A stretch of DNA of 64,000 bases. Origin: Trypanosoma brucei (lineage: Eukaryota). Below, piece by piece: positions 1 through 64,000 of the stretch. Each line of letters opens with the position of its first letter. Within the stretch, counting starts at the first letter, position 1. The notes under the pieces were generated by a model. The model was not told where the DNA came from, ran no database searches, and was given only the letters and a program-made list of their open reading frames with translations. Both the position numbers and the translations under genes were made by a program. Location of the stretch: assembly GCA_000002445.1 (NCBI GenBank), contig CP000070.1, positions 960,001 through 1,024,000 of the forward strand. The letters run 5' to 3'.

Positions 1-13500: not shown

Positions 13501-16288
13501 GGCGAAATTCAAAAGGAAAAAAAACAGCAAAACGCACATTTTTTGTCCATTTTTATCAATCGCCTCCTCATATCATTTCCTCAAATTCTTTACAGCGTTT
13601 ATGCGTGCAGAATAGATAAAAATGAAGGGATCAAATATTGAAATTGAGGCGAAGTGGCAGAAAAAAAAAAGGAGGGGGAGAGTCGAGAAAAAAGAAAGAA
13701 AAAAACAAAAGAAGACTGAAAATTTTTTTTCTTTTTTAAACAAAAACCATGTACAAAAAGGAAAAAAGAAAACAACGCCAATAGCAAGCAAATTAATAAT
13801 GATAATAAGAACCGCCATTGCTGATATTATTATTATTATTATAACAGTAATAATAATAATAAGCTGCATAACAATTGAAGATGCGCCTTACAGCCACTCA
13901 TCTCTTACTTTTCATACACGCCACATTCCTCTTCCACTACTGTGCGGTGGTTTATTCCTCTTGTATTTCTCCTCACATCTTTTATTTATCTTATGTTTTC
14001 CTTTTTTTTTTTTTCGTCCTTGCTTCTCCTCCTTTTTCCCTTGCTTCAAGTCTTTTTTTTAAAAAAAAATTATTATTATTGTTATTATTTCCTCTAACGC
14101 TTTTTTCTCCTCTTTTCTCGACAAATGCAACAGCGAAAAAGACGACGATCATTACCAGAGCAACAACAATAATAATAATAATAATAACACCACAAATACA
14201 CGAAGTGTTTAAATACCAAAATGCAATAAATATTGTTGGGAAGGTCCAGAACCCTTTAACAAAAGAAAACAAAAAATCACCTTTACGTATAAATTTAAAC
14301 ATGCAAATGTACACGTATATAATTGCTTTCTTATTCTTTCTCATTTTATTCATTCACTCTTCCTCCAGTCCCCCTTTCTTCCCCAGCGTTGTGCAACACA
14401 TTAAACAAAAACAAAAGAAACAAAAAAAACAAAAAACAAAAATAAAACAGAAATAAAAGTGGCTGTAGAATCAGCTAATGTGAAGTTAAGCAAGCTGTAT
14501 TATAACGGATACGAAAGCAAGATAAAATAAGACAATCGGAGGGAAAGTGAGGCGAGGACAGAAAAAAACAAAAACAAAAACAAAAAGGAAAAGGAAATTA
14601 GGGGAGTTGCGCCGCATGTTTTGATTATTCCTTTTTTTTCTTAAAAAAAAAACTGAAAAAAATGCTTTGATTCCATTCATTTTCTTTCAGCAACGACCTC
14701 CAACTTCCACCATATTCCGGGCGACAGATGAAGTAAAAGAAAAAAAAAAGAAAGATGACAAATAATAAAGAAAAGAGGAAACCAGTGGAAGAGCATAAGA
14801 ATAATTACAATAAGTGTAGGAAAAAGAAACAAAAACAAAAACAAGAATAGCATCTTCCTTCCTTCCTTCTGTTTGCATTATTGGTGTTGTTCCCATTCGT
14901 GTCTCACCAATCGCACATAATTCATTTTATATTACACTATATCATATGTATATATGTATATACACCTATGTACTAAATTTAAATACGAACATGCATTCCT
15001 CCACATTTTTTATATTTTTTTTAAAAAAATTTTTACGGGCTCTGCTCATTTATTTCCTTCCTATTGTTCTTCTCGCTCGATTGCATCTTTCAAAAATATA
15101 GGGAACGCCATGCATTTCAACGTCAGCAAAAAAAAAATTCTTCTTTTCTTTCTCTTTGGCACCTGAAGACCCACTGAGATAACAAAGGAAAATAACTGCG
15201 ATGAACCAAGCAGATTAATGAAAAGAAAAAAAAAGGATCATAAAAAAATGATGATAATGACGGGAATAATGTTACTAATACTAATGATCGTGTCCACGCA
15301 AGGAGAAACGAAAAAAAAAAAATGGACAAGGGAACGGAAGAAAAGAAAAAGGAAAAGGTCAACGACGAAAAAAACTGGCAAAAAAGATAATGATGGTAAC
15401 AAAAAAAAACCGAGGGCACTGTTCACTTCTTCACAAGTAATGTGTACCAGCGCGTGATAATTTGGCGGAGAGGGGGGAGGAAAAAAAAAAATGATTTAAA
15501 GGGGGGAAAACAAAAAGCGACAACAAAAGCCACCCAAAACAAAAGCTTGGGGGAAGGGGGATTTGAACAAAACAAGCAAAGCAAAGGGGGAAAGACATAA
15601 AATCTGGTAGAATAGAAAGAAAAAAAAAGGAGAAAGGAAGACAAACAGAAGAACGCAGAGCTACGAAAGACAATGAGTCTGCGCACAGACAGAAGACGGC
15701 AGCGGGCACATAGTAAATAAACCAATGCAAAAACCCGCTTGTGCCTTTCCCACTGAGAGGGTCACCAGAAACGGCACACGAAAACATACGAAATGAGAGG
15801 AAGTACGACAAAAAGAACACATGAAACAAAGAAAAATGCCATAAACATGTGGGGGCCTTCCAGGACGCGGGGAGCAAACAAAGGGGAATACACGAAAGAA
15901 AATGGAGGAGAAAAAGGGCAAACGACTCCGGTAATCCAAAATGGTATGGTGTACGCTGCGCGTCACTCCTTTTCTTTTCTTTTCTCCACTCCAAACCCTT
16001 TTATTTCCATCATTCTCGCATTTACTTCGTCAGTTTCACTCCCCACGCACGGACACAAATATACACGCACACACCTCCCAGTCCTAAGGATAAATTGACG
16101 ATCATCATCTCACAATCCCTAACAAAGACGACGTTGGTGGTAAAAACAAAAGACGACAGCAACAACAGATACACCAACTCCATTAAACGGTGGTCATCTC
16201 CTTTCAAAGACAAGTCTTCCCTACACCATAAGTACTCACAGGTGGACACGAGCAGCCCGCCACTCCTCATTTTGCAACCAATGATGGT

Positions 16289-17311
16289 TTAGTTTGGGCT
16301 CATGAAGTTGGTGGTTCCGATCATCCGAGTCGTCGGGCTACTGAGAGCCGCGCCGCAAAGGCTGCCGGTGGTTGGGTCCGAAGCACCCAGGGGTGTAAAA
16401 AAGGACGAAACGCTGCCCTGAAGGATTCCGTCTCGCACCGGATTAAGAGGCATGTATGACTGAAAGCAAAGCGGCTCCATAGTCTTGGACGAAGGATGGT
16501 ACTGCTCGGGTTGAGTTGCTGAATTCGACTGTTGTACCCGCGGAATAGTCATCGCCGGAACTGGTTGGGTTGTCATGCTTAAGACGCTTAACTCCATGGG
16601 GCTGCTGCTTCCACAAGTTTTTATGTTGCCAGTAACGATGCCACCTGTGTCACCCTCACTAAGCACTACCGGCGGCTGTATTGTTGAGAGTGCCGGGGCC
16701 CAACTAGCTGGCACCGTTTGCACAAACTGCTGATTGCCTACGGGAGCCGCCATAATGCCGGGCGCTGCTTGTATCATATGCATACGACCTCTGTCCACAA
16801 GTGCGAATGTGGCAGGGTGATGCACTGTCGTTTCTTGCGGCCGCGCCATTGCTGTTAGTACGCTGTTTCTTGAGTCGAATGGGTGTACAATGGGGCAGGG
16901 GACAAGGCTCGAGGTAGTCAAGGAGATTTGCTCCACAGCACCATCGCCGAAGCACGGCCCGCTCACTTTGGGTGGAGCAGAGCCCGGTGGTGCTCTCGGC
17001 CCTGGCTGACGCACGGATGTTGAACCTGCTGCCTGTGAGTACTTCCTGGGCCCAGTGGCTTGCGTGACACGAAGACGCTTATTGTTAATCGAGTATCCAT
17101 TCATCCGCGACATCGCGTTCATCGCGGACTCTACAAACTTGTAACGAACGAATCCGTATCCTTTAGGGTGATTTCCGTTCTCGCGGTCGCATATGATACG
17201 AACAGAAACTAATGGTCCAAAAGGTCTAAACAGCTCCTCAAGGTCTTCCTCCGTCACAGGGGTTGGGATGTAATTAACAATGAGATTGCGCGGATCCTGG
17301 TGCGTTTCCAT
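16289..17311 (-). CDS. RNA-binding protein with a single N-terminal RRM and a Pro/Gln/Ala/Thr-rich C-terminus
   Basis: The RRM shows RNP2 (NLIVNYIP) and RNP1 (KGYGFVRY) within 'RNLIVNYIPTPVTEEDLEELFRPFGPLVSVRIICDRENGNHPKGYGFVRYKFVESAMNAMSRMNGYSINNKRLRV'. ATG verified at 17311. Confidence 0.85.
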   Translation of the reverse strand: METHQDPRNLIVNYIPTPVTEEDLEELFRPFGPLVSVRIICDRENGNHPKGYGFVRYKFVESAMNAMSRMNGYSINNKRLRVTQATGPRKYSQAAGSTSVRQPGPRAPPGSAPPKVSGPCFGDGAVEQISLTTSSLVPCPIVHPFDSRNSVLTAMARPQETTVHHPATFALVDRGRMHMIQAAPGIMAAPVGNQQFVQTVPASWAPALSTIQPPVVLSEGDTGGIVTGNIKTCGSSSPMELSVLSMTTQPVPAMTIPRVQQSNSATQPEQYHPSSKTMEPLCFQSYMPLNPVRDGILQGSVSSFFTPLGASDPTTGSLCGAALSSPTTRMIGTTNFMSPN

Positions 17312-18814
17312 TGTCCTGCTTGTGTGGCGGAGACGAGAACGTGCTTCGATCCGCTATTTCCTCGTTTTGACTGCTGCTGACGCCCTTTTATGGAATTAGT
17401 GCGCGCGATGAGTGTCCCACTTCTCTCCACACGGCACAAAAATCCCTTGATGTATAGCAGTTTAAGGGACCCAGAAAGACACTGCAACTGGGCTTGAATG
17501 TGCTGATGGACCTTACTTCTTTTCCCTCCTTTCTTCTCTACCGAATGTACAGATACAAATGACGGGAAGTATCCCCTTTCTATCTATGCTAACCGGTAGT
17601 TGTATCCCTTCGACAAGTCCCCACCTTTTCTCTCTTTGGTGTTGATTCTCCTCCCTTAGTCGTTGCAAACAACTTTAAGAGAAGAAAAACAGTAGACATG
17701 ATTGAAACGGATTGTTTAGAAAGGTAGCAAAGCGTTGGTGGAGTAGCGAATATCATGAAGGTGCAAAGGCAGAAAAGTGCGAGTTTAAGTTTATTTGGTT
17801 TCGTGTAAGAAGAAAATGGTGCAGTGGCCGCATCCCACAGCCATCTTTGGCAAATGACGACAGCAGGGTAGCAAATGAACGGCTTCGGAGAGGGGGGAAA
17901 TACAAAAAAAAAAAAGAAGCACTAAGAGAGTAAATTTTTTAAAAATCCCTAACGTAATCTCCTTCCCTCTCGTTCACCTCCAAGAAGAAAAATACAAAAG
18001 CTCCTCCCGCTTTCTTGCTGTCGTCGTTGGTTTCATTCCACAAACGACCTCACCGTCACCGAAGTATAATTCTTCTCTGACCTCACACTCCGGTTTTCTG
18101 AATCCTTTCTCATCTCTACACCTTCGGTGCTCCGTTTCTACGGTGAAGCCCCACACGAGACGGCACCCATGCCACAGTTTTCACCTACATTAACTTCTGC
18201 CACTTTGCTTGTGTGTGCGCTCAAAGGAATTGGTGGTAGACACAACTAAGAATTAGGGATAGGGTGAAGTGACTAAAATCTCTAATAACGTCGAAGATAA
18301 TAGCACCGTTTTAATATCAGGGTGGGGACTAGAGGGTGGAGAGTGGAGGGCGGCGGTGGTGGAAACACACGAAGAAGCACGGGAAACGAAAGAAACTGGA
18401 GGCATCTCCAAACCCCTCTGCTGCAGCGCACACTCGAAATCGCTCATTGCCAAGTCTTCGGTTGTTCATACATTTATAAAGCACCACTACCATAGGGCCG
18501 CCATTTCCCCCCAATTCTCAATGCGCTTATTTGCGTAGGTAGCACACGTGTATATATATTATAACAATGTATACATGTATGTATATGTGCACAAGTCATA
18601 CAGAGTGATTGCTCACGCGTGCAGCGAAAAGCATCTGCGCGCTCTAAACAACTGCTATTGTACATATGAAGCATCTTGAAAGCTGAAATTTCCCGCCCTC
18701 TTTACATAAAAGTCAGACCGTACCGAAACTTCATTCGACATCTACGAAAAGAGAGGATATCAGACAGCGTCAACCAGTAATTCCAAATAGAGAGTGAGCA
18801 ACTCCTCTCACACC

Positions 18815-21364
18815 CTATGCACTACTCGGTTTAACATCTTTGTTTGTATTATAAATAAGCGGAACATCCTGAACGTGTCCCATTATTTGATCAGGTGGGA
18901 GATTCTGCGGCAGGCGATTTACGAATGGTTGAAGTCTGCTTCCCAACGACCGCGGCCGCATCTTGTCGACAGGACGGTTGCAACCAAGGCAGCGGAAGCC
19001 CCTAAAACCCATCAGAACATCAGCAACACCGCCGCCGTCGTGCTCCTCACTCAAGATGCGCTGCATGTTGACAAGATCTTCCTTGCCTGCCTTGCCATCC
19101 AACATGTCGCGTAGTATATTGAGAGATTTGTCAAGTGTATCAATGAGGCTTGCGTTGGTGGTGTTGAGAACCTGCTCCACCTCACGCATCAACCTCTCCA
19201 GTGCGTTCTCAACGTAATCGCGCTCAGCCTTGTTGGCCACAAGCTGCGCATCCGCCTTGCAGCGGTCAATATGCTCCACATATTTACGCAGAGTGTCTAG
19301 TTCACCGCTAGTGCCGTCCCTGACGGCCTGTAGCATCTGCATTTGCTCCACTAGGTCCTTCTGTACATTTTGAATTTGTTCCTCCTGCTTCTGAGCTGTG
19401 GCAGCGGCTCCCTCGCTGCCACCCTTACTGCTCTCCATTTCCAAAAGCTGTCGCAAACCGCGAACGTCGTCAGCCAAACGCTGAAGCCCGGAGTAATCTG
19501 CCTTGCGATCGTCGAGGTTAAGTACGTTGCCTTCAACACTTACCAAACGGTTTTGCAACTGATTTAGACGTTTGGACAGGTCCTTCACACGCTCCTTTAC
19601 TTCCTCATCCCCCTTAAGGTCGGCTAATACTGGACTTCCATCCCCTGATTCCTGTCCCTGTTTGGACCCCAATTCTTTGTCAGCCTTCATTTGTCCCTCA
19701 TCACTCACACCTCCCCCAGTCTCCGGAGATGACTCCTGAGCGGCGCCCTTGTCTTGTTTTTTCCTCTCTAACGTAGCGCACAGCCTACCGAGCCCCTTGG
19801 CTTCCCCTTGCAACTTACGAATTGCCCCCCACACTTGCTCTAAGTCTCCCTTATCCACTCCTGACTCAAATTCTTTGGACTCTGCTAGCTCCTTTTCAAC
19901 GCCACTCGCGGGCTCCCCTACCGACTGAGGTGGGATGGGGGACGTCTCCTTCGCCTTCGGCTGGGAGTCAGTGGGAGTGATTTTCAGTAGTTTGTCATTC
20001 ATGCGCCGGAACGCCGCCTCAAGGTTATTGAGACGAGCTCTCAAATCCCTCACCTCCGTGTTTGCCGGTCTGTTTTGGGTAGAGGAAGATGATACAACAT
20101 CACCACCAGAACCGGTGACAATGCCAGTGGGACGGGCCTCAACAGCAGCTTCCGGAGCGGTGTCACCTTCCGCAACACCGCCAACGTCGCCATCACCGCT
20201 GTTGCGGAAAGAGCTTTCAGTACCTTCGTGTGGCGTAGTCCTCGCAACATCGTCCGTGGTGTCACCCAAGTATGGCATGCCACCCCCTTCAAGCGCACTA
20301 AGGCGTCTCTTAAGTTCCTCCAGCTCTTCTTCCACTCCCTCCAGGCGCGCAGATTGTACGGCATCAAGACCATCACCAGGCCCGACGGTGCGCATCAGGT
20401 CAACATCCTTCTGCAGTCCCTTCAACTCACTCAATATCTCCGCTACGACGCGATTGAGGCGACCTATACTCTCTTCATCTTGACGTACGCGCACGAAAAG
20501 TGATTCGGGATTGTTGGAATCCTCTGGGGACATCCCCCTCGTGAACGACACACCACTGATTGAGCTCCTTCCCTGACTCATCCGACGGCCTGACACTGGA
20601 CGTGTCACCCTTCCGGAGGGTTGTGCGAGGCTGGACTCACCCTGCTGCCCCAATTGGTCGGGCACCACATCCTCGGCGCGGTTGTCCGGTTGCATAGACT
20701 CCCCAGTTGGATCTTCCTCTTTTGGGGATATCCCATCAAGTTGAAGCTCTTCATTTGCGCGCTGCAGAATAACTTCACCAACCGCCACACCCTCAGTATC
20801 TCCTCCCTTTTGTTTCTCCTTCGTCACGAAATCGCCGTCGGTTCCACTGAGAGGTGATTGTTGCGTCGTGGAAACTTTCCTCCTGGCGTGGTAAAGCTGT
20901 TCAATGGAGGCGTTATTCATCGGTTCGCAGAAATTTCCCACCATCCTCTTTAGGTATTCGATTTCATCCCAAAGTGGCTGTAGGTTATCGGATTGCCCTC
21001 TGTCCTCGTATGGAGGTAACCACTCCGCTGGTGCTTGCTCCAATTTAGAGTCTTCTGCCTCAGTTTCCACCGTCTCCACCGTCGCCCCTTCGGGTTTTTG
21101 TGGTTGCTGCCGGTGGGCTCCCGGTGCCCGGGACAGAATGTTCTGTAACTGCGCCTCACGATCGGCGTCGCGCCTCCGCAACTCGTCCATTTCCATCCGC
21201 AGCAGGGTCAGTTCGTTGTCTTGTCTCTCATTTGCAGTTTCTGACTGCTTCAGCCGCTTAATGATATCCTCAAAAAGCAGCTGCAAGGGTTGAAATGACA
21301 TGGTGTAGCTGATGAGCTTTGACAGGTCAATTTCACAGCCCTCATCGCCAACAACGTACGACAT
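18815..21364 (-). CDS. Large coiled-coil protein (849 aa), hypothetical
   Basis: ATG verified at 21362-21364. There are extended heptad-like Glu/Leu/Arg/Lys-rich segments (ELTLLRMEMDELRRRD..., LEELKRRLSALEGG, LNNLEAAFRRMNDKL). The C-terminal region is Cys-containing (RCLGCNRP). No enzymatic motifs. Confidence 0.7.
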   Translation of the reverse strand: MSYVVGDEGCEIDLSKLISYTMSFQPLQLLFEDIIKRLKQSETANERQDNELTLLRMEMDELRRRDADREAQLQNILSRAPGAHRQQPQKPEGATVETVETEAEDSKLEQAPAEWLPPYEDRGQSDNLQPLWDEIEYLKRMVGNFCEPMNNASIEQLYHARRKVSTTQQSPLSGTDGDFVTKEKQKGGDTEGVAVGEVILQRANEELQLDGISPKEEDPTGESMQPDNRAEDVVPDQLGQQGESSLAQPSGRVTRPVSGRRMSQGRSSISGVSFTRGMSPEDSNNPESLFVRVRQDEESIGRLNRVVAEILSELKGLQKDVDLMRTVGPGDGLDAVQSARLEGVEEELEELKRRLSALEGGGMPYLGDTTDDVARTTPHEGTESSFRNSGDGDVGGVAEGDTAPEAAVEARPTGIVTGSGGDVVSSSSTQNRPANTEVRDLRARLNNLEAAFRRMNDKLLKITPTDSQPKAKETSPIPPQSVGEPASGVEKELAESKEFESGVDKGDLEQVWGAIRKLQGEAKGLGRLCATLERKKQDKGAAQESSPETGGGVSDEGQMKADKELGSKQGQESGDGSPVLADLKGDEEVKERVKDLSKRLNQLQNRLVSVEGNVLNLDDRKADYSGLQRLADDVRGLRQLLEMESSKGGSEGAAATAQKQEEQIQNVQKDLVEQMQMLQAVRDGTSGELDTLRKYVEHIDRCKADAQLVANKAERDYVENALERLMREVEQVLNTTNASLIDTLDKSLNILRDMLDGKAGKEDLVNMQRILSEEHDGGGVADVLMGFRGFRCLGCNRPVDKMRPRSLGSRLQPFVNRLPQNLPPDQIMGHVQDVPLIYNTNKDVKPSSA

Positions 21365-22008
21365 CTTGAACCTCTTCTTTCCAGCTCCCCTTTCCTACTT
21401 TTTTGACAGCTCTACTACTGCTCTTTTTTTTTTCTGTTTACTCCCTTCGTTTGTTGATCCTATCTATCTATTTTGTTGCGGGACCACACACGACAACAGT
21501 AAACTATTACTTTCACACTAGTCACAAACTCTCACACTCTTTCTGCTCTTCTTTCGTCTACCACCCCGTACTTTTCCGCTTTCCCAAGCCTTTTTGCTGC
21601 GTATGCAATGGCTTCCACACTGTGTTTCCTCACAACACTCTTACTGCTTACGTACTGGGACCACACCAATCCAAAACAATAGTAAGCAGCGAAGTATCAG
21701 CAAAAAAATAAATAAAACAGTGGATGAGAACGGAAATGACAAGAAAAATTACCCATTATATGATGCCAATGGAATGTTTGACGGTAGAAAATAAGATAGC
21801 ATAGCTAGCCATTTACCCATACAGGCACCATGAAACGGTGTCCTCTCAAGAAGGGGCGGGAAAGGGGGGAGTAACAGCACCCAATTCATCTCATGTCCTT
21901 CCCTCTCCTTCATCACAATGTGAATGCACCGATTCACATACAAATATCTTCCTGTGCACTTTTCCTTGCGAATTGCTTCGACCATACACTTTTGGTTGAA
22001 CCCCCTTT

Positions 22009-22605
22009 TCACTGTTGGCCCCATGGGACGCGCGCCGGTAGCAGTCGCCGCACATCCTCTCGCTCCGCCAACAGGTGTTCTTCCACAAACCGCCGCAAAG
22101 CCGGCATTACATTCGGGTTTTCAATCTTGAGTTCCTCACATGTCTCAAGCCACAGGAAGTTAGACGCATTTAGCTTCCCTTTGCTTGGTGTATCGTCAAT
22201 GAGAACAGTGTTCTGTGGCGTTGCTATTTCTGGAAATCGACGGTACACCTCACGCAGGTCCTTCACCGTGGCGTGTTGGTCATCTCGGCTCGTGGCGCTC
22301 ACACGTCGGAACTCATCAGCAGTCGTGTGTTCGCGGGACCAGACAAAAGCAAAGTTCACCTTTTGTGCATGTTGACTGAAAACAGCCTCCATCAGGGGAG
22401 TGGTATTGCGCGCGGTGGTGGAGCTCCACACGGCAAGGGTGCAGTGCTGCTGTAGGGCGAGGAGTGTCTCCATGGCACTGGGGCGAAGCCACACGCGACT
22501 CATCCCAACGGTTATGGCGCCCCCCGGCATGCCTGACGGAACGCGACTGGCATGTATACGCTCCAAAAGCGTCCCGCGCAGTCCAAAAACCAGCAATGGT
22601 CTCAT
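22009..22605 (-). CDS. NIF/FCP1-like (HAD superfamily) domain protein with degenerate catalytic motif (probable pseudophosphatase)
   Basis: The alignable NIF-domain blocks are LLVFGLRGTLLER (vs LVLDLDETLVHS), RPSAMETLLAL...LAVWSS (vs RPGVDEFL...IFTAS) and VLIDDTPSKGKLNASNFLWLE (vs VIIDNSP...NAIPI..W). The DxDxT nucleophile/acid pair is GLRGT here. The track start at 22659 is GTG; the first ATG is at 22605 (verified). Confidence 0.6.
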   Translation of the reverse strand: MRPLLVFGLRGTLLERIHASRVPSGMPGGAITVGMSRVWLRPSAMETLLALQQHCTLAVWSSTTARNTTPLMEAVFSQHAQKVNFAFVWSREHTTADEFRRVSATSRDDQHATVKDLREVYRRFPEIATPQNTVLIDDTPSKGKLNASNFLWLETCEELKIENPNVMPALRRFVEEHLLAEREDVRRLLPARVPWGQQ

Positions 22606-24321
22606 CGCAAGGAATACTATACGAACAACTGTGACCTGTATATCGATCGAAACACGCACCGAAATGAGTCTGTGTGATGCAAAACGAATTCGTTACTGTG
22701 ACTATTGTTGCTGCTGAAATTGTGTGAGGTGTTGGCAGCTACACAGTTGCCTCTCAGTCCGCCCTCCGTGCACGCCCACGTAGGCAAAAACGAAAACCTT
22801 CGTGCCTCACACGATCTACGCTAATTCTCCGCACGACTAGTGGGCGTGGAACAACAACTGACCGGATATATATATGTATATATATATTGTTTGGAGATAC
22901 GAAGAAACAACGGACAGCCCCTTTCTTCTTTTATGTCCGCTGAGTTCCGCTAGCACCACCGCCTCAGCTATTCTCCTTCCCCACCCAACACGCCAAGAAA
23001 CAGAACAAAAGACACGTTACTACTCCCCAGCTTAGCAGAAAGGGGTACGGAGAGAATATGGCTCCCACTTCACACAAACGCTGACACACGTATGCATTCA
23101 GATGGGGAAAAGCAGAGAGTGAAAGGGAGTACATAAACCATGCAAATGCACAAACAGAACGAAAACAAGCGAGGGAACAGGCGCAATTACGTGAACCTCC
23201 CCTCCCACTTAATGCTGAAGATTGTGAGGTGGTGCAGCAGTCGTTACGTGGTCTTACATGCACTCATACATATGAACAAGCGTGTATTTTCTTACTATGC
23301 AAACAAAGCGTGTTACACGTTAGTTTGTGAAGGCATAATTCACACAATCCGTCAGATGTGTTCCATAGTGAACAACCACCACACGGTCCTCTGTCTACAC
23401 AAGAATGCGACATCACCGTAACACCCGCAGCTTGCATGCATTAACGAATAAATACAGGAAACTAATAAATCAATTTTATCCCTTCCTCCTCGTCCGTTAT
23501 ACCTTTTCATCCGCTTCTCTTCCCTTCAAAACTTACTGTAAGATCATCTGGTTCCCTCTTTGGACCGTGATACCCCCTCCCACCTCAACCACCACCACCG
23601 TTATCTTTACAATTCCCTGCTGTTACTTTTATTATCATTATTATTGCTTCCTTACTGTTATATAGTTGGGAGGGGGAAGGGGAGAATCTTTCTTCGTAGA
23701 CCGTATCTCGAAACGCTCCTTCATGTGAAACCCGTCGCTCTCCATAGCTACTTTGTGTTTTGTTGTTCTTTACCTGCCACTGTTGCTACCCATTCTTTTC
23801 TCCTCCATCCTTTCTTCAATGTTCTCGCTACCATTCATTGTTATTGTTGCCCCAACTGCTATCAACATGACAGGCAATGAAAATACATATGCTTCAAAAT
23901 AGGGGGAAATGGAAGAACGAAAGAAGTCGACAAACGCTGTCGTCCGCTCATTCCTCGGACTATTTTTTTTTTCCACCCTCCGCCACTTCGTATGCACCGC
24001 GCACAAACGCAAACACAAGCCGATCCCTCCCCCCCCCCGTGCGGGAACAAATGAAGAGTGAGAAAAGCGAAATGGGGAGAAAAAAAAAAGAGACGGACAA
24101 CACACCGGAACAAGCGAGGCGCAAGGAAAAAAAAAAACGGAGCGGTGTGGAAGGAAGGAGGGCAGGACACAAGTCGAAAATAGAGAGGAAATTAAACAAC
24201 AATAAAGAGTGCGGCGCTCCCCACGCAGGCGACGGTCAGGGGGGAAAAATGTTGTCCAGGGCAATCAGAAAAATAAAAGGGCTGTACCCCGTCAGTGATT
24301 CATATAGGAAGAAGAGACATA

Positions 24322-25848
24322 TTATCGCCAAAAGATTATGTAGCGCTCGTATGGGTAAACATAGCGCTGAAATGCCTCACGACCAATCTGGAGGTCCGGC
24401 ATCCCCATCGCAAACATCGCTAAAACACAGCCGCATCCAAAGTAGAAGAACACGCTACTGATTGCGTAAAGCAGGCACCGTTTTTCCATGCGTTGTTTCA
24501 GTGTCAGTACTCCGAAGAATATCGCAAACCAAATGCAAAGGGATATGAGTGAAATTATCCAAGGTATTGCGATGTAGCCCGGCATTGGTTCCTGAAAATA
24601 ATTCCCCTCAACGGCAAGCTTCCCCGCCAAAACAACTTCGAACAAAAGGTTCACCACACTCACCCACACTGATGGACCAAGTTTGTTAGTTGGGTCAAGT
24701 CCGCTGATATAAAAGTAGTACTCGCATACGGCAGGTATCGCCAAGAACAGCCACATAACCAGCCGCAAAACAACAAGATGATGTTTGGGGGGTATATGAA
24801 GGATGTGTTTCACGGTAAACGTGTTCAACTCTTGAAGGGTCATCAGGGAAAGTAAAAGAAGAAACTGCACGAAGCGTTTTGGACTAAGAAACACATTCCA
24901 CTCGTACGGAACCAATGATTGAGGCACGAGCTGCGATATGAAGCGACGCGCCTTCCCGCATTTACTCTTCACATTATCTGATAACACCCAATTATATCTC
25001 CGTGCGTGAAATATGCGCAAAGCGAGTATTCCTAATAATGTTCCGCCGCCATTGCATATGAGGACATCCAACAGCAAATGGTCCCACCAGCACTCCTTAA
25101 AGTTCGGCAGTGCGTGCTGGAACGTCACCTCGACAATCTCAAACACAACTGAAATGCACGTTGAGGCACGCCAATCCCTCACAATAATCGTCTTCGCGAA
25201 ATACCCCAGTGTATGGGCAACTATAAAAATGTCAAAAGTCGTGCGGACAAAAAGGAATGGGTCATCTGAAGTGAAAATGCGACAGTCCTCGGCGTATTGC
25301 CTCTCCTCCGGTAGTGACTTAAGTGAAGGATCGTGCAGCAATAGAATTGCACGTATTGTGTCCAAACTTTGAAACAGCAGAAAAGATAGCAACGCCAGAT
25401 ACAAGACACCCACGGCCAACACCGCCCGCCAGAAACTCGGATGCGGGCGCAGCAACATCGAATCGGGAAGGTGGGTGGCGCCAAAAGCTATAAAAGATAC
25501 TCCAGAAGCCGCAAGGCCCAATTTTACACTGCTGACAACATCCATATCTAGGTAGTGGCAGTAACGCACCATGAAAAGGAATACTGCTAACAGAACAATA
25601 AGGACCGAAAGCGTACGGGGCGTGTACATCGCGTCTTCTGTACCACCATTAGCGATGCAAGTTTCCTCCGACTGCTGCTTCGGGTTTATCTCTCTGCTGA
25701 TAGGCAGTGAATTTAATTTCTTCACCTTTTTCGGGCCAGAACTGTGACTGCTCACACTACCTTTTCGACTGTCAATACCCTTACGTGAGGCACCGGTGCC
25801 TTTGGGGCTACTGAAGCTACCGGTAGCACTGTTGAGCTTACCGGCCAT
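24322..25848 (-). CDS. PSS2: Phosphatidylserine synthase (base-exchange type, PSS1/PSS2 family)
   Basis: Multi-pass membrane protein with PSS-family blocks (RPHPSFWRAV, FKECWWDHLLLDVLICNGGG, EYYFYISGLDP, long hydrophobic helices). The track start at 25968 is TTG; the first ATG (MAGKLNS...) is at 25848, verified by 'cat' at 25846-25848. Confidence 0.8.
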   Translation of the reverse strand: MAGKLNSATGSFSSPKGTGASRKGIDSRKGSVSSHSSGPKKVKKLNSLPISREINPKQQSEETCIANGGTEDAMYTPRTLSVLIVLLAVFLFMVRYCHYLDMDVVSSVKLGLAASGVSFIAFGATHLPDSMLLRPHPSFWRAVLAVGVLYLALLSFLLFQSLDTIRAILLLHDPSLKSLPEERQYAEDCRIFTSDDPFLFVRTTFDIFIVAHTLGYFAKTIIVRDWRASTCISVVFEIVEVTFQHALPNFKECWWDHLLLDVLICNGGGTLLGILALRIFHARRYNWVLSDNVKSKCGKARRFISQLVPQSLVPYEWNVFLSPKRFVQFLLLLSLMTLQELNTFTVKHILHIPPKHHLVVLRLVMWLFLAIPAVCEYYFYISGLDPTNKLGPSVWVSVVNLLFEVVLAGKLAVEGNYFQEPMPGYIAIPWIISLISLCIWFAIFFGVLTLKQRMEKRCLLYAISSVFFYFGCGCVLAMFAMGMPDLQIGREAFQRYVYPYERYIIFWR

Positions 25849-26159
25849 GCACACTCGAGAGATTCTCGAAGCCCTGTTTGTTCCACGGCAGCACCGCACG
25901 CAGTTGTAATGAAAAATATACTTAATACGGGGTTTTCCCGCCCTCAGTGACGGAAAAAAAAAGGACAAAAGAAGGTAATCAGCGACAAGACAGAGTCAAG
26001 ACAGGAGAAACGACATTCTTGCTTCTACAACTCACCTAAGTCAGATATCTATTGACATCTCTCGAGTCAATCTACCGGTCATGCCTACGCAGACACAATC
26101 CCAGTTCGGTATCTTCATTACCTCCGCAGCCAATAACGAGTAAAGGAAGCTCAATGCCA

Positions 26160-27887
26160 CTAAAGGTAGCACTGAGAAGCTTGAAACCCTTCCGGTGTTG
26201 GATTAAGACAAACGGGAAGGTATTTAAAGAGTGTCGTGGCGGTAAGCCCACGTTCGCCGCCTTGGGATGAGGCGGCGAGATCGGCGGCTGTGCCGTGCAC
26301 AAGGCACCCCGCACAGGTGGCTTGCCAGAGCGGGAACTGCTGCGCCAGCAGTCCCGCAATGATACCAGTCAAAACATCTCCCATGCCTCCAGAGGCCATG
26401 CCGCTGTTACCGACGTCGGCAACGGCGCACGCGGGAAACAGCAGCTCTGCCGCCGTCCCCGTTGGCACGGGGACGCGTGCATCTTCCGCAATGCGAAGCA
26501 CCGTTCCAGGCCCTTTGAGCAAAACGACCCCACCGTACCTAGCCACCAACTCCTCAGCGGCACGATATCGATTTTGCTCCACCTCAGAAACTGTGCAACC
26601 CAGAAGTCTGGAGGCCTCAGCAGAGTGCGGTGTTATGACACGGTTATTTAGTCGTACAGACGGTGGTTGTTGTTCCCCATCATTCCTTTTCCTAGAAAAC
26701 GCTGCTAAAATATTCAACGCGTCCGCATCCCACACCGAGGGAACATTAATGTTCTCCCGGAGATGTATTTCCACTACACGCAGGGCTTCGATTCCCCATG
26801 CACCTTGACCAAGGCCAGGCCCTATAGCTACACACGAGGCCCACTGTAGTCCCATCCGCAAACTTTCCTCCGTCAGTGTCTGAGTCATCACCTCTGGGCA
26901 GCGGCACATGATTGGCGCGGCATGTTCAGCACGCGTAAGAACTCGAACGAGACCACAGCCAGATCGTAACGCTGCCTCTGCTGCCATCGCAATGGCTCCA
27001 CCGAAACCAGAGTCACCACCGACAACCAACAACTTGCCATTCATTGCCTTGTTAATACACCTTCGTGGCTCGCTGCGCGATAACAGTGGAAAAAGATGCG
27101 AACTTTCAAGTCGCCTGCAAAATACATCACGCTGTTGGTCCGGTAACAACAACCAATCAGCGAGATCTAGGGAATCATAGTGAAGCTTTCCAACATGGTT
27201 GCGTGCAGACCCTGTAAGAAGTCCTGGCTTCACAGCAATGAAGGTGACGGTGTGAACCGCACGTATACATGAGCCCTTCACGTCCCCCGTTTCGGCATCT
27301 AAGCCCGACGGAATATCAATAGCAAAGCACGGCTTACCAGATTCGTTCACACGATCGATTATCGCTGCGTAATCCCCACGTGGAGCACCCCCCATCCCCG
27401 TACCTAGCAAGCCATCCACAACTACATCCACACCGGAGAGTGAAGCTCCCTCTTCCAACCAGGTGCGCGCATCTTTCATTACGATCTCCACACCTGGTTT
27501 TTGACGTTCTTCCTGTAACGCAGCATAGGCGGCTGCTGCCTCGGGAGGAAGCGGTTTGGAACCGGCCACAGTTATAACAGTAACGCATGTGCCTCCTCCC
27601 CTGGAGGAGGCTCGTCGGGCAACCTCAAAGCCGTCTCCACCGTTATTCCCGCTTCCGCAGAGCACCAGCCACTTCTTTGCATTTGGAACCTCGGTGCAAA
27701 CGACCTTGAAAAAAGCTGCAGCAGCCCGTTGCATGAGATCGTATAAGGTTATCCCCTGTACCCGGGCTGCTTCCACTTCCGCTTTTCGAAGCCATGCGGC
27801 AGACCAGGCGAGATATAACAGTTTTTGCTGCTCATCCGGGTAACGGGTATACGTGCTAATGGTCCGAATAAAAGAGTTCCTTCTCAT
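26160..27887 (-). CDS. Bifunctional NAD(P)H-hydrate repair enzyme Nnr (YjeF_N epimerase + YjeF_C ADP-dependent dehydratase)
   Basis: YjeF_N signature 'LVLCGSGNNGGDGFEVAR'. The C-terminal carbohydrate-kinase-like domain carries GGDSGFGGAIAMAAEAALRSGCGLV ... GPGLGQG ... GGMGDVLTG. The track start at 27950 is GTG; the first ATG is at 27887 (verified). Confidence 0.8.
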   Translation of the reverse strand: MRRNSFIRTISTYTRYPDEQQKLLYLAWSAAWLRKAEVEAARVQGITLYDLMQRAAAAFFKVVCTEVPNAKKWLVLCGSGNNGGDGFEVARRASSRGGGTCVTVITVAGSKPLPPEAAAAYAALQEERQKPGVEIVMKDARTWLEEGASLSGVDVVVDGLLGTGMGGAPRGDYAAIIDRVNESGKPCFAIDIPSGLDAETGDVKGSCIRAVHTVTFIAVKPGLLTGSARNHVGKLHYDSLDLADWLLLPDQQRDVFCRRLESSHLFPLLSRSEPRRCINKAMNGKLLVVGGDSGFGGAIAMAAEAALRSGCGLVRVLTRAEHAAPIMCRCPEVMTQTLTEESLRMGLQWASCVAIGPGLGQGAWGIEALRVVEIHLRENINVPSVWDADALNILAAFSRKRNDGEQQPPSVRLNNRVITPHSAEASRLLGCTVSEVEQNRYRAAEELVARYGGVVLLKGPGTVLRIAEDARVPVPTGTAAELLFPACAVADVGNSGMASGGMGDVLTGIIAGLLAQQFPLWQATCAGCLVHGTAADLAASSQGGERGLTATTLFKYLPVCLNPTPEGFQASQCYL

Positions 27888-28309
27888 TATGAAGCCTATT
27901 AAGTCAACACGCTTTTTCTTTCTTTTTTTTTGTTTTAGACGAAGAGCCACTGCACGAAAGGAAGCGTCGGTGACAGCGTTCTAAGGGGTATAGGTAGAGC
28001 AACCAGCGACGCTAAAGCTACGCAGAAGTCAGAGAATGGGGCACATGGATTATGTGTGCAAAAGGAAACGTTTGGTGTAATTCCATCACAGAGGAAGGAA
28101 GGAAACCTCCGGGTTGTCCCTCATTGATGTGGATCCCAATTTTCGGTGCAGTCTCACACGCACGCGTGCAAGAAGGTAAATGCCTGGCATTCAAATTGCC
28201 GCCAAAAAGAACTGACAAAGAAAAACAGCGGCACGGAGGATAAAGATATTGGACTACGACGAAAACACACTCGCCGATTATAAAAAAGAGAAAATGTAGC
28301 CCAACTCTT

Positions 28310-30373
28310 TCAAAAACCGAGTCCCAGCGCTTGCTCCAACCCCAGCTCCTCATCGTCATCTTGTGAAACCTTAGAATGGCCAGTTGAATTATCACGGCGA
28401 GCGCCACCACCCTCCGCACTGCCTTTTCCCAATTTTGGTCCCGCATGGTCCGCGATAGCAGAGTTTACGGAGTCTTTCGCTACGACCTTCATCGCTGCGG
28501 CGTCGTTTTCATCGTCTTCCCCGCGGTGACGCTTGACTCCGGCCGTTTCAGCGCTGGGTGCACCTTCACTTTTGTCTGCAGCTTCCGACGCCCCTGCCGT
28601 AGCAGCGGCAGCCCCATTACTACTAGTCGCAGTATCTGCCTCCGATGGTGTACAGGCGCGACCGGAACCGGCATCAGATTCCGTTGTACTCACGGGATCT
28701 TTATAGCCAGCGGCTGCTTTTACAAAGGCGGGTATCTTTGTCATGTCCTCGACAGTAATCACAGGCAACCGAGTGACGCCGTCCCTGTACTGCCGCAACT
28801 GTCGGACAATGTTGTGGAATGAGCGTATACTGGGAGCAAGGTCAACCTTCATTGATGCCGCTTTCGAGTCAACAGACATCCCAAAATAGTAGTGACGACT
28901 AAATGATTTCACCGCAGTGCCAGCAGAGCCCCCGCCTACAGCAGAAGATACCGAGCTACTATTACCATTTGAAGAAGCGCCCGCACGCCCCTGTGCGCCG
29001 CTCTCCGGTATTCCGCCGCCTCGAGGCGCCTTCTTCAGCAACCGACTTCGCGCCTCAACTTCCTCCGGTGCTTCGTACCCTTTCGGGTTCAAACGCAGCC
29101 GCACATGTGGAAAACTTTCAAGTGACTGCGCTCGCGATTCGGCTGTTCCCGCCCATAAGAATCGTATCTTCGACTCCACGGCATCCACGTAGCCTTGGTA
29201 CGCTTCCGCATCTGTGCAAGTAACCTGAACGTGCAGGTAATACTTATATTCCCCAAAGAACTTCACAGGCTCAAGAATTTTGCTCCAGATGCCATGTGGA
29301 CCCAGTTTCATTTTCGTTTCCTCTACGCCCATCCCAATGTAGGATGAACAAATCTCATGGCCGCGAGCAAACTCATCACATAGTTGCCTCAGATTGGTCA
29401 TCGTCACGTTGTAACAAGCGTTCCCGTATGGCACTGCTGGGGTGAGCACAGGGAAAAGCGCTAATGCGTCGGACTTCGATTCCCGCGGGTCCCAACCGCG
29501 ACCCAAGTTCGTTTTGACGCGCATCGTCTCGGTTAAATAAATCGCACGATTCTCCCTTCCGCTTCCGTGAGGATTGGGGGAAAACCATGTGTGGTAGATA
29601 CGGAAGAAGCGCACCACCATGCCAGCAGCGTTTTGGTTTGGGTGACACTGACAAACAAAAGCAACAAGAATAGCCCAACCGATACCACTGGGAAAGCCAA
29701 AGGTGTTACTGTAGATGCCACGGGCCTTTCCCCATGCCTTAATAAAACGCAACGCCTGCCGAAATGAAGCTTTGTGCGGAACAAGGTCCATGATGTTGTG
29801 TGCAACGCGGACAGCATTACAGCTGAGCACAGATTGGTCGTCAAGCCCCTGAAGTAAGTCGTCTGTGATAACTTCAGGGACACGATCTTGGCGAATAGAA
29901 CCGAAGGACAAGTCGATATCGATTCCGTCTGCAACCATGGCGATCAGAGGAACGCGGGCATCACGAATGCAGTGAAGTTCGGTAATGCGAGACTCATGAC
30001 TCAATCGAGGGGCTAGCGTATTGAAAAAATGCTCACGTGTAATGCGATTGGGGGCTATTAGTACAATATCTATATCGCTACCTGAACCATGAACGTTGTA
30101 GCGGTATGAGCCCGTTGCGAAAATGCGGCCCTCCACTTGAGCGGCCGCTTCAGCCGGCATGCGAAACTCTGCAATCATTGTTGACCGAATCCACGCCCGC
30201 ACAATGCAATTGATGTGTTCAAGAACGGAGCGTCGACGGTTTGCCTCTTCCTCAGGTTCAATTCCCGCTGCGCACCACTCCACAAGCGGTACGTTGTGAT
30301 CCTCCTCAGCTGGAGACGGCCCGTCGCTGGAAATAATCTTTTTTGCAAGGAACGACTTGTCTGTTCGTGACAT
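28310..30373 (-). CDS. Canonical-type poly(A) polymerase (Pol-beta-like nucleotidyltransferase + PAP central domain)
   Basis: Catalytic motif 'FATGSYRYNVHGSGSDIDIVLIAP' (cf. FGSYRLGVH..GSDID), with a central domain and a Ser/Ala/Gly-rich C-terminus. The track start at 30493 is TTG; the first ATG (MSRTDKSF...) is at 30373 (verified). Confidence 0.8.
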   Translation of the reverse strand: MSRTDKSFLAKKIISSDGPSPAEEDHNVPLVEWCAAGIEPEEEANRRRSVLEHINCIVRAWIRSTMIAEFRMPAEAAAQVEGRIFATGSYRYNVHGSGSDIDIVLIAPNRITREHFFNTLAPRLSHESRITELHCIRDARVPLIAMVADGIDIDLSFGSIRQDRVPEVITDDLLQGLDDQSVLSCNAVRVAHNIMDLVPHKASFRQALRFIKAWGKARGIYSNTFGFPSGIGWAILVAFVCQCHPNQNAAGMVVRFFRIYHTWFSPNPHGSGRENRAIYLTETMRVKTNLGRGWDPRESKSDALALFPVLTPAVPYGNACYNVTMTNLRQLCDEFARGHEICSSYIGMGVEETKMKLGPHGIWSKILEPVKFFGEYKYYLHVQVTCTDAEAYQGYVDAVESKIRFLWAGTAESRAQSLESFPHVRLRLNPKGYEAPEEVEARSRLLKKAPRGGGIPESGAQGRAGASSNGNSSSVSSAVGGGSAGTAVKSFSRHYYFGMSVDSKAASMKVDLAPSIRSFHNIVRQLRQYRDGVTRLPVITVEDMTKIPAFVKAAAGYKDPVSTTESDAGSGRACTPSEADTATSSNGAAAATAGASEAADKSEGAPSAETAGVKRHRGEDDENDAAAMKVVAKDSVNSAIADHAGPKLGKGSAEGGGARRDNSTGHSKVSQDDDEELGLEQALGLGF

Positions 30374-31145
30374 GATCAACGAATCACAACGCACAGTTTT
30401 GCAATTCAACTGTAGTGACTGAACACCAGCACACTGACAAAAATATTCAAACCCTGCTAATTCCCGGTATGTAGCTTTTACAAACCCAACCAAGTTTACT
30501 GTCGAGAACCGTAAGACTTCAACCTCCCGCTTCCTGCCCGCACGGGACGTTCACAATGGTATGAGCCCGCTGATGTAGCTACACACATTTGAAAAAAAAT
30601 GGTGAAGCAATGAATGCATACGCACGTATAAGTGGAATCGGTGAGTGCAGAGAGGTAAATGGTGATGTCACCCAAGTTGTACAAGCGAAACAGAGGCAAA
30701 CGTGAAATAATGAAGGATGAAGCAGTTACGCGAGCAAACACCAATAGCAACACCGTGTTCCAACACAGAAACCACACAGAACGTGGTAAAGAGAGGGAGA
30801 GAGCATGCAAACGAAACAATCCGAACGACGGACATTTTTTCGCACGAGCTGATCCTCCGGCAAAAGAGAGATAAAAGGGTGGAGACACTGCCGTGAAGGC
30901 GATGACAGCGCAAAACCAGATACTACCCACTTAAGAAAGAGTTCTTCACAATATTCCCGCGCACCCTCTCCCTCCTAAATTACACATATTCTTTCGTAGT
31001 GTCACCTACACTGAAACAGATTTTGCAATTTACCTCCCCCCTCCCAAAATAAAAAAAAAAACATAAACACAAACACAAACCCAGCTGGCAAAATAGTAAA
31101 ACGGTACACTTGCCACACAACAAATTACCTCATTCCAACCATGTA

Positions 31146-32879
31146 TTAGTCCAATAGCACGTCAATAGCCGATGGGCACATCGTAATTCGCAATAGCTCC
31201 TGCGCTGTTGAGCGGTTGACGGAGAACTCCTCGCTGTCCACAGGAACACCCAATGGGCTGACGGGGGCGGTGAATGATATGGCAGACGTCCCAAGTGCAA
31301 TGCAGTCGAGCAGGCACTGCACCACGTGCTCAAACAGTATCTTACCCTCATGCCATGCGCACAGCAGTGATCCACGCTCCCTGCTAGAGATCTCAGTAGC
31401 TTCTTCTGCTGACACTTCAACCGCAGACCCCCCCCTCCCAGCATCGGCTGGTGGGATCAAACCACACACAATAACAGGCTGAACTCCGAGTTTCGTCTCC
31501 ACATCAGCTATGATGGCTTTTGCCTCCATGAGTGATGATTTACGTTGTGGGTCATAACAGATTACCACAGCATGACAACTAGCACAAACAAAGCGGGTTA
31601 ACTCTCTGAACCGTGGGTGGCCGGAGATGTCAAACACTCGCAACTGCGCGCGGGCCGTCAAGCCACCAGTGAGAAAGACGGTTTTGTCAAACTGGTTAAA
31701 AGTCACGGTTGGTGGCGTCACCGCAAACCTCGCACTATTGTCGCCCGGCCGCCGCTGTCGACCCCACTCCCGCATTAATGACGTTTTCCCTACACCACAT
31801 GGGCCAATAAGAGCTATCTTTATTGGGCTTGACAGTAGATCGCGCATCCCCACGGAGAAGCATGACAGTCCCTTACACCGTGTCGCCTCTCGTCTCCGAG
31901 TAAAATCAAGAAATTGAGTAAAATTGTAACGCGCGTTAAGTGAAATTGTCGGTTTGGCAGCACCTGCGGATGTAATGCTGTCAAAATCCGTGCCAAACGT
32001 GAGCTCTCCCAGCTGCTTCTGTGGGAGACGCTGTCGTCGCGTAGAGTTCCGGCTCCCCAAAGTTGTTGAGAGCATGCGTTGCAGTTCCTCCTCGCGCAAG
32101 CATCGCGTCATGTTGTACCGATACCATATGACGTTGTCTCTCGACATAAAATAAAAGTCAGACGAGACTAAAGACACACCTAGAAGCTCCTCCATTGTCA
32201 AGTATGACAAAACTCTAACTAGCAGCGACCACTGCAGCATCTTCAGCTCACCACGACACTTTCGCCGCACCTCACCGTTACGATCACGGCGGGACACAAC
32301 AAGCTGTACTTCATAGTGGCAGGCAAAGCAAACGCGGTACGCCGCCACCGTTGTGGGGTTCATAAACTGGACCTGTCCTTGCTGCTGCTGCTGCGAAATG
32401 TTGTCTTCACCGTTAGCAATGTCAGTTCCAGAGACTCTACCACTGGGTAACGACGTCTTGTCTACGCCGCCACAAGCCTCAATGGGGTTCGACTGAACCT
32501 CCAGAGCTGACTGAACTAACGCATTAACAGTTTCTGAACAGCATGCGGAGCAAAAGACGCGACCACAAACGCGGCAGTGATGCCTTCGGTTAAACATTGA
32601 AAAAGCAACATTACATCCGTGAGCCATACAAGTTGAAACTTGTGTGTCCGGCACCCACCGTCGAAGAGGGCATAAACGAATGCACGAGGGGTCCAAAGTA
32701 GGCTTTGTAAGCCACATGACACCTGACGTCTGTTTGCTAGCGCACTTGCTAAGAAGCGGTGAGCTGACGTTACTTTTTCTGTCGGAACTATTGGCACTAT
32801 AAGGAACGGAAACATTTAAAACCATGATGGGATCACCATTACCCATCTCCCGCTCTTCAGCAAGATCAATATGATCCAT
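31146..32879 (-). CDS. FYVE zinc-finger protein with F-box-like segment and C-terminal Ras/Rab-like P-loop GTPase-like domain
   Basis: FYVE core 'RRHHCRVCGRVFCSACCS'. F-box-like 'LKMLQWSLLVRVLSYLTMEELLGVSLVSSDF'. P-loop 'IALIGPCGVGKTSL' and G3-like 'VFDISGHPRF' are present, but no clear NKxD. ATG verified at 32877-32879. Confidence 0.7.
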   Translation of the reverse strand: MDHIDLAEEREMGNGDPIMVLNVSVPYSANSSDRKSNVSSPLLSKCASKQTSGVMWLTKPTLDPSCIRLCPLRRWVPDTQVSTCMAHGCNVAFSMFNRRHHCRVCGRVFCSACCSETVNALVQSALEVQSNPIEACGGVDKTSLPSGRVSGTDIANGEDNISQQQQQGQVQFMNPTTVAAYRVCFACHYEVQLVVSRRDRNGEVRRKCRGELKMLQWSLLVRVLSYLTMEELLGVSLVSSDFYFMSRDNVIWYRYNMTRCLREEELQRMLSTTLGSRNSTRRQRLPQKQLGELTFGTDFDSITSAGAAKPTISLNARYNFTQFLDFTRRREATRCKGLSCFSVGMRDLLSSPIKIALIGPCGVGKTSLMREWGRQRRPGDNSARFAVTPPTVTFNQFDKTVFLTGGLTARAQLRVFDISGHPRFRELTRFVCASCHAVVICYDPQRKSSLMEAKAIIADVETKLGVQPVIVCGLIPPADAGRGGSAVEVSAEEATEISSRERGSLLCAWHEGKILFEHVVQCLLDCIALGTSAISFTAPVSPLGVPVDSEEFSVNRSTAQELLRITMCPSAIDVLLD

Positions 32880-33302
32880 GACTTTCGTATTGGCAACTAA
32901 ATTATGCGCTTAGCGTACTATGGCCTTCAGCCGTCGCTGGCGTGTGCCTCTCTAATCCCCCTCTTACCTTGTTGCCGACCGAAGCACCGTGCAGGTTTTC
33001 TCATTTATAGAAGAGACAGCAGAAGAGGTAACCAAAAAGAAGCCAACAAACATTATATATGGTACGTTCATACGGAATCACAAAAAAGGCGCAAATGACA
33101 GTCACGTTCATTGACAGGGAGAAGAACCCCCACACACACACACACACGCGCCATCTTCCAATCCTAGCATTTCCCGTAGAAACACAAAGAGATAAAGCCA
33201 AACTGTGACGCTAAATTATTAACGATATGGTGAAGATAGTGGAATCATGAAAAAGATCATGACAAACACAAAACCGGCGAGGCGCGGGGAATTAGAAAAA
33301 AA

Positions 33303-34043
33303 CTACAACTCCCACCACAGGGAACCGCATATCCCAAAGAAGCGGTGCCGCCGCACAACTGCGCCCAGTGGGTCAGTGAAAATCAGGGCGCCGGTTGCGA
33401 AGAAAAGCCAGTCATCAAATTCTAGTCGAACTGGAAGCAGTTTCTCACCACTTCCAGACGTGTCCGAGGTAACACTAGCATCGTGGCGCTTGGTGTTGTT
33501 TCTTAACTCCCAGAGTTTCTCACTCAACTCGTGTCTTTGTGGCAGGCTCTTCCATCCACACGGCGAGGTCCCCTCGGCACCCCTTGAGGCTGAGGCTCCT
33601 GTAGAAGAAAAAAGTTTTCTCCTGTTTGCTATTCTGATTGCGTCCTCTTCATTAGCATCGGAAGCACCATTCCTTCCACTCGCGCCAGAGTTTAGTGGAA
33701 GCCAACGGACCCACACCGATGCAACACTACCATCCCCTGCTGCGGCATTCGCCACCACTGGTTTGTCTCCGTCATCTGCAGCAACCACGGAATGAATTTC
33801 ATTGAAAAAAGCCTCGTGACGACTGCGGTCCACCAGGTAACGGATGAAGTGCCCCTCGTGCGGACGTGTCACATAAAGACCATAACCCGCAAAAGCGGGG
33901 ACAACAAGCCGCCGTAGGTGCCTGAAGAACATCTCCTGCCGCCGTATACGCTGTGCCCTTTCGGAGTATTGTGTGCCGCTTCCCCCGAGAGCGGCGGTGC
34001 CGTAAAACATTCCATTTTTTGCTTCTTCTTCAGTCGCCTTCAT
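33303..34043 (-). CDS. Hypothetical protein, 246 aa
   Basis: ATG verified at 34041-34043. Complexity is coding-like and no recognisable motifs are present. Hydrophobic/aromatic segments near the C-terminus (LFFATGALIF). Confidence 0.5.
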   Translation of the reverse strand: MKATEEEAKNGMFYGTAALGGSGTQYSERAQRIRRQEMFFRHLRRLVVPAFAGYGLYVTRPHEGHFIRYLVDRSRHEAFFNEIHSVVAADDGDKPVVANAAAGDGSVASVWVRWLPLNSGASGRNGASDANEEDAIRIANRRKLFSSTGASASRGAEGTSPCGWKSLPQRHELSEKLWELRNNTKRHDASVTSDTSGSGEKLLPVRLEFDDWLFFATGALIFTDPLGAVVRRHRFFGICGSLWWEL

Positions 34044-34662
34044 CTGATATAGCTATTCTTCTTTTGCTATTTCTACTTCATATCAAAGAGGACAGAAACA
34101 ATGACGATAACAACACTGATAGCCTCGTCAACAGCACCATGCAGCAATGTCAAAAGTAAGCCCCAATATTTACTATTGGTGTTGCTTACGCTGGTGGTAA
34201 ACGCAACGGACCTCCACCCCACCCCCCCCCCGCTCCAACTCACGCCGGTATGTATGGTTGTTTTTGCAACGCAGTGTTATCAGCGTTAGCATTCTTTTTC
34301 TCCTTTCAAATTTATTGTAATTAAGAAGAATGTAGCGGCAGTTGTGGTGGCGAAATTGACGAAAGTAAATGAGCGGTGCATACTTCAGTAATTGCAAAGA
34401 AGAGAAGGTTCACGCCATCAGCCGCAAAGAACAAAAGAGAGGAGAGGAGGAAAAGGGTTTCCCTCCCCCCTTTTACCAACTGAATCGGTAAACGAAACGG
34501 AATGGACTCGGTGTCGACGTCGACCACACTAAAACGCTTCGTCTCTAACGCTACAAACCACCACAGATGCCCTCCCAGAACGTTTTTCCTTTCCCTCTTC
34601 CGCAAGCCCCACTGCCTCCCTTCTGAAATACTTCCCTGTGGTTTCTACGTATTACCACGACC

Positions 34663-35808
34663 TCACTCAAGTAGATTGAATTCATCGTCGTCGTCGTCAT
34701 CAGAAAGATGGTTTGTACCTTTCCCAGAGTTGTGGTTCCGTGACGCCAAAGACGGTTGTGGGGAGCACCTCCTTATTTTTAAGCAGGTGCGCTTGCCCGC
34801 GTGTTTTCCTTGCGATACGCCACGCAAAATAAATGAGACTGTGTCCCCAACCTTGATGCTAGCATTTTGATCGTCTTGATCCACGTTGCTCATATGGAAA
34901 AATATGGATTCACCAGTTTCCTCCAACACAATGAAACCAAAGCGTCCGTCTACTAATTCCCGCACTGTACCGTAATAACGTGCAGCTGCTGGCTTAGAAT
35001 CTGCAGCAAACCCCAAGGCCCTCGATGCACCTTGGGACGAACGCCATTGCTGCAGCGGGGCGTGCCTTTTCCCAGTTGAACGGTCGATAATAACACGCCG
35101 TGCGGCATTGCGATCACCACGCTCGATACAGAACCGCACAAAACAACCTTGATGCAAGTCGCTGATGTTGACAACGTCCAGGTCCTCAAGGCTAAAATTG
35201 AAGCACGGAGCATCATCATGGAGGTTTCCAGCAAGGTCAAGTTCAGCAATGCAACCCGATCCGGTGATTGTGTCCCAACTCTGCACGCAACCGTGCAACA
35301 TCACCGGGGTGACCGGACGTTCCTTTCCGGTATCCAAGTCACACAGTCGAATATGGCGGGCAACTGGTAGTGACTTAGGAGGATCTCCACTGGCCTCTAT
35401 GTCCTCCGTCGCTTCCCTGTGCTCTTTCTCAACCTGTTCATTAACTTGAGGGCTAGGTAGCACGTCGAAAGTTACGGTTTGGCCTTGACTTACGTAAAAT
35501 CCGCCATCCAGTGAGGAGCGTGGGAAGAAAAAGTTTTCCGCATTCTCCCTCACTGCTGCCTCTAGTTCCGCTGAGGCGAGGCACTGCGTGTCTGGTGAGT
35601 CACTGGAGGAAAGTTGTAATGCAGTGATGAACCCGTAACCACGGCGGTGCATGAATGACGTGACGGTCCCTACACGCCGTGGAGCAACTTCCATCGATGC
35701 AGATGCTGCTATGTTCGTTGGGATAGGCTCAGCTGCATTTCCCCTCTTCTTCTCGAGAAGTGTTGCGGTGATCGACACGGCGAGTCGCGAGCCCGCGAGT
35801 CGGAACAT
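34663..35808 (-). CDS. Multi-cold-shock-domain (3x CSD) nucleic-acid-binding protein with predicted mitochondrial presequence and acidic C-terminal tail
   Basis: Three CSD-like units: 'RVGTVTSFMHRRGYGFITA...FFFPRSSL...GQTVTFDV', 'LHGCVQSWDTITGSGCIAELD...CFNFSLEDL...GCFVRFCIE', 'YYGTVRELVDGRFGFIVLEETGESIFFHMSNV...VGDTVSFIL'. The N-terminus MFRLAGSRLAVSITATLLEKKRG is an amphipathic Arg-rich presequence. C-terminus DDDDDDEFNLLE. ATG verified. Confidence 0.7.
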   Translation of the reverse strand: MFRLAGSRLAVSITATLLEKKRGNAAEPIPTNIAASASMEVAPRRVGTVTSFMHRRGYGFITALQLSSSDSPDTQCLASAELEAAVRENAENFFFPRSSLDGGFYVSQGQTVTFDVLPSPQVNEQVEKEHREATEDIEASGDPPKSLPVARHIRLCDLDTGKERPVTPVMLHGCVQSWDTITGSGCIAELDLAGNLHDDAPCFNFSLEDLDVVNISDLHQGCFVRFCIERGDRNAARRVIIDRSTGKRHAPLQQWRSSQGASRALGFAADSKPAAARYYGTVRELVDGRFGFIVLEETGESIFFHMSNVDQDDQNASIKVGDTVSFILRGVSQGKHAGKRTCLKIRRCSPQPSLASRNHNSGKGTNHLSDDDDDDEFNLLE

Positions 35809-36423
35809 TGAATTCTAGTTTTCCCCTACCAATGGCTACGTAAACGTTTCTCTGACAGTTCACTCTATGCACACAATCAGGCGTGCAAGGGATGTGAGAA
35901 TAACAAAAGTTGGAAAAATTAAAAAAATTATCGCTTAGCACTCTTTACCAGAAAACAATCTTCGCTCTGAACCCCTTTCAACGGTATGCATATGCAGAAG
36001 CAGCGTGAAATTTTAAATGATGGAATGTATACGGTCTACACTAGTCATCTTGGATATGGCGGCGAGAGGGGAAAACCATCACCCCCTCTCATAGATCTGA
36101 CGTCGTCACTGTAAACTCTTTGGCACTTTACATTTACTGATATTGATTTCAACAGTTCCGTATCTTTTGGTTTAAAAAAAAAAACTCAGGTGGTGATCAA
36201 GACATCACATCCATACACGAAATACACCAGTAACAGACGCCACAATGAAGATGTAAGAAGAGGAGGAAGGCCCCCTCCCACACACACAAAAAAAAAAAAC
36301 TGACACTCTTAATGCAGTAGGAACCAAATGGGCGAATAAATACAACACAGTCAACATGACTCATCACGAATCGTGACATTTCCTTCAACAGTTCTCTACT
36401 GCAGATGGCAAGCGATCACCGAT

Positions 36424-38514
36424 CTATACCGAGGCCGGAGGCAACTCCTCTGCAACACAGTCTACCGCAGTGCTGGCATAGGAGTTGCCTCCCCCTTCAG
36501 TTGCCCTCTCACGCGACTGCGCACGTTGTTCCTTTACCAGATCACCCTGCAAGTGAAACACATGCACCTCCCCGTCAGAGGAGCCACACACCACACGTGA
36601 TCCATCCTCGGAGAAGGACAAGGACGAGATTGGTGCATAATTTCGTACAAACGTCCCAGATTTCCTCGCAGAAGTGGTTGTAGAGGGCTTAGACGAAAAA
36701 GAACCACCAGACCCCAGTCTTGCCCCTGTCTGAGGGTATACGCTAGCAACAGGAAAGTTGCTTCTGCCCAGATCCCAGATAGCAACGCGGCCGCTACTTT
36801 CTCCAGCTGCAAACACCGCCGAATGGGTGGGCGACCATTGGAGGCAGTTAACCTGAGACGTGAGTCCCTCGATGGCAGCACAGCGTGAACCTAGCCAAAG
36901 ATAGCAGCTCCCGTCGGCGGCTGCACTAAGTAGAGTAGCGCTTACATGAGGGTCACCGTGAAACGGGTGCGGTGCGACCGCGACAACGGCAGCGCAATGA
37001 GCAGGGGTGTCATAACACTTTTCTTTGGGATGCCGTACGCGACATGAGGGGTTTTCGTGGGTTGATTTATCAACACCAACAGTGGAACCAGATATGGGTT
37101 GCATATCCACAACCCCTGGTCCCTTTGCTCCCCCCTCTAAGATATGACCGTTGAGGCACCCAAAGAATACTTTGTTCATTGCATCCGCCGTGGTACTGAC
37201 GAAAGCCGCACAAGATCCAACACACCCAGGTGCCATTCCCTGCACTAAACTCTCACGGGTTGAAGAGGGTAAGCATAGCTTTGAAGGCTCCCACATACAC
37301 ACTTGACCATGTTCGCTGATGGAAAAGAGGTGGTGAGAGCCAAGATCTCCATGCACTGCCATCGCAAGAACCTGTGTTTGATGGGAGTGAGGCGACGGAA
37401 ACGACTGCACACAGGGATAGACGGGGGCGGACGCAGAAAGAGCCGAAGAAGAGGGCAAACATCCATACGACAGTGAAGATGATTTCCCAAATGTGGTAAG
37501 AACCGGTGGCGAGGCAGCACGTCCACATTGTTGTAGTGCTTGGTCAATGCGCCACGCAACAATGCAACCATTGGCAGCTCCACCGAACAAAAGGTGGGGA
37601 CACCGTTTCGTGTACGTCAGAGTACGAACCTCACTACTAAAACAGAGCGGTACAACTACCGGACCACCACCGTCTGTACCCTGCTGTATACATATGAGTA
37701 GAACGAGTCCCACAGAATCAAAGCCTCTAAAGGTCGAACCTCCCGTTGCTCCTTGCATCATCATGTCGGATAAATTTTCGACGTTGCATGCTTCTGACAG
37801 CGACGCCGCAACAAACAACAAGCCCTTAGAGCACGCATCACCATCCTCCGAAGATGGACAGTTAAGCACTCTCACATCCAGTACACAGCGACTCCCGCTG
37901 CCACAAACCGATCCTAAAAATATTGAGTGCTCTAGAGTCATAAATGCAGCACCCGCAGAACCGACACATGGCGATTTACTTCCTCCGAAAGAAGTGAAAA
38001 CACTACCAACTATATCTCTATCAACAGAGGTCACAGAAGCTTTCCCGACTCCGCATCCACCCTTAGCAGGATCCGAACCAGTATTTTCAACACTCTTAAC
38101 GCTGCTGTGAGAAGCACTGCACAAAGTTTTCGCGCTGACAGAAGGTGCGCTCGTAGTCAGAGTTTTTTGCCTTCTCGCTGCGCTGCAGCCAACACCATCT
38201 TCCGCCACGCTCCTAGAAATGCTACAAGCAGACAATGATGCGGACGACAAATTCCCACAAGCGGGCTTACACTCTTTTGTATCAACGGCACGATCGCCAT
38301 CACCCGGACACTTAGAAACACTAACAGAGCACCGAGTACGCGCACATCCTGTACTGCCGGATATCGAACCACCAACTACCAAACCTTCACTGCCGGTAAT
38401 GCTCTCCCGTTTGGGAGGAACCACATTTTGACGCTGTTGAAGGACACTCCGTTCCTTTGCCTTCCGCGCCTCACGAATCTCCTCCAGTTGCCGTCGCTTC
38501 TCCGATAAATCCAT
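36424..38514 (-). CDS. WD40-repeat protein with N-terminal coiled-coil/basic segment and Ser/Cys-rich linker (hypothetical)
   Basis: ATG verified at 38512-38514. Repeated WD-like blocks in the C-terminal two-thirds (GGAANGCIVAWRI, VFAAGESSGRVAIWDL, VVCGSSDGEVHVFHL). Confidence 0.65.
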   Translation of the reverse strand: MDLSEKRRQLEEIREARKAKERSVLQQRQNVVPPKRESITGSEGLVVGGSISGSTGCARTRCSVSVSKCPGDGDRAVDTKECKPACGNLSSASLSACSISRSVAEDGVGCSAARRQKTLTTSAPSVSAKTLCSASHSSVKSVENTGSDPAKGGCGVGKASVTSVDRDIVGSVFTSFGGSKSPCVGSAGAAFMTLEHSIFLGSVCGSGSRCVLDVRVLNCPSSEDGDACSKGLLFVAASLSEACNVENLSDMMMQGATGGSTFRGFDSVGLVLLICIQQGTDGGGPVVVPLCFSSEVRTLTYTKRCPHLLFGGAANGCIVAWRIDQALQQCGRAASPPVLTTFGKSSSLSYGCLPSSSALSASAPVYPCVQSFPSPHSHQTQVLAMAVHGDLGSHHLFSISEHGQVCMWEPSKLCLPSSTRESLVQGMAPGCVGSCAAFVSTTADAMNKVFFGCLNGHILEGGAKGPGVVDMQPISGSTVGVDKSTHENPSCRVRHPKEKCYDTPAHCAAVVAVAPHPFHGDPHVSATLLSAAADGSCYLWLGSRCAAIEGLTSQVNCLQWSPTHSAVFAAGESSGRVAIWDLGRSNFPVASVYPQTGARLGSGGSFSSKPSTTTSARKSGTFVRNYAPISSLSFSEDGSRVVCGSSDGEVHVFHLQGDLVKEQRAQSRERATEGGGNSYASTAVDCVAEELPPASV

Positions 38515-38726
38515 CGAACTACAGAAGTAAAAAAAAAGGATATCTGACCCTCTCCCACCAAAAAAAAAAAAGAAATAAAGAAAAAAGAAATAATAATAAA
38601 ACAGTCAACAACAAAAAAAAAAAATAAGAGAAGCAGCTTTTAAAAAAAAAAAAATTACAAAAATATTAAAAACCAAACGGAAGCACAATTTAAAAAGTAC
38701 ATCTTTAAAAACATAAAAACCAAACA

Positions 38727-41700
38727 CTATTTTCCAATATTAATTATCTTTCGCGTTAACTTATAAGGTTCTTCGCCAACGACGAAGCCACTCAACAGTT
38801 TCCTCCTTAAATAACTTAAGCGAATATTCAAAACAGCGCACTCCCTCTCAAAAACATCCAACCTCTGTTGAAGTTCATTCCGTTCAGCCTCCACAGTTTC
38901 CAGATTACGCTCCACAGCAGCTCTCGCATCCTCGGAATTACGAAGTTGCGATTTCAGATCATTGCTTGTAGCGTCCAACCTCTGTTGAAGTTCATTCCGT
39001 TCAGCCTCCACAGTTTCCAGATTACGCTCCACAGCAGCTCTCGCATCTTCGGAATTACGAAGTTGCGATTTCAGATCATTGCTTGTAGCATCCAACCTCT
39101 GTTGAAGTTCATTCCGTTCAGCCTCCACAGTTTCCAGATTACGCTCCACAGCAGCTCTCGCATCCTCGGAATTACGAAGTTGCGATTTCAGATCATTGCT
39201 TGTAGCGTCCAACCTCTGTTGAAGTTCATTCCGTTCAGCCTCCACAGTTTCCAGATTACGCTCCACAGCAGCTCTCGCATCTTCGGAATTACGAAGTTGC
39301 GATTTCAGATCATTGCTTGTAGCGTCCAACCTCTGTTGAAGTTCATTCCGTTCAGCCTCCACAGTTTCCAGATTACGCTCCACAGCAGCTCTCGCATCCT
39401 CGGAATTACGAAGTTGCGATTTCAGATCATTGCTTGTAGCGTCCAACCTCTGTTGAAGTTCATTCCGTTCAGCCTCCACAGTTTCCAGATTACGCTCCAC
39501 AGCAGCTCTCGCATCCTCGGAATTACGAAGTTGCGATTTCAGATCATTGCTTGTAGCGTCCAACCTCTGTTGAAGTTCATTCCGTTCAGCCTCCACAGTT
39601 TCCAGATTACGCTCCACAGCAGCTCTCGCATCTTCGGAATTACGAAGTTGCGATTTCAGATCATTGCTTGTAGCATCCAACCTCTGTTGAAGTTCATTCC
39701 GTTCAGCCTCCACAGTTTCCAGATTACGCTCCACAGCAGCTCTCGCATCCTCGGAATTACGAAGTTGCGATTTCAGATCATTGCTTGTAGCGTCCAACCT
39801 CTGTTGAAGTTCATTCCGTTCAGCCTCCACAGTTTCCAGATTACGCTCCACAGCAGCTCTCGCATCCTCGGAATTACGAAGTTGCGATTTCAGATCATTG
39901 CTTGTAGCATCCAACCTCTGTTGAAGTTCATTCCGTTCAGCCTCCACAGTTTCCAGATTACGCTCCACAGCAGCTCTCGCATCCTCGGAATTACGAAGTT
40001 GCGATTTCAGATCATTGCTTGTAGCGTCCAACCTCTGTTGAAGTTCATTCCGTTCAGCCTCCACAGTTTCCAGATTACGCTCCACAGCAGCTCTCGCATC
40101 CTCGGAATTACGAAGTTGCGATTTCAGATCATTGCTTGTAGCGTCCAACCTCTGTTGAAGTTCATTCCGTTCAGCCTCCACAGTTTCCAGATTACGCTCC
40201 ACAGCAGCTCTCGCATCCTCGGAATTACGAAGTTGCGATTTCAGATCATTGCTTGTAGCGTCCAACCTCTGTTGAAGTTCATTCCGTTCAGCCTCCACAG
40301 TTTCCAGATTACGCTCCACAGCAGCTCTCGCATCCTCGGAATTACGAAGTTGCGATTTCAGATCATTGCTTGTAGCATCCAACCTCTGTTGAAGTTCATT
40401 CCGTTCAGCCTCCACAGTTTCCAGATTACGCTCCACAGCAGCTCTCGCATCCTCGGAATTACGAAGTTGCGATTTCAGATCATTGCTTGTAGCGTCCAAC
40501 CTCTGTTGAAGTTCATTCCGTTCAGCCTCCACAGTTTCCAGATTACGCTCCACAGCAGCTCTCGCATCCTCGGAATTACGAAGTTGCGATTTCAGATCAT
40601 TGCTTGTAGCGTCCAACCTCTGTTGAAGTTCATTCCGTTCAGCCTCCACAGTTTCCAGATTACGCTCCACAGCAGCTCTCGCATCCTCGGAATTACGAAG
40701 TTGCGATTTCAGATCATTGCTTGTAGCGTCCAACCTCTGTTGAAGTTCATTCCGTTCAGCCTCCACAGTTTCCAGATTACGCTCCACAGCAGCTCTCGCA
40801 TCCTCGGAATTACGAAGTTGCGATTTCAGATCATTGCTTGTAGCGTCCAACCTCTGTTGAAGTTCATTCCGTTCAGCCTCCACAGTTTCCAGATTACGCT
40901 CCACAGCAGCTCTCGCATCCTCGGAATTACGAAGTTGCGATTTCAGATCATTGCTTGTAGCATCCAACCTCTGTTGAAGTTCATTCCGTTCAGCCTCCAC
41001 AGTTTCCAGATTACGCTCCACAGCAGCTCTCGCATCCTCGGAATTACGAAGTTGCGATTTCAGATCATTGCTTGTAGCGTCCAACCTCTGTTGAAGTTCA
41101 TTCCGTTCAGCCTCCACAGTTTCCAGATTACGCTCCACAGCAGCTCTCGCATCCTCGGAATTACGAAGTTGCGATTTCAGATCATTGCTTGTAGCGTCCA
41201 ACCTCTGTTGAAGTTCATTCCGTTCAGCCTCCACAGTTTCCAGATTACGCTCCACAGCAGCTCTCGCATCCTCGGAATTACGAAGTTGCGATTTCAGATC
41301 ATTGCTTGTAGCGTCCAACCTCTGTTGAAGTTCATTCCGTTCAGCCTCCACAGTTTCCAGATTACGCTCCACAGCAGCTCTCGCATCTTCGGAATTACGA
41401 AGTTGCGATTTCAGATCATTGCTTGTAGCGTCCAACCTCTGTTGAAGTTCATTCCGTTCAGCCTCCACAGTTTCCAGATTACGCTCCACAGCAGCTCTCG
41501 CATCTTCGGAATTACGAAGTTGCGATTTCAGATCATTGCTTGTAGCATCCAACCTCTGTTGAAGTTCATTCCGTTCAGCCTCCACAGTTTCCAGATTACG
41601 CTCCACAGCAGCTCTCGCATCTTCGGAATTACGAAGTTGCGATTTCAGATCATTGCTCGTAGCATCCAACCTCTGTTGAAGTTCATTCCGTTCAGCCTCC

Positions 41701-44138
41701 ACAGTTTCCAGATTACGCTCCACAGCAGCTCTCGCATCCTCGGAATTACGAAGTTGCGATTTCAGATCATTGCTCGTAGCGTCCAACCTCTGTTGAAGTT
41801 CATCCCGTTCAGCCTCCACAGTTTCCAGATTACGCTCCACAGCAGCTCTCGCATCCTCGGCTTGCCTTGCTTTGTTGGTTATTGCGGCTTCTGATTGTTT
41901 TGTGGTATCAAGTTGTTTTTTTGCTTCTTCTATTTCTTTTTCTAACATTAGAATTTTTTGTTCTAGTTTTTTTGTCATCTGGTGTTGTTCCATCTGAAAT
42001 AATTTATGATTTTTTTCCATTGCGGCTCTTTGGTCGAAATGATGCTGGTTACATTTGGTAAGTTGAGTCTCAACTTCAGTGCCCACCGCCGTTAGTAGCT
42101 CTGCCTGCCAAAGATTGTGCATGCCAATAGTTGTAAGGAGGTGATTTATTGTTTTAATGTGACGATGTTCTGTTTCTTCCAGTTTCAGGTCGAGAAACTG
42201 GGCTATCTCTTCAAGTTCATTTCTTTCAAGTCGGAATACCTCGAGGTCGCTGAGAATTCGTTGTTGTGCCTCACACTCTTCAAGCAGCTTTTGCATGCGG
42301 TGAGAAAGTTCCTCGTTCTGTTGCTGTAATTCTGTATGCTTTTCTGAGGACTGCTGTGAATTACAAAGTGCAGCGCTCAATTGCTCCTGCCTTTCACGAA
42401 GGATGTGTAGTGCTTCCTCTCGTGAATGACGCTCTTGCTCAAGTTCTGACATCACCCTGGACAATTGTTGTTGACTGCTCAACATTTCAGCATCTTTCCT
42501 CTCTCTAATCCCCTCTATCTCTGCTCTGTGTTGCCGCACCTTCTCTAAGAGCTCCTGTTCTCGCTGTGCATACTCATCTTTCAAACGCTGACTCATTTCT
42601 TCATGATATTCAGCGCGGCGTTTCGACTCTTCAACCTGCCGTTCGAGCTCAGTAGCCTTGATCAGGAGTTCCTCACGCTCCACCTCGGTTGCATACAACA
42701 TTTTCTCACGAATTATATTCTTCTCTCGTTCCTTTTCCAGTGCATGAAGGTCAGCAGCACGCTTCTGCGCTTCCGCCTCGAGAAGCACAAGCTTCTCCTC
42801 CAGCTCACGGACGTACGTGGGGTCCTTACCTTTGATGTCTTGCCGCATTTGCTCCATCTGTTCCTCAAGTTCACGAATACGACGCGCGCGGGGGTCCTCA
42901 TTGACTCTGGTCATGTTTACGATATCACGGGCACGTGATGCGTATCGTAGCGTGCTCAGAGTTTCCTCGTAGTTCAGAGCACTCGGGCTCACCGTCGCGA
43001 TCATAAAGGTCTTCGAGTTCCCACCGAGTGAATCTTTCAAAATGTATGTAAGCTTAGACTCCCGATAAGGTGGTGTCGACCATTGTGATGATTTATTCTT
43101 CGCCATATCTGCCAGCATATCGATCACGCGCCCGAGTGTTGTCAATGAGAGATTAATATATCGTGCCTCGTTAAACTGCTGCCCAACAACCTCTGATTGC
43201 GCAACGCGCTCAGATCCAGCAAGGTCCACCAAGTTCATTCGGCTACTCATCCCGGCGGTGGTGATCACTTGCCCAGATGCCGTTTGTGTAGACCGCTCCT
43301 CATGTAGTATCAACATGAAGATAGCATGGCTCCTGCTGCTGCGGTCGTTCATCTTCGTTGAGGCCGTGTGTCGCACACGATTCCCCAACTCGATCAGTTC
43401 CACAACTTCCTCCACAGACGACACCTCTTGCAGTCTCTGTCCTTCGATAAAAACACCCATCGTGGGATGTTCACGCACATCAACGAACACATCCTCCCTC
43501 GATCCCTTCCGCCGCCGAGCCAGGAGGTCAGACACACGCTCGTTATACACTTCAACATACCCAACTGTCACCTTCCACCTTGAGTGGCCCTTTCCTTCGA
43601 TTCGAGCACGCTTCTCGAATATCTCTAGGCAAAGACGCGGTATCACCCCAGCATCCACACCGGACACAGAACCCGGATCTCCTCCCATCATTGTGTACGT
43701 CTTACCACTTCCCGTTTGTCCGTAAGCAAAAAGACATGAGTTGTACCCGTTGAAGGCATGCATCACAAGTGGGCGACCAATCGCTTCATACACTTCCAGC
43801 TGCCCCGCGGGCGGGAGACCACCCTCATCGGTACAACCACAGGAACAAAAAATGTTGTCAAATTGGAATGTTTGCGCCCGTGGGCACTGACTACTTTTTG
43901 AGTGGTGATCAATCAGCGTTATGGTCGAATACGATGTATTGGCTCGGAGTGCGAGTTTGTGCGTTCCCGACATTTCTGAAGTGTTTTGCGGCCGTACTCT
44001 TACAGCTACTTTAATAGACTCATCGCACGCGTTCGTCGTCATTTCGGTTGTTGTTAATGAGTTCCTACTTTCGTCGGTCATCGTTGAGTTATTTTTTCCC
44101 GAGTTTTGTTCCCCTGCCCTCCTTATATTACTTATCAT
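38727..44138 (-). CDS. Kinesin (N-terminal motor domain) with long coiled-coil stalk and ~26 tandem 39-aa repeats (K39-antigen-like kinesin)
   Basis: Motor motifs [25 protein letters not shown] (P-loop), SSRSHAIF (switch I), LVDLAGSER (switch II). This is followed by ~400 aa of coiled coil, then the reiterated repeat NSEDARAAVERNLETVEAERNELQQRLDATSNDLKSQLR. ATG verified at 44136-44138 (an alternative ATG lies at 44081). Confidence 0.9.
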   Translation of the reverse strand: MISNIRRAGEQNSGKNNSTMTDESRNSLTTTEMTTNACDESIKVAVRVRPQNTSEMSGTHKLALRANTSYSTITLIDHHSKSSQCPRAQTFQFDNIFCSCGCTDEGGLPPAGQLEVYEAIGRPLVMHAFNGYNSCLFAYGQTGSGKTYTMMGGDPGSVSGVDAGVIPRLCLEIFEKRARIEGKGHSRWKVTVGYVEVYNERVSDLLARRRKGSREDVFVDVREHPTMGVFIEGQRLQEVSSVEEVVELIELGNRVRHTASTKMNDRSSRSHAIFMLILHEERSTQTASGQVITTAGMSSRMNLVDLAGSERVAQSEVVGQQFNEARYINLSLTTLGRVIDMLADMAKNKSSQWSTPPYRESKLTYILKDSLGGNSKTFMIATVSPSALNYEETLSTLRYASRARDIVNMTRVNEDPRARRIRELEEQMEQMRQDIKGKDPTYVRELEEKLVLLEAEAQKRAADLHALEKEREKNIIREKMLYATEVEREELLIKATELERQVEESKRRAEYHEEMSQRLKDEYAQREQELLEKVRQHRAEIEGIRERKDAEMLSSQQQLSRVMSELEQERHSREEALHILRERQEQLSAALCNSQQSSEKHTELQQQNEELSHRMQKLLEECEAQQRILSDLEVFRLERNELEEIAQFLDLKLEETEHRHIKTINHLLTTIGMHNLWQAELLTAVGTEVETQLTKCNQHHFDQRAAMEKNHKLFQMEQHQMTKKLEQKILMLEKEIEEAKKQLDTTKQSEAAITNKARQAEDARAAVERNLETVEAERDELQQRLDATSNDLKSQLRNSEDARAAVERNLETVEAERNELQQRLDATSNDLKSQLRNSEDARAAVERNLETVEAERNELQQRLDATSNDLKSQLRNSEDARAAVERNLETVEAERNELQQRLDATSNDLKSQLRNSEDARAAVERNLETVEAERNELQQRLDATSNDLKSQLRNSEDARAAVERNLETVEAERNELQQRLDATSNDLKSQLRNSEDARAAVERNLETVEAERNELQQRLDATSNDLKSQLRNSEDARAAVERNLETVEAERNELQQRLDATSNDLKSQLRNSEDARAAVERNLETVEAERNELQQRLDATSNDLKSQLRNSEDARAAVERNLETVEAERNELQQRLDATSNDLKSQLRNSEDARAAVERNLETVEAERNELQQRLDATSNDLKSQLRNSEDARAAVERNLETVEAERNELQQRLDATSNDLKSQLRNSEDARAAVERNLETVEAERNELQQRLDATSNDLKSQLRNSEDARAAVERNLETVEAERNELQQRLDATSNDLKSQLRNSEDARAAVERNLETVEAERNELQQRLDATSNDLKSQLRNSEDARAAVERNLETVEAERNELQQRLDATSNDLKSQLRNSEDARAAVERNLETVEAERNELQQRLDATSNDLKSQLRNSEDARAAVERNLETVEAERNELQQRLDATSNDLKSQLRNSEDARAAVERNLETVEAERNELQQRLDATSNDLKSQLRNSEDARAAVERNLETVEAERNELQQRLDATSNDLKSQLRNSEDARAAVERNLETVEAERNELQQRLDATSNDLKSQLRNSEDARAAVERNLETVEAERNELQQRLDATSNDLKSQLRNSEDARAAVERNLETVEAERNELQQRLDATSNDLKSQLRNSEDARAAVERNLETVEAERNELQQRLDATSNDLKSQLRNSEDARAAVERNLETVEAERNELQQRLDATSNDLKSQLRNSEDARAAVERNLETVEAERNELQQRLDVFERECAVLNIRLSYLRRKLLSGFVVGEEPYKLTRKIINIGK
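38857..41870. repeat. Tandem array of ~25.7 copies of a 117-bp unit (inside the kinesin CDS)
   Basis: Unit 'tccaacctctgttgaagttcattccgttcagcctccacagtttccagattacgctccacagcagctctcgcatcctcggaattacgaagttgcgatttcagatcattgcttgtagcg'. The period was verified at 38857, 38974 and onwards. The only variant sites are C/T in 'gcatc(c/t)tcgg', G/A in 'gtagc(g/a)tcc' and 't(t/c)gtagc'. Confidence 0.95.
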
Positions 44139-44572
44139 TTATACGATATTGAAGTCTACTTGTGTGATGGGTGTCGCTCGTTGGGAGGAATGTGCCCAAT
44201 CTCCCTTCAAAGGCTGTTTTGTTATTAGACCTTCAACACCTGTCACGGTGTATTGTGGCGACACACGGGGAAGGCAATCTAAAAAAAATAAACTGACGGG
44301 AGGTGAAGAATTTAATGGGGCTACAAAATAATTGTAAAGGCCATCAACAAAGAGGAGAGAGGCACAGCTATGCCCATTTTCCGTCGTTGATATTCGTGAC
44401 GTGTGGCCACGGGCCAACACAGTAGGTAATAAGACACTGACTACAACCCACGTATGACTTGAATTCCTCCCGGACGCCACTTTCGAAGTATATCGGATCT
44501 GGAGGAAGCCTAAAATGTTTTCCAATCTCGCACAAACCTAGCCGTGCCCGCTATTGCGCCAAGATCCAGGTA

Positions 44573-44729
44573 GCGGTATCACCCCAGCATCCACACCGGA
44601 CACAGAACCCGGATCTCCTCCCATCATTGTGTACGTCTTACCACTTCCCGTTTGTCCGTAAGCAAAAAGACATGAGTTGTACCCGTTGAAGGCATGCATC
44701 ACAAGTGGGCGACCAATCGCTTCATACAC
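44573..44729 (-). pseudogene. Orphan 157-bp exact copy of the kinesin motor-domain segment (P-loop region) located ~435 bp upstream of the kinesin start codon
   Basis: Positions 44573-44729 are identical to 43637-43793 ('gcggtatcaccccagcatccacaccggac...cgcttcatacac'). The copy encodes [51 protein letters not shown]. The flanks diverge, leaving no intact ORF beyond a 75-aa fragment (track 44538..44765). Confidence 0.8.
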
Positions 44730-44928
44730 ACATCCAGCTGGTGATCCCACTTTTTTGAAACACACGCAGGACCATTCGTTAATCTTGCAAATCAGACCTC
44801 TCCAGCAGTAAACAGGAGAAAGGGGGCGAGCTGCGGTTTAAAGTGCATACAAAAACGCTGAGACATGGACATTCGGAAGAAAAGTGATTTCGTAGCTTTT
44901 CTCAAATGGCCGGCCGATTGTATAGACT

Positions 44929-47913
44929 CTACACTCGCCGAGGCGCAGAAGAACCGTCCACCGCCTCAAGAGGGGTAGCCGCGCCGCCATCCCATAAGAA
45001 CCTCAGAGCTCTCTGCACTGAACACATGGTAAGGATGTAGGAGGCTTTGCGTTGAAGACCGCCCTGCGGCTGAAGTCCAGAAACAAGTGAAAGTGGATCG
45101 TGTGATTCACTGGAGCCACAGTGAACCGGGGTACCAGCCACTGTATCGCGTGGATCACGAAGCTCATAATACCATGCCCGTAGCAAAGTGTAGCGTATAC
45201 GCTCAAATAACTCCTCGATGCTCGACTTCAAATTGAGTTTTGGGGGTTTAATGGAGCAGAGGTTGCAGTTGGTGTAGTGAAGAACGTCGGTTTTCAGTTC
45301 CTCTTCCACAGCCAAAAAAAGTTGCTCCTTGCTCTCTCTGCATGGCAAACCCTCAAGGGCAGCAGGACCGAGAGGTAACCGCAGAAATGCAAAACGACAG
45401 TTCTTTGATATTTCTTCACCTGCATGGTCCGACAACCACTTTGTTGCAACCGCCCACGATATGTTGGCGTTTGAGGATAACCAGTGGAGCAGCATCGGTG
45501 GGAAAACGGCGCGCGCACCACACTTTTTGAGTGACCTACTCAGGTTACCGCTTGCCTTCAACACCCCAGCCTTTGTCACACTTTCACTTGTAGCTGTGTG
45601 GCCCCACTCGGTTCTTGCCTCTTCATGTTGTGTCATCGCCTTCATAGTCCAGAAGAGCCAGACAACGAGGACCGGTTCATCAAAGAGGGTGGATGGAATC
45701 TCTGACAACAGCTTTAGCCACTGAAGCGCATCGTCATGGCACCCACTTCGGGGCGCTTTGTCGCATCCTTTAACTAGTCCCAGACTCGCAACAGCCATGG
45801 TAAACGAGTCAACAGCTCCCTCGATGGCAAGGTACGTGCGGGAGTGTTGATGAAGTGCCTCCGGTACCTCCTCACACTTCCCCCTCAGTGGTGTGGACCC
45901 GCCTCCCCTAATTGCATCGATAGTGAGGCGAAACAAAACAGCAGCATCGCCGGGACGCTGACGCTCCGTGATCATGTAACAGATGACGTCGAAAAGCAAG
46001 ACGGGCATTTCCACCACAAGTTCGGGCACGTCCCCCTCCAGTAGTGGCTCCTTACACATGGATAAAAGTAGATCGACAACTTGTGGGTACCGTGGTTCGC
46101 CTACAAACTCCAGAAGCTCAAAAAGGAGGTGTTTCCTGTCGCCGGAGTACAACTTTTGCGAAAAATACTTTCTCATTACCCCGACTGCCTCTTCAGGTCT
46201 ACACCGCTCGTTTTCCTTGCACAAAGCGGCAACCTCAATGCAAGCCTGGCGTACAGAAAATTCTTCAGCTACCCTATGAAATCCACCCCTGCGAAGGGTA
46301 TCCACCACTACCTCTTGCACATGCAAGCCAAGGGCAAAGTTGCACGGCAGCAACCGCTTTTCTACAACCTCTTCTCTGAAAAGAGAAGGTGTTAGTCGGG
46401 CAGCTAGCGCAGCAACAACCTCGGGACAGAGCAAGGCCGCAAACGATGCGCACGACAAGCAAGCAGCAGAGTCACTGCATCCAGCGGACAAAAGGGATGA
46501 CCAGTCATCCAGCATCTTGAGTACGTCTTCTGACGCTGACCCTTTGGCGATTAATCGAGTAAGGAGCAACAATTTTGACGCAATGTGGGGCGACTGCCGC
46601 CCCGCGAGCGGCCGAATCAAATAGGGGTTGGCCCATGTTTGTGCTAATCGGGCACAAAACGCGAAGTCGGCACCACGTGTGGCCACCTCCACTAGTCGGT
46701 GAAAAACTTCTTCTTCCTCCGCCTGCACATCTCCTCTTCCCTCCACGGCAAAAGCCGTGAGGCCGACAAACTGCAGGACCTCAAGACTGCTCTCCTCCAG
46801 CATCAGTTTCATGCGTAAGGGAGTGAGGTCAGATGCACAGTTCCCATACTCTCCCCCAGAGTTCCCATCCGCCGCCATTGTTAACCACGGAATCCTCTCA
46901 TCTCTCTCCACAGTGTCAGTGCCACCAACAGCGCACTCAGGGGGTAAGGGGTAATCGGACGAAGCTGGGGAAAGCATCCTCGCTAACGCACACCTCGGTT
47001 CAGCTTTCCCCTTGAGCATACTCCAGTACGTCTCCCATTCCGTTAACAGCATGCCCATCAACGGCGCCAACGAAGGGGGTTCGATACACTTCCGGTAGTG
47101 CACATCGTGACCCATCTTCGTCAGCACATATTTGACCTCGCAGCGTGTGTACATTTTGTGAAGCTCGATCAGATATGAGTTTAAAAGATTGTAATGATGC
47201 AGGTTGTGAACAGTCCGCAAAACATCCGGCCATCGACCCCTTTGACCGTTATGTTCAAGGGATAAATTGATGATGACACAAGGGGCCGAAAGAACGGACA
47301 GCAGACCTTTCAAGAACACACATCGGTCCTTATCTTCTTCGTGATCCAAAAAGCGCCCACCACTGGCGTCGGCACTCGTTTTTCCATCTGCGCGTGCTTG
47401 CGATGAGTTCCTCAGCTTCCTCACGGCAAATTGCAGTCTATGATACAGTGGTCTAAGTGTCGACTGGTGTTCGGCACATCGAAGCAAAAACAATGTCGCA
47501 AACGGCAGTTCCAAGTCGGAAACATCATTAGCAATGCAGTGGATCGAATTCGACTCCTTCATTGATGCAGGCTTTGGGGGCGCCCCGTCCAGAACAGCGT
47601 CGCCACGAGGAGGAAGAAAAGGAATGGAACAATGCCTGACTGAGTCGCATGACACAGAATCACACGAGTCTCCGGAAGATACACTACGTAGCTGAAGGTA
47701 GAGAAAAAATATGGCTTCGGCAGCGACAGGGAGACGTCGCTTGTGCAAAAAGTCATAACAAGTAAGTGCGGACCTCCAGCAATGCATTCGCGCGCATATG
47801 AGCTCCGTCGTTGACAATGTCCAATGCGGCCGTGAGGTACCTACTTTGGGCAACCCTCTGCCGTGCAACATCAATTTCAAAATACCATGCAGTGGTGTTT
47901 GGGGAAATGGCAT
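44929..47913 (-). CDS. Large hypothetical protein (~994 aa), Leu-rich/helical, no recognised catalytic motif
   Basis: ~3 kb uninterrupted ORF with non-repetitive, coding-like composition. The track start at 47922 is GTG; the first ATG is at 47913 (verified). Confidence 0.6.
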   Translation of the reverse strand: MPFPQTPLHGILKLMLHGRGLPKVGTSRPHWTLSTTELICARMHCWRSALTCYDFLHKRRLPVAAEAIFFLYLQLRSVSSGDSCDSVSCDSVRHCSIPFLPPRGDAVLDGAPPKPASMKESNSIHCIANDVSDLELPFATLFLLRCAEHQSTLRPLYHRLQFAVRKLRNSSQARADGKTSADASGGRFLDHEEDKDRCVFLKGLLSVLSAPCVIINLSLEHNGQRGRWPDVLRTVHNLHHYNLLNSYLIELHKMYTRCEVKYVLTKMGHDVHYRKCIEPPSLAPLMGMLLTEWETYWSMLKGKAEPRCALARMLSPASSDYPLPPECAVGGTDTVERDERIPWLTMAADGNSGGEYGNCASDLTPLRMKLMLEESSLEVLQFVGLTAFAVEGRGDVQAEEEEVFHRLVEVATRGADFAFCARLAQTWANPYLIRPLAGRQSPHIASKLLLLTRLIAKGSASEDVLKMLDDWSSLLSAGCSDSAACLSCASFAALLCPEVVAALAARLTPSLFREEVVEKRLLPCNFALGLHVQEVVVDTLRRGGFHRVAEEFSVRQACIEVAALCKENERCRPEEAVGVMRKYFSQKLYSGDRKHLLFELLEFVGEPRYPQVVDLLLSMCKEPLLEGDVPELVVEMPVLLFDVICYMITERQRPGDAAVLFRLTIDAIRGGGSTPLRGKCEEVPEALHQHSRTYLAIEGAVDSFTMAVASLGLVKGCDKAPRSGCHDDALQWLKLLSEIPSTLFDEPVLVVWLFWTMKAMTQHEEARTEWGHTATSESVTKAGVLKASGNLSRSLKKCGARAVFPPMLLHWLSSNANISWAVATKWLSDHAGEEISKNCRFAFLRLPLGPAALEGLPCRESKEQLFLAVEEELKTDVLHYTNCNLCSIKPPKLNLKSSIEELFERIRYTLLRAWYYELRDPRDTVAGTPVHCGSSESHDPLSLVSGLQPQGGLQRKASYILTMCSVQRALRFLWDGGAATPLEAVDGSSAPRRV

Positions 47914-48425
47914 AGCAGGCACATACTAAAGCTTTATGCGCAGCAGTGCCCCGGTTCCTCTTCCTATATTACCTCTAATCCCTTCGTGAGGTGGCCACAA
48001 TGTACCTATGAGACGATAATTGGGTAATTACGGAAACGAGCGCTATTAAAGAGGTCAAACAAGCATTTCTTCGTTAGCGCACACGCTCACATGAACAAGA
48101 AAAAGGTTAGCAGTATCGGCGCGCTAGGCCCCTCAGGGTGAAGCAGTCGAGCGAAATGTGGTGAGAAGGGTTGGCTCGGTAAATTGCAATGTCGTGCCTT
48201 TCTGGATGAAAGTGATGCCAGCAGCACCCCCAGCTGTTGGAGTTTCCGTAAAACTAGCTCTCCGCACGGTGGTGCTCTGCAAAACAGAGGCGGGGCATAA
48301 GGCAGCGCATTCCCGAGGGAACAAAACACGCGTACACACGCATAAGTCAAAGCAACCAGACACAGCCCGCTGATGTAACCTCACATCCGAAAGCCGGAAC
48401 CGCTTGCAATATGCCATCCTCGCGG

Positions 48426-49145
48426 TTAGTTGTTCTTTTTAACGACAGCCTTGGCCTCGGTAGTACCAACTTGCCTCCGATCCGCAGCTTTGTACAAAAT
48501 ACACTGCATTACGATGACAAAATTAAGGAAAACGACAACGCCAAACTGTGTTAGCATGATGTCCCTGCCCTTGTCGGAAGGAATGTTGTGAAATGTTGTT
48601 AACAGACGCGAGATACCCCCAGACATAGCCAGGAAAAAAGTCAAAGCAGACAATTGACCTGTTGATTTGTTCTGATAATTTATCACTATCTGAGGTATGC
48701 GACTACCGAGCGCGAAAAAAATTTGTAGACGCAACATCCCTTCATGGATATTTCGAGGAGCATACCCAGCCGACATAAAAACTAGCAGGAAAACAGCAAC
48801 AATAAATACTAGCACAGTAATGAGTAGTTTTCTCTGCATACACCCAACGATAAGTAGGAGCAAAAACATCTCGATCATTATGAGGGTACTTTCGCCGTAG
48901 TCTTTAAACATTAACGACCGTGCAATACCCCAGCTACTCGATATAACACAAGACATCAGTTCGACAACAAGTGATATAATTGATATACCGTCAGCGCTGT
49001 GATTCCGCAATATCTTTACTATCTGCGGTAGCTTCAGTAGGACAGATCCAAACACAATGCCATATGGGAGAATTGTGGCCAGCATTTGTCTCATAATCAC
49101 TTCGACTCCACCTACCTCATCTCTGCCCAGATATTTTTGTTGCAT
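48426..49145 (-). CDS. MPDU1: Mannose-P-dolichol utilization defect 1 (MPDU1/Lec35) homologue, PQ-loop repeat membrane protein
   Basis: Two PQ-loop motifs, 'LLKLPQIVKILRNHSADGISIISLVVEL' and 'RIPQIVINYQNKSTGQLSALTFFLAMSGGISRLLT'. They closely parallel human MPDU1 '[28 protein letters not shown]' and '[30 protein letters not shown]'. ATG verified. Confidence 0.85.
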   Translation of the reverse strand: MQQKYLGRDEVGGVEVIMRQMLATILPYGIVFGSVLLKLPQIVKILRNHSADGISIISLVVELMSCVISSSWGIARSLMFKDYGESTLIMIEMFLLLLIVGCMQRKLLITVLVFIVAVFLLVFMSAGYAPRNIHEGMLRLQIFFALGSRIPQIVINYQNKSTGQLSALTFFLAMSGGISRLLTTFHNIPSDKGRDIMLTQFGVVVFLNFVIVMQCILYKAADRRQVGTTEAKAVVKKNN

Positions 49146-49515
49146 ACCTCAGGCTCTCAATATCGGAACAGATTCTCTTCCGGTATCAACTGGTGTGATT
49201 TACCTGCTCACGTCCCAACACAGATGCACCTTGAAGACTTTAAGTATAGCAGTTGCCCCTTTTCACAAAAAAGGAAAGTATTAGTAGTAACAATAATGGT
49301 GAAGAGAGAGTAACGATTCACACAAAAACACTTTAAGACAATCAGCGGATAAAACGCGGCGAAACCACGATGGCGTGCAGTATTTTAAAATATATATATA
49401 TATATATATTAAACGCCAAAACAGTTGAAGAAGCCTACTACGAGAGCGGAGTCAAGAGGAAACGAGCCAGGACAATACAAATGATATACCCTCCACCTTT
49501 AGTCACAGTGGTTAA

Positions 49516-50286
49516 TCAAAGCTCATCAAAGTCTACTTTCGCATCCATGATGCGGATTGCCGACATCATGCCCCTCAGCAGGGATTTCGCTCTGCCGTAA
49601 AAATGTATATGAGCACTGTCATGATCTAATCCGTTATTAAACACGGGCATGACACTACCATTGTGTGGAAATAAGAAAAGGACCCTAGGATAGTACTCAC
49701 CCTGTGGTGACATAGCTTTGATCATTTCATCTTCACCTTTACCATTCTGCTTTGTTCTCCGCTTATTGCCACGTAACCGGGGGTGAATTTCACCAAACGC
49801 AGGCCGCGGATAAGGAGAACTACGCAATATTTCATCCACTGTTTCAGCGCTTACCATAGTCATGTACTCGCTCAAAAGCTCAAACTCGGGGCTCACCCCA
49901 AGTTCCTCAATTAACATACGACACGCAGGACAATTTTCCTTGTGGAAAAAAATAAACACAGGCAGGTGACAGAGCGCAATGGGTGACTGAGATCTTGATG
50001 TTGCCAACAGATGTAAGTCACGTTGGCCATCGTATGTATCATTAGCATTTACATCCCCCGAGAAACCATTTGACAACACGGTACAGCGTGCAACAGAAAC
50101 TCGGTGGACCAATTGCGGCCAGTTCACCCACGGTATGTGCCCAGTATGTCTGACTAACGTAGAACTCGTGGAGCTGGTGCCACTCCTCGTGTTTTGGGTT
50201 CCATGACCCCTATAGTTGGGTTCAAGCATTTCTCCGAAGATAGAAGACCCCCACAACATCAAGATTACTAAAAAATTAATGAGCAT
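49516..50286 (-). CDS. Secreted/ER thioredoxin-fold protein of the TXNDC12/AGR (ERp18-like) type with CPAC motif and C-terminal FDEL
   Basis: Signal-peptide-like N-terminus MLINFLVILMLWGSSIFG. Also 'FHKENCPACR' (CxxC), 'YYPRVLFLFP' (cis-Pro region) and a KDEL-like C-terminus 'KVDFDEL'. The track start at 50451 is TTG. In-frame ATGs at 50349 and 50286 were both verified; 50286 was chosen because it yields the signal peptide. Confidence 0.55.
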   Translation of the reverse strand: MLINFLVILMLWGSSIFGEMLEPNYRGHGTQNTRSGTSSTSSTLVRHTGHIPWVNWPQLVHRVSVARCTVLSNGFSGDVNANDTYDGQRDLHLLATSRSQSPIALCHLPVFIFFHKENCPACRMLIEELGVSPEFELLSEYMTMVSAETVDEILRSSPYPRPAFGEIHPRLRGNKRRTKQNGKGEDEMIKAMSPQGEYYPRVLFLFPHNGSVMPVFNNGLDHDSAHIHFYGRAKSLLRGMMSAIRIMDAKVDFDEL

Positions 50287-51320
50287 GTTCTTCAATGTAT
50301 CGGTGAAAGGGGGAAGAAAGCCTAATATACAGGTATTATATTGACGCATACAAAAATATACAACTCCTCTTTCGGTTTCTTTTAAACACAAAATTATGAA
50401 TGCACAAAATGCAAAATTGGGAAATTTCTCGGACTTAGTCAAAAACAGCAACCAGTAGGACAGAGTTTTTTTTTTATATTTCTGCCGGATAATAACAACA
50501 ATTGCTCTATAACATAGAAGGCAATTTTATATATAATATATATGTGCCACCTTTAATTATGGTGGCACAACGGAAGGACAAATTGATTCCTTCTTCAACG
50601 AGCAGCATCCACATAACTAAGAGTTAAAACACCATCGTTTGGCAATACTTCCCCTTCTTACCCACTGTCTGTCTATGTTATCGGTAGCAATCCGACGTAT
50701 ACCCAAGTCCAAAATACGAAGTTCAGCGGTATCACACTGCTACAAACAAGAAAAGTTCATGATATCATGAAGTATGCACATTACAGCAATCTCTTATTTA
50801 TTCTGTGACAAATAAAAGACGGAATAAAAAAGAAAGCAGGTCGCTAAAAAATGGAACGACTGTGAAACTCCTTCCATCCGGTGGTGAGTGCGACCGCAAA
50901 TCAAAATTGAAGAGAGGGAGGAGCCAAATAAAAGAAAGATGGGGTGGGCGCATTTGTGTCGCCGGATTGAAGGGAAAAAAAACAACCCCGGTAGCGGCTA
51001 AAAGAGATAACGTATCCTTTCCCTTGTGTGTTTCAAGTGTCCGCACTTCGTTTACTTCCACAACAGTCAAATGATATATTGGGGCACAAGCTACTCAACT
51101 GGCTACACATGTGCAGGGAAACAGCTGAAAAAAAAAATGTGTAACTCTTTGTCCCAATGCTTGTATTCCACTGACTTGTGTTCCCTCGGGGGGAGGGGGG
51201 AGGGACCATCCTTCCTAAATATCTTCTTAACCCATTATTCTCCTACACGTCGGACAACCGGGGGCGGAGATCAGTACAATGTAACAATACAAACAAATGC
51301 AATAATCGTTTGTGTGTGCT

Positions 51321-53651
51321 TCAATCAACCTGCGCCAAAAAGGGGTGAGAAAGAAGGTCCTTGCTCCGTGGACGCGCCTTGTGATCAAGAGTTAGACACG
51401 CCTCAACAAATGATATAAAGGCGCTATCAGTGACGTTATGAGCAGCCAATTTTTCCCTAAGAACTCGATACGGGCGCTCTTCAGAGATAAGACTCTCCGT
51501 ATCCCGGGTACCGTTGTTTTCCGCATCTGTACCTTCGGCATCTGGGTTCTTGATGCCCGATGACTGCGGCACTGGCGTGTACAAATAGTAATATGAAGAA
51601 TCTTCTCCGGGATCATCCCCGTCCTTATTACCTTGTTCGTAGATACAGCCAAATTTATTTATAAATTTAGAAGTATGCCGACCTTCCCACAACATCCGTC
51701 TGGGAAACGGGCGGCCGCAGACATAAACAATACGAGCAAGCATTTCCGGCACTGTCTCAGATGTGAACAATACTTCTCCTGTCACAAGCTCCGCCAAAAT
51801 TGCCCCAAGAGACCATACATCGATCCTCCCATCATAATCACATCCCAGGATAACTTCTGGAGCACGGTAACTTCTGCTTTGGATGTAAGAGCTTAAATGA
51901 TCGCTCAAAAAACAACTACTTCCAAAATCAATCACCTTTATTAAGCACCGTCTGTGGGAAACAAATAAAATATTTTCTGGCTTCAGATCCGCATGAATCA
52001 AGCTTAAACTGTGAACGTATGTTAGGGCCTCTGTGATTTGTCGTGCAATGCGGCGCAACCTTGGTATGGTAAAGTAAAATGTTTCCTCTTCCTCGCGATT
52101 ATACTTGGAATATTCGTAAAGGTTATCCGATAGCAATTCCGTCACCAACATCGTATGTTCCTTGTAGTAAAAGCTGTCAATCAACCGAATGACATGGGCT
52201 TTATCAGGATCCTTGTATTTGTTTATTAGCGTCAGCAAGCGTATTTCATCCAGCGACTGATCAAAAAAGTCCTTGGAGTTGTTGATTATTTTGAGGCAAA
52301 CTTCGACATAACCAACAACTTTCCTTTTCTTTGCATCGTTTGAAACACCACCATTCTCGGTATCGACACACCGGTTTTGCGCATCTGTGGTTGCGGTCCT
52401 ATCCTTATCCTCTACTTTGACGTCATCCTCATATATGGGTTGAGAAAGGTCATAGCATCGCACCGCACGGCTAAATGTTGCTTTCCCCAACATCTCCACT
52501 ATCTGGTAACGGTCAGCCACAATTGTACCGCGTTCAATCGGAAATGTCTTCTCCTCTTCAAATCCAGTTTTTATGGGATCCATGATTACACGAAGGTTGA
52601 AACTCCCCATGGTCACAGGTGCCTTGCCTTCCTTAGCCAAACGTCGAAATTCTTGTCTTCTTTCCTCCCTAGCTCGAACAGCATCAAACATCACTCCTCG
52701 CTCCAGTTCCACTACAAACTCAAAGGGTGATACTGGTTTGAAGCGCGAACGTTCAGCATCCGTCGTTGCGCACTCATCGTATTTGTATCCGACAAAGTCT
52801 TTAACGGTGACGTGCGCTGGTCTTTTAGACGATGAAAGTCCACCACGACGAATTGTCTCCGAAAATGTTTTGCTCAAGAAACGAGCCTGACCCTCAGTAA
52901 TTCCGCCACCAAATGGAAATGAAGGAACACGGTATACTTTTTTCGTACCAACAACTGCTGCATCATCCATGTAATCACTTTCTTTGTCCTCATCTTTATC
53001 CTCGCTACTATCCTCAACAGCTTCCCCCGTTTCGGAGTGAAGAAGCAGTGGTTCAGGCTGCCAGGTACAGCCACTTATGTCCTGATAAAGTGCGGGGTCC
53101 ACAGCCTTAAAAACAACTTGAGTTTTGACACCGTCGTAGACATTATCATCAGAATCAGCCGAAAAGTCTGCTCCCATCGTACAAGCGCTGAATAACTGCG
53201 CCTTCGAATTAGGATAGAATCCACCTAAATCATGGCCGTCTTCACCACAGGCTTCCGGAGAACAAGAAGTTACCTCCGCTTCCGTATCATCTAATTCGCT
53301 TTCGCAAAACTCGGCAGCGTCACCTGAAACCTTTTTTGCGTAGCAGTTACCGGGTTTCGCATTGTTTGCAGTAGCCCCACCACTAATTCCACCTCCTCGC
53401 GTTACGGGGAACTCGCAAATTACATCATTGTGGCCCTGAGTCCTTTGTTGCCTCGCAGGGTGTTTGGTCAGTGGCGCTGTTGACTCCAGGACACTTAAAA
53501 GAGCATCATACGACTTACAACTTTCCACGTTACGGGACCTTCGACGGATAGCTTCAGTGGATTCCAACATCGACTTTGCGAGCGCCTTTATTTCTTCAAT
53601 TATGGTGTCGGTTGATGCACCACATCTCTTCAACCCATCAGCGGGTTCCAT
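51321..53651 (-). CDS. DYRK-family dual-specificity protein kinase with long N-terminal extension
   Basis: C-terminal kinase domain: HADLKPENIL (catalytic loop), VIDFGSS (DFG), activation loop 'SSYIQSRSYRAPEVILG' (DYRK YxY-type), DVWSLGAILAEL. ATG verified at 53649-53651. Confidence 0.85.
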   Translation of the reverse strand: MEPADGLKRCGASTDTIIEEIKALAKSMLESTEAIRRRSRNVESCKSYDALLSVLESTAPLTKHPARQQRTQGHNDVICEFPVTRGGGISGGATANNAKPGNCYAKKVSGDAAEFCESELDDTEAEVTSCSPEACGEDGHDLGGFYPNSKAQLFSACTMGADFSADSDDNVYDGVKTQVVFKAVDPALYQDISGCTWQPEPLLLHSETGEAVEDSSEDKDEDKESDYMDDAAVVGTKKVYRVPSFPFGGGITEGQARFLSKTFSETIRRGGLSSSKRPAHVTVKDFVGYKYDECATTDAERSRFKPVSPFEFVVELERGVMFDAVRAREERRQEFRRLAKEGKAPVTMGSFNLRVIMDPIKTGFEEEKTFPIERGTIVADRYQIVEMLGKATFSRAVRCYDLSQPIYEDDVKVEDKDRTATTDAQNRCVDTENGGVSNDAKKRKVVGYVEVCLKIINNSKDFFDQSLDEIRLLTLINKYKDPDKAHVIRLIDSFYYKEHTMLVTELLSDNLYEYSKYNREEEETFYFTIPRLRRIARQITEALTYVHSLSLIHADLKPENILFVSHRRCLIKVIDFGSSCFLSDHLSSYIQSRSYRAPEVILGCDYDGRIDVWSLGAILAELVTGEVLFTSETVPEMLARIVYVCGRPFPRRMLWEGRHTSKFINKFGCIYEQGNKDGDDPGEDSSYYYLYTPVPQSSGIKNPDAEGTDAENNGTRDTESLISEERPYRVLREKLAAHNVTDSAFISFVEACLTLDHKARPRSKDLLSHPFLAQVD

Positions 53652-56600
53652 GGCACTTATATATATACGTCCGAATATATATATATTAGAAATATATACA
53701 GCCCGCTTGTTTGCTTCCTTACTGCTACTACTACCTTTAAAGTATAAATCACTTTAACCACGAGTACCGGCGTGGGGAATTTCAAAAAGGTAAGGGTCAA
53801 TATTTCACGAAACGAACCAAATACGGAGAGGAAAAAGAAAAAAGAAAAAGTTGCTCCCCTTCTTACGTCCCCCTTTTTTTGAGGCACAATCTCCCAGTCA
53901 ACCTATAAAATAGGAAGCCAAGCGGATGACAAAAAGATGCTCCTCAATTCAGAATTTCGTTATATCATACATAATACGACACTTTAAAAAACGGTATCCA
54001 TATGCAGCGAGTCTCAGGCACGCAGAGAAAAAACGGATATAACGATTGTAGTCACCAATAAGACCAACATCAAATATATATATATATATAACTTGCACGG
54101 AACCTTACCGGTAGATTCGCTAGAAGTAGGAAAAACAGAAGTTAGTGTTCATTTTTTAAAAAAGGGCATCCAAGCACATGTACAAGATGTGGTTTAAAAA
54201 ACACATACACACAACTAGGCAAGAAAACGAACAGAAAATCGCGATGAGTGGAGCCATTTACGCTTTGTGGATGTTTACGGGAAGCTGCCCAGCAGTAGCC
54301 GGTAAATAACAATGTCACGTCTATGACTCCTCAGAAGTAGAATTTCAGGGATGAGCACAAGTCAGAAGAATGCGGTGACAGACGAAAACCAGGAGAGTCA
54401 ACAGTAGCCTCGCAAGCCCCATAACCACTCGTAAACCAAATTGACCCCCCCCCCCCCCGAAGACAAGCAACGAGACAGACATAACCCCACAGCACTACAG
54501 GAGACTGGAATACAAGTTGCCGACGCGGAGCCTTACCGGGAGTTACCTTGGGCCGATGTCGACACATTCGGCACCTCCGTGTGCGGACGTGGCGCCACAA
54601 CTGCTCCTTAGTAACACCGAAAAAAAGCGGAGCTTTTGCAGGCTCCCCAAAGTCCAAAACTGTAAACGATTCCTTCATTCCTAGACGTTCTGAAAGATCC
54701 TTTGTGGGCGCCAACGAGCCACTCCTTAGCAAAGCAACGGCAACAACCAAAAGCTGCATAAGCGACACGGGTCCGATCGAACGAAGAAAAACCAAGCCTT
54801 AGTGCACGACGTTCCCAAATTTGCCGCCTGCAGAGAATCGAAGGGCAGCTTTTGTTCGTGTGTCGATGTTTTTGATTTTGTCTTTGTTGAAGCGCAAGCG
54901 CTGAATGGCAGAACAGAATCAACAAAGGAAATGGAAAAGATGCCCCACCAGAGGAAACTCGCCTGACGCGACGGCGCCCACCGGCCACACGCAATTTCAA
55001 CCACAACATCGCCGACGCCAGCTTAGCCGTCCATCGCAGCAGCACCACTAACGCGCACGCAGGTGGATACGACCTCACGTGAATAAAACGGCATCAGTGA
55101 CGTAGCACTTGTGCATCCGTAAAACTACCGCTGGTGCGCGCTATGCGACACAACGTTCTGAAGGAGCAAAAACCCACCCAAAGACACGCATCACCTTCAA
55201 CTGCCAGAATCATACACTCAGCGAACACAATAGTCAACCCCAATCCCCGCGGTTGCTCCACTTCCTCACCGAATGGGGATTATTTTTTCGAACCTCGCTT
55301 GGAGATGACCCATTGGGGAATCAGGGAGATGTTTAACGGTGTCTACCCACCTCTTAATCAAACAGTGAGGCACATCACTGGCAGATCCAACCAACCATAA
55401 GCGTCAGACGGCAAAACACGTCACTTACTGACCGCACACCTTTCTGTAGGTTCCGCGTTTCTGCGCTTTCCAAGCGAATACCGGCCACCAGAAAAGAGAA
55501 GGCGCCCCATCATGATGCATTGCCGCGTCTGAGCCTACGAAACTGATCGTGCAAAGCGCAATCCTCATTAGGTGGAAGGATTGTAGCAGCAGACGATCCC
55601 GTTGTGGACGAAAGCATTCCTCCGGCAAATGAAAACTCCCCAAGGGATACAAAGCGCTTTTGCTGGCACCGACGACTGCAGCCGGCCGCTTCCCACTTTA
55701 TTTTGCAGCGACCTCAGACACTCACTTTCCTGTTCGACTGGAAGAAGTTGGGAGGGCATTGTAATCATGAAGGCGGTTGCACGATACGTTGAAGGGGCTC
55801 CCCACGGTTTCGAATCGTCGGTTGTTTATCATACGCATGGACGCACACTCCCTTAGGCGGCAAACGGAAACCAGAGTGTCCTACGGAAGGGTAGAGTTTC
55901 CTCAAAAAAAAAAAAGAACGCAACATCGGAAGCGTATCTGCTATTCTCGATGCAATAAAATGATTAGCTCGTGCGCATTTTCACTTCGGAAAGAAACATG
56001 CACTACGAGAACCCCACTGCTGCGTCTGCCAGTTCACGTTGAAAACAAATTTACGCCATTTTTCCGCAGGTGGGAGACCTTCTAGGAACCTTTCTTCGCT
56101 TCTGCCTTTCTAACGGTGACCACGCCTTGCATATTAACGCGTCCCTTTTGTTCACTTCCGGTGCCCCCCCCCACGGTGGAACTATTGCTGCTTTCAAAGA
56201 ATTCAATGACACATACAGAATCTTAGTACCCACGGGTTGCTCACGGTGATGACTGTTACGCTGATACTAACCAACACCTACTCACATGGTCCCTTTGTTT
56301 CGGCCTCGTAAGCAGCCGCAGGGCGCGAACGAGCAATTATATACAAAAAAGTAAGGCACCTACGTCTGAACATTTGTTTTACCTAGAGCGGAAAAAAGAT
56401 AGGGTGTGTCCTCCCCGATCTTCTTGAGGGAGAGTTTGGCCAACCTCGTAGGGAAGTTTTCCCCGCCCATGTCGAATGCCCTATCGAGGCGGTAGGATAC
56501 ACCGCCGCCAGGACGAACCCAGACACCCGCACGCGTCCTGGTCTTCGGGGATTGGGAAGGGCTGACAACTTTGTGAAAGGGATAAAAGGTAACTTTATCG

Positions 56601-59310
56601 TTTCCCCGTGTGAAAAAGAGTATTCGTACGCTCATTGGGGGGCTCAAACGCGCCTCCTTTAGTGTATTCAAACTGTTGCTGATTTTGAGTTCGAGGATTC
56701 TTATCACAGCATAGGTCTGATTTTACGTGGAATGCGACTGAATACCGGGTGGCTCCCCCTACCGAATACAAGCACGTTGGCAAAGTGCCTTTGAGAAACG
56801 AAGGGTGAGCTCTGGACTTCGCAGAAAATGGATATGCACAATGAAGGGGCACAACGCATAGTGATTCCTTGACGACATAACACCGGAGTGGCACAACCTT
56901 TTTAGTGTTCACGAGTGTCGACACTGTAAGGGGGTGGTTTTTGCGTAAGGTTCACGAAAAACAGGAGTGTGGAAAGGCATCAGTTGAGCCAACAGTTGAA
57001 TAGATGTTGAAACTCTTACTTATCCCAACACATTTACCATAACCAGCTACGGCCACGACGCCAGCACTGGAAGCAACACGTTCACCCGAAGGCATGCAGG
57101 TACCGGGTGCGCATATGAATTCGCGCTGCCGGCCACGACATCCAACCACACAGCTGGACATTGTACGAGTGAGTATTGTACAGTGGTACTCGGCAGAGAA
57201 CATGAGAATAACTAATGCAGGGGAAGGCGCGAGGAGGTTTTAAGAGCGAAAATGGTTGTCACCTCTGGACATAACAGTCCGCGGTGATTGTGAGTCCTCA
57301 AACTGAAGACCGGAACTGAGGTCAACCAACGATCGTCGCTGGACCACATTCGGGTTCAACACCATTCTTGATGCTGAAAGGGCTCATTTTCTTTTTACTG
57401 TTGTGGGGTATGCTTTCGATGGAAGATAAAGGGGGCGCTAAAAGAGTTTAGCAGCGCACATACGCACAAAGAAACGGAATAGTTAAGTGGAAGTGCCACG
57501 TATCAAACACAAAGTACTTAAAGTGTCTACGCGCGAAGCGCGCGAAACAATGAAAGTTAAGAAAAATTGTGCAGCCAGTATCGCATAGTTGAGATTTAGT
57601 CCTGATTATTGTGTTTTGAATCCGTGTCCCTCCTGGTGGGATCCCTTTCCACCTCCAGATTAAGGTGGTCAACGAGTATCGGTTCGTCGTTCAACATTAC
57701 GCTCGTCCCCCTTTTTTTTCCTTTTATGCTTCCTCACCGGCGTTCCATCCTTATGAGTTGGCAATAAAGTCGCTGCGGGGTTGGGTGGGTTCCCACTCCC
57801 AACAAGTATCTGCGCCACCTCCCGGTTTGGCTAAAACTTTCGATATAACGGCTCCGGCTGACGCAAATATTCGTCTCGTCCTGTTTAGATTCACGTATAC
57901 ATGAGGAGAAGGGTGCAACTTTTCAGCCAAATTTTACATTCTTCAGTTTAAAAAGTTTTGCGTGGAAAGTGCGTTGTCCGCTGCCGAAATGACGGCACCT
58001 TTCAAACAACGTGCTCTACCCCATATTGCCCCCGTGATGCCTTTAGAGGTTGACGGTGCAGTAAATCCAACAAAAAGTCGCCGCACTCTGCCTTTTAGAG
58101 TGTTGCATTCCTTTTCTATTTTGTGTTGTCCCCTGTGCCACATATCTTTGGTTAGAGCGCTTTGTTCCACGCGTTTTGCTTCACAGTGCGGTCGTTGGAG
58201 AGTCCTTTTGAGTCCGCTATATTACCAGGAACGTGCCGTCACTCATATCCCCCTTTATTGCACCTTTCGCCTTTGGGTGTGTATCCCCACTGCATTGAAA
58301 GAGCCATAGCATACCGTCATACTGCACGCCACGCCGTCCGGCCACATGTCGGGCGGAGGCCGCGCCGCTATAGAATGGAGGGAAATATACCTGCACACTG
58401 TCCTTCAACAACCAAGATCGTGTGGCGCAATGTCGTGTCGAACACACCGGGAAGCACAAAAAAAAAACTCCTATAAGTTGGGCGCCGACGCCCCGGCATC
58501 CCCGTTCAATGATAAGTGACCCTTTGCGGCGGTGTTGATAGTTACCTCGCGTCTTTTTTTTTTTTAATTCACGGATAGGGAAAGCCCACAAATAGCGGGG
58601 CACTGTTTTGTACGCGCGTGCAGCCGTACCGCTCTAGGTTGGAGCCATTTCCTTCGCGCTTGGACGCCGGCTTTCACCTTTTCTTTACCCTGCCGCACAT
58701 ACCCAACGTGCCGTTACCAGCGCGGTGCACTGCGACGTGCTGATGAAGATTTTGCTGTTCTCTGCGGTGACACCAGGTGGTCGCACCGGTTTTTTGTGAC
58801 TCATGGCAAAGCAATGTAAAAATATCGAAAAAAAAGGGTAAATACTCCGATTTCCCCTGTGCGCAATTGGTTTCGGCGCTGCTCGCAGCCGACGCCAACA
58901 AACGGTCACCATGCTCAGTGTTCTGCAGTCCCCGCAGTTTTAGCGCAACATGTCCTGCATCAAGTCGTGTTAATCATGCGACGGCCTCGTCCTGTAGGCC
59001 TTGCGCCTCTGCCGGTTGGTCACACTGCGTGGGTTGAAGCTGTGGCTACCTAATCGCTGCGAACTTTAAAATGTCAGAAACCTTCCAGGGAACCTTGTTG
59101 AGTGAGCCGGCCTCGCCGTTTTAAGATTTATTAGTCCCGTGCGCCGGAGTTTGTGCACACCCTAGGGGCTGAATGCGTTTGCTTTTTTTTTTTCTTCATG
59201 TCATTGATGCTTTTATTCAAGGCTCGAGTGAGAACGGTGGGTAACTACTGCATTAGAAGATCATCTAAAGAGTGTTCAGAGTGTTTTGCTTTTGAACAAC
59301 ATGGGTTATC
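53652..59310. promoter_or_regulatory. Divergent strand-switch region between a leftward (minus) and a rightward (plus) gene array; candidate RNA pol II transcription start region
   Basis: All CDSs from 1 to 53651 are on the minus strand; the CDSs from 59311 onward are on the plus strand. The intervening 5.7 kb has no ORF above ~150 aa on any frame yet is mostly non-repetitive. It contains a C14 tract (54445-54458), a C9 tract (56164-56172) and a perfect 8-bp hairpin (56499-56532). Confidence 0.6.
54445..54458 (-). promoter_or_regulatory. Homopolymer C14 (G14 on the minus/leftward coding strand) inside the strand-switch region
   Basis: Read directly from the sequence: 'ttgacccccccccccccccgaag'. 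Confidence 0.5.
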
Positions 59311-60231
59311 ATGGCATTTTTACTTTCAGCATGGTTGCCCACTTTTAGGACCTATTTTTCCCTGTTTTCCACGATAGTGTGGCAAGTGATGGAGGGTATG
59401 CTTCTGGATGCTGTTAGTAAAAGTATGGTGGCAGAAGGCGCGAAGTTGGTACCGAAATATGGAGTCCGCAATTCTGCACTCATGTCCTTGTCAGTGAATG
59501 CGTTGAAAGGCAATCCCACATATGACAAGGCGCGGACGCTGGGCAACAGAGAGTTATCTCGTCTGTTTCCGAGGGGATTTTCGATCGCTGTGGTTGAGCA
59601 CATCGTTGCAAGCAGCAACCAAACCGCTCATTTGAGACTTGAGGAGTGCTTTAGTAAATATGCTATTCTCTCCACGGTTGCGAAGAACAGTGATACATAC
59701 CAACTAGGATGCTATAAACCTCCGGGCGTGCGTGAGGTTGTTAGCGAGGCTATGGACTCAAAGTTCAGTGCTCTGCTACCTTATTGCGAACACTGGGCGG
59801 AGGCGGTTGCGCTGGAGTGCTTGCCTTCTAATACTCCGTTTGCCGCCAAGCTGGCTCTGGAATTTATTGATACTACCTGTTACTATGCGGAGCGGATGAG
59901 AAGTTTAGGGTCAGTCGTAGAAGCAGGCAATATACTACTACAGTCTCGTATTTCTGATCCCTTTGCCGCTGAGCCGCATTCGATCGGTGTGTCAGGGGGT
60001 GTAAAAAAAGGTGAAAAGAACGATGCGTTCTGGCAGAAATTTGCCACTACTGTACCTTTGTCCAGTGGACCGCATGCTAGTCACGGTATGCTTGGATATG
60101 AGTGGTATATACTGCGTATGAAGGTTGGTGCGATACTGAGCTTGGGCATGCTCTCTTTTATGGGTGAAAAATCGCGTTCTCGTTTGGAGACTAAGTCGAT
60201 GGTGCGGTCGATAATTTGTGGAATACTGTGA
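59311..60231 (+). CDS. COQ9: Ubiquinone biosynthesis protein COQ9 homologue
   Basis: 'SKFSALLPYCEHWAEAVALECLPSNTPFAAKLALEFIDTTCYYAE' aligns with the human COQ9 block '[43 protein letters not shown]'. 'GYEWYILRMKVGAILSLGML' aligns with '[21 protein letters not shown]'. ATG verified at 59311 (an alternative in-frame ATG lies at 59389, MEGML...). Confidence 0.7.
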   Translation: MAFLLSAWLPTFRTYFSLFSTIVWQVMEGMLLDAVSKSMVAEGAKLVPKYGVRNSALMSLSVNALKGNPTYDKARTLGNRELSRLFPRGFSIAVVEHIVASSNQTAHLRLEECFSKYAILSTVAKNSDTYQLGCYKPPGVREVVSEAMDSKFSALLPYCEHWAEAVALECLPSNTPFAAKLALEFIDTTCYYAERMRSLGSVVEAGNILLQSRISDPFAAEPHSIGVSGGVKKGEKNDAFWQKFATTVPLSSGPHASHGMLGYEWYILRMKVGAILSLGMLSFMGEKSRSRLETKSMVRSIICGIL

Positions 60232-61358
60232 AGGATTAAGAGGGAACAGCACGTTGGCAGGCATTTTTGTTATTTACTAAGTTGTGGATGCGCTAGGAGC
60301 TTGTCGATTGGTTTTACTACTAATGAAAAGATGACTTTCCTGTTGTTCTTTGTTTTGATGCGATGTGGCAATAAATATGGTGCTCCGCGGACATTCGTAT
60401 AGCATCCTGCTGGCACTTTCCCTTCCTATTTCACATACACGTATACATTATTTACGCGTCATGCAGTTGCACATTTCTCTCTATAGGAGACCCAGGTATA
60501 GAGCGTGTCATCCATGGCTTGTGAGGATACGAAAGCTCGTGCAACCGCCGATCATTCGTTTCTATCGCAGAGTATCTCTTACGTACTGCTCGCGAAGTTA
60601 CTCACAGATTAAAGGGACTGTCATCTCAGCAGATTCAGTGGGGAGCCCTGTTATCAGTATTATATTTGTTGGTTTTCTTTTACTAATAAAACCACAGTGT
60701 GTGTACGTATGTTTGGGTGCCCGAAAGGCCAAGGTGGGGGCTTGTTTGTTTGAAGGCTTGTAGGCTTCCCCAATTGGACCCATTTCTCAAATCCGCACTA
60801 CTACTACGATATTGCATTCACTGTTGCGACAGTGTCTTTTGTTAAATGGTTTGCCTTCGCTGGTTGTTGTACTAGAAAAAAATGGACGGACCTACTTAAA
60901 AAACTGTGCACTGTCAGGTAATGTTGTTATATTCGATATTTCGTACCAGGCTTCGTGCTGTATCTACCTCCATCCATATACGGTCCTCGCTTCAAGCCGG
61001 GTTGGTACATATTATCCTATTGAACTGCCACTTCACTCTCCAGTTTTACCTTTCAGACCGGTATTGCTTTATGTGTGTTTTTCTACAGCGAACGCTGTAC
61101 AACCTAGTGTTAATTAGGAGGAATTAGTTATTGCATAGTTGTTTACTGGTTGTGTTTGGAATTTTGTGTTTCATCTGCCCTTTGTTTGTTTGAATTTTAT
61201 TGAAGATTCACATAAATCTATGTATATATGTATTTGTGCGCTTTTTGTCCCCTTTGAGCGACCAACTCACGGTTTCCTGTAATCATCAGTAGCCCTGCAC
61301 TACGTGTATATTCGTTTGCTCTTCATTTTTTCTTTTGCTTTTCTTTAGAAGCACCAAT

Positions 61359-61901
61359 ATGGCAAGCGTAATTGAAAAGGGGCTTGCATCGATATGTTGC
61401 GTTACCACTTCGTCAAAACCATGGGCGGAGGGCGAGGCCGATGGGGATGTGAAGTATGAGGATTTGCGAGGTCCTGGTGGTCGTAACACTTCCGGATCCG
61501 TAAGTGACAAAAGAATATGCGTTCCCCAGAAGATCGATCCGAAAACGTTTTTCGCCAATGAAAGGACCTTTCTCAAGTGGATGTCGATATCAGTGATGAT
61601 AGGAATGATGTCGTTAACACTACTGAATTTTGGCGACACATCGAGCAACGCATCGGAGCTTGCTGGTCTGGTTTTGTTGCCTGTTTCAATATTATTTATG
61701 ATTCATTCGTTATTTGTGTTCAAAGATCGAGCCAACAAGATCTATATGCGGGAGCCTATGCGGTACGATGACACGAAAGGCCCCACGATCCTTGTTCTTG
61801 TACTTGGTGTCTCTCTTGGAATTGCGGCTATTTTTTCCGTTCAGAAGCAATACTACAGGACGGCTTCTTCATCCTTCAATGATGGACCACGATTTTCTTG
61901 A
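61359..61901 (+). CDS. VTC1: Vacuolar transporter chaperone 1 (VTC1)-like small membrane protein (DUF202 domain), polyphosphate polymerase complex subunit
   Basis: 'KIDPKTFFANERTFLKWMSISVMIGMMSLTLLNFGD' matches the Vtc1/DUF202 signature (cf. yeast 'KVFFANERTFLSWL...LLNFGD'). Three predicted TM helices. The track ORF starts at 61335, but the first in-frame ATG is at 61359 (verified). Confidence 0.85.
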   Translation: MASVIEKGLASICCVTTSSKPWAEGEADGDVKYEDLRGPGGRNTSGSVSDKRICVPQKIDPKTFFANERTFLKWMSISVMIGMMSLTLLNFGDTSSNASELAGLVLLPVSILFMIHSLFVFKDRANKIYMREPMRYDDTKGPTILVLVLGVSLGIAAIFSVQKQYYRTASSSFNDGPRFS

Positions 61902-62317
61902 GTGATGCTAATATTAAAAAGAAAGTGTAGTAGGCTATTGGAAGGGATCAGTTTTAAACTTCTCAGATGATATCAGTAACATCAGTTGTTGGATGAGCCG
62001 AGTAGGACCGTTGGGAAATAGTAGGTCATTGTTTTAACCTGGTAGGAAGATCCTTAATCTAATTCCAAAGCACCTTCTCCCCATCTGACTGTTTTGTATC
62101 CTCTGCTTTTTTACTTTTCTCAAAAATTTGACCCACGAGAAAGTAGAACAGAGCTGTACGTGACCTCTTCGTTGTTTTCATCGTCACTCGTTTACCAATG
62201 TGTTAAAGCCAGTATAGGCTGGCACAAGTATAGTTTTTTTAATCTTATTGGTTCAGTCGCGCTAAAATATATTGAACGCAGTCGGTCGTCAAGTAGAAAG
62301 AAGAAAGTCGTCAAGAG

Positions 62318-63832
62318 ATGTTTTTAAAGAAGACAATGTCGGGTGTGAGAGACCTGTCGAGGGGAAGACCAATCTCGCGTGTTATCCTGGATCGTTTCGC
62401 AGGTAGTATTTCGTCTGAGTCATTTTCCTTTGAGTCGGTCCTGGAAGATGCTTGCAGGAGAGCAAACGTCGCAGTTTCGGCGGCTCCAAGTTCCATTGCT
62501 GATATCAAATGGTGGCGCAAACTCTGCACCGCCTGTGGCAATAAGACATCTGCGTCACGATGCGGCCTTGCTATGTTGCGGCAGCGACTCGTACGAGCGC
62601 TATCGGAACGTTTAGCTACGGAGGAGGTGTTTCGTTTGAATGGATACGAAATTGGAAAGGAGATAGTGGACGAACCAGTGGTAGTGTTGGGGCTACCCCG
62701 CTGTAATGGACATCAAGCAGCTCATGTGCTTTCTCGCTCAGGGGTTTTTCTTGCCTTTAAGCAGTGTGATACGATATCTCCTTCACTTCTTCTTGATGTA
62801 GAGCGGCACGATGCATTCCAGCGAGAGTTTAGGTGGTTTAAATCCCTCTATCCCGACTTTTGCTGTGTACGGACAGTGAATCCCGGACAGATCGATGATG
62901 ACCTGACCTTGCAGTTAATGTGCCCACAGTCCTACGCTTGGGGACTTTTGCATGGGTTAGACGAATATCTATTGGAGTGTTTGCAGGAGGATCAAACTCC
63001 CGTGTACGAGCATATTAAACGCATGTGTCAGCTTTTTCAGTGGTATAAAAGATGCGGGCATTTTTCAGAATGTGTGTCTCAGGAAGTTAACCCGATTAAT
63101 AATGTTATAGAGGAGCAAAAATATGGCACCAAAAATCCACTGACGCGGACGCGGTGGCTTATCTTTAGCCCTCTTGCACTTTTGAGTATCGAATCGCTCT
63201 GTGAGGTGTTTCCTGATGTTAAAATTATCTGGGTTCACCGGGCACTTTCGCAGTGTATACCGTCGCTGTGCTCAGCTCTAGCTCTCCATAACAGTCTCTA
63301 CACGGGGAAACCCCCTAGTGATACCCAATTGGTGACGATGGGTGACAAGGTTCTGGGAATGTTTGGTTCTGGGACAGAACATGCCATTGACTTTCTTGCT
63401 AGTTTTGAAAAATCCAGGATGGTTCATTGGTCTAATCGTGATCTGAAGAGACACACAACCCGTTTAGCTACAAAAACCCTACAACACTACGGCATTGAAG
63501 TGGACAGATACCGTAAGATGCAAATGATTAACGGACAAACTGAGTACACGGAGGTGTTTCGACCACTCCATGATTCGCAAATGCGATACTTTGGTTTACA
63601 TGACGGCATTATCGGCGAAGTTTTTGAGCGCTATATTTATCAATTCGAGGAGTTTGCGTTCGAGCGTAAATATGGTGTCACTGTTGAAGAGTATCAACCC
63701 CTTGCAGCTGCTTCAGAGCAACAGTCTCTTGGATCGATGCGTGTGAATAGCGGAGAAAACAGTTTGCCATCATTTACTGATGATCAGCCGATGACAGGCC
63801 ACTTTTTGCAGGAGGGAAAGGGGTTTAAGTAA
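62318..63832 (+). CDS. Hypothetical 504-aa protein with weak sulfotransferase-like PAPS-binding blocks
   Basis: ATG verified at 62318. 'VVVLGLPRCNGHQAAHVLS' resembles the 5'-PSB loop (GxPRSGTT) and 'KIIWVHRALSQCIPSL' resembles the 3'-PB block (K-I-I-Y-V-x-R-[DN]-P). Both are degenerate. Confidence 0.5.
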   Translation: MFLKKTMSGVRDLSRGRPISRVILDRFAGSISSESFSFESVLEDACRRANVAVSAAPSSIADIKWWRKLCTACGNKTSASRCGLAMLRQRLVRALSERLATEEVFRLNGYEIGKEIVDEPVVVLGLPRCNGHQAAHVLSRSGVFLAFKQCDTISPSLLLDVERHDAFQREFRWFKSLYPDFCCVRTVNPGQIDDDLTLQLMCPQSYAWGLLHGLDEYLLECLQEDQTPVYEHIKRMCQLFQWYKRCGHFSECVSQEVNPINNVIEEQKYGTKNPLTRTRWLIFSPLALLSIESLCEVFPDVKIIWVHRALSQCIPSLCSALALHNSLYTGKPPSDTQLVTMGDKVLGMFGSGTEHAIDFLASFEKSRMVHWSNRDLKRHTTRLATKTLQHYGIEVDRYRKMQMINGQTEYTEVFRPLHDSQMRYFGLHDGIIGEVFERYIYQFEEFAFERKYGVTVEEYQPLAAASEQQSLGSMRVNSGENSLPSFTDDQPMTGHFLQEGKGFK

Positions 63833-64000
63833 CTAATGGTGCTTTGGAGGTTATGTTATCGGCTCGTAACGTTTTGGCTACTTGACACGTAATCGTTTAT
63901 TGTCATCACCAAGCAAGAACATCACATTTGGTTTAGATGTTTTTCTGTCATTGCCTCTTCTTCACCCACTCTGTGCATGGGTTGCTGCAACCCACAGTCA

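What the first reader, a model, noticed from the sequence alone, without database searches (positions are those of the whole stretch)
31146..32879. Unusual domain combination: FYVE finger + F-box-like + degenerate Ras-like GTPase
One 577-aa protein combines a PI3P-binding FYVE zinc finger (RRHHCRVCGRVFCSACCS), an F-box-like Leu-rich helix-loop (LKMLQWSLLVRVLSYLTMEELL...) and a C-terminal P-loop NTPase resembling small GTPases (GPCGVGKTSL; DISGHPRF). The GTPase lacks an obvious NKxD base-specificity motif. This would couple endosomal lipid recognition, SCF-type ubiquitin ligase recruitment and a nucleotide switch in one polypeptide. I do not recognise this architecture from model organisms.
Basis: partly seen in the sequence, partly recalled or inferred. 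Interest (0 to 1): 0.5.

Follow-up and report, generated by a model that had tools for sequence, protein, structure and literature searches.

The report
Known trypanosome protein TbFRP (FYVE–F-box–GTPase)

Summary
Window 31146-32879 (minus strand) encodes a 577-aa protein. FYVE, F-box-like and Ras/Roc domains all score above Pfam's curated cut-offs. The protein is 100% identical to T. brucei TREU927 XP_846002.1/Q57UC6, which is TbFRP (Tb927.7.3790). Adung'a & Field 2013 (PMC3593210) already described this exact FYVE + F-box + GTPase architecture. They reported wortmannin-sensitive (PI3P-dependent) membrane targeting by the FYVE domain, non-essentiality in culture, rapid cleavage that releases the GTPase domain, and density-dependent expression. 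The Leishmania infantum ortholog (Flp3, LINF_140018100) was found in the Skp1 interactome and confirmed by co-IP (PMC11285970). One point goes beyond the papers I could read. In 0 of 40 family members is there an NKxD (G4) motif; most carry a conserved xxCG(L/I/V/F) instead, followed by a hypervariable insertion site. The catalytic Gln position varies, while the P-loop Lys is present in all 26 aligned orthologs and all 14 further homologues, the DxxG Asp/Gly are invariant in the 26 (two distant homologues read ExxG), and the switch-I Thr is nearly invariant. This resembles RhoBTB3, an ATP-binding Rho-like domain fused to a cullin adaptor that acts on endosomes. Verdict: observation confirmed, interpretation supported, already known, low interest.

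The parts
31146..32879 (-). Complete TbFRP / Tb927.7.3790 coding sequence: 577 codons plus the stop codon at 31146-31148
   Evidence: ORF listing. 577/577 identity to TREU927 XP_846002.1/Q57UC6. Computed mass 63.81 kDa against the published 63.8 kDa.
32310..32660 (-). FYVE zinc finger, residues 74-190: WxxD (W75-D78), RRHHCR (98-103), RVC (182-184) and eight Cys
   Evidence: Pfam FYVE 51.9 bits. PDB hits ZFYVE16 and EEA1 at E 1e-10. C84, C89, C102, C105, C110, C113, C184 and C187 are invariant in 26 orthologs. pLDDT is 84-89.
32349..32525 (-). Non-conserved insertion inside the FYVE domain, residues 119-177, between the sixth Cys and the RVC motif
   Evidence: 14% mean pairwise identity, pLDDT below 50. 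It corresponds to the 68-residue insertion reported in PMC3593210.
32109..32255 (-). Basic stretch plus F-box-like motif, residues 209-257. The usual Leu-Pro is replaced by Leu/Met/Phe followed by an invariant Gln216
   Evidence: Pfam F-box-like 27.4 bits against a 24.3 cut-off, covering residues 219-256. The ortholog profile hits only F-box proteins in the PDB, with Skp2 best at E 0.016. 63% mean identity. The model here is weak, pLDDT 41-57.
31965..32096 (-). Variable linker, residues 262-305; the probable location of the proteolytic sites that release the GTPase fragments
   Evidence: 18% mean identity. C-terminal fragments starting at about residues 286-307 would weigh 31.6-29.4 kDa, which matches the RNAi-sensitive triplet in PMC3593210. 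The placement of the cleavage sites is my inference.
31824..31952 (-). Conserved pre-GTPase segment, residues 310-352 (consensus ISLHARYNFTQFLDFARRxEMARCxGLSSF...); two predicted helices, no Pfam match
   Evidence: This is the most conserved region of the protein, 69% mean identity. Helices are predicted at 320-334 and 338-349. No family matched it.
31281..31823 (-). Rab-like P-loop NTPase domain, residues 353-533: G1 GPCGVGKT at 359-366, switch-I T391, G3 DISG at 417-420 followed by H421
   Evidence: Pfam Roc and Ras hits. Rab30, Rab18, Rab43, Ypt6 and Rab6 in PDB sequence searches. Foldseek TM 0.74-0.80 to Rab5a, Rac1 and Rab43. pLDDT 80-94.
31458..31475 (-). VIVCGL, residues 469-474: the family-specific motif that occupies the beta5/G4 position where NKxD should be
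   Evidence: C472 is present in 25 of 26 orthologs and G473 in all 26. The motif lies 52 residues after DxxG in most family members, and no NKxD occurs in any of 40. It is followed by a hypervariable insertion site.
31149..31220 (-). Conserved C-terminal tail, residues 554-577, ending PSAIDVLLD; no CAAX or CC prenylation signal
   Evidence: 50% mean identity and a PSxLDVLLDxK consensus. The lack of a CAAX motif is also noted in PMC3593210.

Best explanation
The ORF is TbFRP (FYVE- and Ras-related protein, Tb927.7.3790) of Trypanosoma brucei, a known multidomain protein reported only from Euglenozoa. Its likely mode of action has four steps. (1) Shown in the literature: the N-terminal FYVE finger places the protein on PI3P-containing endosomal membranes, replacing the lipid anchor that Rab proteins normally carry at the C-terminus. 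(2) Shown for the Leishmania ortholog and inferred for T. brucei: the central F-box-like motif binds Skp1. This links the protein either to a cullin-1 ubiquitin ligase, as a membrane-tethered substrate receptor, or to its own rapid turnover. (3) Inferred from sequence: the C-terminal Rab-derived domain still binds the phosphates and Mg2+ of a nucleotide, because the P-loop Lys, the switch-I Thr and DxxG are conserved. It has lost the guanine-specificity motif NKxD and the catalytic Gln in the whole family. It is therefore probably not a conventional GTP/GDP switch with fast hydrolysis. More likely it is a slowly hydrolysing or base-unspecific (possibly ATP-binding) module that serves as the partner-binding end of the F-box protein. 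(4) Cleavage is shown in the literature; its position is my inference: the protein is cut in the non-conserved linker between the F-box and the conserved pre-GTPase segment, which releases 29-32 kDa GTPase fragments from the membrane anchor.
For: Identity: 577/577 to XP_846002.1/Q57UC6, mass 63.81 kDa against 63.8 kDa, C-terminus VLLD and a 68-residue FYVE insertion as published. FYVE: Pfam 51.9 bits, all diagnostic motifs and eight Cys invariant, and wortmannin-sensitive membrane association in PMC3593210. F-box: Pfam hit above the cut-off in 25 of 26 orthologs, all 17 PDB profile hits are F-box proteins, and Flp3 = A0A6L0WRD5 = P0048 belongs to the FRP ortholog cluster and co-precipitates with LinfSkp1. 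NTPase: Rab-like by sequence and by fold. In the 26 aligned orthologs K365 and D417/G420 are invariant and T391 is present in 24. Residue 421, at the Gln61 position, is H, E, A, D, N or G. NKxD is absent in 0 of 40. Cleavage: the published 31.6, 31.0 and 29.4 kDa fragments map to N-termini at about residues 286-307, inside the 18%-identity linker.
Against: Skp1 binding has not been shown for the T. brucei protein. Tb927.7.3790 is not mentioned in the text or in the held supplementary files of the TbCul-A interactome paper. In Leishmania, Flp3 appeared only in the Skp1 pull-down and not in the Cul1 pull-down. No substrate is known. No nucleotide-binding or hydrolysis data exist in what I could read. 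The AF2 model is unreliable over the F-box, pLDDT 41-57. The canonical Leu-Pro of the F-box is missing. RNAi gave no growth phenotype, so the cellular role is undefined.
Confidence: 0.85

Rival explanations
1. FRP forms a Skp1 complex that works without cullin, as yeast Rcy1-Skp1 does in endosome-to-Golgi recycling. In this case the F-box is a Skp1-docking device for membrane traffic and does not recruit a ubiquitin ligase.
For: Flp3 was recovered with LinfSkp1 but not with LinfCul1. I found no mention of Tb927.7.3790 in the TbCul-A data. Rcy1-Skp1 acts independently of cullin and Cdc34 in endosomal recycling (PMC7185969). The 2013 paper reports the FRP GTPase domain as closest to Rab18 and Ypt6, which are retrograde-traffic GTPases, and Ypt6 and Rab18 are among my top PDB hits.
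Against: Absence from a pull-down of a protein present at roughly one mRNA per cell is weak evidence. Only Flp2 was found in both the Skp1 and Cul1 pull-downs, and Flp1, which was found with Skp1 only, still formed an active CRL1 complex. FRP has no similarity to Rcy1 outside the F-box.
Confidence: 0.25
2. The F-box serves mainly to make FRP itself short-lived through auto-ubiquitination, so that its level tracks cell density. There is no separate substrate. This is the suggestion made by Adung'a & Field.
For: Full-length protein is hardly detectable, turnover is fast, overexpression is toxic, and abundance depends on cell density. F-box proteins and RhoBTB proteins are commonly substrates of their own ligase (PMC4931677).
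Against: The observed processing is endoproteolytic and releases stable 29-32 kDa fragments, which is not what proteasomal degradation produces. The F-box and the pre-GTPase segment are the most conserved parts of the protein, at 63% and 69%, which is more constraint than a degradation tag would need.
Confidence: 0.25
3. The Rab-like domain is a nucleotide-free pseudoGTPase that acts only as a structural scaffold.
For: NKxD is absent in all 40 family members, the catalytic Gln is absent, and long insertions are tolerated at the G4 loop.
Against: The P-loop Lys is present in all 26 aligned orthologs and all 14 further homologues. The DxxG Asp and Gly are invariant in the 26, though two distant homologues read ExxG, and the switch-I Thr is present in 24 of 26. 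Conservation of exactly the phosphate and Mg2+ ligands is hard to explain without nucleotide binding.
Confidence: 0.12
4. The ORF is an assembly or annotation artefact that fuses a FYVE gene to a separate small-GTPase gene.
For: Antibody against the GTPase domain detects only fragments of about 30 kDa.
Against: The reading frame is uninterrupted in the window. The same architecture is present in more than 40 proteins from many independently assembled genomes. The authors re-sequenced the gene and expressed the full-length protein.
Confidence: 0.01

Closest known systems
TbFRP / Tb927.7.3790 (Field 2005, as cited; Adung'a & Field 2013, PMC3593210) and its Leishmania infantum ortholog Flp3 / LINF_140018100 (PMC11285970)
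   Same: It is the same protein: 100% identity, the same mass, the same C-terminus and the same FYVE insertion. The published properties are the FYVE + F-box + GTPase architecture, PI3P-dependent membrane binding, cleavage, density-dependent expression, and Skp1 binding by the ortholog.
   Different: Nothing differs in the sequence. The analysis here adds that the G4 motif and the catalytic Gln are missing in the whole family, that a conserved xxCG motif replaces G4, and that the pre-GTPase segment and the F-box are the most conserved regions. The words NKxD, guanine, hydrolysis and P-loop do not occur in the 2013 paper.
RhoBTB proteins, especially RhoBTB3 (PMC4931677)
   Same: A divergent small-GTPase domain is fused to a cullin-RING adaptor domain. 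According to PMC4931677, RhoBTB3 binds and hydrolyses ATP because of G4 and G5 replacements, and it acts in endosome-to-Golgi transport. RhoBTB proteins are also substrates of their own ligase.
   Different: RhoBTB uses BTB domains and cullin-3, is derived from Rho, has its GTPase domain at the N-terminus, and has no lipid-binding domain. FRP uses an F-box with Skp1, is derived from Rab, has its GTPase domain at the C-terminus, and carries a FYVE finger. The two are not homologous as fusions, so this would be convergence.
Yeast Rcy1-Skp1 complex
   Same: It is an F-box protein that binds Skp1 and acts in endosomal recycling together with Rab GTPases (Ypt31/32).
   Different: Rcy1 has no FYVE domain and no GTPase domain. 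It binds a separate Rab as that Rab's effector. Its action is independent of cullin, which has not been tested for FRP.
FYVE-containing Rab5 effectors (EEA1, Rabenosyn-5)
   Same: They use a FYVE-PI3P interaction together with a Rab interaction to act on early endosomes. EEA1 is among the best FYVE hits, and Rabenosyn-5 has a comparable insertion in its FYVE domain.
   Different: These proteins bind a Rab in trans. FRP carries the Rab-like domain in the same chain and has an F-box. No EEA1 ortholog exists in trypanosomes according to PMC3593210.

Membership tests
TbFRP (Tb927.7.3790) orthologous group | Sequence identity to the reference protein | tested here: met
   577/577 identical to XP_846002.1 / Q57UC6_TRYB2.
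TbFRP (Tb927.7.3790) orthologous group | Published descriptors: 63.8 kDa, C-terminal VLLD, 68-residue FYVE insertion, domain order FYVE then F-box then GTPase | tested here: met
   63.81 kDa. The sequence ends in VLLD. C113 to R182 spans 68 residues. Domain order from Pfam agrees with PMC3593210.
FYVE zinc finger (PF01363) | WxxD, R(R/K)HHCR and RVC motifs plus eight zinc-binding Cys | tested here: met
   WVPD at 75-78, RRHHCR at 98-103, RVC at 182-184; all eight Cys are invariant in 26 orthologs. Pfam 51.9 bits against a 27.8 cut-off.
FYVE zinc finger (PF01363) | PI3P binding | not testable with these tools
   Published: the FYVE fragment is membrane-bound and is delocalised by wortmannin (PMC3593210).
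F-box (PF12937 / PF00646) | Profile match above the curated cut-off | tested here: met
   F-box-like 27.4 bits against 24.3. 25 of 26 orthologs hit F-box-like and 14 of 26 hit F-box. The PDB profile search returned only F-box proteins.
F-box (PF12937 / PF00646) | N-terminal Leu-Pro of the motif | tested here: not met
   The Pfam match starts at profile position 8. FRP has L/M/F followed by an invariant Gln216. The KDM2A F-box aligns with a Gln at the same place, so a Gln there also occurs in a protein deposited in the PDB as an F-box.
F-box (PF12937 / PF00646) | Three-helix F-box fold | tested here: inconclusive
   Helices are predicted at 211-224, 229-238 and 240-274, but pLDDT is only 41-57.
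F-box (PF12937 / PF00646) | Binding to Skp1 | not testable with these tools
   Published for the L. infantum ortholog Flp3, by interactome and co-IP (PMC11285970). Orthology was checked. It has not been shown for T. brucei.
SCF / CRL1 substrate receptor | Assembly with cullin-1 and Rbx1, and a defined substrate | not testable with these tools
   No published support was found. Flp3 was recovered with Skp1 only, and Tb927.7.3790 is absent from the TbCul-A paper text and its held supplements.
Ras superfamily / Rab-like small GTPase | G1 P-loop GxxxxGK[ST] | tested here: met
   GPCGVGKT at 359-366. G359 and K365 are invariant, and position 366 is T or S in all 26.
Ras superfamily / Rab-like small GTPase | G2 switch-I Thr and G3 DxxG | tested here: met
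   T391 is present in 24 of 26 orthologs; D417 and G420 are present in all 26. Two distant homologues, P0067 and P0069, have ExxG.
Ras superfamily / Rab-like small GTPase | Catalytic Gln after DxxG (Ras Gln61) | tested here: not met
   H421 aligns with the Gln of Rab30, Rab18 and Rab43. Across orthologs this position is H, E, A, D, N or G.
Ras superfamily / Rab-like small GTPase | G4 [NT]KxD guanine-specificity motif | tested here: not met
   It is absent in all 40 family members, while the H-Ras control was detected. It is replaced by a conserved xxCG(L/I/V/F).
Ras superfamily / Rab-like small GTPase | G5 SAK-type motif | tested here: inconclusive
   No SAK is visible at the aligned position (ERGSLLCAW; S504 is nearly invariant). 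G5 is weakly defined in general, from my own knowledge.
Ras superfamily / Rab-like small GTPase | Small-GTPase fold | tested here: met
   Foldseek TM (target-normalised) 0.80 to L. donovani Rab5a, 0.75 to Rac1 and 0.74-0.77 to Rab43. pLDDT is 80-94.
Ras superfamily / Rab-like small GTPase | C-terminal prenylation signal (CAAX, CC or CXC) | tested here: not met
   The protein ends in IDVLLD, and the family consensus tail is PSxLDVLLDxK.
RhoBTB | BTB domains that bind cullin-3 | tested here: not met
   There is no BTB hit in Pfam even at E up to 10. The resemblance is functional only.

The most novel reading that the evidence does not exclude
The Rab-derived domain of FRP may have become an ATP-binding or base-unspecific nucleotide switch, as the Rho-derived domain of RhoBTB3 did. 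It could then serve as the substrate- or partner-recognition module of a PI3P-anchored Skp1/cullin-1 ligase. Euglenozoa would in that case have evolved their own 'small NTPase + cullin adaptor' device for endosomal traffic, independently of the animal RhoBTB proteins.
Probability: 0.2. Interest if true: 0.5.

Novelty: already known. Interest (0 to 1): 0.18.

Why it matters
The gene itself is known, so the finding does not open a new topic. FRP does remain one of the few proteins that join a phosphoinositide reader, a ubiquitin-ligase adaptor motif and a nucleotide-binding domain in one chain, and its cellular role is still undefined. The F-box and an unannotated pre-GTPase segment are more conserved than the GTPase core. 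The guanine-specificity motif and the catalytic Gln are missing in the entire family, while the phosphate ligands are kept. Together these facts turn the open question into a testable one: does the domain bind ATP or GTP, and is it the substrate-binding end of an endosomal SCF ligase? If so, FRP would be a convergent counterpart of RhoBTB3 in an early-branching eukaryotic lineage that includes major parasites.

Tried and rejected
(1) AlphaFold2 on 26 orthologs, to confirm the F-box fold. The F-box region came out with low confidence (pLDDT 41-57), so the fold is undecided. (2) The top Foldseek hits were Slp2a-Rab27a fusion constructs, which might have suggested that the pre-GTPase helix packs like a Rab effector. 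Their rmsd of 12-17 A makes this uninterpretable, so I dropped it. (3) I searched the T. brucei cullin interactome paper and its seven held supplementary files for Tb927.7.3790 and found nothing. That is absence of evidence only. (4) The CDC34/SCF paper (PMC5507466) does not mention the protein. (5) Field 2005 (PMID 16112905), which first named FRP, is not held, so I cannot exclude that the motif degeneracy was noted there. (6) A search for 'pseudoGTPase' together with trypanosomes found no paper whose title or abstract concerns FRP; I did not read those papers. (7) Genomic context as a functional clue: the neighbours (phosphatidylserine synthase, NAD(P)HX repair enzyme, poly(A) polymerase, a CSD protein, a WD40 protein, a kinesin, a kinase) are unrelated. 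Trypanosome polycistronic units are not functional operons (established knowledge), so I rejected this line. (8) The Rfam and tRNA scans of the window found nothing. (9) I compared the conserved C-terminal LDVLLD with the acidic dileucine sorting motifs DxxLL and [DE]xxxL[LI] by eye. The spacing does not fit either, so I make no claim.
Full report
OBSERVATION. The window has an uninterrupted ATG-to-stop ORF of 577 codons at 31146-32879 on the minus strand. A Pfam scan places three domains above their curated gathering scores: FYVE 51.9 bits (cut-off 27.8), Roc 42.6 (27) and Ras 39.8 (21.6), and F-box-like 27.4 (24.3). The Ras profile match ends at position 112 of 162, and the alignments to Rab30, Rab18 and Rab43 end just before beta5.

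IDENTITY. A homology search returned a 100% identical Trypanosoma brucei protein, plus orthologs with the same Pfam pattern in Trypanosoma, Leishmania, Leptomonas, Phytomonas, Angomonas, Trypanoplasma and unnamed assemblies. The protein is 577/577 identical to TREU927 XP_846002.1 / Q57UC6. [quoted passage not shown] That paper gives the gene as Tb927.7.3790, the mass as 63.8 kDa, the C-terminus as VLLD and the FYVE insertion as 68 residues. I compute 63.81 kDa, and I find the same C-terminus and a 68-residue gap between C113 and R182. The window ORF is TbFRP. The flanking ORFs all lie on the same strand and are unrelated housekeeping genes (phosphatidylserine synthase, NAD(P)HX dehydratase/epimerase, poly(A) polymerase, a cold-shock-domain protein, a WD40 protein, a kinesin and a protein kinase). 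This is the normal layout of a trypanosome polycistronic unit and says nothing about function.

WHAT IS ALREADY PUBLISHED. The 2013 paper says the FYVE + F-box + GTPase architecture was first noted in 2005 and is restricted to Euglenozoa. It shows that the FYVE fragment is membrane-bound and is delocalised by the PI3-kinase inhibitor wortmannin. It shows that RNAi gives no growth defect, and that an antibody to the GTPase domain detects an RNAi-sensitive triplet of 31.6, 31.0 and 29.4 kDa, interpreted as rapid cleavage that releases the GTPase domain. It also reports that overexpression is toxic and that abundance rises with cell density. [quoted passage not shown] I checked that A0A6L0WRD5 (P0048) is in the same 90% cluster as the FRP ortholog P0014. 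The GTP-binding assay is not; the words guanine, hydrolysis, P-loop, NKxD and Skp1 do not occur in the 2013 paper.

WHAT THE ANALYSIS HERE ADDS. I aligned 26 orthologs and ran an exhaustive profile search, which found 40 proteins at E <= 1e-30. I then fetched more distant homologs with the same three-part layout. One of them is from Papus ankaliazontas, which as far as I recall is an early-branching kinetoplastid.
(a) GTPase motifs. In the 26 aligned orthologs the P-loop Gly359 and Lys365 and the G3 Asp417 and Gly420 are invariant, and the switch-I Thr391 is present in 24. The residue aligned with the catalytic Gln of Rabs is H, E, A, D, N or G. No [NT]KxD occurs at the G4 position in any of 40 family members, whereas the same scan finds NKCD in H-Ras. 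Instead, a conserved (V/I/A)x(V/I/A)CG(L/I/V/F) lies 52 residues after DxxG in most members. It is immediately followed by a hypervariable site that holds 12 residues in T. brucei and more than 100 in Leishmania and Phytomonas. Two distant members have ExxG instead of DxxG, one has INKTN and one has VGTNCSSPD.
(b) Fold. The AF2 model is confident for the FYVE core (pLDDT 84-89) and for residues 350-535 (80-94). Foldseek matches complete small GTPases, with TM 0.80 to L. donovani Rab5a and 0.74-0.77 to Rac1 and Rab43. The fold is intact even though the base-binding motif is gone.
(c) F-box. The ortholog profile of residues 203-262 hits 17 PDB sequences at E < 10. The listed names are Skp2, KDM2A, FBXW7, FBXW8, beta-TrCP, FBXO3 and FBXL5, plus ECT2L, which I recall is also an F-box protein. 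Each E-value is marginal (0.016 and above), but the specificity is complete. The usual Leu-Pro is replaced by Leu/Met/Phe followed by an invariant Gln, and KDM2A has a Gln at the aligned position. The AF2 model is unreliable over this region (pLDDT 41-57).
(d) Conservation profile. The F-box (63% mean pairwise identity) and an unannotated segment just before the GTPase domain (residues 310-352, 69%) are more conserved than the GTPase core (about 45%) or the FYVE domain (about 55%). The linker at 262-305 is only 18% identical.
(e) Cleavage. C-terminal fragments of 31.6-29.4 kDa would begin at about residues 286-307, inside that linker.

MECHANISM. Published evidence shows PI3P-dependent endosomal targeting by the FYVE finger, endoproteolytic release of the GTPase part, and Skp1 binding by the Leishmania ortholog. 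I infer the rest. The F-box docks Skp1 in T. brucei as well. The Rab-derived domain still binds the phosphates and Mg2+ of a nucleotide but has lost guanine specificity and fast hydrolysis, so it behaves as a slow or base-unspecific switch and as the partner-binding end of the F-box protein. Cleavage in the linker then uncouples that domain from the membrane anchor and from Skp1. The nearest functional precedent is RhoBTB3. According to PMC4931677, its divergent GTPase domain binds and hydrolyses ATP because of G4 and G5 replacements, it is fused to cullin-3-binding BTB domains, and it acts in endosome-to-Golgi transport. FRP is not a member of that family: it has no BTB domain, it is derived from Rab, and its domain order is reversed.

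RIVALS. (i) A cullin-independent Skp1 complex like yeast Rcy1-Skp1. Flp3 was found with Skp1 but not with Cul1, and I found no trace of TbFRP in the TbCul-A paper. Given the very low abundance of the protein, this is weak evidence either way. (ii) The F-box serves only FRP's own turnover, as the authors suggested. The strong conservation of the F-box and of the adjacent segment, and the fact that processing is endoproteolytic, argue for something more. (iii) A nucleotide-free pseudoGTPase. This is unlikely, given the strong conservation of the phosphate and Mg2+ ligands. (iv) A fusion artefact. This is excluded by the continuous frame, by more than 40 independent orthologs, and by the authors' re-sequencing.

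NOVELTY AND SCORE. It is 'already known'. The residual new point is the family-wide loss of G4 and of the catalytic Gln, with a conserved replacement motif and an insertion hot-spot at the base-binding loop. This is a modest refinement that makes a nucleotide-specificity experiment worthwhile. I could not read Field 2005 or Field & O'Reilly 2008, so even this point may have been noted before. Interest 0.18.

Noticed in passing
window 38857-41860 (inside ORF 38727-44138, minus strand): A 117-bp tandem repeat of 25.7 copies at 99% identity lies inside an 1803-aa kinesin ORF (Pfam Kinesin motor, 334 bits), so it encodes a near-perfect 39-aa repeat in the coiled-coil stalk. The 1008-aa plus-strand ORF at 38868-41894 is probably an antisense artefact of this repeat.
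   Followed up: partly
window ~7800-16300: An AT-rich stretch (GC 0.31-0.35, against about 0.50 for the coding parts) of about 8.5 kb has no ORF longer than 200 aa, no tRNA gene and no Rfam match. Its nature (long UTRs, intergenic sequence or a decayed element) was not determined.
   Followed up: no
window ~53650-59310: Every long ORF up to 53651 is on the minus strand, and the long ORFs from 59311 onward are on the plus strand. This looks like a divergent strand-switch region between two polycistronic units, the kind of place where transcription starts in trypanosomes.
   Followed up: no
window 31824-31952 (FRP residues 310-352): The most conserved part of FRP (69% mean identity over 25 orthologs) is an unannotated two-helix segment just upstream of the GTPase domain (consensus ISLHARYNFTQFLDFARRxEMARCxGLSSF). 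It matches no Pfam family. Its role is unknown.
   Followed up: partly
window 31149-31220 (FRP residues 554-577): A conserved C-terminal tail, PSxLDVLLDxK, is present from T. brucei to the most distant homologs, in the place where a Rab would carry its prenylation signal. It does not fit the DxxLL or [DE]xxxL[LI] sorting motifs by spacing.
   Followed up: partly
window 33303-34043, 44929-47922 and 18815-21364 (all minus strand): Three long ORFs (246, 997 and 849 aa) in the same polycistronic unit have no Pfam match at E <= 0.001.
   Followed up: no
P0010 (T. conorhini ortholog), alignment A1 columns ~880-1215: This ortholog diverges completely from all the others from the beta5 region to its C-terminus, which reads Arg/Gly/Ala-rich. 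The most likely cause is a frameshift in that assembly or gene model rather than real divergence.
   Followed up: no

What the first reader, a model, noticed from the sequence alone, without database searches (positions are those of the whole stretch)
44573..44729. Exact 157-bp copy of the kinesin P-loop segment sitting in the kinesin's own upstream region
Positions 44573-44729 are 100% identical to 43637-43793 (coding [51 protein letters not shown]). Another ~10 near-identical bases follow an 'aca' insertion. The copy has the same orientation as the gene, lies ~435 bp 5' of the kinesin ATG, and has unrelated flanks, so it is not part of an intact second gene. Possible explanations are a relic of a tandem kinesin duplication with subsequent deletion, a gene-conversion or break-repair footprint, or an assembly mis-join at a repeated kinesin family member. 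Zero divergence suggests a very recent event or an artefact.
Basis: seen in the sequence. Interest (0 to 1): 0.55.

Follow-up and report, generated by a model that had tools for sequence, protein, structure and literature searches.

The report
Kinesin gene scrap upstream of kinesin
A 157-base piece of a Trypanosoma brucei kinesin gene is repeated exactly in the spacer just upstream of that gene; it is real and shared by several T. brucei-group genomes, but it looks like an ordinary non-coding scar of recombination rather than a working element.

Summary
Window 44573-44729 is an exact, same-orientation copy of 43637-43793, which is codons 116-167 (P-loop) of a K39-type kinesin on the minus strand. 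After a 1-substitution/2-nt indel, 8 more bases match. The flanks resemble nothing else.

The window is Trypanosoma brucei-group chromosome 7. The same two copies, with the same 936-bp spacing and the same junctions, occur in T. equiperdum OVI and T. b. gambiense DAL972. Two short-read graph contigs from other runs stop exactly 30 nt inside the intergenic copy. An assembly mis-join is therefore excluded, and the event predates the split of these three genomes.

Zero divergence is unremarkable, because local divergence among these genomes is only 0.25-1%.

In T. melophagium, T. theileri and T. vivax the syntenic locus holds 2-3 tandem K39 kinesins. T. vivax carries a truncated 745-bp kinesin piece in the same slot.

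My best reading (about 0.5) is the last remnant of an upstream array member, cut down by microhomology-mediated deletions and kept identical by gene conversion or recency. The main rival (about 0.33) is a de novo microhomology-primed templated insertion. The fragment covers 14% of the motor domain and cannot encode a motor. Interest is low.

The parts
44573..44729 (-). Intergenic copy: exact 157-nt duplicate of kinesin codons 116-167 (P-loop region).
   Evidence: Also present and exact in L004 (13185-13341) and L005 (12832-12988). Matches Pfam PF00225 positions 58-104 of 327 only.
44730..44740 (-). Diverged 5' tail of the copy. Gene sense reads CAGCTGGA + TGT, where the gene has CAGCTGGA + A. 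This is either eroded homology or the microhomology used at the junction.
   Evidence: 168-column alignment at 98.2%.
43637..43793 (-). Parental segment inside the kinesin CDS (nt 346-502).
43794..43802 (-). Parental counterpart of the 5' tail (CAGCTGGAA in gene sense).
38727..44138 (-). K39-type kinesin ORF of 1803 aa, with the motor domain at aa 47-406.
   Evidence: PF00225, 339 bits. Best named relatives are 'kinesin K39' of T. theileri and T. cruzi at 63-65% identity.
38857..41860 (-). 117-nt (39-aa) tandem array inside the kinesin, 25.7 copies.
44929..47913 (-). Upstream gene: conserved hypothetical protein of 994 aa, in the same 90% cluster as T. brucei TREU927 XP_846008.1. Its stop codon lies 200 bp 5' of the copy.
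44804..44833 (-). Polypyrimidine tract followed by AG, located between the upstream gene's stop and the copy. It could be a vestigial or alternative trans-splice acceptor (inference).
44279..44368 (-). Polypyrimidine tracts followed by AGs, downstream of the copy and 140-230 nt 5' of the kinesin ATG. This is the probable trans-splice acceptor region of the kinesin mRNA (inference).
44732..44737 (-). CTGGAT hexamer in the 5' flank/tail of the copy.
44564..44569 (-). CTGGAT hexamer 3 nt after the 3' end of the copy. Together with 44732-44737 it forms a possible target-site duplication or microhomology. The chance probability is 0.016-0.031, and the pairing was noticed post hoc.
44538..44699 (-). 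Mechanical 53-codon ORF ([53 protein letters not shown]), starting at the first ATG inside the copy. No evidence that it is translated.

Best explanation
The feature is a real, fixed, non-coding fragment of the adjacent K39-type kinesin gene. It lies in the 790-bp spacer between a conserved hypothetical gene and the kinesin on Trypanosoma brucei-group chromosome 7.

Most likely route: this locus ancestrally carried a tandem array of K39 kinesins whose members are kept near-identical by gene conversion. The T. brucei lineage contracted the array to one gene. The 157-168-bp piece is what remains of the most upstream member, which was either full-length or already truncated as in T. vivax today. 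Microhomology-mediated deletions removed both of its sides. Its 100% identity to the gene reflects homogenisation up to, or after, the deletions, together with the short time since.

Shown: the fragment is real, fixed in the three genomes examined, sharply bounded and unable to encode a motor. Tandem arrays and a truncated copy exist at the syntenic position in relatives. Inferred: the deletion route and a role for gene conversion. Also inferred: the fragment is now a neutral passenger, probably transcribed within the 3'UTR of the upstream gene's mRNA, because the strongest splice-acceptor-like tracts lie between it and the kinesin ATG.
For: Real and fixed: L004 (T. equiperdum) and L005 (T. 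b. gambiense) align gap-free with window 45100-41900 at 99.75% and 99.53%. Both carry both exact copies 936 bp apart. Logan contigs L001 and L003 both end at window 44700, exactly 30 nt into the copy. That is the behaviour expected of a k=31 de Bruijn graph at a repeat (my knowledge of Logan).

Array ancestry: T. melophagium has the upstream-gene ortholog followed by three tandem K39 kinesins. T. theileri has at least two, and a third P-loop match at L008 2947-3026. T. vivax has the ortholog, then a 745-bp truncated kinesin piece (L006 10016-10760), then two longer kinesins.

The T. vivax piece is 99.9-100% identical to its neighbours, has sharp boundaries and unique flanks, and has the same orientation. 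It spans the region homologous to the T. brucei fragment. Each species' fragment matches its own species' gene, while the two species differ by about 22% in this segment. That is the pattern of concerted evolution if the fragments are orthologous.

Feasibility: in T. brucei, end joining is exclusively microhomology-mediated and mostly deletional, with 65 of 110 survivors showing deletions (PMC3045614). Donors of 100-200 bp support templated gene conversion (PMC13233330).

The two differences lie at the extreme 5' edge and none lie in the 157-nt core. This fits conversion that cannot reach the tract ends.
Against: No trace of any further kinesin sequence, at DNA or protein level, remains in either flank. 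At least two separate clean deletions are therefore required.

Loss of an array member by homologous unequal exchange would be expected to leave no relic at all.

A CTGGAT hexamer flanks the fragment on both sides (chance 0.016-0.031), and an 8-nt match sits at the 5' junction. These look more like an insertion signature.

Without gene conversion, zero differences bounds the age at roughly three times the gambiense-window divergence. A relic dating from the T. vivax split therefore needs continuing conversion on only 157 bp.

The nearest outgroup, T. congolense, could not be examined.
Confidence: 0.5

Rival explanations
1. De novo templated insertion. A break or stalled fork in the spacer was repaired by microhomology-primed copying of about 160 nt from the kinesin gene 0.9 kb downstream. 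The 3' end ...CAGCTGGA(T) annealed to CAGCTGGA in the gene. The extended end then rejoined by microhomology. This happened in the T. brucei lineage shortly before the split of the genomes compared.
For: Both boundaries are sharp and the flanks are entirely unrelated. There is an 8-nt match at the 5' junction. The T that replaces the gene's A is the base expected if the primer end came from a CTGGAT target, and an extra GT is typical of slippage. CTGGAT is duplicated on both sides of the insert (P 0.016-0.031), and a TACC stutter occurs at the 3' junction. The template lies in cis, 0.9 kb away. The size falls within the 28-1084-bp range of MMEJ-associated copied segments in T. brucei (PMC3045614). 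Short templated insertions with junction homologies of about 9 bp are documented (PMC13233330). Zero divergence needs no further explanation.
Against: The documented T. brucei events need real homology on at least one side. Two-sided microhomology insertions were 0 of 110 in PMC3045614. The junction reading is post hoc, and no empty site is available. This model treats as coincidence that T. vivax has a kinesin fragment in the same slot, in the same orientation and overlapping the same segment. It likewise treats as coincidence that relatives have arrays where T. brucei has one gene.
Confidence: 0.33
2. A functional element retained by selection. One possibility is an RNA element shared between the upstream gene's 3'UTR (or a long kinesin 5'UTR isoform) and the kinesin CDS. 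Others are a 53-codon P-loop mini-ORF, or a standing gene-conversion donor for the P-loop region.
For: It is invariant in all genomes examined. T. vivax also keeps a P-loop-containing fragment in the same slot. A polypyrimidine tract plus AG lies just 5' of it. It is in frame with the kinesin ORF, since 936 = 3 x 312.
Against: The invariance is not significant: 0 of 10 variable sites where 2 are expected, P about 0.1. There is no ATG upstream of the fragment in frame. A direct repeat cannot form dsRNA. The T. vivax and T. brucei fragments differ in extent and in coding potential. T. melophagium has an intact gene in this slot rather than a fragment.
Confidence: 0.05
3. An assembly artefact: a mis-join or a chimeric read at a repeated kinesin family member.
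For: Exact identity and abrupt junctions are what a chimera would look like. The 3' junction was seen only in finished assemblies, not in an independent read-level contig here (one search found no such contig).
Against: Three independent assemblies share both junctions base for base, despite 2-11 SNPs in the surrounding 1.5 kb. One of them, DAL972, was built from Sanger reads (my knowledge). Two Illumina-derived Logan contigs from different runs cross the 5' junction and branch exactly at the repeat.
Confidence: 0.02
4. A retroposed (processed) copy of kinesin mRNA, made by ingi/RIME-type reverse transcriptase.
For: A short direct repeat (CTGGAT) flanks the insert. T. brucei has active non-LTR retroposons that make target-site duplications (my knowledge).
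Against: The fragment is internal: nt 346-502 of a CDS longer than 5.4 kb. It has no poly(A) or A-rich 3' end, no spliced-leader sequence and no mRNA 3' end. The flanking repeat is 6 nt, whereas ingi/RIME target-site duplications are about 12 nt (my knowledge).
Confidence: 0.02

Closest known systems
Truncated kinesin piece in the same intergenic slot of Trypanosoma vivax (GCA_021307395.1, SOPI01000403.1; locus L006 10016-10760)
   Same: It lies directly downstream of the ortholog of the same upstream gene and upstream of the complete K39-type kinesins. It has the same orientation, about 100% identity to the neighbouring genes, sharp boundaries and unique flanks. It includes the P-loop segment.
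   Different: It is 745 bp rather than 157-168 bp. It begins about 15 nt after an ATG and is annotated as a 256-aa gene. Two longer kinesins follow it, not one.
Tandem gene arrays of trypanosomatids homogenised by gene conversion, here the K39 kinesin arrays of T. melophagium, T. theileri and T. vivax
   Same: Same locus and same gene family. Paralogs are near-identical over long patches. A relic of such an array would look like this fragment.
   Different: T. brucei has a single complete gene. The fragment has no surrounding residual homology.
MMEJ-based deletion and one-sided MMEJ gene conversion in T. brucei (Glover, Jun & Horn 2011, PMC3045614)
   Same: The organism is the same. Junctions form at short, imperfect microhomologies. 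Copied ectopic segments range from 28 to 1084 bp. There is no classical NHEJ.
   Different: Those events were experimentally induced. The gene conversions had true homology on one side, whereas here neither flank is homologous.
Short templated gene-conversion insertions that build mosaic VSGs (Nature 2026, PMC13233330)
   Same: Templated copying of tens to hundreds of bases occurs in T. brucei. Junction identities are about 9 bp, and 100-200-bp donors suffice.
   Different: That process requires flanking homology around the break and acts within a gene family. The recipient here is a non-homologous spacer.
Templated insertions of polymerase-theta end joining / MMBIR in other eukaryotes (PMC7165422, PMC8421209; titles and abstracts only)
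   Same: Microhomology-primed copying from a nearby template in cis. The stutters and slippage I point to at the junctions are features I associate with such events from my own knowledge, not from these papers.
   Different: In my recollection, typical inserts are much shorter. The enzymology in trypanosomes is not established, and nothing here tests it.

Membership tests
Kinesin motor domain gene (Pfam PF00225): does the intergenic fragment qualify? | A complete motor domain (about 327 profile positions) including the P-loop, switch I and switch II. | tested here: not met
   The fragment's 99-codon open frame matches profile positions 58-104 only (61 bits). The parental protein matches positions 1-327 (339 bits).
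Kinesin motor domain gene (Pfam PF00225): does the intergenic fragment qualify? | An initiation codon and an ORF continuous with the domain. | tested here: not met
   There is no in-frame ATG 5' of the fragment. The first ATG is internal and gives 53 codons. T. b. gambiense and T. equiperdum have no gene model here.
K39-type kinesin (parental gene) | An N-terminal kinesin motor followed by a coiled-coil stalk and 39-aa tandem repeats. | tested here: met
   The motor is at aa 47-406. The 117-nt unit is repeated 25.7 times. The best named homologs are 'kinesin K39' of T. theileri and T. cruzi.
Assembly artefact | Junctions absent from independent data sets. | tested here: not met
   Both junctions are in L004 and L005. 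The 5' junction is in Logan contigs L001 and L003.
Relic of a tandem-array member (unprocessed pseudogene fragment) | It is adjacent to the parent, in the same orientation, and related species have an array at the syntenic site. | tested here: met
   It is a direct repeat 936 bp from the parent. Arrays are present in T. melophagium, T. theileri and T. vivax.
Relic of a tandem-array member (unprocessed pseudogene fragment) | Residual, decayed homology to the parent gene or its spacers beyond the conserved core. | tested here: not met
   Smith-Waterman scores of both flanks against the kinesin CDS, its 3' end and downstream region, and outgroup spacers are within shuffle expectation. tblastx found nothing.
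Relic of a tandem-array member (unprocessed pseudogene fragment) | A longer copy or a second gene at this position in the nearest outgroup (T. congolense). | not testable with these tools
   The ortholog CCC91497.1 was identified, but its contig is not retrievable.
Microhomology-mediated templated insertion / ectopic gene-conversion tract | Sharp junctions, with microhomology between the target and the template at the junctions. | tested here: inconclusive
   There is an 8-nt CAGCTGGA match at the 5' junction, and CTGGAT occurs on both sides. Without an empty site, the pre-insertion sequence is unknown.
Microhomology-mediated templated insertion / ectopic gene-conversion tract | An empty site in a close relative or in a polymorphic isolate. 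| not testable with these tools
   All five T. brucei-group data sets carry the fragment. No closer outgroup is available.
Retroposed (processed) copy | Derived from an mRNA 3' end with a poly(A) tract, or from a spliced-leader 5' end, with a flanking target-site duplication. | tested here: not met
   It is an internal CDS segment with no A-run at its 3' end and no spliced-leader sequence. Only a 6-nt flanking repeat is present.

The most novel reading that the evidence does not exclude
Salivarian trypanosomes may deliberately keep a P-loop-containing kinesin fragment between the upstream gene and the K39 kinesin, since T. brucei has 157 bp there and T. vivax has 745 bp. It could act as an RNA-level element that couples the two neighbouring mRNAs, for example through a shared binding site or shared small-RNA target, or as a separately trans-spliced mini-transcript from the polypyrimidine tract at 44804-44833. 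Alternatively it could be a resident gene-conversion donor for the motor's nucleotide-binding site.
Probability: 0.05. Interest if true: 0.6.

Novelty: new member of a known kind. Interest (0 to 1): 0.2.

Why it matters
The value is mainly practical and illustrative.

(1) It is a clean, datable example of a recombination or repair scar in the core, non-subtelomeric genome of T. brucei, next to a gene family that forms arrays in relatives. With the T. congolense locus it would show whether such scars arise by array erosion or by templated insertion.

(2) Two 157-bp direct repeats 936 bp apart bracket the kinesin's splice-acceptor region, its ATG and its first 115 codons. Recombination between them would produce a null allele. 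This predicts a possible deletion polymorphism.

(3) If the fragment lies in the upstream gene's 3'UTR, as I infer, three things follow. RNAi constructs or probes that cover kinesin nt 346-502 would also hit that mRNA. Short reads there would multi-map. Graph assemblies break there, which I did observe.

Tried and rejected
Exact-product look-ups failed for two window proteins, for the TREU927 ortholog and for the T. congolense ortholog. TREU927 and the nearest outgroup therefore could not be examined.

A search with the kinesin N-terminus, meant to find short-read contigs carrying the 3' junction, returned no near-identical proteins. Neither did the longer motor query. The T. brucei kinesin itself seems absent from that protein collection.

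Searches for decayed homology in the flanks were all at chance level. I compared them with the rest of the window, the kinesin CDS, the kinesin 3' end and downstream spacer, and the T. vivax and T. melophagium spacers. One weak hit (p about 0.005) against a T. vivax spacer I attribute to pyrimidine-rich composition, though I did not inspect the alignment.

A test for extra conservation of the fragment among genomes was not significant.

The retroposition, tandem 936-bp duplication and 'original exon' readings were considered and rejected on anatomy. There is no poly(A), only 157 bp of the 936 is repeated, and the upstream frame shows no kinesin N-terminal homology.

Literature searches for the T. 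brucei gene identifier or for a description of this kinesin gave nothing usable.

No tRNA genes were found in the window.

The T. rangeli 299-aa 'partial kinesin' is cut by the end of its contig and is not a true fragment.

Full report
**The observation**

Window 44573-44729 is an exact 157-nt direct repeat of 43637-43793. An 89-nt core occurs exactly twice in the window, against zero expected from shuffles.

A gapped alignment extends the match to 168 columns at 98.2%. On the gene's (minus) strand the gene reads CAGCTGGA-A-GTGTATG and the copy reads CAGCTGGA-TGT-GTGTATG. The 5' edge therefore carries one substitution and a GT-unit length difference, followed by 8 matching bases. The 3' edge is abrupt.

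It is the only dispersed repeat longer than 50 bp in the 64 kb.

**The parent gene**

The parental segment is nt 346-502 (codons 116-167) of a 1803-aa minus-strand ORF at 38727-44138. It includes the P-loop GQTGSGKT.

That ORF has a full Pfam kinesin motor at aa 47-406 and 25.7 copies of a 117-nt (39-aa) repeat. Its best named relatives are 'kinesin K39' proteins of T. theileri and T. cruzi.

**Position of the copy**

The copy lies in the 790-bp spacer between the stop codon of a 994-aa conserved hypothetical gene (44929-47913, minus) and the kinesin ATG at 44138. It sits 200 bp from the stop and 435 bp from the ATG.

**The organism**

The upstream protein belongs to a 90%-identity cluster with T. 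brucei TREU927 XP_846008.1, T. equiperdum and T. b. gambiense DAL972 proteins. The window aligns at 99.5-99.9% to T. equiperdum and to T. b. gambiense chromosome 7. The window is therefore T. brucei-group (Trypanozoon) chromosome 7. I could not determine the strain.

**Is it real?**

T. equiperdum OVI (L004) and T. b. gambiense DAL972 (L005) are gap-free colinear with window 45100-41900. Each carries both exact 157-nt copies at the same 936-bp spacing and with identical junctions. The surrounding 1.5 kb differs by 2 and 11 SNPs respectively.

Two Logan contigs from different runs, ERR7929164 and ERR7929162, run from the upstream gene through the 200 bp of unique sequence. Both terminate at window 44700, exactly 30 nt inside the exact repeat. 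A k=31 graph assembler does this where a repeat begins (my knowledge of Logan). The 5' junction and a second context for the repeat therefore both exist in those reads.

The 3' junction is supported by the three assemblies only. I found no independent short-read contig for it.

An assembly mis-join is effectively excluded, and no full second kinesin sits here in any of the three assemblies.

**Age**

Ten sites vary among the available genomes in the 790-bp spacer and none lies in the copy. Two would be expected, so P is about 0.1, which is not significant.

I took half the window-gambiense spacer divergence, about 0.5%, as the per-lineage unit, and counted 157 neutral sites in the copy plus about 38 synonymous sites in the gene. 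The probability of zero differences is then:
- 0.38 if the duplication is as old as that split;
- 0.14 at twice that age;
- 0.05 at three times that age.

'Zero divergence' is therefore unremarkable. The event is at least as old as the split of these three genomes. Without gene conversion it is not more than roughly three times older.

**Nothing else of a kinesin survives around it**

blastn (word size 7), tblastx and Smith-Waterman comparisons with shuffle controls find no residual similarity of either flank. I tested the kinesin CDS, its 3' end and downstream spacer, and the rest of the window.

**Relatives**

The gene order kinase, 311-aa protein, PQ-loop protein, upstream gene, kinesin is conserved.
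- T. melophagium has three tandem K39 kinesins directly after the upstream-gene ortholog.
- T. theileri has at least two, plus a third P-loop match.
- T. vivax has, in the very slot occupied by the T. brucei fragment, a 745-bp truncated kinesin piece followed by two longer kinesins.

The T. vivax piece (L006 10016-10760) corresponds to T. brucei aa 41-289. It is 99.9-100% identical to the two longer kinesins, has abrupt boundaries and has unique flanks.

The T. brucei 157-nt segment is about 78% identical to all three T. vivax copies, and its homologous region is nested inside the T. vivax fragment. Each species' fragment thus matches its own species' gene.

The T. congolense ortholog of the upstream gene was identified (CCC91497.1, 44% identity), but its contig could not be fetched.

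**Mechanism: two routes fit**

(a) Relic. The locus was ancestrally an array homogenised by gene conversion, and T. brucei reduced it to one gene. The most upstream member, possibly already truncated as in T. vivax, was cut down by two microhomology-mediated deletions. From a T. vivax-like configuration, deletions of roughly 0.45 and 0.9 kb would suffice; this is my estimate from the coordinates.

Published work makes this feasible. In T. brucei, chromosomal end joining is exclusively microhomology-mediated and mostly deletional (65 of 110 survivors). The authors link it to genome compaction (PMC3045614). Donors of 100-200 bp still support templated gene conversion (PMC13233330), so a 157-bp remnant could stay homogenised. 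The two changes confined to its extreme 5' edge would then be edge erosion.

(b) Templated insertion. A broken or stalled 3' end ...CAGCTGGA(T) in the spacer annealed to CAGCTGGA in the gene 0.9 kb away, copied about 160 nt and rejoined.

Points in its favour:
- The junction T is the base expected from a CTGGAT target, and the extra GT looks like slippage.
- CTGGAT flanks the insert on both sides. The empirical chance is 0.016-0.031, and I noticed the pairing post hoc.
- TACC is stuttered at the 3' junction.
- The size lies within the 28-1084 bp of MMEJ-associated copied segments.

Points against:
- Documented events had true homology on at least one side.
- Independent insertions into the same slot, in the same orientation and from overlapping segments, in both T. 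brucei and T. vivax would be a coincidence. My rough estimate of that coincidence is below 0.1.

I rate (a) at about 0.5 and (b) at about 0.33. That the feature is a genuine, non-coding recombination or repair scar, by either route, I rate at about 0.85-0.9.

**Function**

The fragment covers 47 of 327 motor-domain profile positions. It has no in-frame ATG 5' of it, and its first internal ATG opens only 53 codons. A direct repeat cannot form dsRNA with its parent.

Polypyrimidine tracts followed by AG lie at 44368-44279, between the fragment and the kinesin ATG. Another lies at 44833-44804, just 5' of the fragment.

In T. brucei, polyadenylation of the upstream mRNA is coupled to the downstream splice-acceptor tract and occurs roughly 100 nt 5' of it (general knowledge, not tested here). 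The fragment would then most likely sit in the 3'UTR of the upstream gene's mRNA. If the 44833-44804 tract is used instead, it would sit in a long 5'UTR isoform or in a vestigial mini-transcript. All of this is inference.

**Comparison with the known, and verdict**

This is an unprocessed gene fragment (pseudogene scrap) next to its parent. It is of the kind produced by array turnover or by microhomology-mediated repair, both documented in T. brucei.

It fails the membership tests for a kinesin gene, for a processed retrocopy and for an artefact. It is unannotated in the two annotated genomes I could inspect. It is a new member of a known kind.

Interest is low (0.2). The most novel reading still allowed is selective retention of a P-loop fragment in this slot across Salivarian trypanosomes. 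I rate that at about 5%.

Noticed in passing
window 38857-41860; L005 15701-22632: The kinesin's 117-nt (39-aa) array has 25.7 copies in the window. In T. b. gambiense DAL972 it has at least 59.2 copies and runs off the fetched locus. This is either a large copy-number polymorphism or repeat collapse in one assembly.
   Followed up: partly
L006 10016-10760 (T. vivax SOPI01000403.1): A truncated 745-bp kinesin piece, annotated as a 256-aa gene, sits directly after the upstream-gene ortholog. It is 99.9-100% identical to the two downstream kinesins, with abrupt boundaries and unique flanks. The third T. vivax kinesin shares only an internal 1239-bp identical patch with the second, which suggests patchy gene conversion.
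   Followed up: partly
L002 13268-22677 (T. melophagium JAJSEB010000022.1): The gene models look wrong. The first kinesin model starts at 13646 and omits the motor domain that is present in ORF 13268-17413. The second and third kinesins (17569-20040 and 20197-22677) are fused into one model, 17926-22677.
   Followed up: no
window ~2000-4000 and ~8000-16000: Low-GC stretches (31-35%, against 45-53% elsewhere) contain few long ORFs. They also hold short palindromic self-matches at 1830-1863, 9548-9591 and 11921-11969. Their nature was not examined.
   Followed up: no
window ~55000-59300: There is a strand-switch region. Long ORFs are on the minus strand up to about 55 kb and on the plus strand from 59.3 kb, and GC skew changes sign there. 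This is consistent with a divergent polycistronic transcription start region. No tRNA genes are present in the window.
   Followed up: no
L005 10001-12632 (T. b. gambiense DAL972): The upstream gene is recorded as an 874-aa 'LOW QUALITY PROTEIN', and the locus does not translate to the deposited product. The window, TREU927 and T. equiperdum all encode 994 aa.
   Followed up: no
L008 2947-3026 (T. theileri NBCO01000029.1): A third kinesin P-loop match lies at the start of a 1694-codon ORF (3003-8087) between the two annotated kinesins. Only small gene models are annotated in that interval.
   Followed up: no

What the first reader, a model, noticed from the sequence alone, without database searches (positions are those of the whole stretch)
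53652..59310. Divergent strand-switch region with homopolymer C14/G14 and a 4 kb complex-sequence but ORF-less segment
Gene orientation flips here (minus-strand array to the left, plus-strand array to the right), the configuration of pol II transcription start regions in trypanosomatids. A C14 run at 54445-54458 equals G14 on the coding strand of the leftward unit. G-tracts oriented this way have been described at Leishmania and T. brucei start regions. Unlike the other intergenic DNA in the window, 55.0-59.3 kb is not low-complexity (GC-balanced, few microsatellites) yet has no ORF above ~130 aa in six frames. That is the profile of a decayed pseudogene, unannotated ncRNA genes, or promoter-associated sequence. 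A perfect 8-bp stem with an 18-nt loop lies at 56499-56532 ('ccaggacg...cgtcctgg').
Basis: partly seen in the sequence, partly recalled or inferred. Interest (0 to 1): 0.55.

Follow-up and report, generated by a model that had tools for sequence, protein, structure and literature searches.

The report
Known trypanosome divergent transcription start region
This is the gap on Trypanosoma brucei chromosome 7 where two long gene arrays are transcribed away from each other; it was already catalogued as a divergent RNA polymerase II start site in 2010, and the 4 kb stretch without genes shows no sign of a hidden gene, pseudogene or structured RNA.

Summary
The window is T. brucei TREU927 chromosome 7, v4 positions 960,001-1,024,000. 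The finding is the gap between Tb927.7.3880 (DYRK kinase, minus strand) and Tb927.7.3890 (COQ9 homologue, plus strand). Kolev et al. 2010 (Table S14) already list these two genes as the first genes of two 'Divergent' Pol II transcription units. They also list a low-abundance transcript, Tb7.NT.39, at window 58302-59200 (+).

The strand switch, the C14 run and the GC-balanced ORF-less segment are all real. The hairpin is real but lies at 56508-56541, 9 nt from the stated position, and is no more than chance gives. G-runs on the coding strand occur across the whole minus-strand array, not only here.

The gap splits into three parts:
- A flank that is GT-rich on the minus strand (53.75-55.5 kb, containing the G14).
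- A core with no strand skew (about 55.5-57.6 kb).
- A flank that becomes T/GT-rich on the plus strand.

The core has no tRNA, Rfam, Pfam or PDB match. It shows no coding signal and no excess RNA structure, and its ORF lengths match shuffled sequence. It diverges between strains at the ordinary intergenic rate and shares nothing with T. congolense.

The same gap is 0.57 kb in T. cruzi, 1.0 kb in T. theileri and more than 8.7 kb in T. congolense. Verdict: ordinary and already known.

The parts
51321..53651 (-). CDS of Tb927.7.3880 (DYRK-family protein kinase), first gene of the leftward transcription unit
   Evidence: Pkinase domain, E 6e-43. Exact match to AAZ12452 of T. brucei TREU927. First ORF of the 'Divergent' minus-strand unit in Kolev Table S14. 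Gene identity from PMC5522463.
53752..53850 (-). Predicted trans-splicing signal of the kinase mRNA: polypyrimidine tract at 53825-53850 and the first downstream AG at 53753-53752, on the minus strand
   Evidence: Read directly from the minus strand. This is inferred, because the published splice-site tables were truncated in the copy held.
53750..55500 (-). Flank that is GT-rich on the minus (coding) strand, with G+T 0.55-0.61 per 500-bp window; inferred dispersed promoter and start region of the leftward unit
   Evidence: Skew profile. All 13 GT-only runs of at least 9 nt between 53469 and 56929 lie on the minus strand. GT-rich coding-strand elements drive directional initiation in T. brucei (PMC5579346).
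54445..54458 (-). C14 on the plus strand, which is G14 on the coding strand of the leftward unit; 794 nt upstream of the kinase ATG
   Evidence: It is C15 in T. b. gambiense and unresolved (N) in T. equiperdum. No G or C run of at least 7 (T. cruzi, T. theileri) or at least 8 (T. congolense) occurs in the homologous gaps.
54398..55078 (-). Spurious ORF. In T. b. gambiense it is annotated as a 203-aa hypothetical protein (CBH12506). In TREU927 a 1-nt A-run indel at 54787 splits it into ORFs 54608..55078 and 54331..54795, and it reads through the G-run
   Evidence: Between strains it shows 6 non-synonymous and 1 synonymous difference, against 1 and 6 in the kinase. No Pfam match.
55501..57600 (.). 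Core with no strand skew, GC-balanced and ORF-less; inferred spacer between the two divergent start regions, containing the point where strand asymmetry flips
   Evidence: Cumulative (G+T)-(A+C) is flat from 55.5 to 59.0 kb. Its minimum for the whole window is at 57566, on a plateau from 56347 to 57663. No tRNA, Rfam, Pfam or PDB hits. Dicodon score is -0.118, the intergenic level. Fold z-scores are unremarkable. Divergence from T. b. gambiense is 0.97%, against 1.05% for intergenic and 0.39% for coding sequence.
56508..56541 (.). Perfect 8-bp inverted repeat with an 18-nt loop (ccaggacg...cgtcctgg), at chance level
   Evidence: Its window does not stand out in the fold z-scores. One strain difference (C/T at 56524) lies in the loop.
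57600..59329 (+). Flank that becomes T/GT-rich on the plus strand; inferred dispersed promoter and start region of the rightward unit
   Evidence: Plus-strand GT-only runs begin at 56930 and become regular from 57399. AT skew turns negative from about 57.5 kb. Initiation must lie upstream of the splice acceptor at 58300-58301.
58302..59200 (+). Tb7.NT.39, a published novel transcript of 898 nt at 0.63 RNA per cell in procyclic forms, with no assigned function
   Evidence: Kolev Table S7 gives 1018302-1019200 (+). An AG at 58300-58301 follows a pyrimidine-rich stretch. Dicodon score is -0.113.
59330..60231 (+). Tb927.7.3890 (COQ9 homologue) mRNA 5' end and CDS, first gene of the rightward unit. 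The spliced 5' end is at 59330 and the likely true start codon at 59389
   Evidence: Kolev Table S1 places the transcript 5' end at 1019330, inside the annotated ORF 1019311-1020231. Orthologues align only from residue 27. First ORF of the 'Divergent' plus-strand unit. COQ9 identity from PMC11349236.

Best explanation
The interval is a canonical divergent strand-switch region of T. brucei: two back-to-back, dispersed RNA polymerase II transcription start regions.

Pol II starts leftward within the flank that is GT-rich on the minus strand (about 53.75-55.5 kb, possibly up to about 56.3 kb; it contains the G14). It then transcribes Tb927.7.3880 through Tb927.7.3490. Pol II starts rightward within the stretch that turns T/GT-rich on the plus strand (from about 57 kb). 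That unit yields first the trans-spliced low-abundance RNA Tb7.NT.39 (58302-59200) and then Tb927.7.3890 through Tb927.7.4240.

The 2-3 kb between the two flanks is a non-coding spacer. It is part of no mature mRNA, so it carries neither the polypyrimidine and UTR signals nor the transcription-linked strand skew that make ordinary intergenic DNA look low-complexity. That is why it looks complex but holds no ORF. It contains no gene, pseudogene or structured RNA that these tools can detect.

Shown here:
- the divergent orientation of the two arrays;
- the published classification as a divergent start site;
- the skew architecture;
- the absence of coding or RNA-family signal.

Inferred:
- the exact initiation zones;
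- that the core has no sequence-specific function.
For: - Organism and locus are identified exactly.
- Kolev Table S14 types both flanking units as 'Divergent'.
- The kinase/COQ9 head-to-head arrangement is conserved in T. equiperdum, T. b. gambiense, T. theileri and T. cruzi.
- The strand asymmetry of the whole 64 kb window flips inside the gap. The cumulative GT-excess minimum is at 57566 and GT-only runs change strand at about 56.3-56.9 kb. This matches the published GT-rich, strand-biased promoters (PMC5579346).
- The Tb7.NT.39 5' end follows an AG at 58300-58301.
- The core has no tRNA or Rfam hit and no six-frame Pfam hit at E<=1. There is no PDB hit among stop-to-stop ORFs of at least 47 aa.
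- Its dicodon score is at the intergenic level and its maximum ORF equals that of shuffles.
- Fold z-scores average +0.10, with fewer low outliers than a control region.
- Divergence from T. b. gambiense is 0.97%, against 1.05% intergenic and 0.39% coding.
- It shares nothing with the T. congolense gap except a (TA)n microsatellite.
- T. congolense shows the same layout: a flank of about 2 kb, GT-rich on the kinase coding strand, next to a skew-neutral ORF-less core of about 5 kb with GC 0.49.
Against: - No chromatin or nascent-RNA data could be inspected at base resolution, so the initiation zones are inferred from skew and one splice site.
- The broad protein-database search for pseudogene remnants failed its positive control and is uninformative.
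- The T. brucei genome could not be searched for other copies of the core.
- The gap is 5-15 times longer than in T. cruzi or T. theileri. The source of the extra DNA is unexplained.
- T. brucei and T. congolense intergenic DNA may be too diverged for the lack of similarity to exclude short functional elements.
Confidence: 0.82

Rival explanations
1. The core is the fully decayed remnant of an inserted gene or an ingi/RIME/DIRE-type retroposon. The insertion widened an ancestrally short gap of about 0.6-1 kb. This concerns origin only and is compatible with the region now acting as a start region.
For: - The same gap is 567 bp in T. cruzi and about 1.0 kb in T. theileri, against 5.7 kb in T. 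brucei and more than 8.7 kb in T. congolense. About 5 kb of extra DNA therefore needs a source.
- Retroposons are reported to accumulate at strand-switch regions (PMC4748587).
- The core has coding-like GC content and complexity.
Against: - No reverse-transcriptase, endonuclease or any other Pfam domain appears in six frames at E<=1.
- There is no PDB match.
- There is no residual dicodon signal, and ORF lengths match shuffles.
- No match to the 5' end of the Pr77 retroposon hallmark lies in the gap (a weak test using 15 nt of the T. cruzi sequence).
- There is no repeat elsewhere in the window.
Confidence: 0.15
2. The core encodes one or more unannotated non-coding RNAs with a function, such as lncRNAs or unspliced promoter-associated RNAs.
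For: - Tb7.NT.39 lies at the right edge.
- Kolev et al. describe polyadenylated transcripts under-represented in the SL-enriched libraries, plus antisense 5'-triphosphate reads, at divergent start sites.
- More than 1,400 lncRNAs are reported in T. brucei (PMC9200285).
- Possible polypyrimidine-plus-AG sites exist inside the core, for example T12 on the minus strand at 55904-55915.
Against: - No tRNA or Rfam family was found even at E<=10.
- There is no excess of stable structure.
- Divergence is at the intergenic rate.
- Nothing is conserved with T. congolense.
- Kolev's novel-transcript table has no entry between 1,013,652 and 1,018,301 on chr7.
Confidence: 0.12
3. The wide spacer serves another chromosomal function tied to strand-switch regions, such as ORC1/CDC6 binding and replication initiation, or insulation between the two start regions. 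On this view its length, not its sequence, is under selection in African trypanosomes.
For: - The abstract of PMC3607257 reports genome-wide mapping of replication-initiator binding sites and an extensive functional interaction between replication initiation and transcription. That ORC1/CDC6 sites concentrate at transcription-unit boundaries is from my own knowledge, not read here.
- T. brucei and T. congolense both have a multi-kb skew-neutral core of unrelated sequence, whereas T. cruzi and T. theileri do not.
Against: - Nothing in the sequence points to it.
- The supplementary tables held for that paper do not mention this locus.
- Only one locus was compared, and the T. congolense contig does not reach the partner gene.
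Confidence: 0.1
4. The minus-strand ORF at 54398-55078, annotated in T. b. gambiense as hypothetical protein TbgDal_VII4340, is a real gene that is frameshifted or mis-sequenced in TREU927.
For: - It is a continuous 203-aa ORF in T. b. gambiense, and a related 188-aa ORF occurs in another assembly.
- The highest dicodon score in the gap (0.147) lies in its frame.
Against: - Between strains it shows 6 non-synonymous and 1 synonymous difference, against 1 and 6 for the neighbouring kinase.
- Its reading frame depends on two homopolymer lengths.
- It has no Pfam match.
- Nothing similar (nucleotide or translated) and no ORF above 115 aa is found upstream of the T. congolense kinase, and the whole gap in T. 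cruzi and T. theileri is only 0.57-1.0 kb.
Confidence: 0.03

Closest known systems
Divergent strand-switch regions / twin transcription start regions of T. brucei (Siegel 2009; Kolev 2010, PMC2936537; Wedel 2017, PMC5579346)
   Same: - Two polycistronic units are arranged head to head.
- This very locus is listed as 'Divergent' in Kolev Table S14.
- Both flanks are GT-rich on their coding strand, and a G-run lies on the coding strand.
- The two start regions are separated by a stretch without genes. Wedel et al. describe such a non-transcribed stretch between divergent units.
   Different: Nothing substantive. Histone-variant marks and precise start sites could not be viewed here.
G-tract-associated initiation regions of Leishmania major (PMC2679053)
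   Same: A long G-tract lies on the sense strand upstream of the first gene of a unit.
   Different: - The authors themselves find such tracts throughout the genome and absent from almost half of the predicted initiation sites.
- Here, G-runs of 8-10 also occur at four other places in the minus-strand array, three of them in gaps between genes.
- In Leishmania the kinase orthologue is not at a strand switch at all; a same-strand dynein gene lies upstream.
Compact divergent gaps at the orthologous locus in T. cruzi and T. theileri
   Same: The flanking genes and their orientation are the same. An A-rich left half and a T-rich right half surround a GC-rich centre.
   Different: These gaps are only 567 bp and about 1.0 kb. 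The centre is a GC-rich island of 200-300 bp (GC 0.67-0.70) rather than a 2-3 kb core with GC 0.49. They have no long G or C homopolymer.

Membership tests
T. brucei divergent Pol II transcription start region (dSSR/TSR) | Two polycistronic gene arrays oriented away from each other | tested here: met
   ORF map with Pfam and orthologue support. The arrangement is conserved in four other Trypanosoma assemblies.
T. brucei divergent Pol II transcription start region (dSSR/TSR) | Experimental evidence of initiation (5'-triphosphate RNA) in both directions | tested here: met
   Checked by look-up, not by new data. Kolev 2010 Table S14 lists Tb927.7.3880->3490 (-) and Tb927.7.3890->4240 (+) as 'Divergent'. 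The coordinate mapping was verified.
T. brucei divergent Pol II transcription start region (dSSR/TSR) | GT-rich strand bias on the coding strand at the 5' end of each unit | tested here: met
   Minus-strand G+T is 0.55-0.61 per 500-bp window over 53.75-55.5 kb. Plus-strand G+T rises to 0.55-0.60 from 58.75 kb. GT-only runs switch strand at 56.3-56.9 kb.
T. brucei divergent Pol II transcription start region (dSSR/TSR) | Enrichment of H2A.Z/H2B.V, H4K10ac and related marks in twin peaks | not testable with these tools
   No ChIP-seq tracks are available here. The expectation comes from PMC5579346 and PMC12227686.
T. brucei divergent Pol II transcription start region (dSSR/TSR) | Sequence-specific core promoter elements (Cordon-Obras et al. 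2022) | not tested
   The paper is not held, so the motifs were unavailable.
ingi/RIME/DIRE/SIDER retroposon remnant | Reverse-transcriptase or endonuclease coding remnants | tested here: not met
   Six-frame translation of 53652-59310 against Pfam gave 0 families at E<=1. PDB phmmer gave 0 hits.
ingi/RIME/DIRE/SIDER retroposon remnant | Pr77 hallmark at the 5' end | tested here: inconclusive
   The 15-nt 5' Pr77 sequence of T. cruzi L1Tc, with up to 3 mismatches, has no hit in the gap. The T. brucei consensus was not available, so the test is weak.
ingi/RIME/DIRE/SIDER retroposon remnant | Multiple related copies in the genome | not testable with these tools
   No searchable T. brucei genome was available. 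There is no second copy within the 64 kb window.
Structured ncRNA gene (tRNA, snRNA, snoRNA and similar) | Match to a known RNA family or a tRNA fold | tested here: not met
   ARAGORN found 0 genes. Rfam found 0 matches at gathering score. At E<=10 the only matches are two chance-level hits at 53690-53863.
Structured ncRNA gene (tRNA, snRNA, snoRNA and similar) | Thermodynamic stability above shuffles, and conservation in a sister species | tested here: not met
   Mean z is +0.10, and 2.1% of windows fall below -2 against 4.9% in the control. No similarity to the T. congolense gap exceeds randomised controls except (TA)n.
Protein-coding gene or recent pseudogene | Long ORF, coding statistics, purifying selection or homology | tested here: not met
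   Maximum ORF equals that of shuffles. Dicodon score is at the intergenic level. The gambiense ORF shows 6 non-synonymous to 1 synonymous difference. No Pfam or PDB hit. The broad protein-database search is uninformative.

The most novel reading that the evidence does not exclude
The multi-kb, skew-neutral, GC-balanced core is not mere filler. On this reading it is a spacer specific to African trypanosomes whose length, rather than sequence, is maintained. T. brucei and T. congolense both have one, of unrelated sequence, whereas T. cruzi and T. theileri have only 0.6-1 kb at the same locus. Possible roles are keeping the two divergent H2A.Z start domains apart, or hosting replication-initiator binding or unspliced promoter-associated RNAs.
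Probability: 0.1. Interest if true: 0.4.

Novelty: already known. Interest (0 to 1): 0.12.

Why it matters
Little is new. The locus is a textbook example of how trypanosomes start polycistronic transcription, and it was catalogued in 2010.

The useful by-products are small:
- A clean sequence-level dissection of one divergent start region into two GT-skewed flanks and a skew-neutral spacer.
- Independent support that the Tb927.7.3890 start codon is mis-annotated.
- Evidence that the T. b. gambiense 'gene' TbgDal_VII4340 is spurious.
- The observation that this gap is 5-15 times wider in two African trypanosomes than in T. cruzi or T. theileri. That would matter only if it held genome-wide.

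Tried and rejected
- **tRNA and RNA families.** ARAGORN and Rfam, at both gathering and E<=10 thresholds, found nothing in the core. They also found nothing in the T. congolense locus.
- **Pfam.** The search was redone with X-masked six-frame translations and gave 0 hits.
- **Large protein database.** A 4,956-aa concatenation of all open stretches of at least 47 aa returned nothing. That result is uninformative for two reasons:
  - The two T. b. gambiense ORFs from this very region are in the database.
  - Local phmmer with the same query finds them at E 1e-60 to 1e-103, so the word-index step must have missed them.
- **PDB.** phmmer with the same query found no hits.
- **Sister-species comparison.** blastn and tblastx against the T. 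congolense, T. cruzi, T. theileri, T. vivax and T. grayi loci found nothing but a (TA)n microsatellite.
- **Pr77.** The 5' 15-mer scan found nothing in the gap.
- **CpG.** The observed/expected ratio is unremarkable, 1.00 in the core.
- **Literature.**
  - Cordon-Obras 2022 and Siegel 2009 are not held.
  - The lncRNA papers have no usable supplementary coordinates.
  - The replication-origin paper's supplements do not mention the locus.
- **T. congolense COQ9.** Its contig is not on record, so the full length of that gap is unknown.

Full report
**Identity of the locus**

Three ORFs of the window are exact matches to proteins of Trypanosoma brucei brucei TREU927 on a 2,205,233-bp contig, which is chromosome 7. 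Supplementary tables of Kolev et al. 2010 (PMC2936537) give Tb927.7.3890 as ORF 1,019,311-1,020,231, which is window 59311-60231. Tb927.7.3870 ends at 1,009,516, which is window 49516. The Tb927.7.3880 poly(A) sites lie 200 and 597 nt below the kinase stop codon. The window is therefore Tb927_07_v4 960,001-1,024,000.

The flanking genes are:
- Tb927.7.3880, a DYRK kinase.
- Tb927.7.3890, a COQ9 orthologue.
- Tb927.7.3900, VTC1.

**Check of the observation**

- All long ORFs with Pfam or orthologue support up to 53651 are on the minus strand. Those from 59311 onward are on the plus strand.
- The C14 is at 54445-54458.
- Within 55.0-59.3 kb the longest ORF is 128 aa from start to stop and 138 aa from stop to stop.
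- The core 55501-58300 has GC 0.49 and 1.7% low-complexity bases. That resembles coding sequence. Most other intergenic DNA has 1.8-10.5% and GC 0.34-0.475; one 503-bp stretch is the exception, at 0% and GC 0.515.
- The hairpin sequence is right, but it lies at 56508-56541, 9 nt from the stated position. It is not above chance. Outside a (TA)n tract there are two independent perfect inverted repeats of at least 8 bp, and shuffles give 3.2 +/- 2.2.
- The absence of long ORFs is also what chance gives. The maximum ORF in shuffles is 155 +/- 27 aa.
- G-runs on the coding strand are a property of the whole minus-strand array. All six C-runs of at least 7 are on the plus strand, including three C10 runs far from the switch.

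**What is already known about this locus**

Kolev et al. list Tb927.7.3880->Tb927.7.3490 (-) and Tb927.7.3890->Tb927.7.4240 (+) as 'Divergent' putative Pol II transcription units (Table S14). The list rests on RNA-seq enriched for 5'-triphosphate ends.

Their Table S7 lists a novel transcript, Tb7.NT.39, at 1,018,302-1,019,200 (+). That is window 58302-59200, 898 nt, at 0.63 RNA per cell. Its 5' end follows an AG at 58300-58301, so plus-strand initiation must lie upstream of about 58.25 kb.

Their Table S1 places the spliced 5' end of Tb927.7.3890 at 1,019,330, inside the annotated ORF. Orthologues from five other trypanosome species align only from residue 27. The true start codon is therefore probably 59389.

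**Anatomy of the gap**

The skew profiles divide the gap into three parts.

1. From 53.75 to 55.5 kb the minus strand has 55-61% G+T per 500-bp window. Every GT-only run of at least 9 nt between 53469 and 56929 is on the minus strand. The G14 lies here.
2. From about 55.5 to 57.6 kb the skew is neutral. The cumulative (G+T)-(A+C) curve of the whole 64-kb window reaches its minimum at 57566, on a plateau from 56347 to 57663.
3. Plus-strand GT-only runs begin at 56930. AT skew turns T-rich from about 57.5 kb, and G+T reaches 0.55-0.60 from 58.75 kb.

This is the architecture described for T. brucei by Wedel et al. 2017. They report broad start regions, initiation at the 5' end of each H2A.Z domain, and G- and T-rich 10-mers enriched on the coding strand that drive directional initiation. 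They also describe a non-transcribed stretch between divergent units.

**Tests for something hidden in the ORF-less core**

- There are no tRNAs.
- There is no Rfam family at gathering score. At E<=10 nothing falls within 55-59.3 kb.
- Six-frame translations have no Pfam match at E<=1.
- Open stretches of at least 47 aa have no PDB match.
- A dicodon model trained on the window's own genes scores the core at -0.118. Intergenic stretches range from -0.21 to +0.07 and held-out genes score +0.07 to +0.24.
- RNA folding z-scores over 188 windows average +0.10. Only 2.1% fall below -2, against 4.9% in a control region.
- Between TREU927 and T. b. gambiense the core differs at 0.97% of sites. Intergenic DNA differs at 1.05% and coding sequence at 0.39%.

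T. b. gambiense annotates two ORFs in the gap. One is flagged 'hypothetical protein, unlikely'. The other, TbgDal_VII4340, is a fusion of two TREU927 ORFs through a 1-nt A-run indel, and it reads through the G-run. It shows 6 non-synonymous and 1 synonymous difference, where the neighbouring kinase shows 1 and 6. It is not under purifying selection.

**Comparative picture**

The kinase/COQ9 head-to-head arrangement is conserved. The gap is 567 bp in T. cruzi, about 1.0 kb in T. theileri and 5.66 kb in the T. brucei group. In T. congolense it exceeds 8.68 kb, because the contig ends before the partner gene is reached.

T. congolense shows the same layout:
- About 2 kb that is GT-rich on the kinase's coding strand.
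- About 5 kb that is skew-neutral and ORF-less, with GC 0.49.
- An opposite skew at the far end.

It shares no sequence with T. brucei beyond a (TA)n microsatellite. The short gaps of T. cruzi and T. theileri have an A-rich half, a GC-rich centre of 200-300 bp and a T-rich half, with no long G or C run. The G14 is thus specific to the T. brucei lineage. It varies in length (C15 in T. b. gambiense), which argues against an indispensable role. The Leishmania literature likewise finds G-tracts associated with initiation regions but neither necessary nor specific.

**Interpretation**

The interval is an ordinary, previously catalogued divergent start region. The complex but ORF-less look of the core is best explained by what it lacks. 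It is not part of any mature mRNA, so it carries no polypyrimidine or UTR signals. It also has no dominant direction of transcription, so it has no strand skew.

The origin of the extra kilobases relative to T. cruzi and T. theileri is unresolved. A decayed insertion is possible but left no detectable trace. Two tests could not be run. The broad protein search failed its positive control, and no T. brucei genome was available for a DNA search. A role of the spacer in replication-initiator binding or in separating the two chromatin domains cannot be excluded, but nothing found here points to it.

Noticed in passing
window 59311-59389: The annotated start codon of Tb927.7.3890 (COQ9 homologue) at 59311 is probably wrong. 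The published spliced 5' end is at 59330 (Kolev Table S1), and orthologues from five other trypanosome species align only from residue 27. That points to the ATG at 59389. A 5-codon upstream ORF starts at 59331.
   Followed up: yes
window 54398-55078 (-); L009 5088-5699: T. b. gambiense 'hypothetical protein TbgDal_VII4340' (CBH12506, 203 aa) is a homopolymer-dependent ORF that runs through the G-run. It shows 6 non-synonymous to 1 synonymous difference from TREU927 and is very likely spurious. TREU927 has one extra A at 54787 relative to both T. b. gambiense and T. equiperdum.
   Followed up: yes
window 60467-61219 (+): A second published novel transcript, Tb7.NT.40 (752 nt, 1.67 RNA per cell), lies between COQ9 and VTC1. 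T. b. gambiense annotates a 128-aa ORF partly overlapping it (L009 11067-11453, about window 60377-60763).
   Followed up: no
window 8000-16288: This stretch is AT-rich (GC 0.28-0.40) and full of homopolymers, with no convincing ORF. At least 12309-16288 is the 3,980-nt 3' UTR that Kolev Table S13 assigns to Tb927.7.3730, whose CDS is 16289-17311 on the minus strand.
   Followed up: partly
window 38727-44138 (-) and 38868-41894 (+): An 1803-aa minus-strand ORF is overlapped by a 1008-aa ORF on the opposite strand, in a region of strong GC and AT skew. This suggests a compositionally biased or repetitive gene.
   Followed up: no
window 49516-50349 (-), Tb927.7.3870: All six point differences between TREU927 and T. 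b. gambiense in this CDS are non-synonymous (0 synonymous). The neighbouring kinase shows 1 non-synonymous and 6 synonymous. The numbers are small but unusual.
   Followed up: no
L001 (T. equiperdum), L005 (T. vivax), L002/L007 (T. grayi): Assemblies break or carry N-gaps in this gap. T. equiperdum has Ns at the C14 and beside the A12 and A10 runs. The T. vivax and T. grayi contigs end inside the strand-switch region.
   Followed up: partly
window 54074-54090; L006 8116-8135; L003 about 9160-9177: A (TA)n microsatellite lies 0.2-0.55 kb upstream of the kinase start codon in T. brucei, T. congolense and T. theileri. It is the only 'similarity' between the gaps and may be coincidence.
   Followed up: no
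L008 (Leishmania infantum) 1-13117: In Leishmania the kinase orthologue is preceded by a same-strand dynein heavy chain gene, so this strand switch is specific to Trypanosoma. COQ9 orthologues of T. grayi and T. theileri (about 280 aa) carry the evidently wrong name 'putative dynein heavy chain'.
   Followed up: no
window 59232-59351 (+): This window has the lowest folding z-score in the scan (-3.09). It spans the COQ9 splice acceptor and 5' end. It is not significant after correcting for 188 windows.
   Followed up: no
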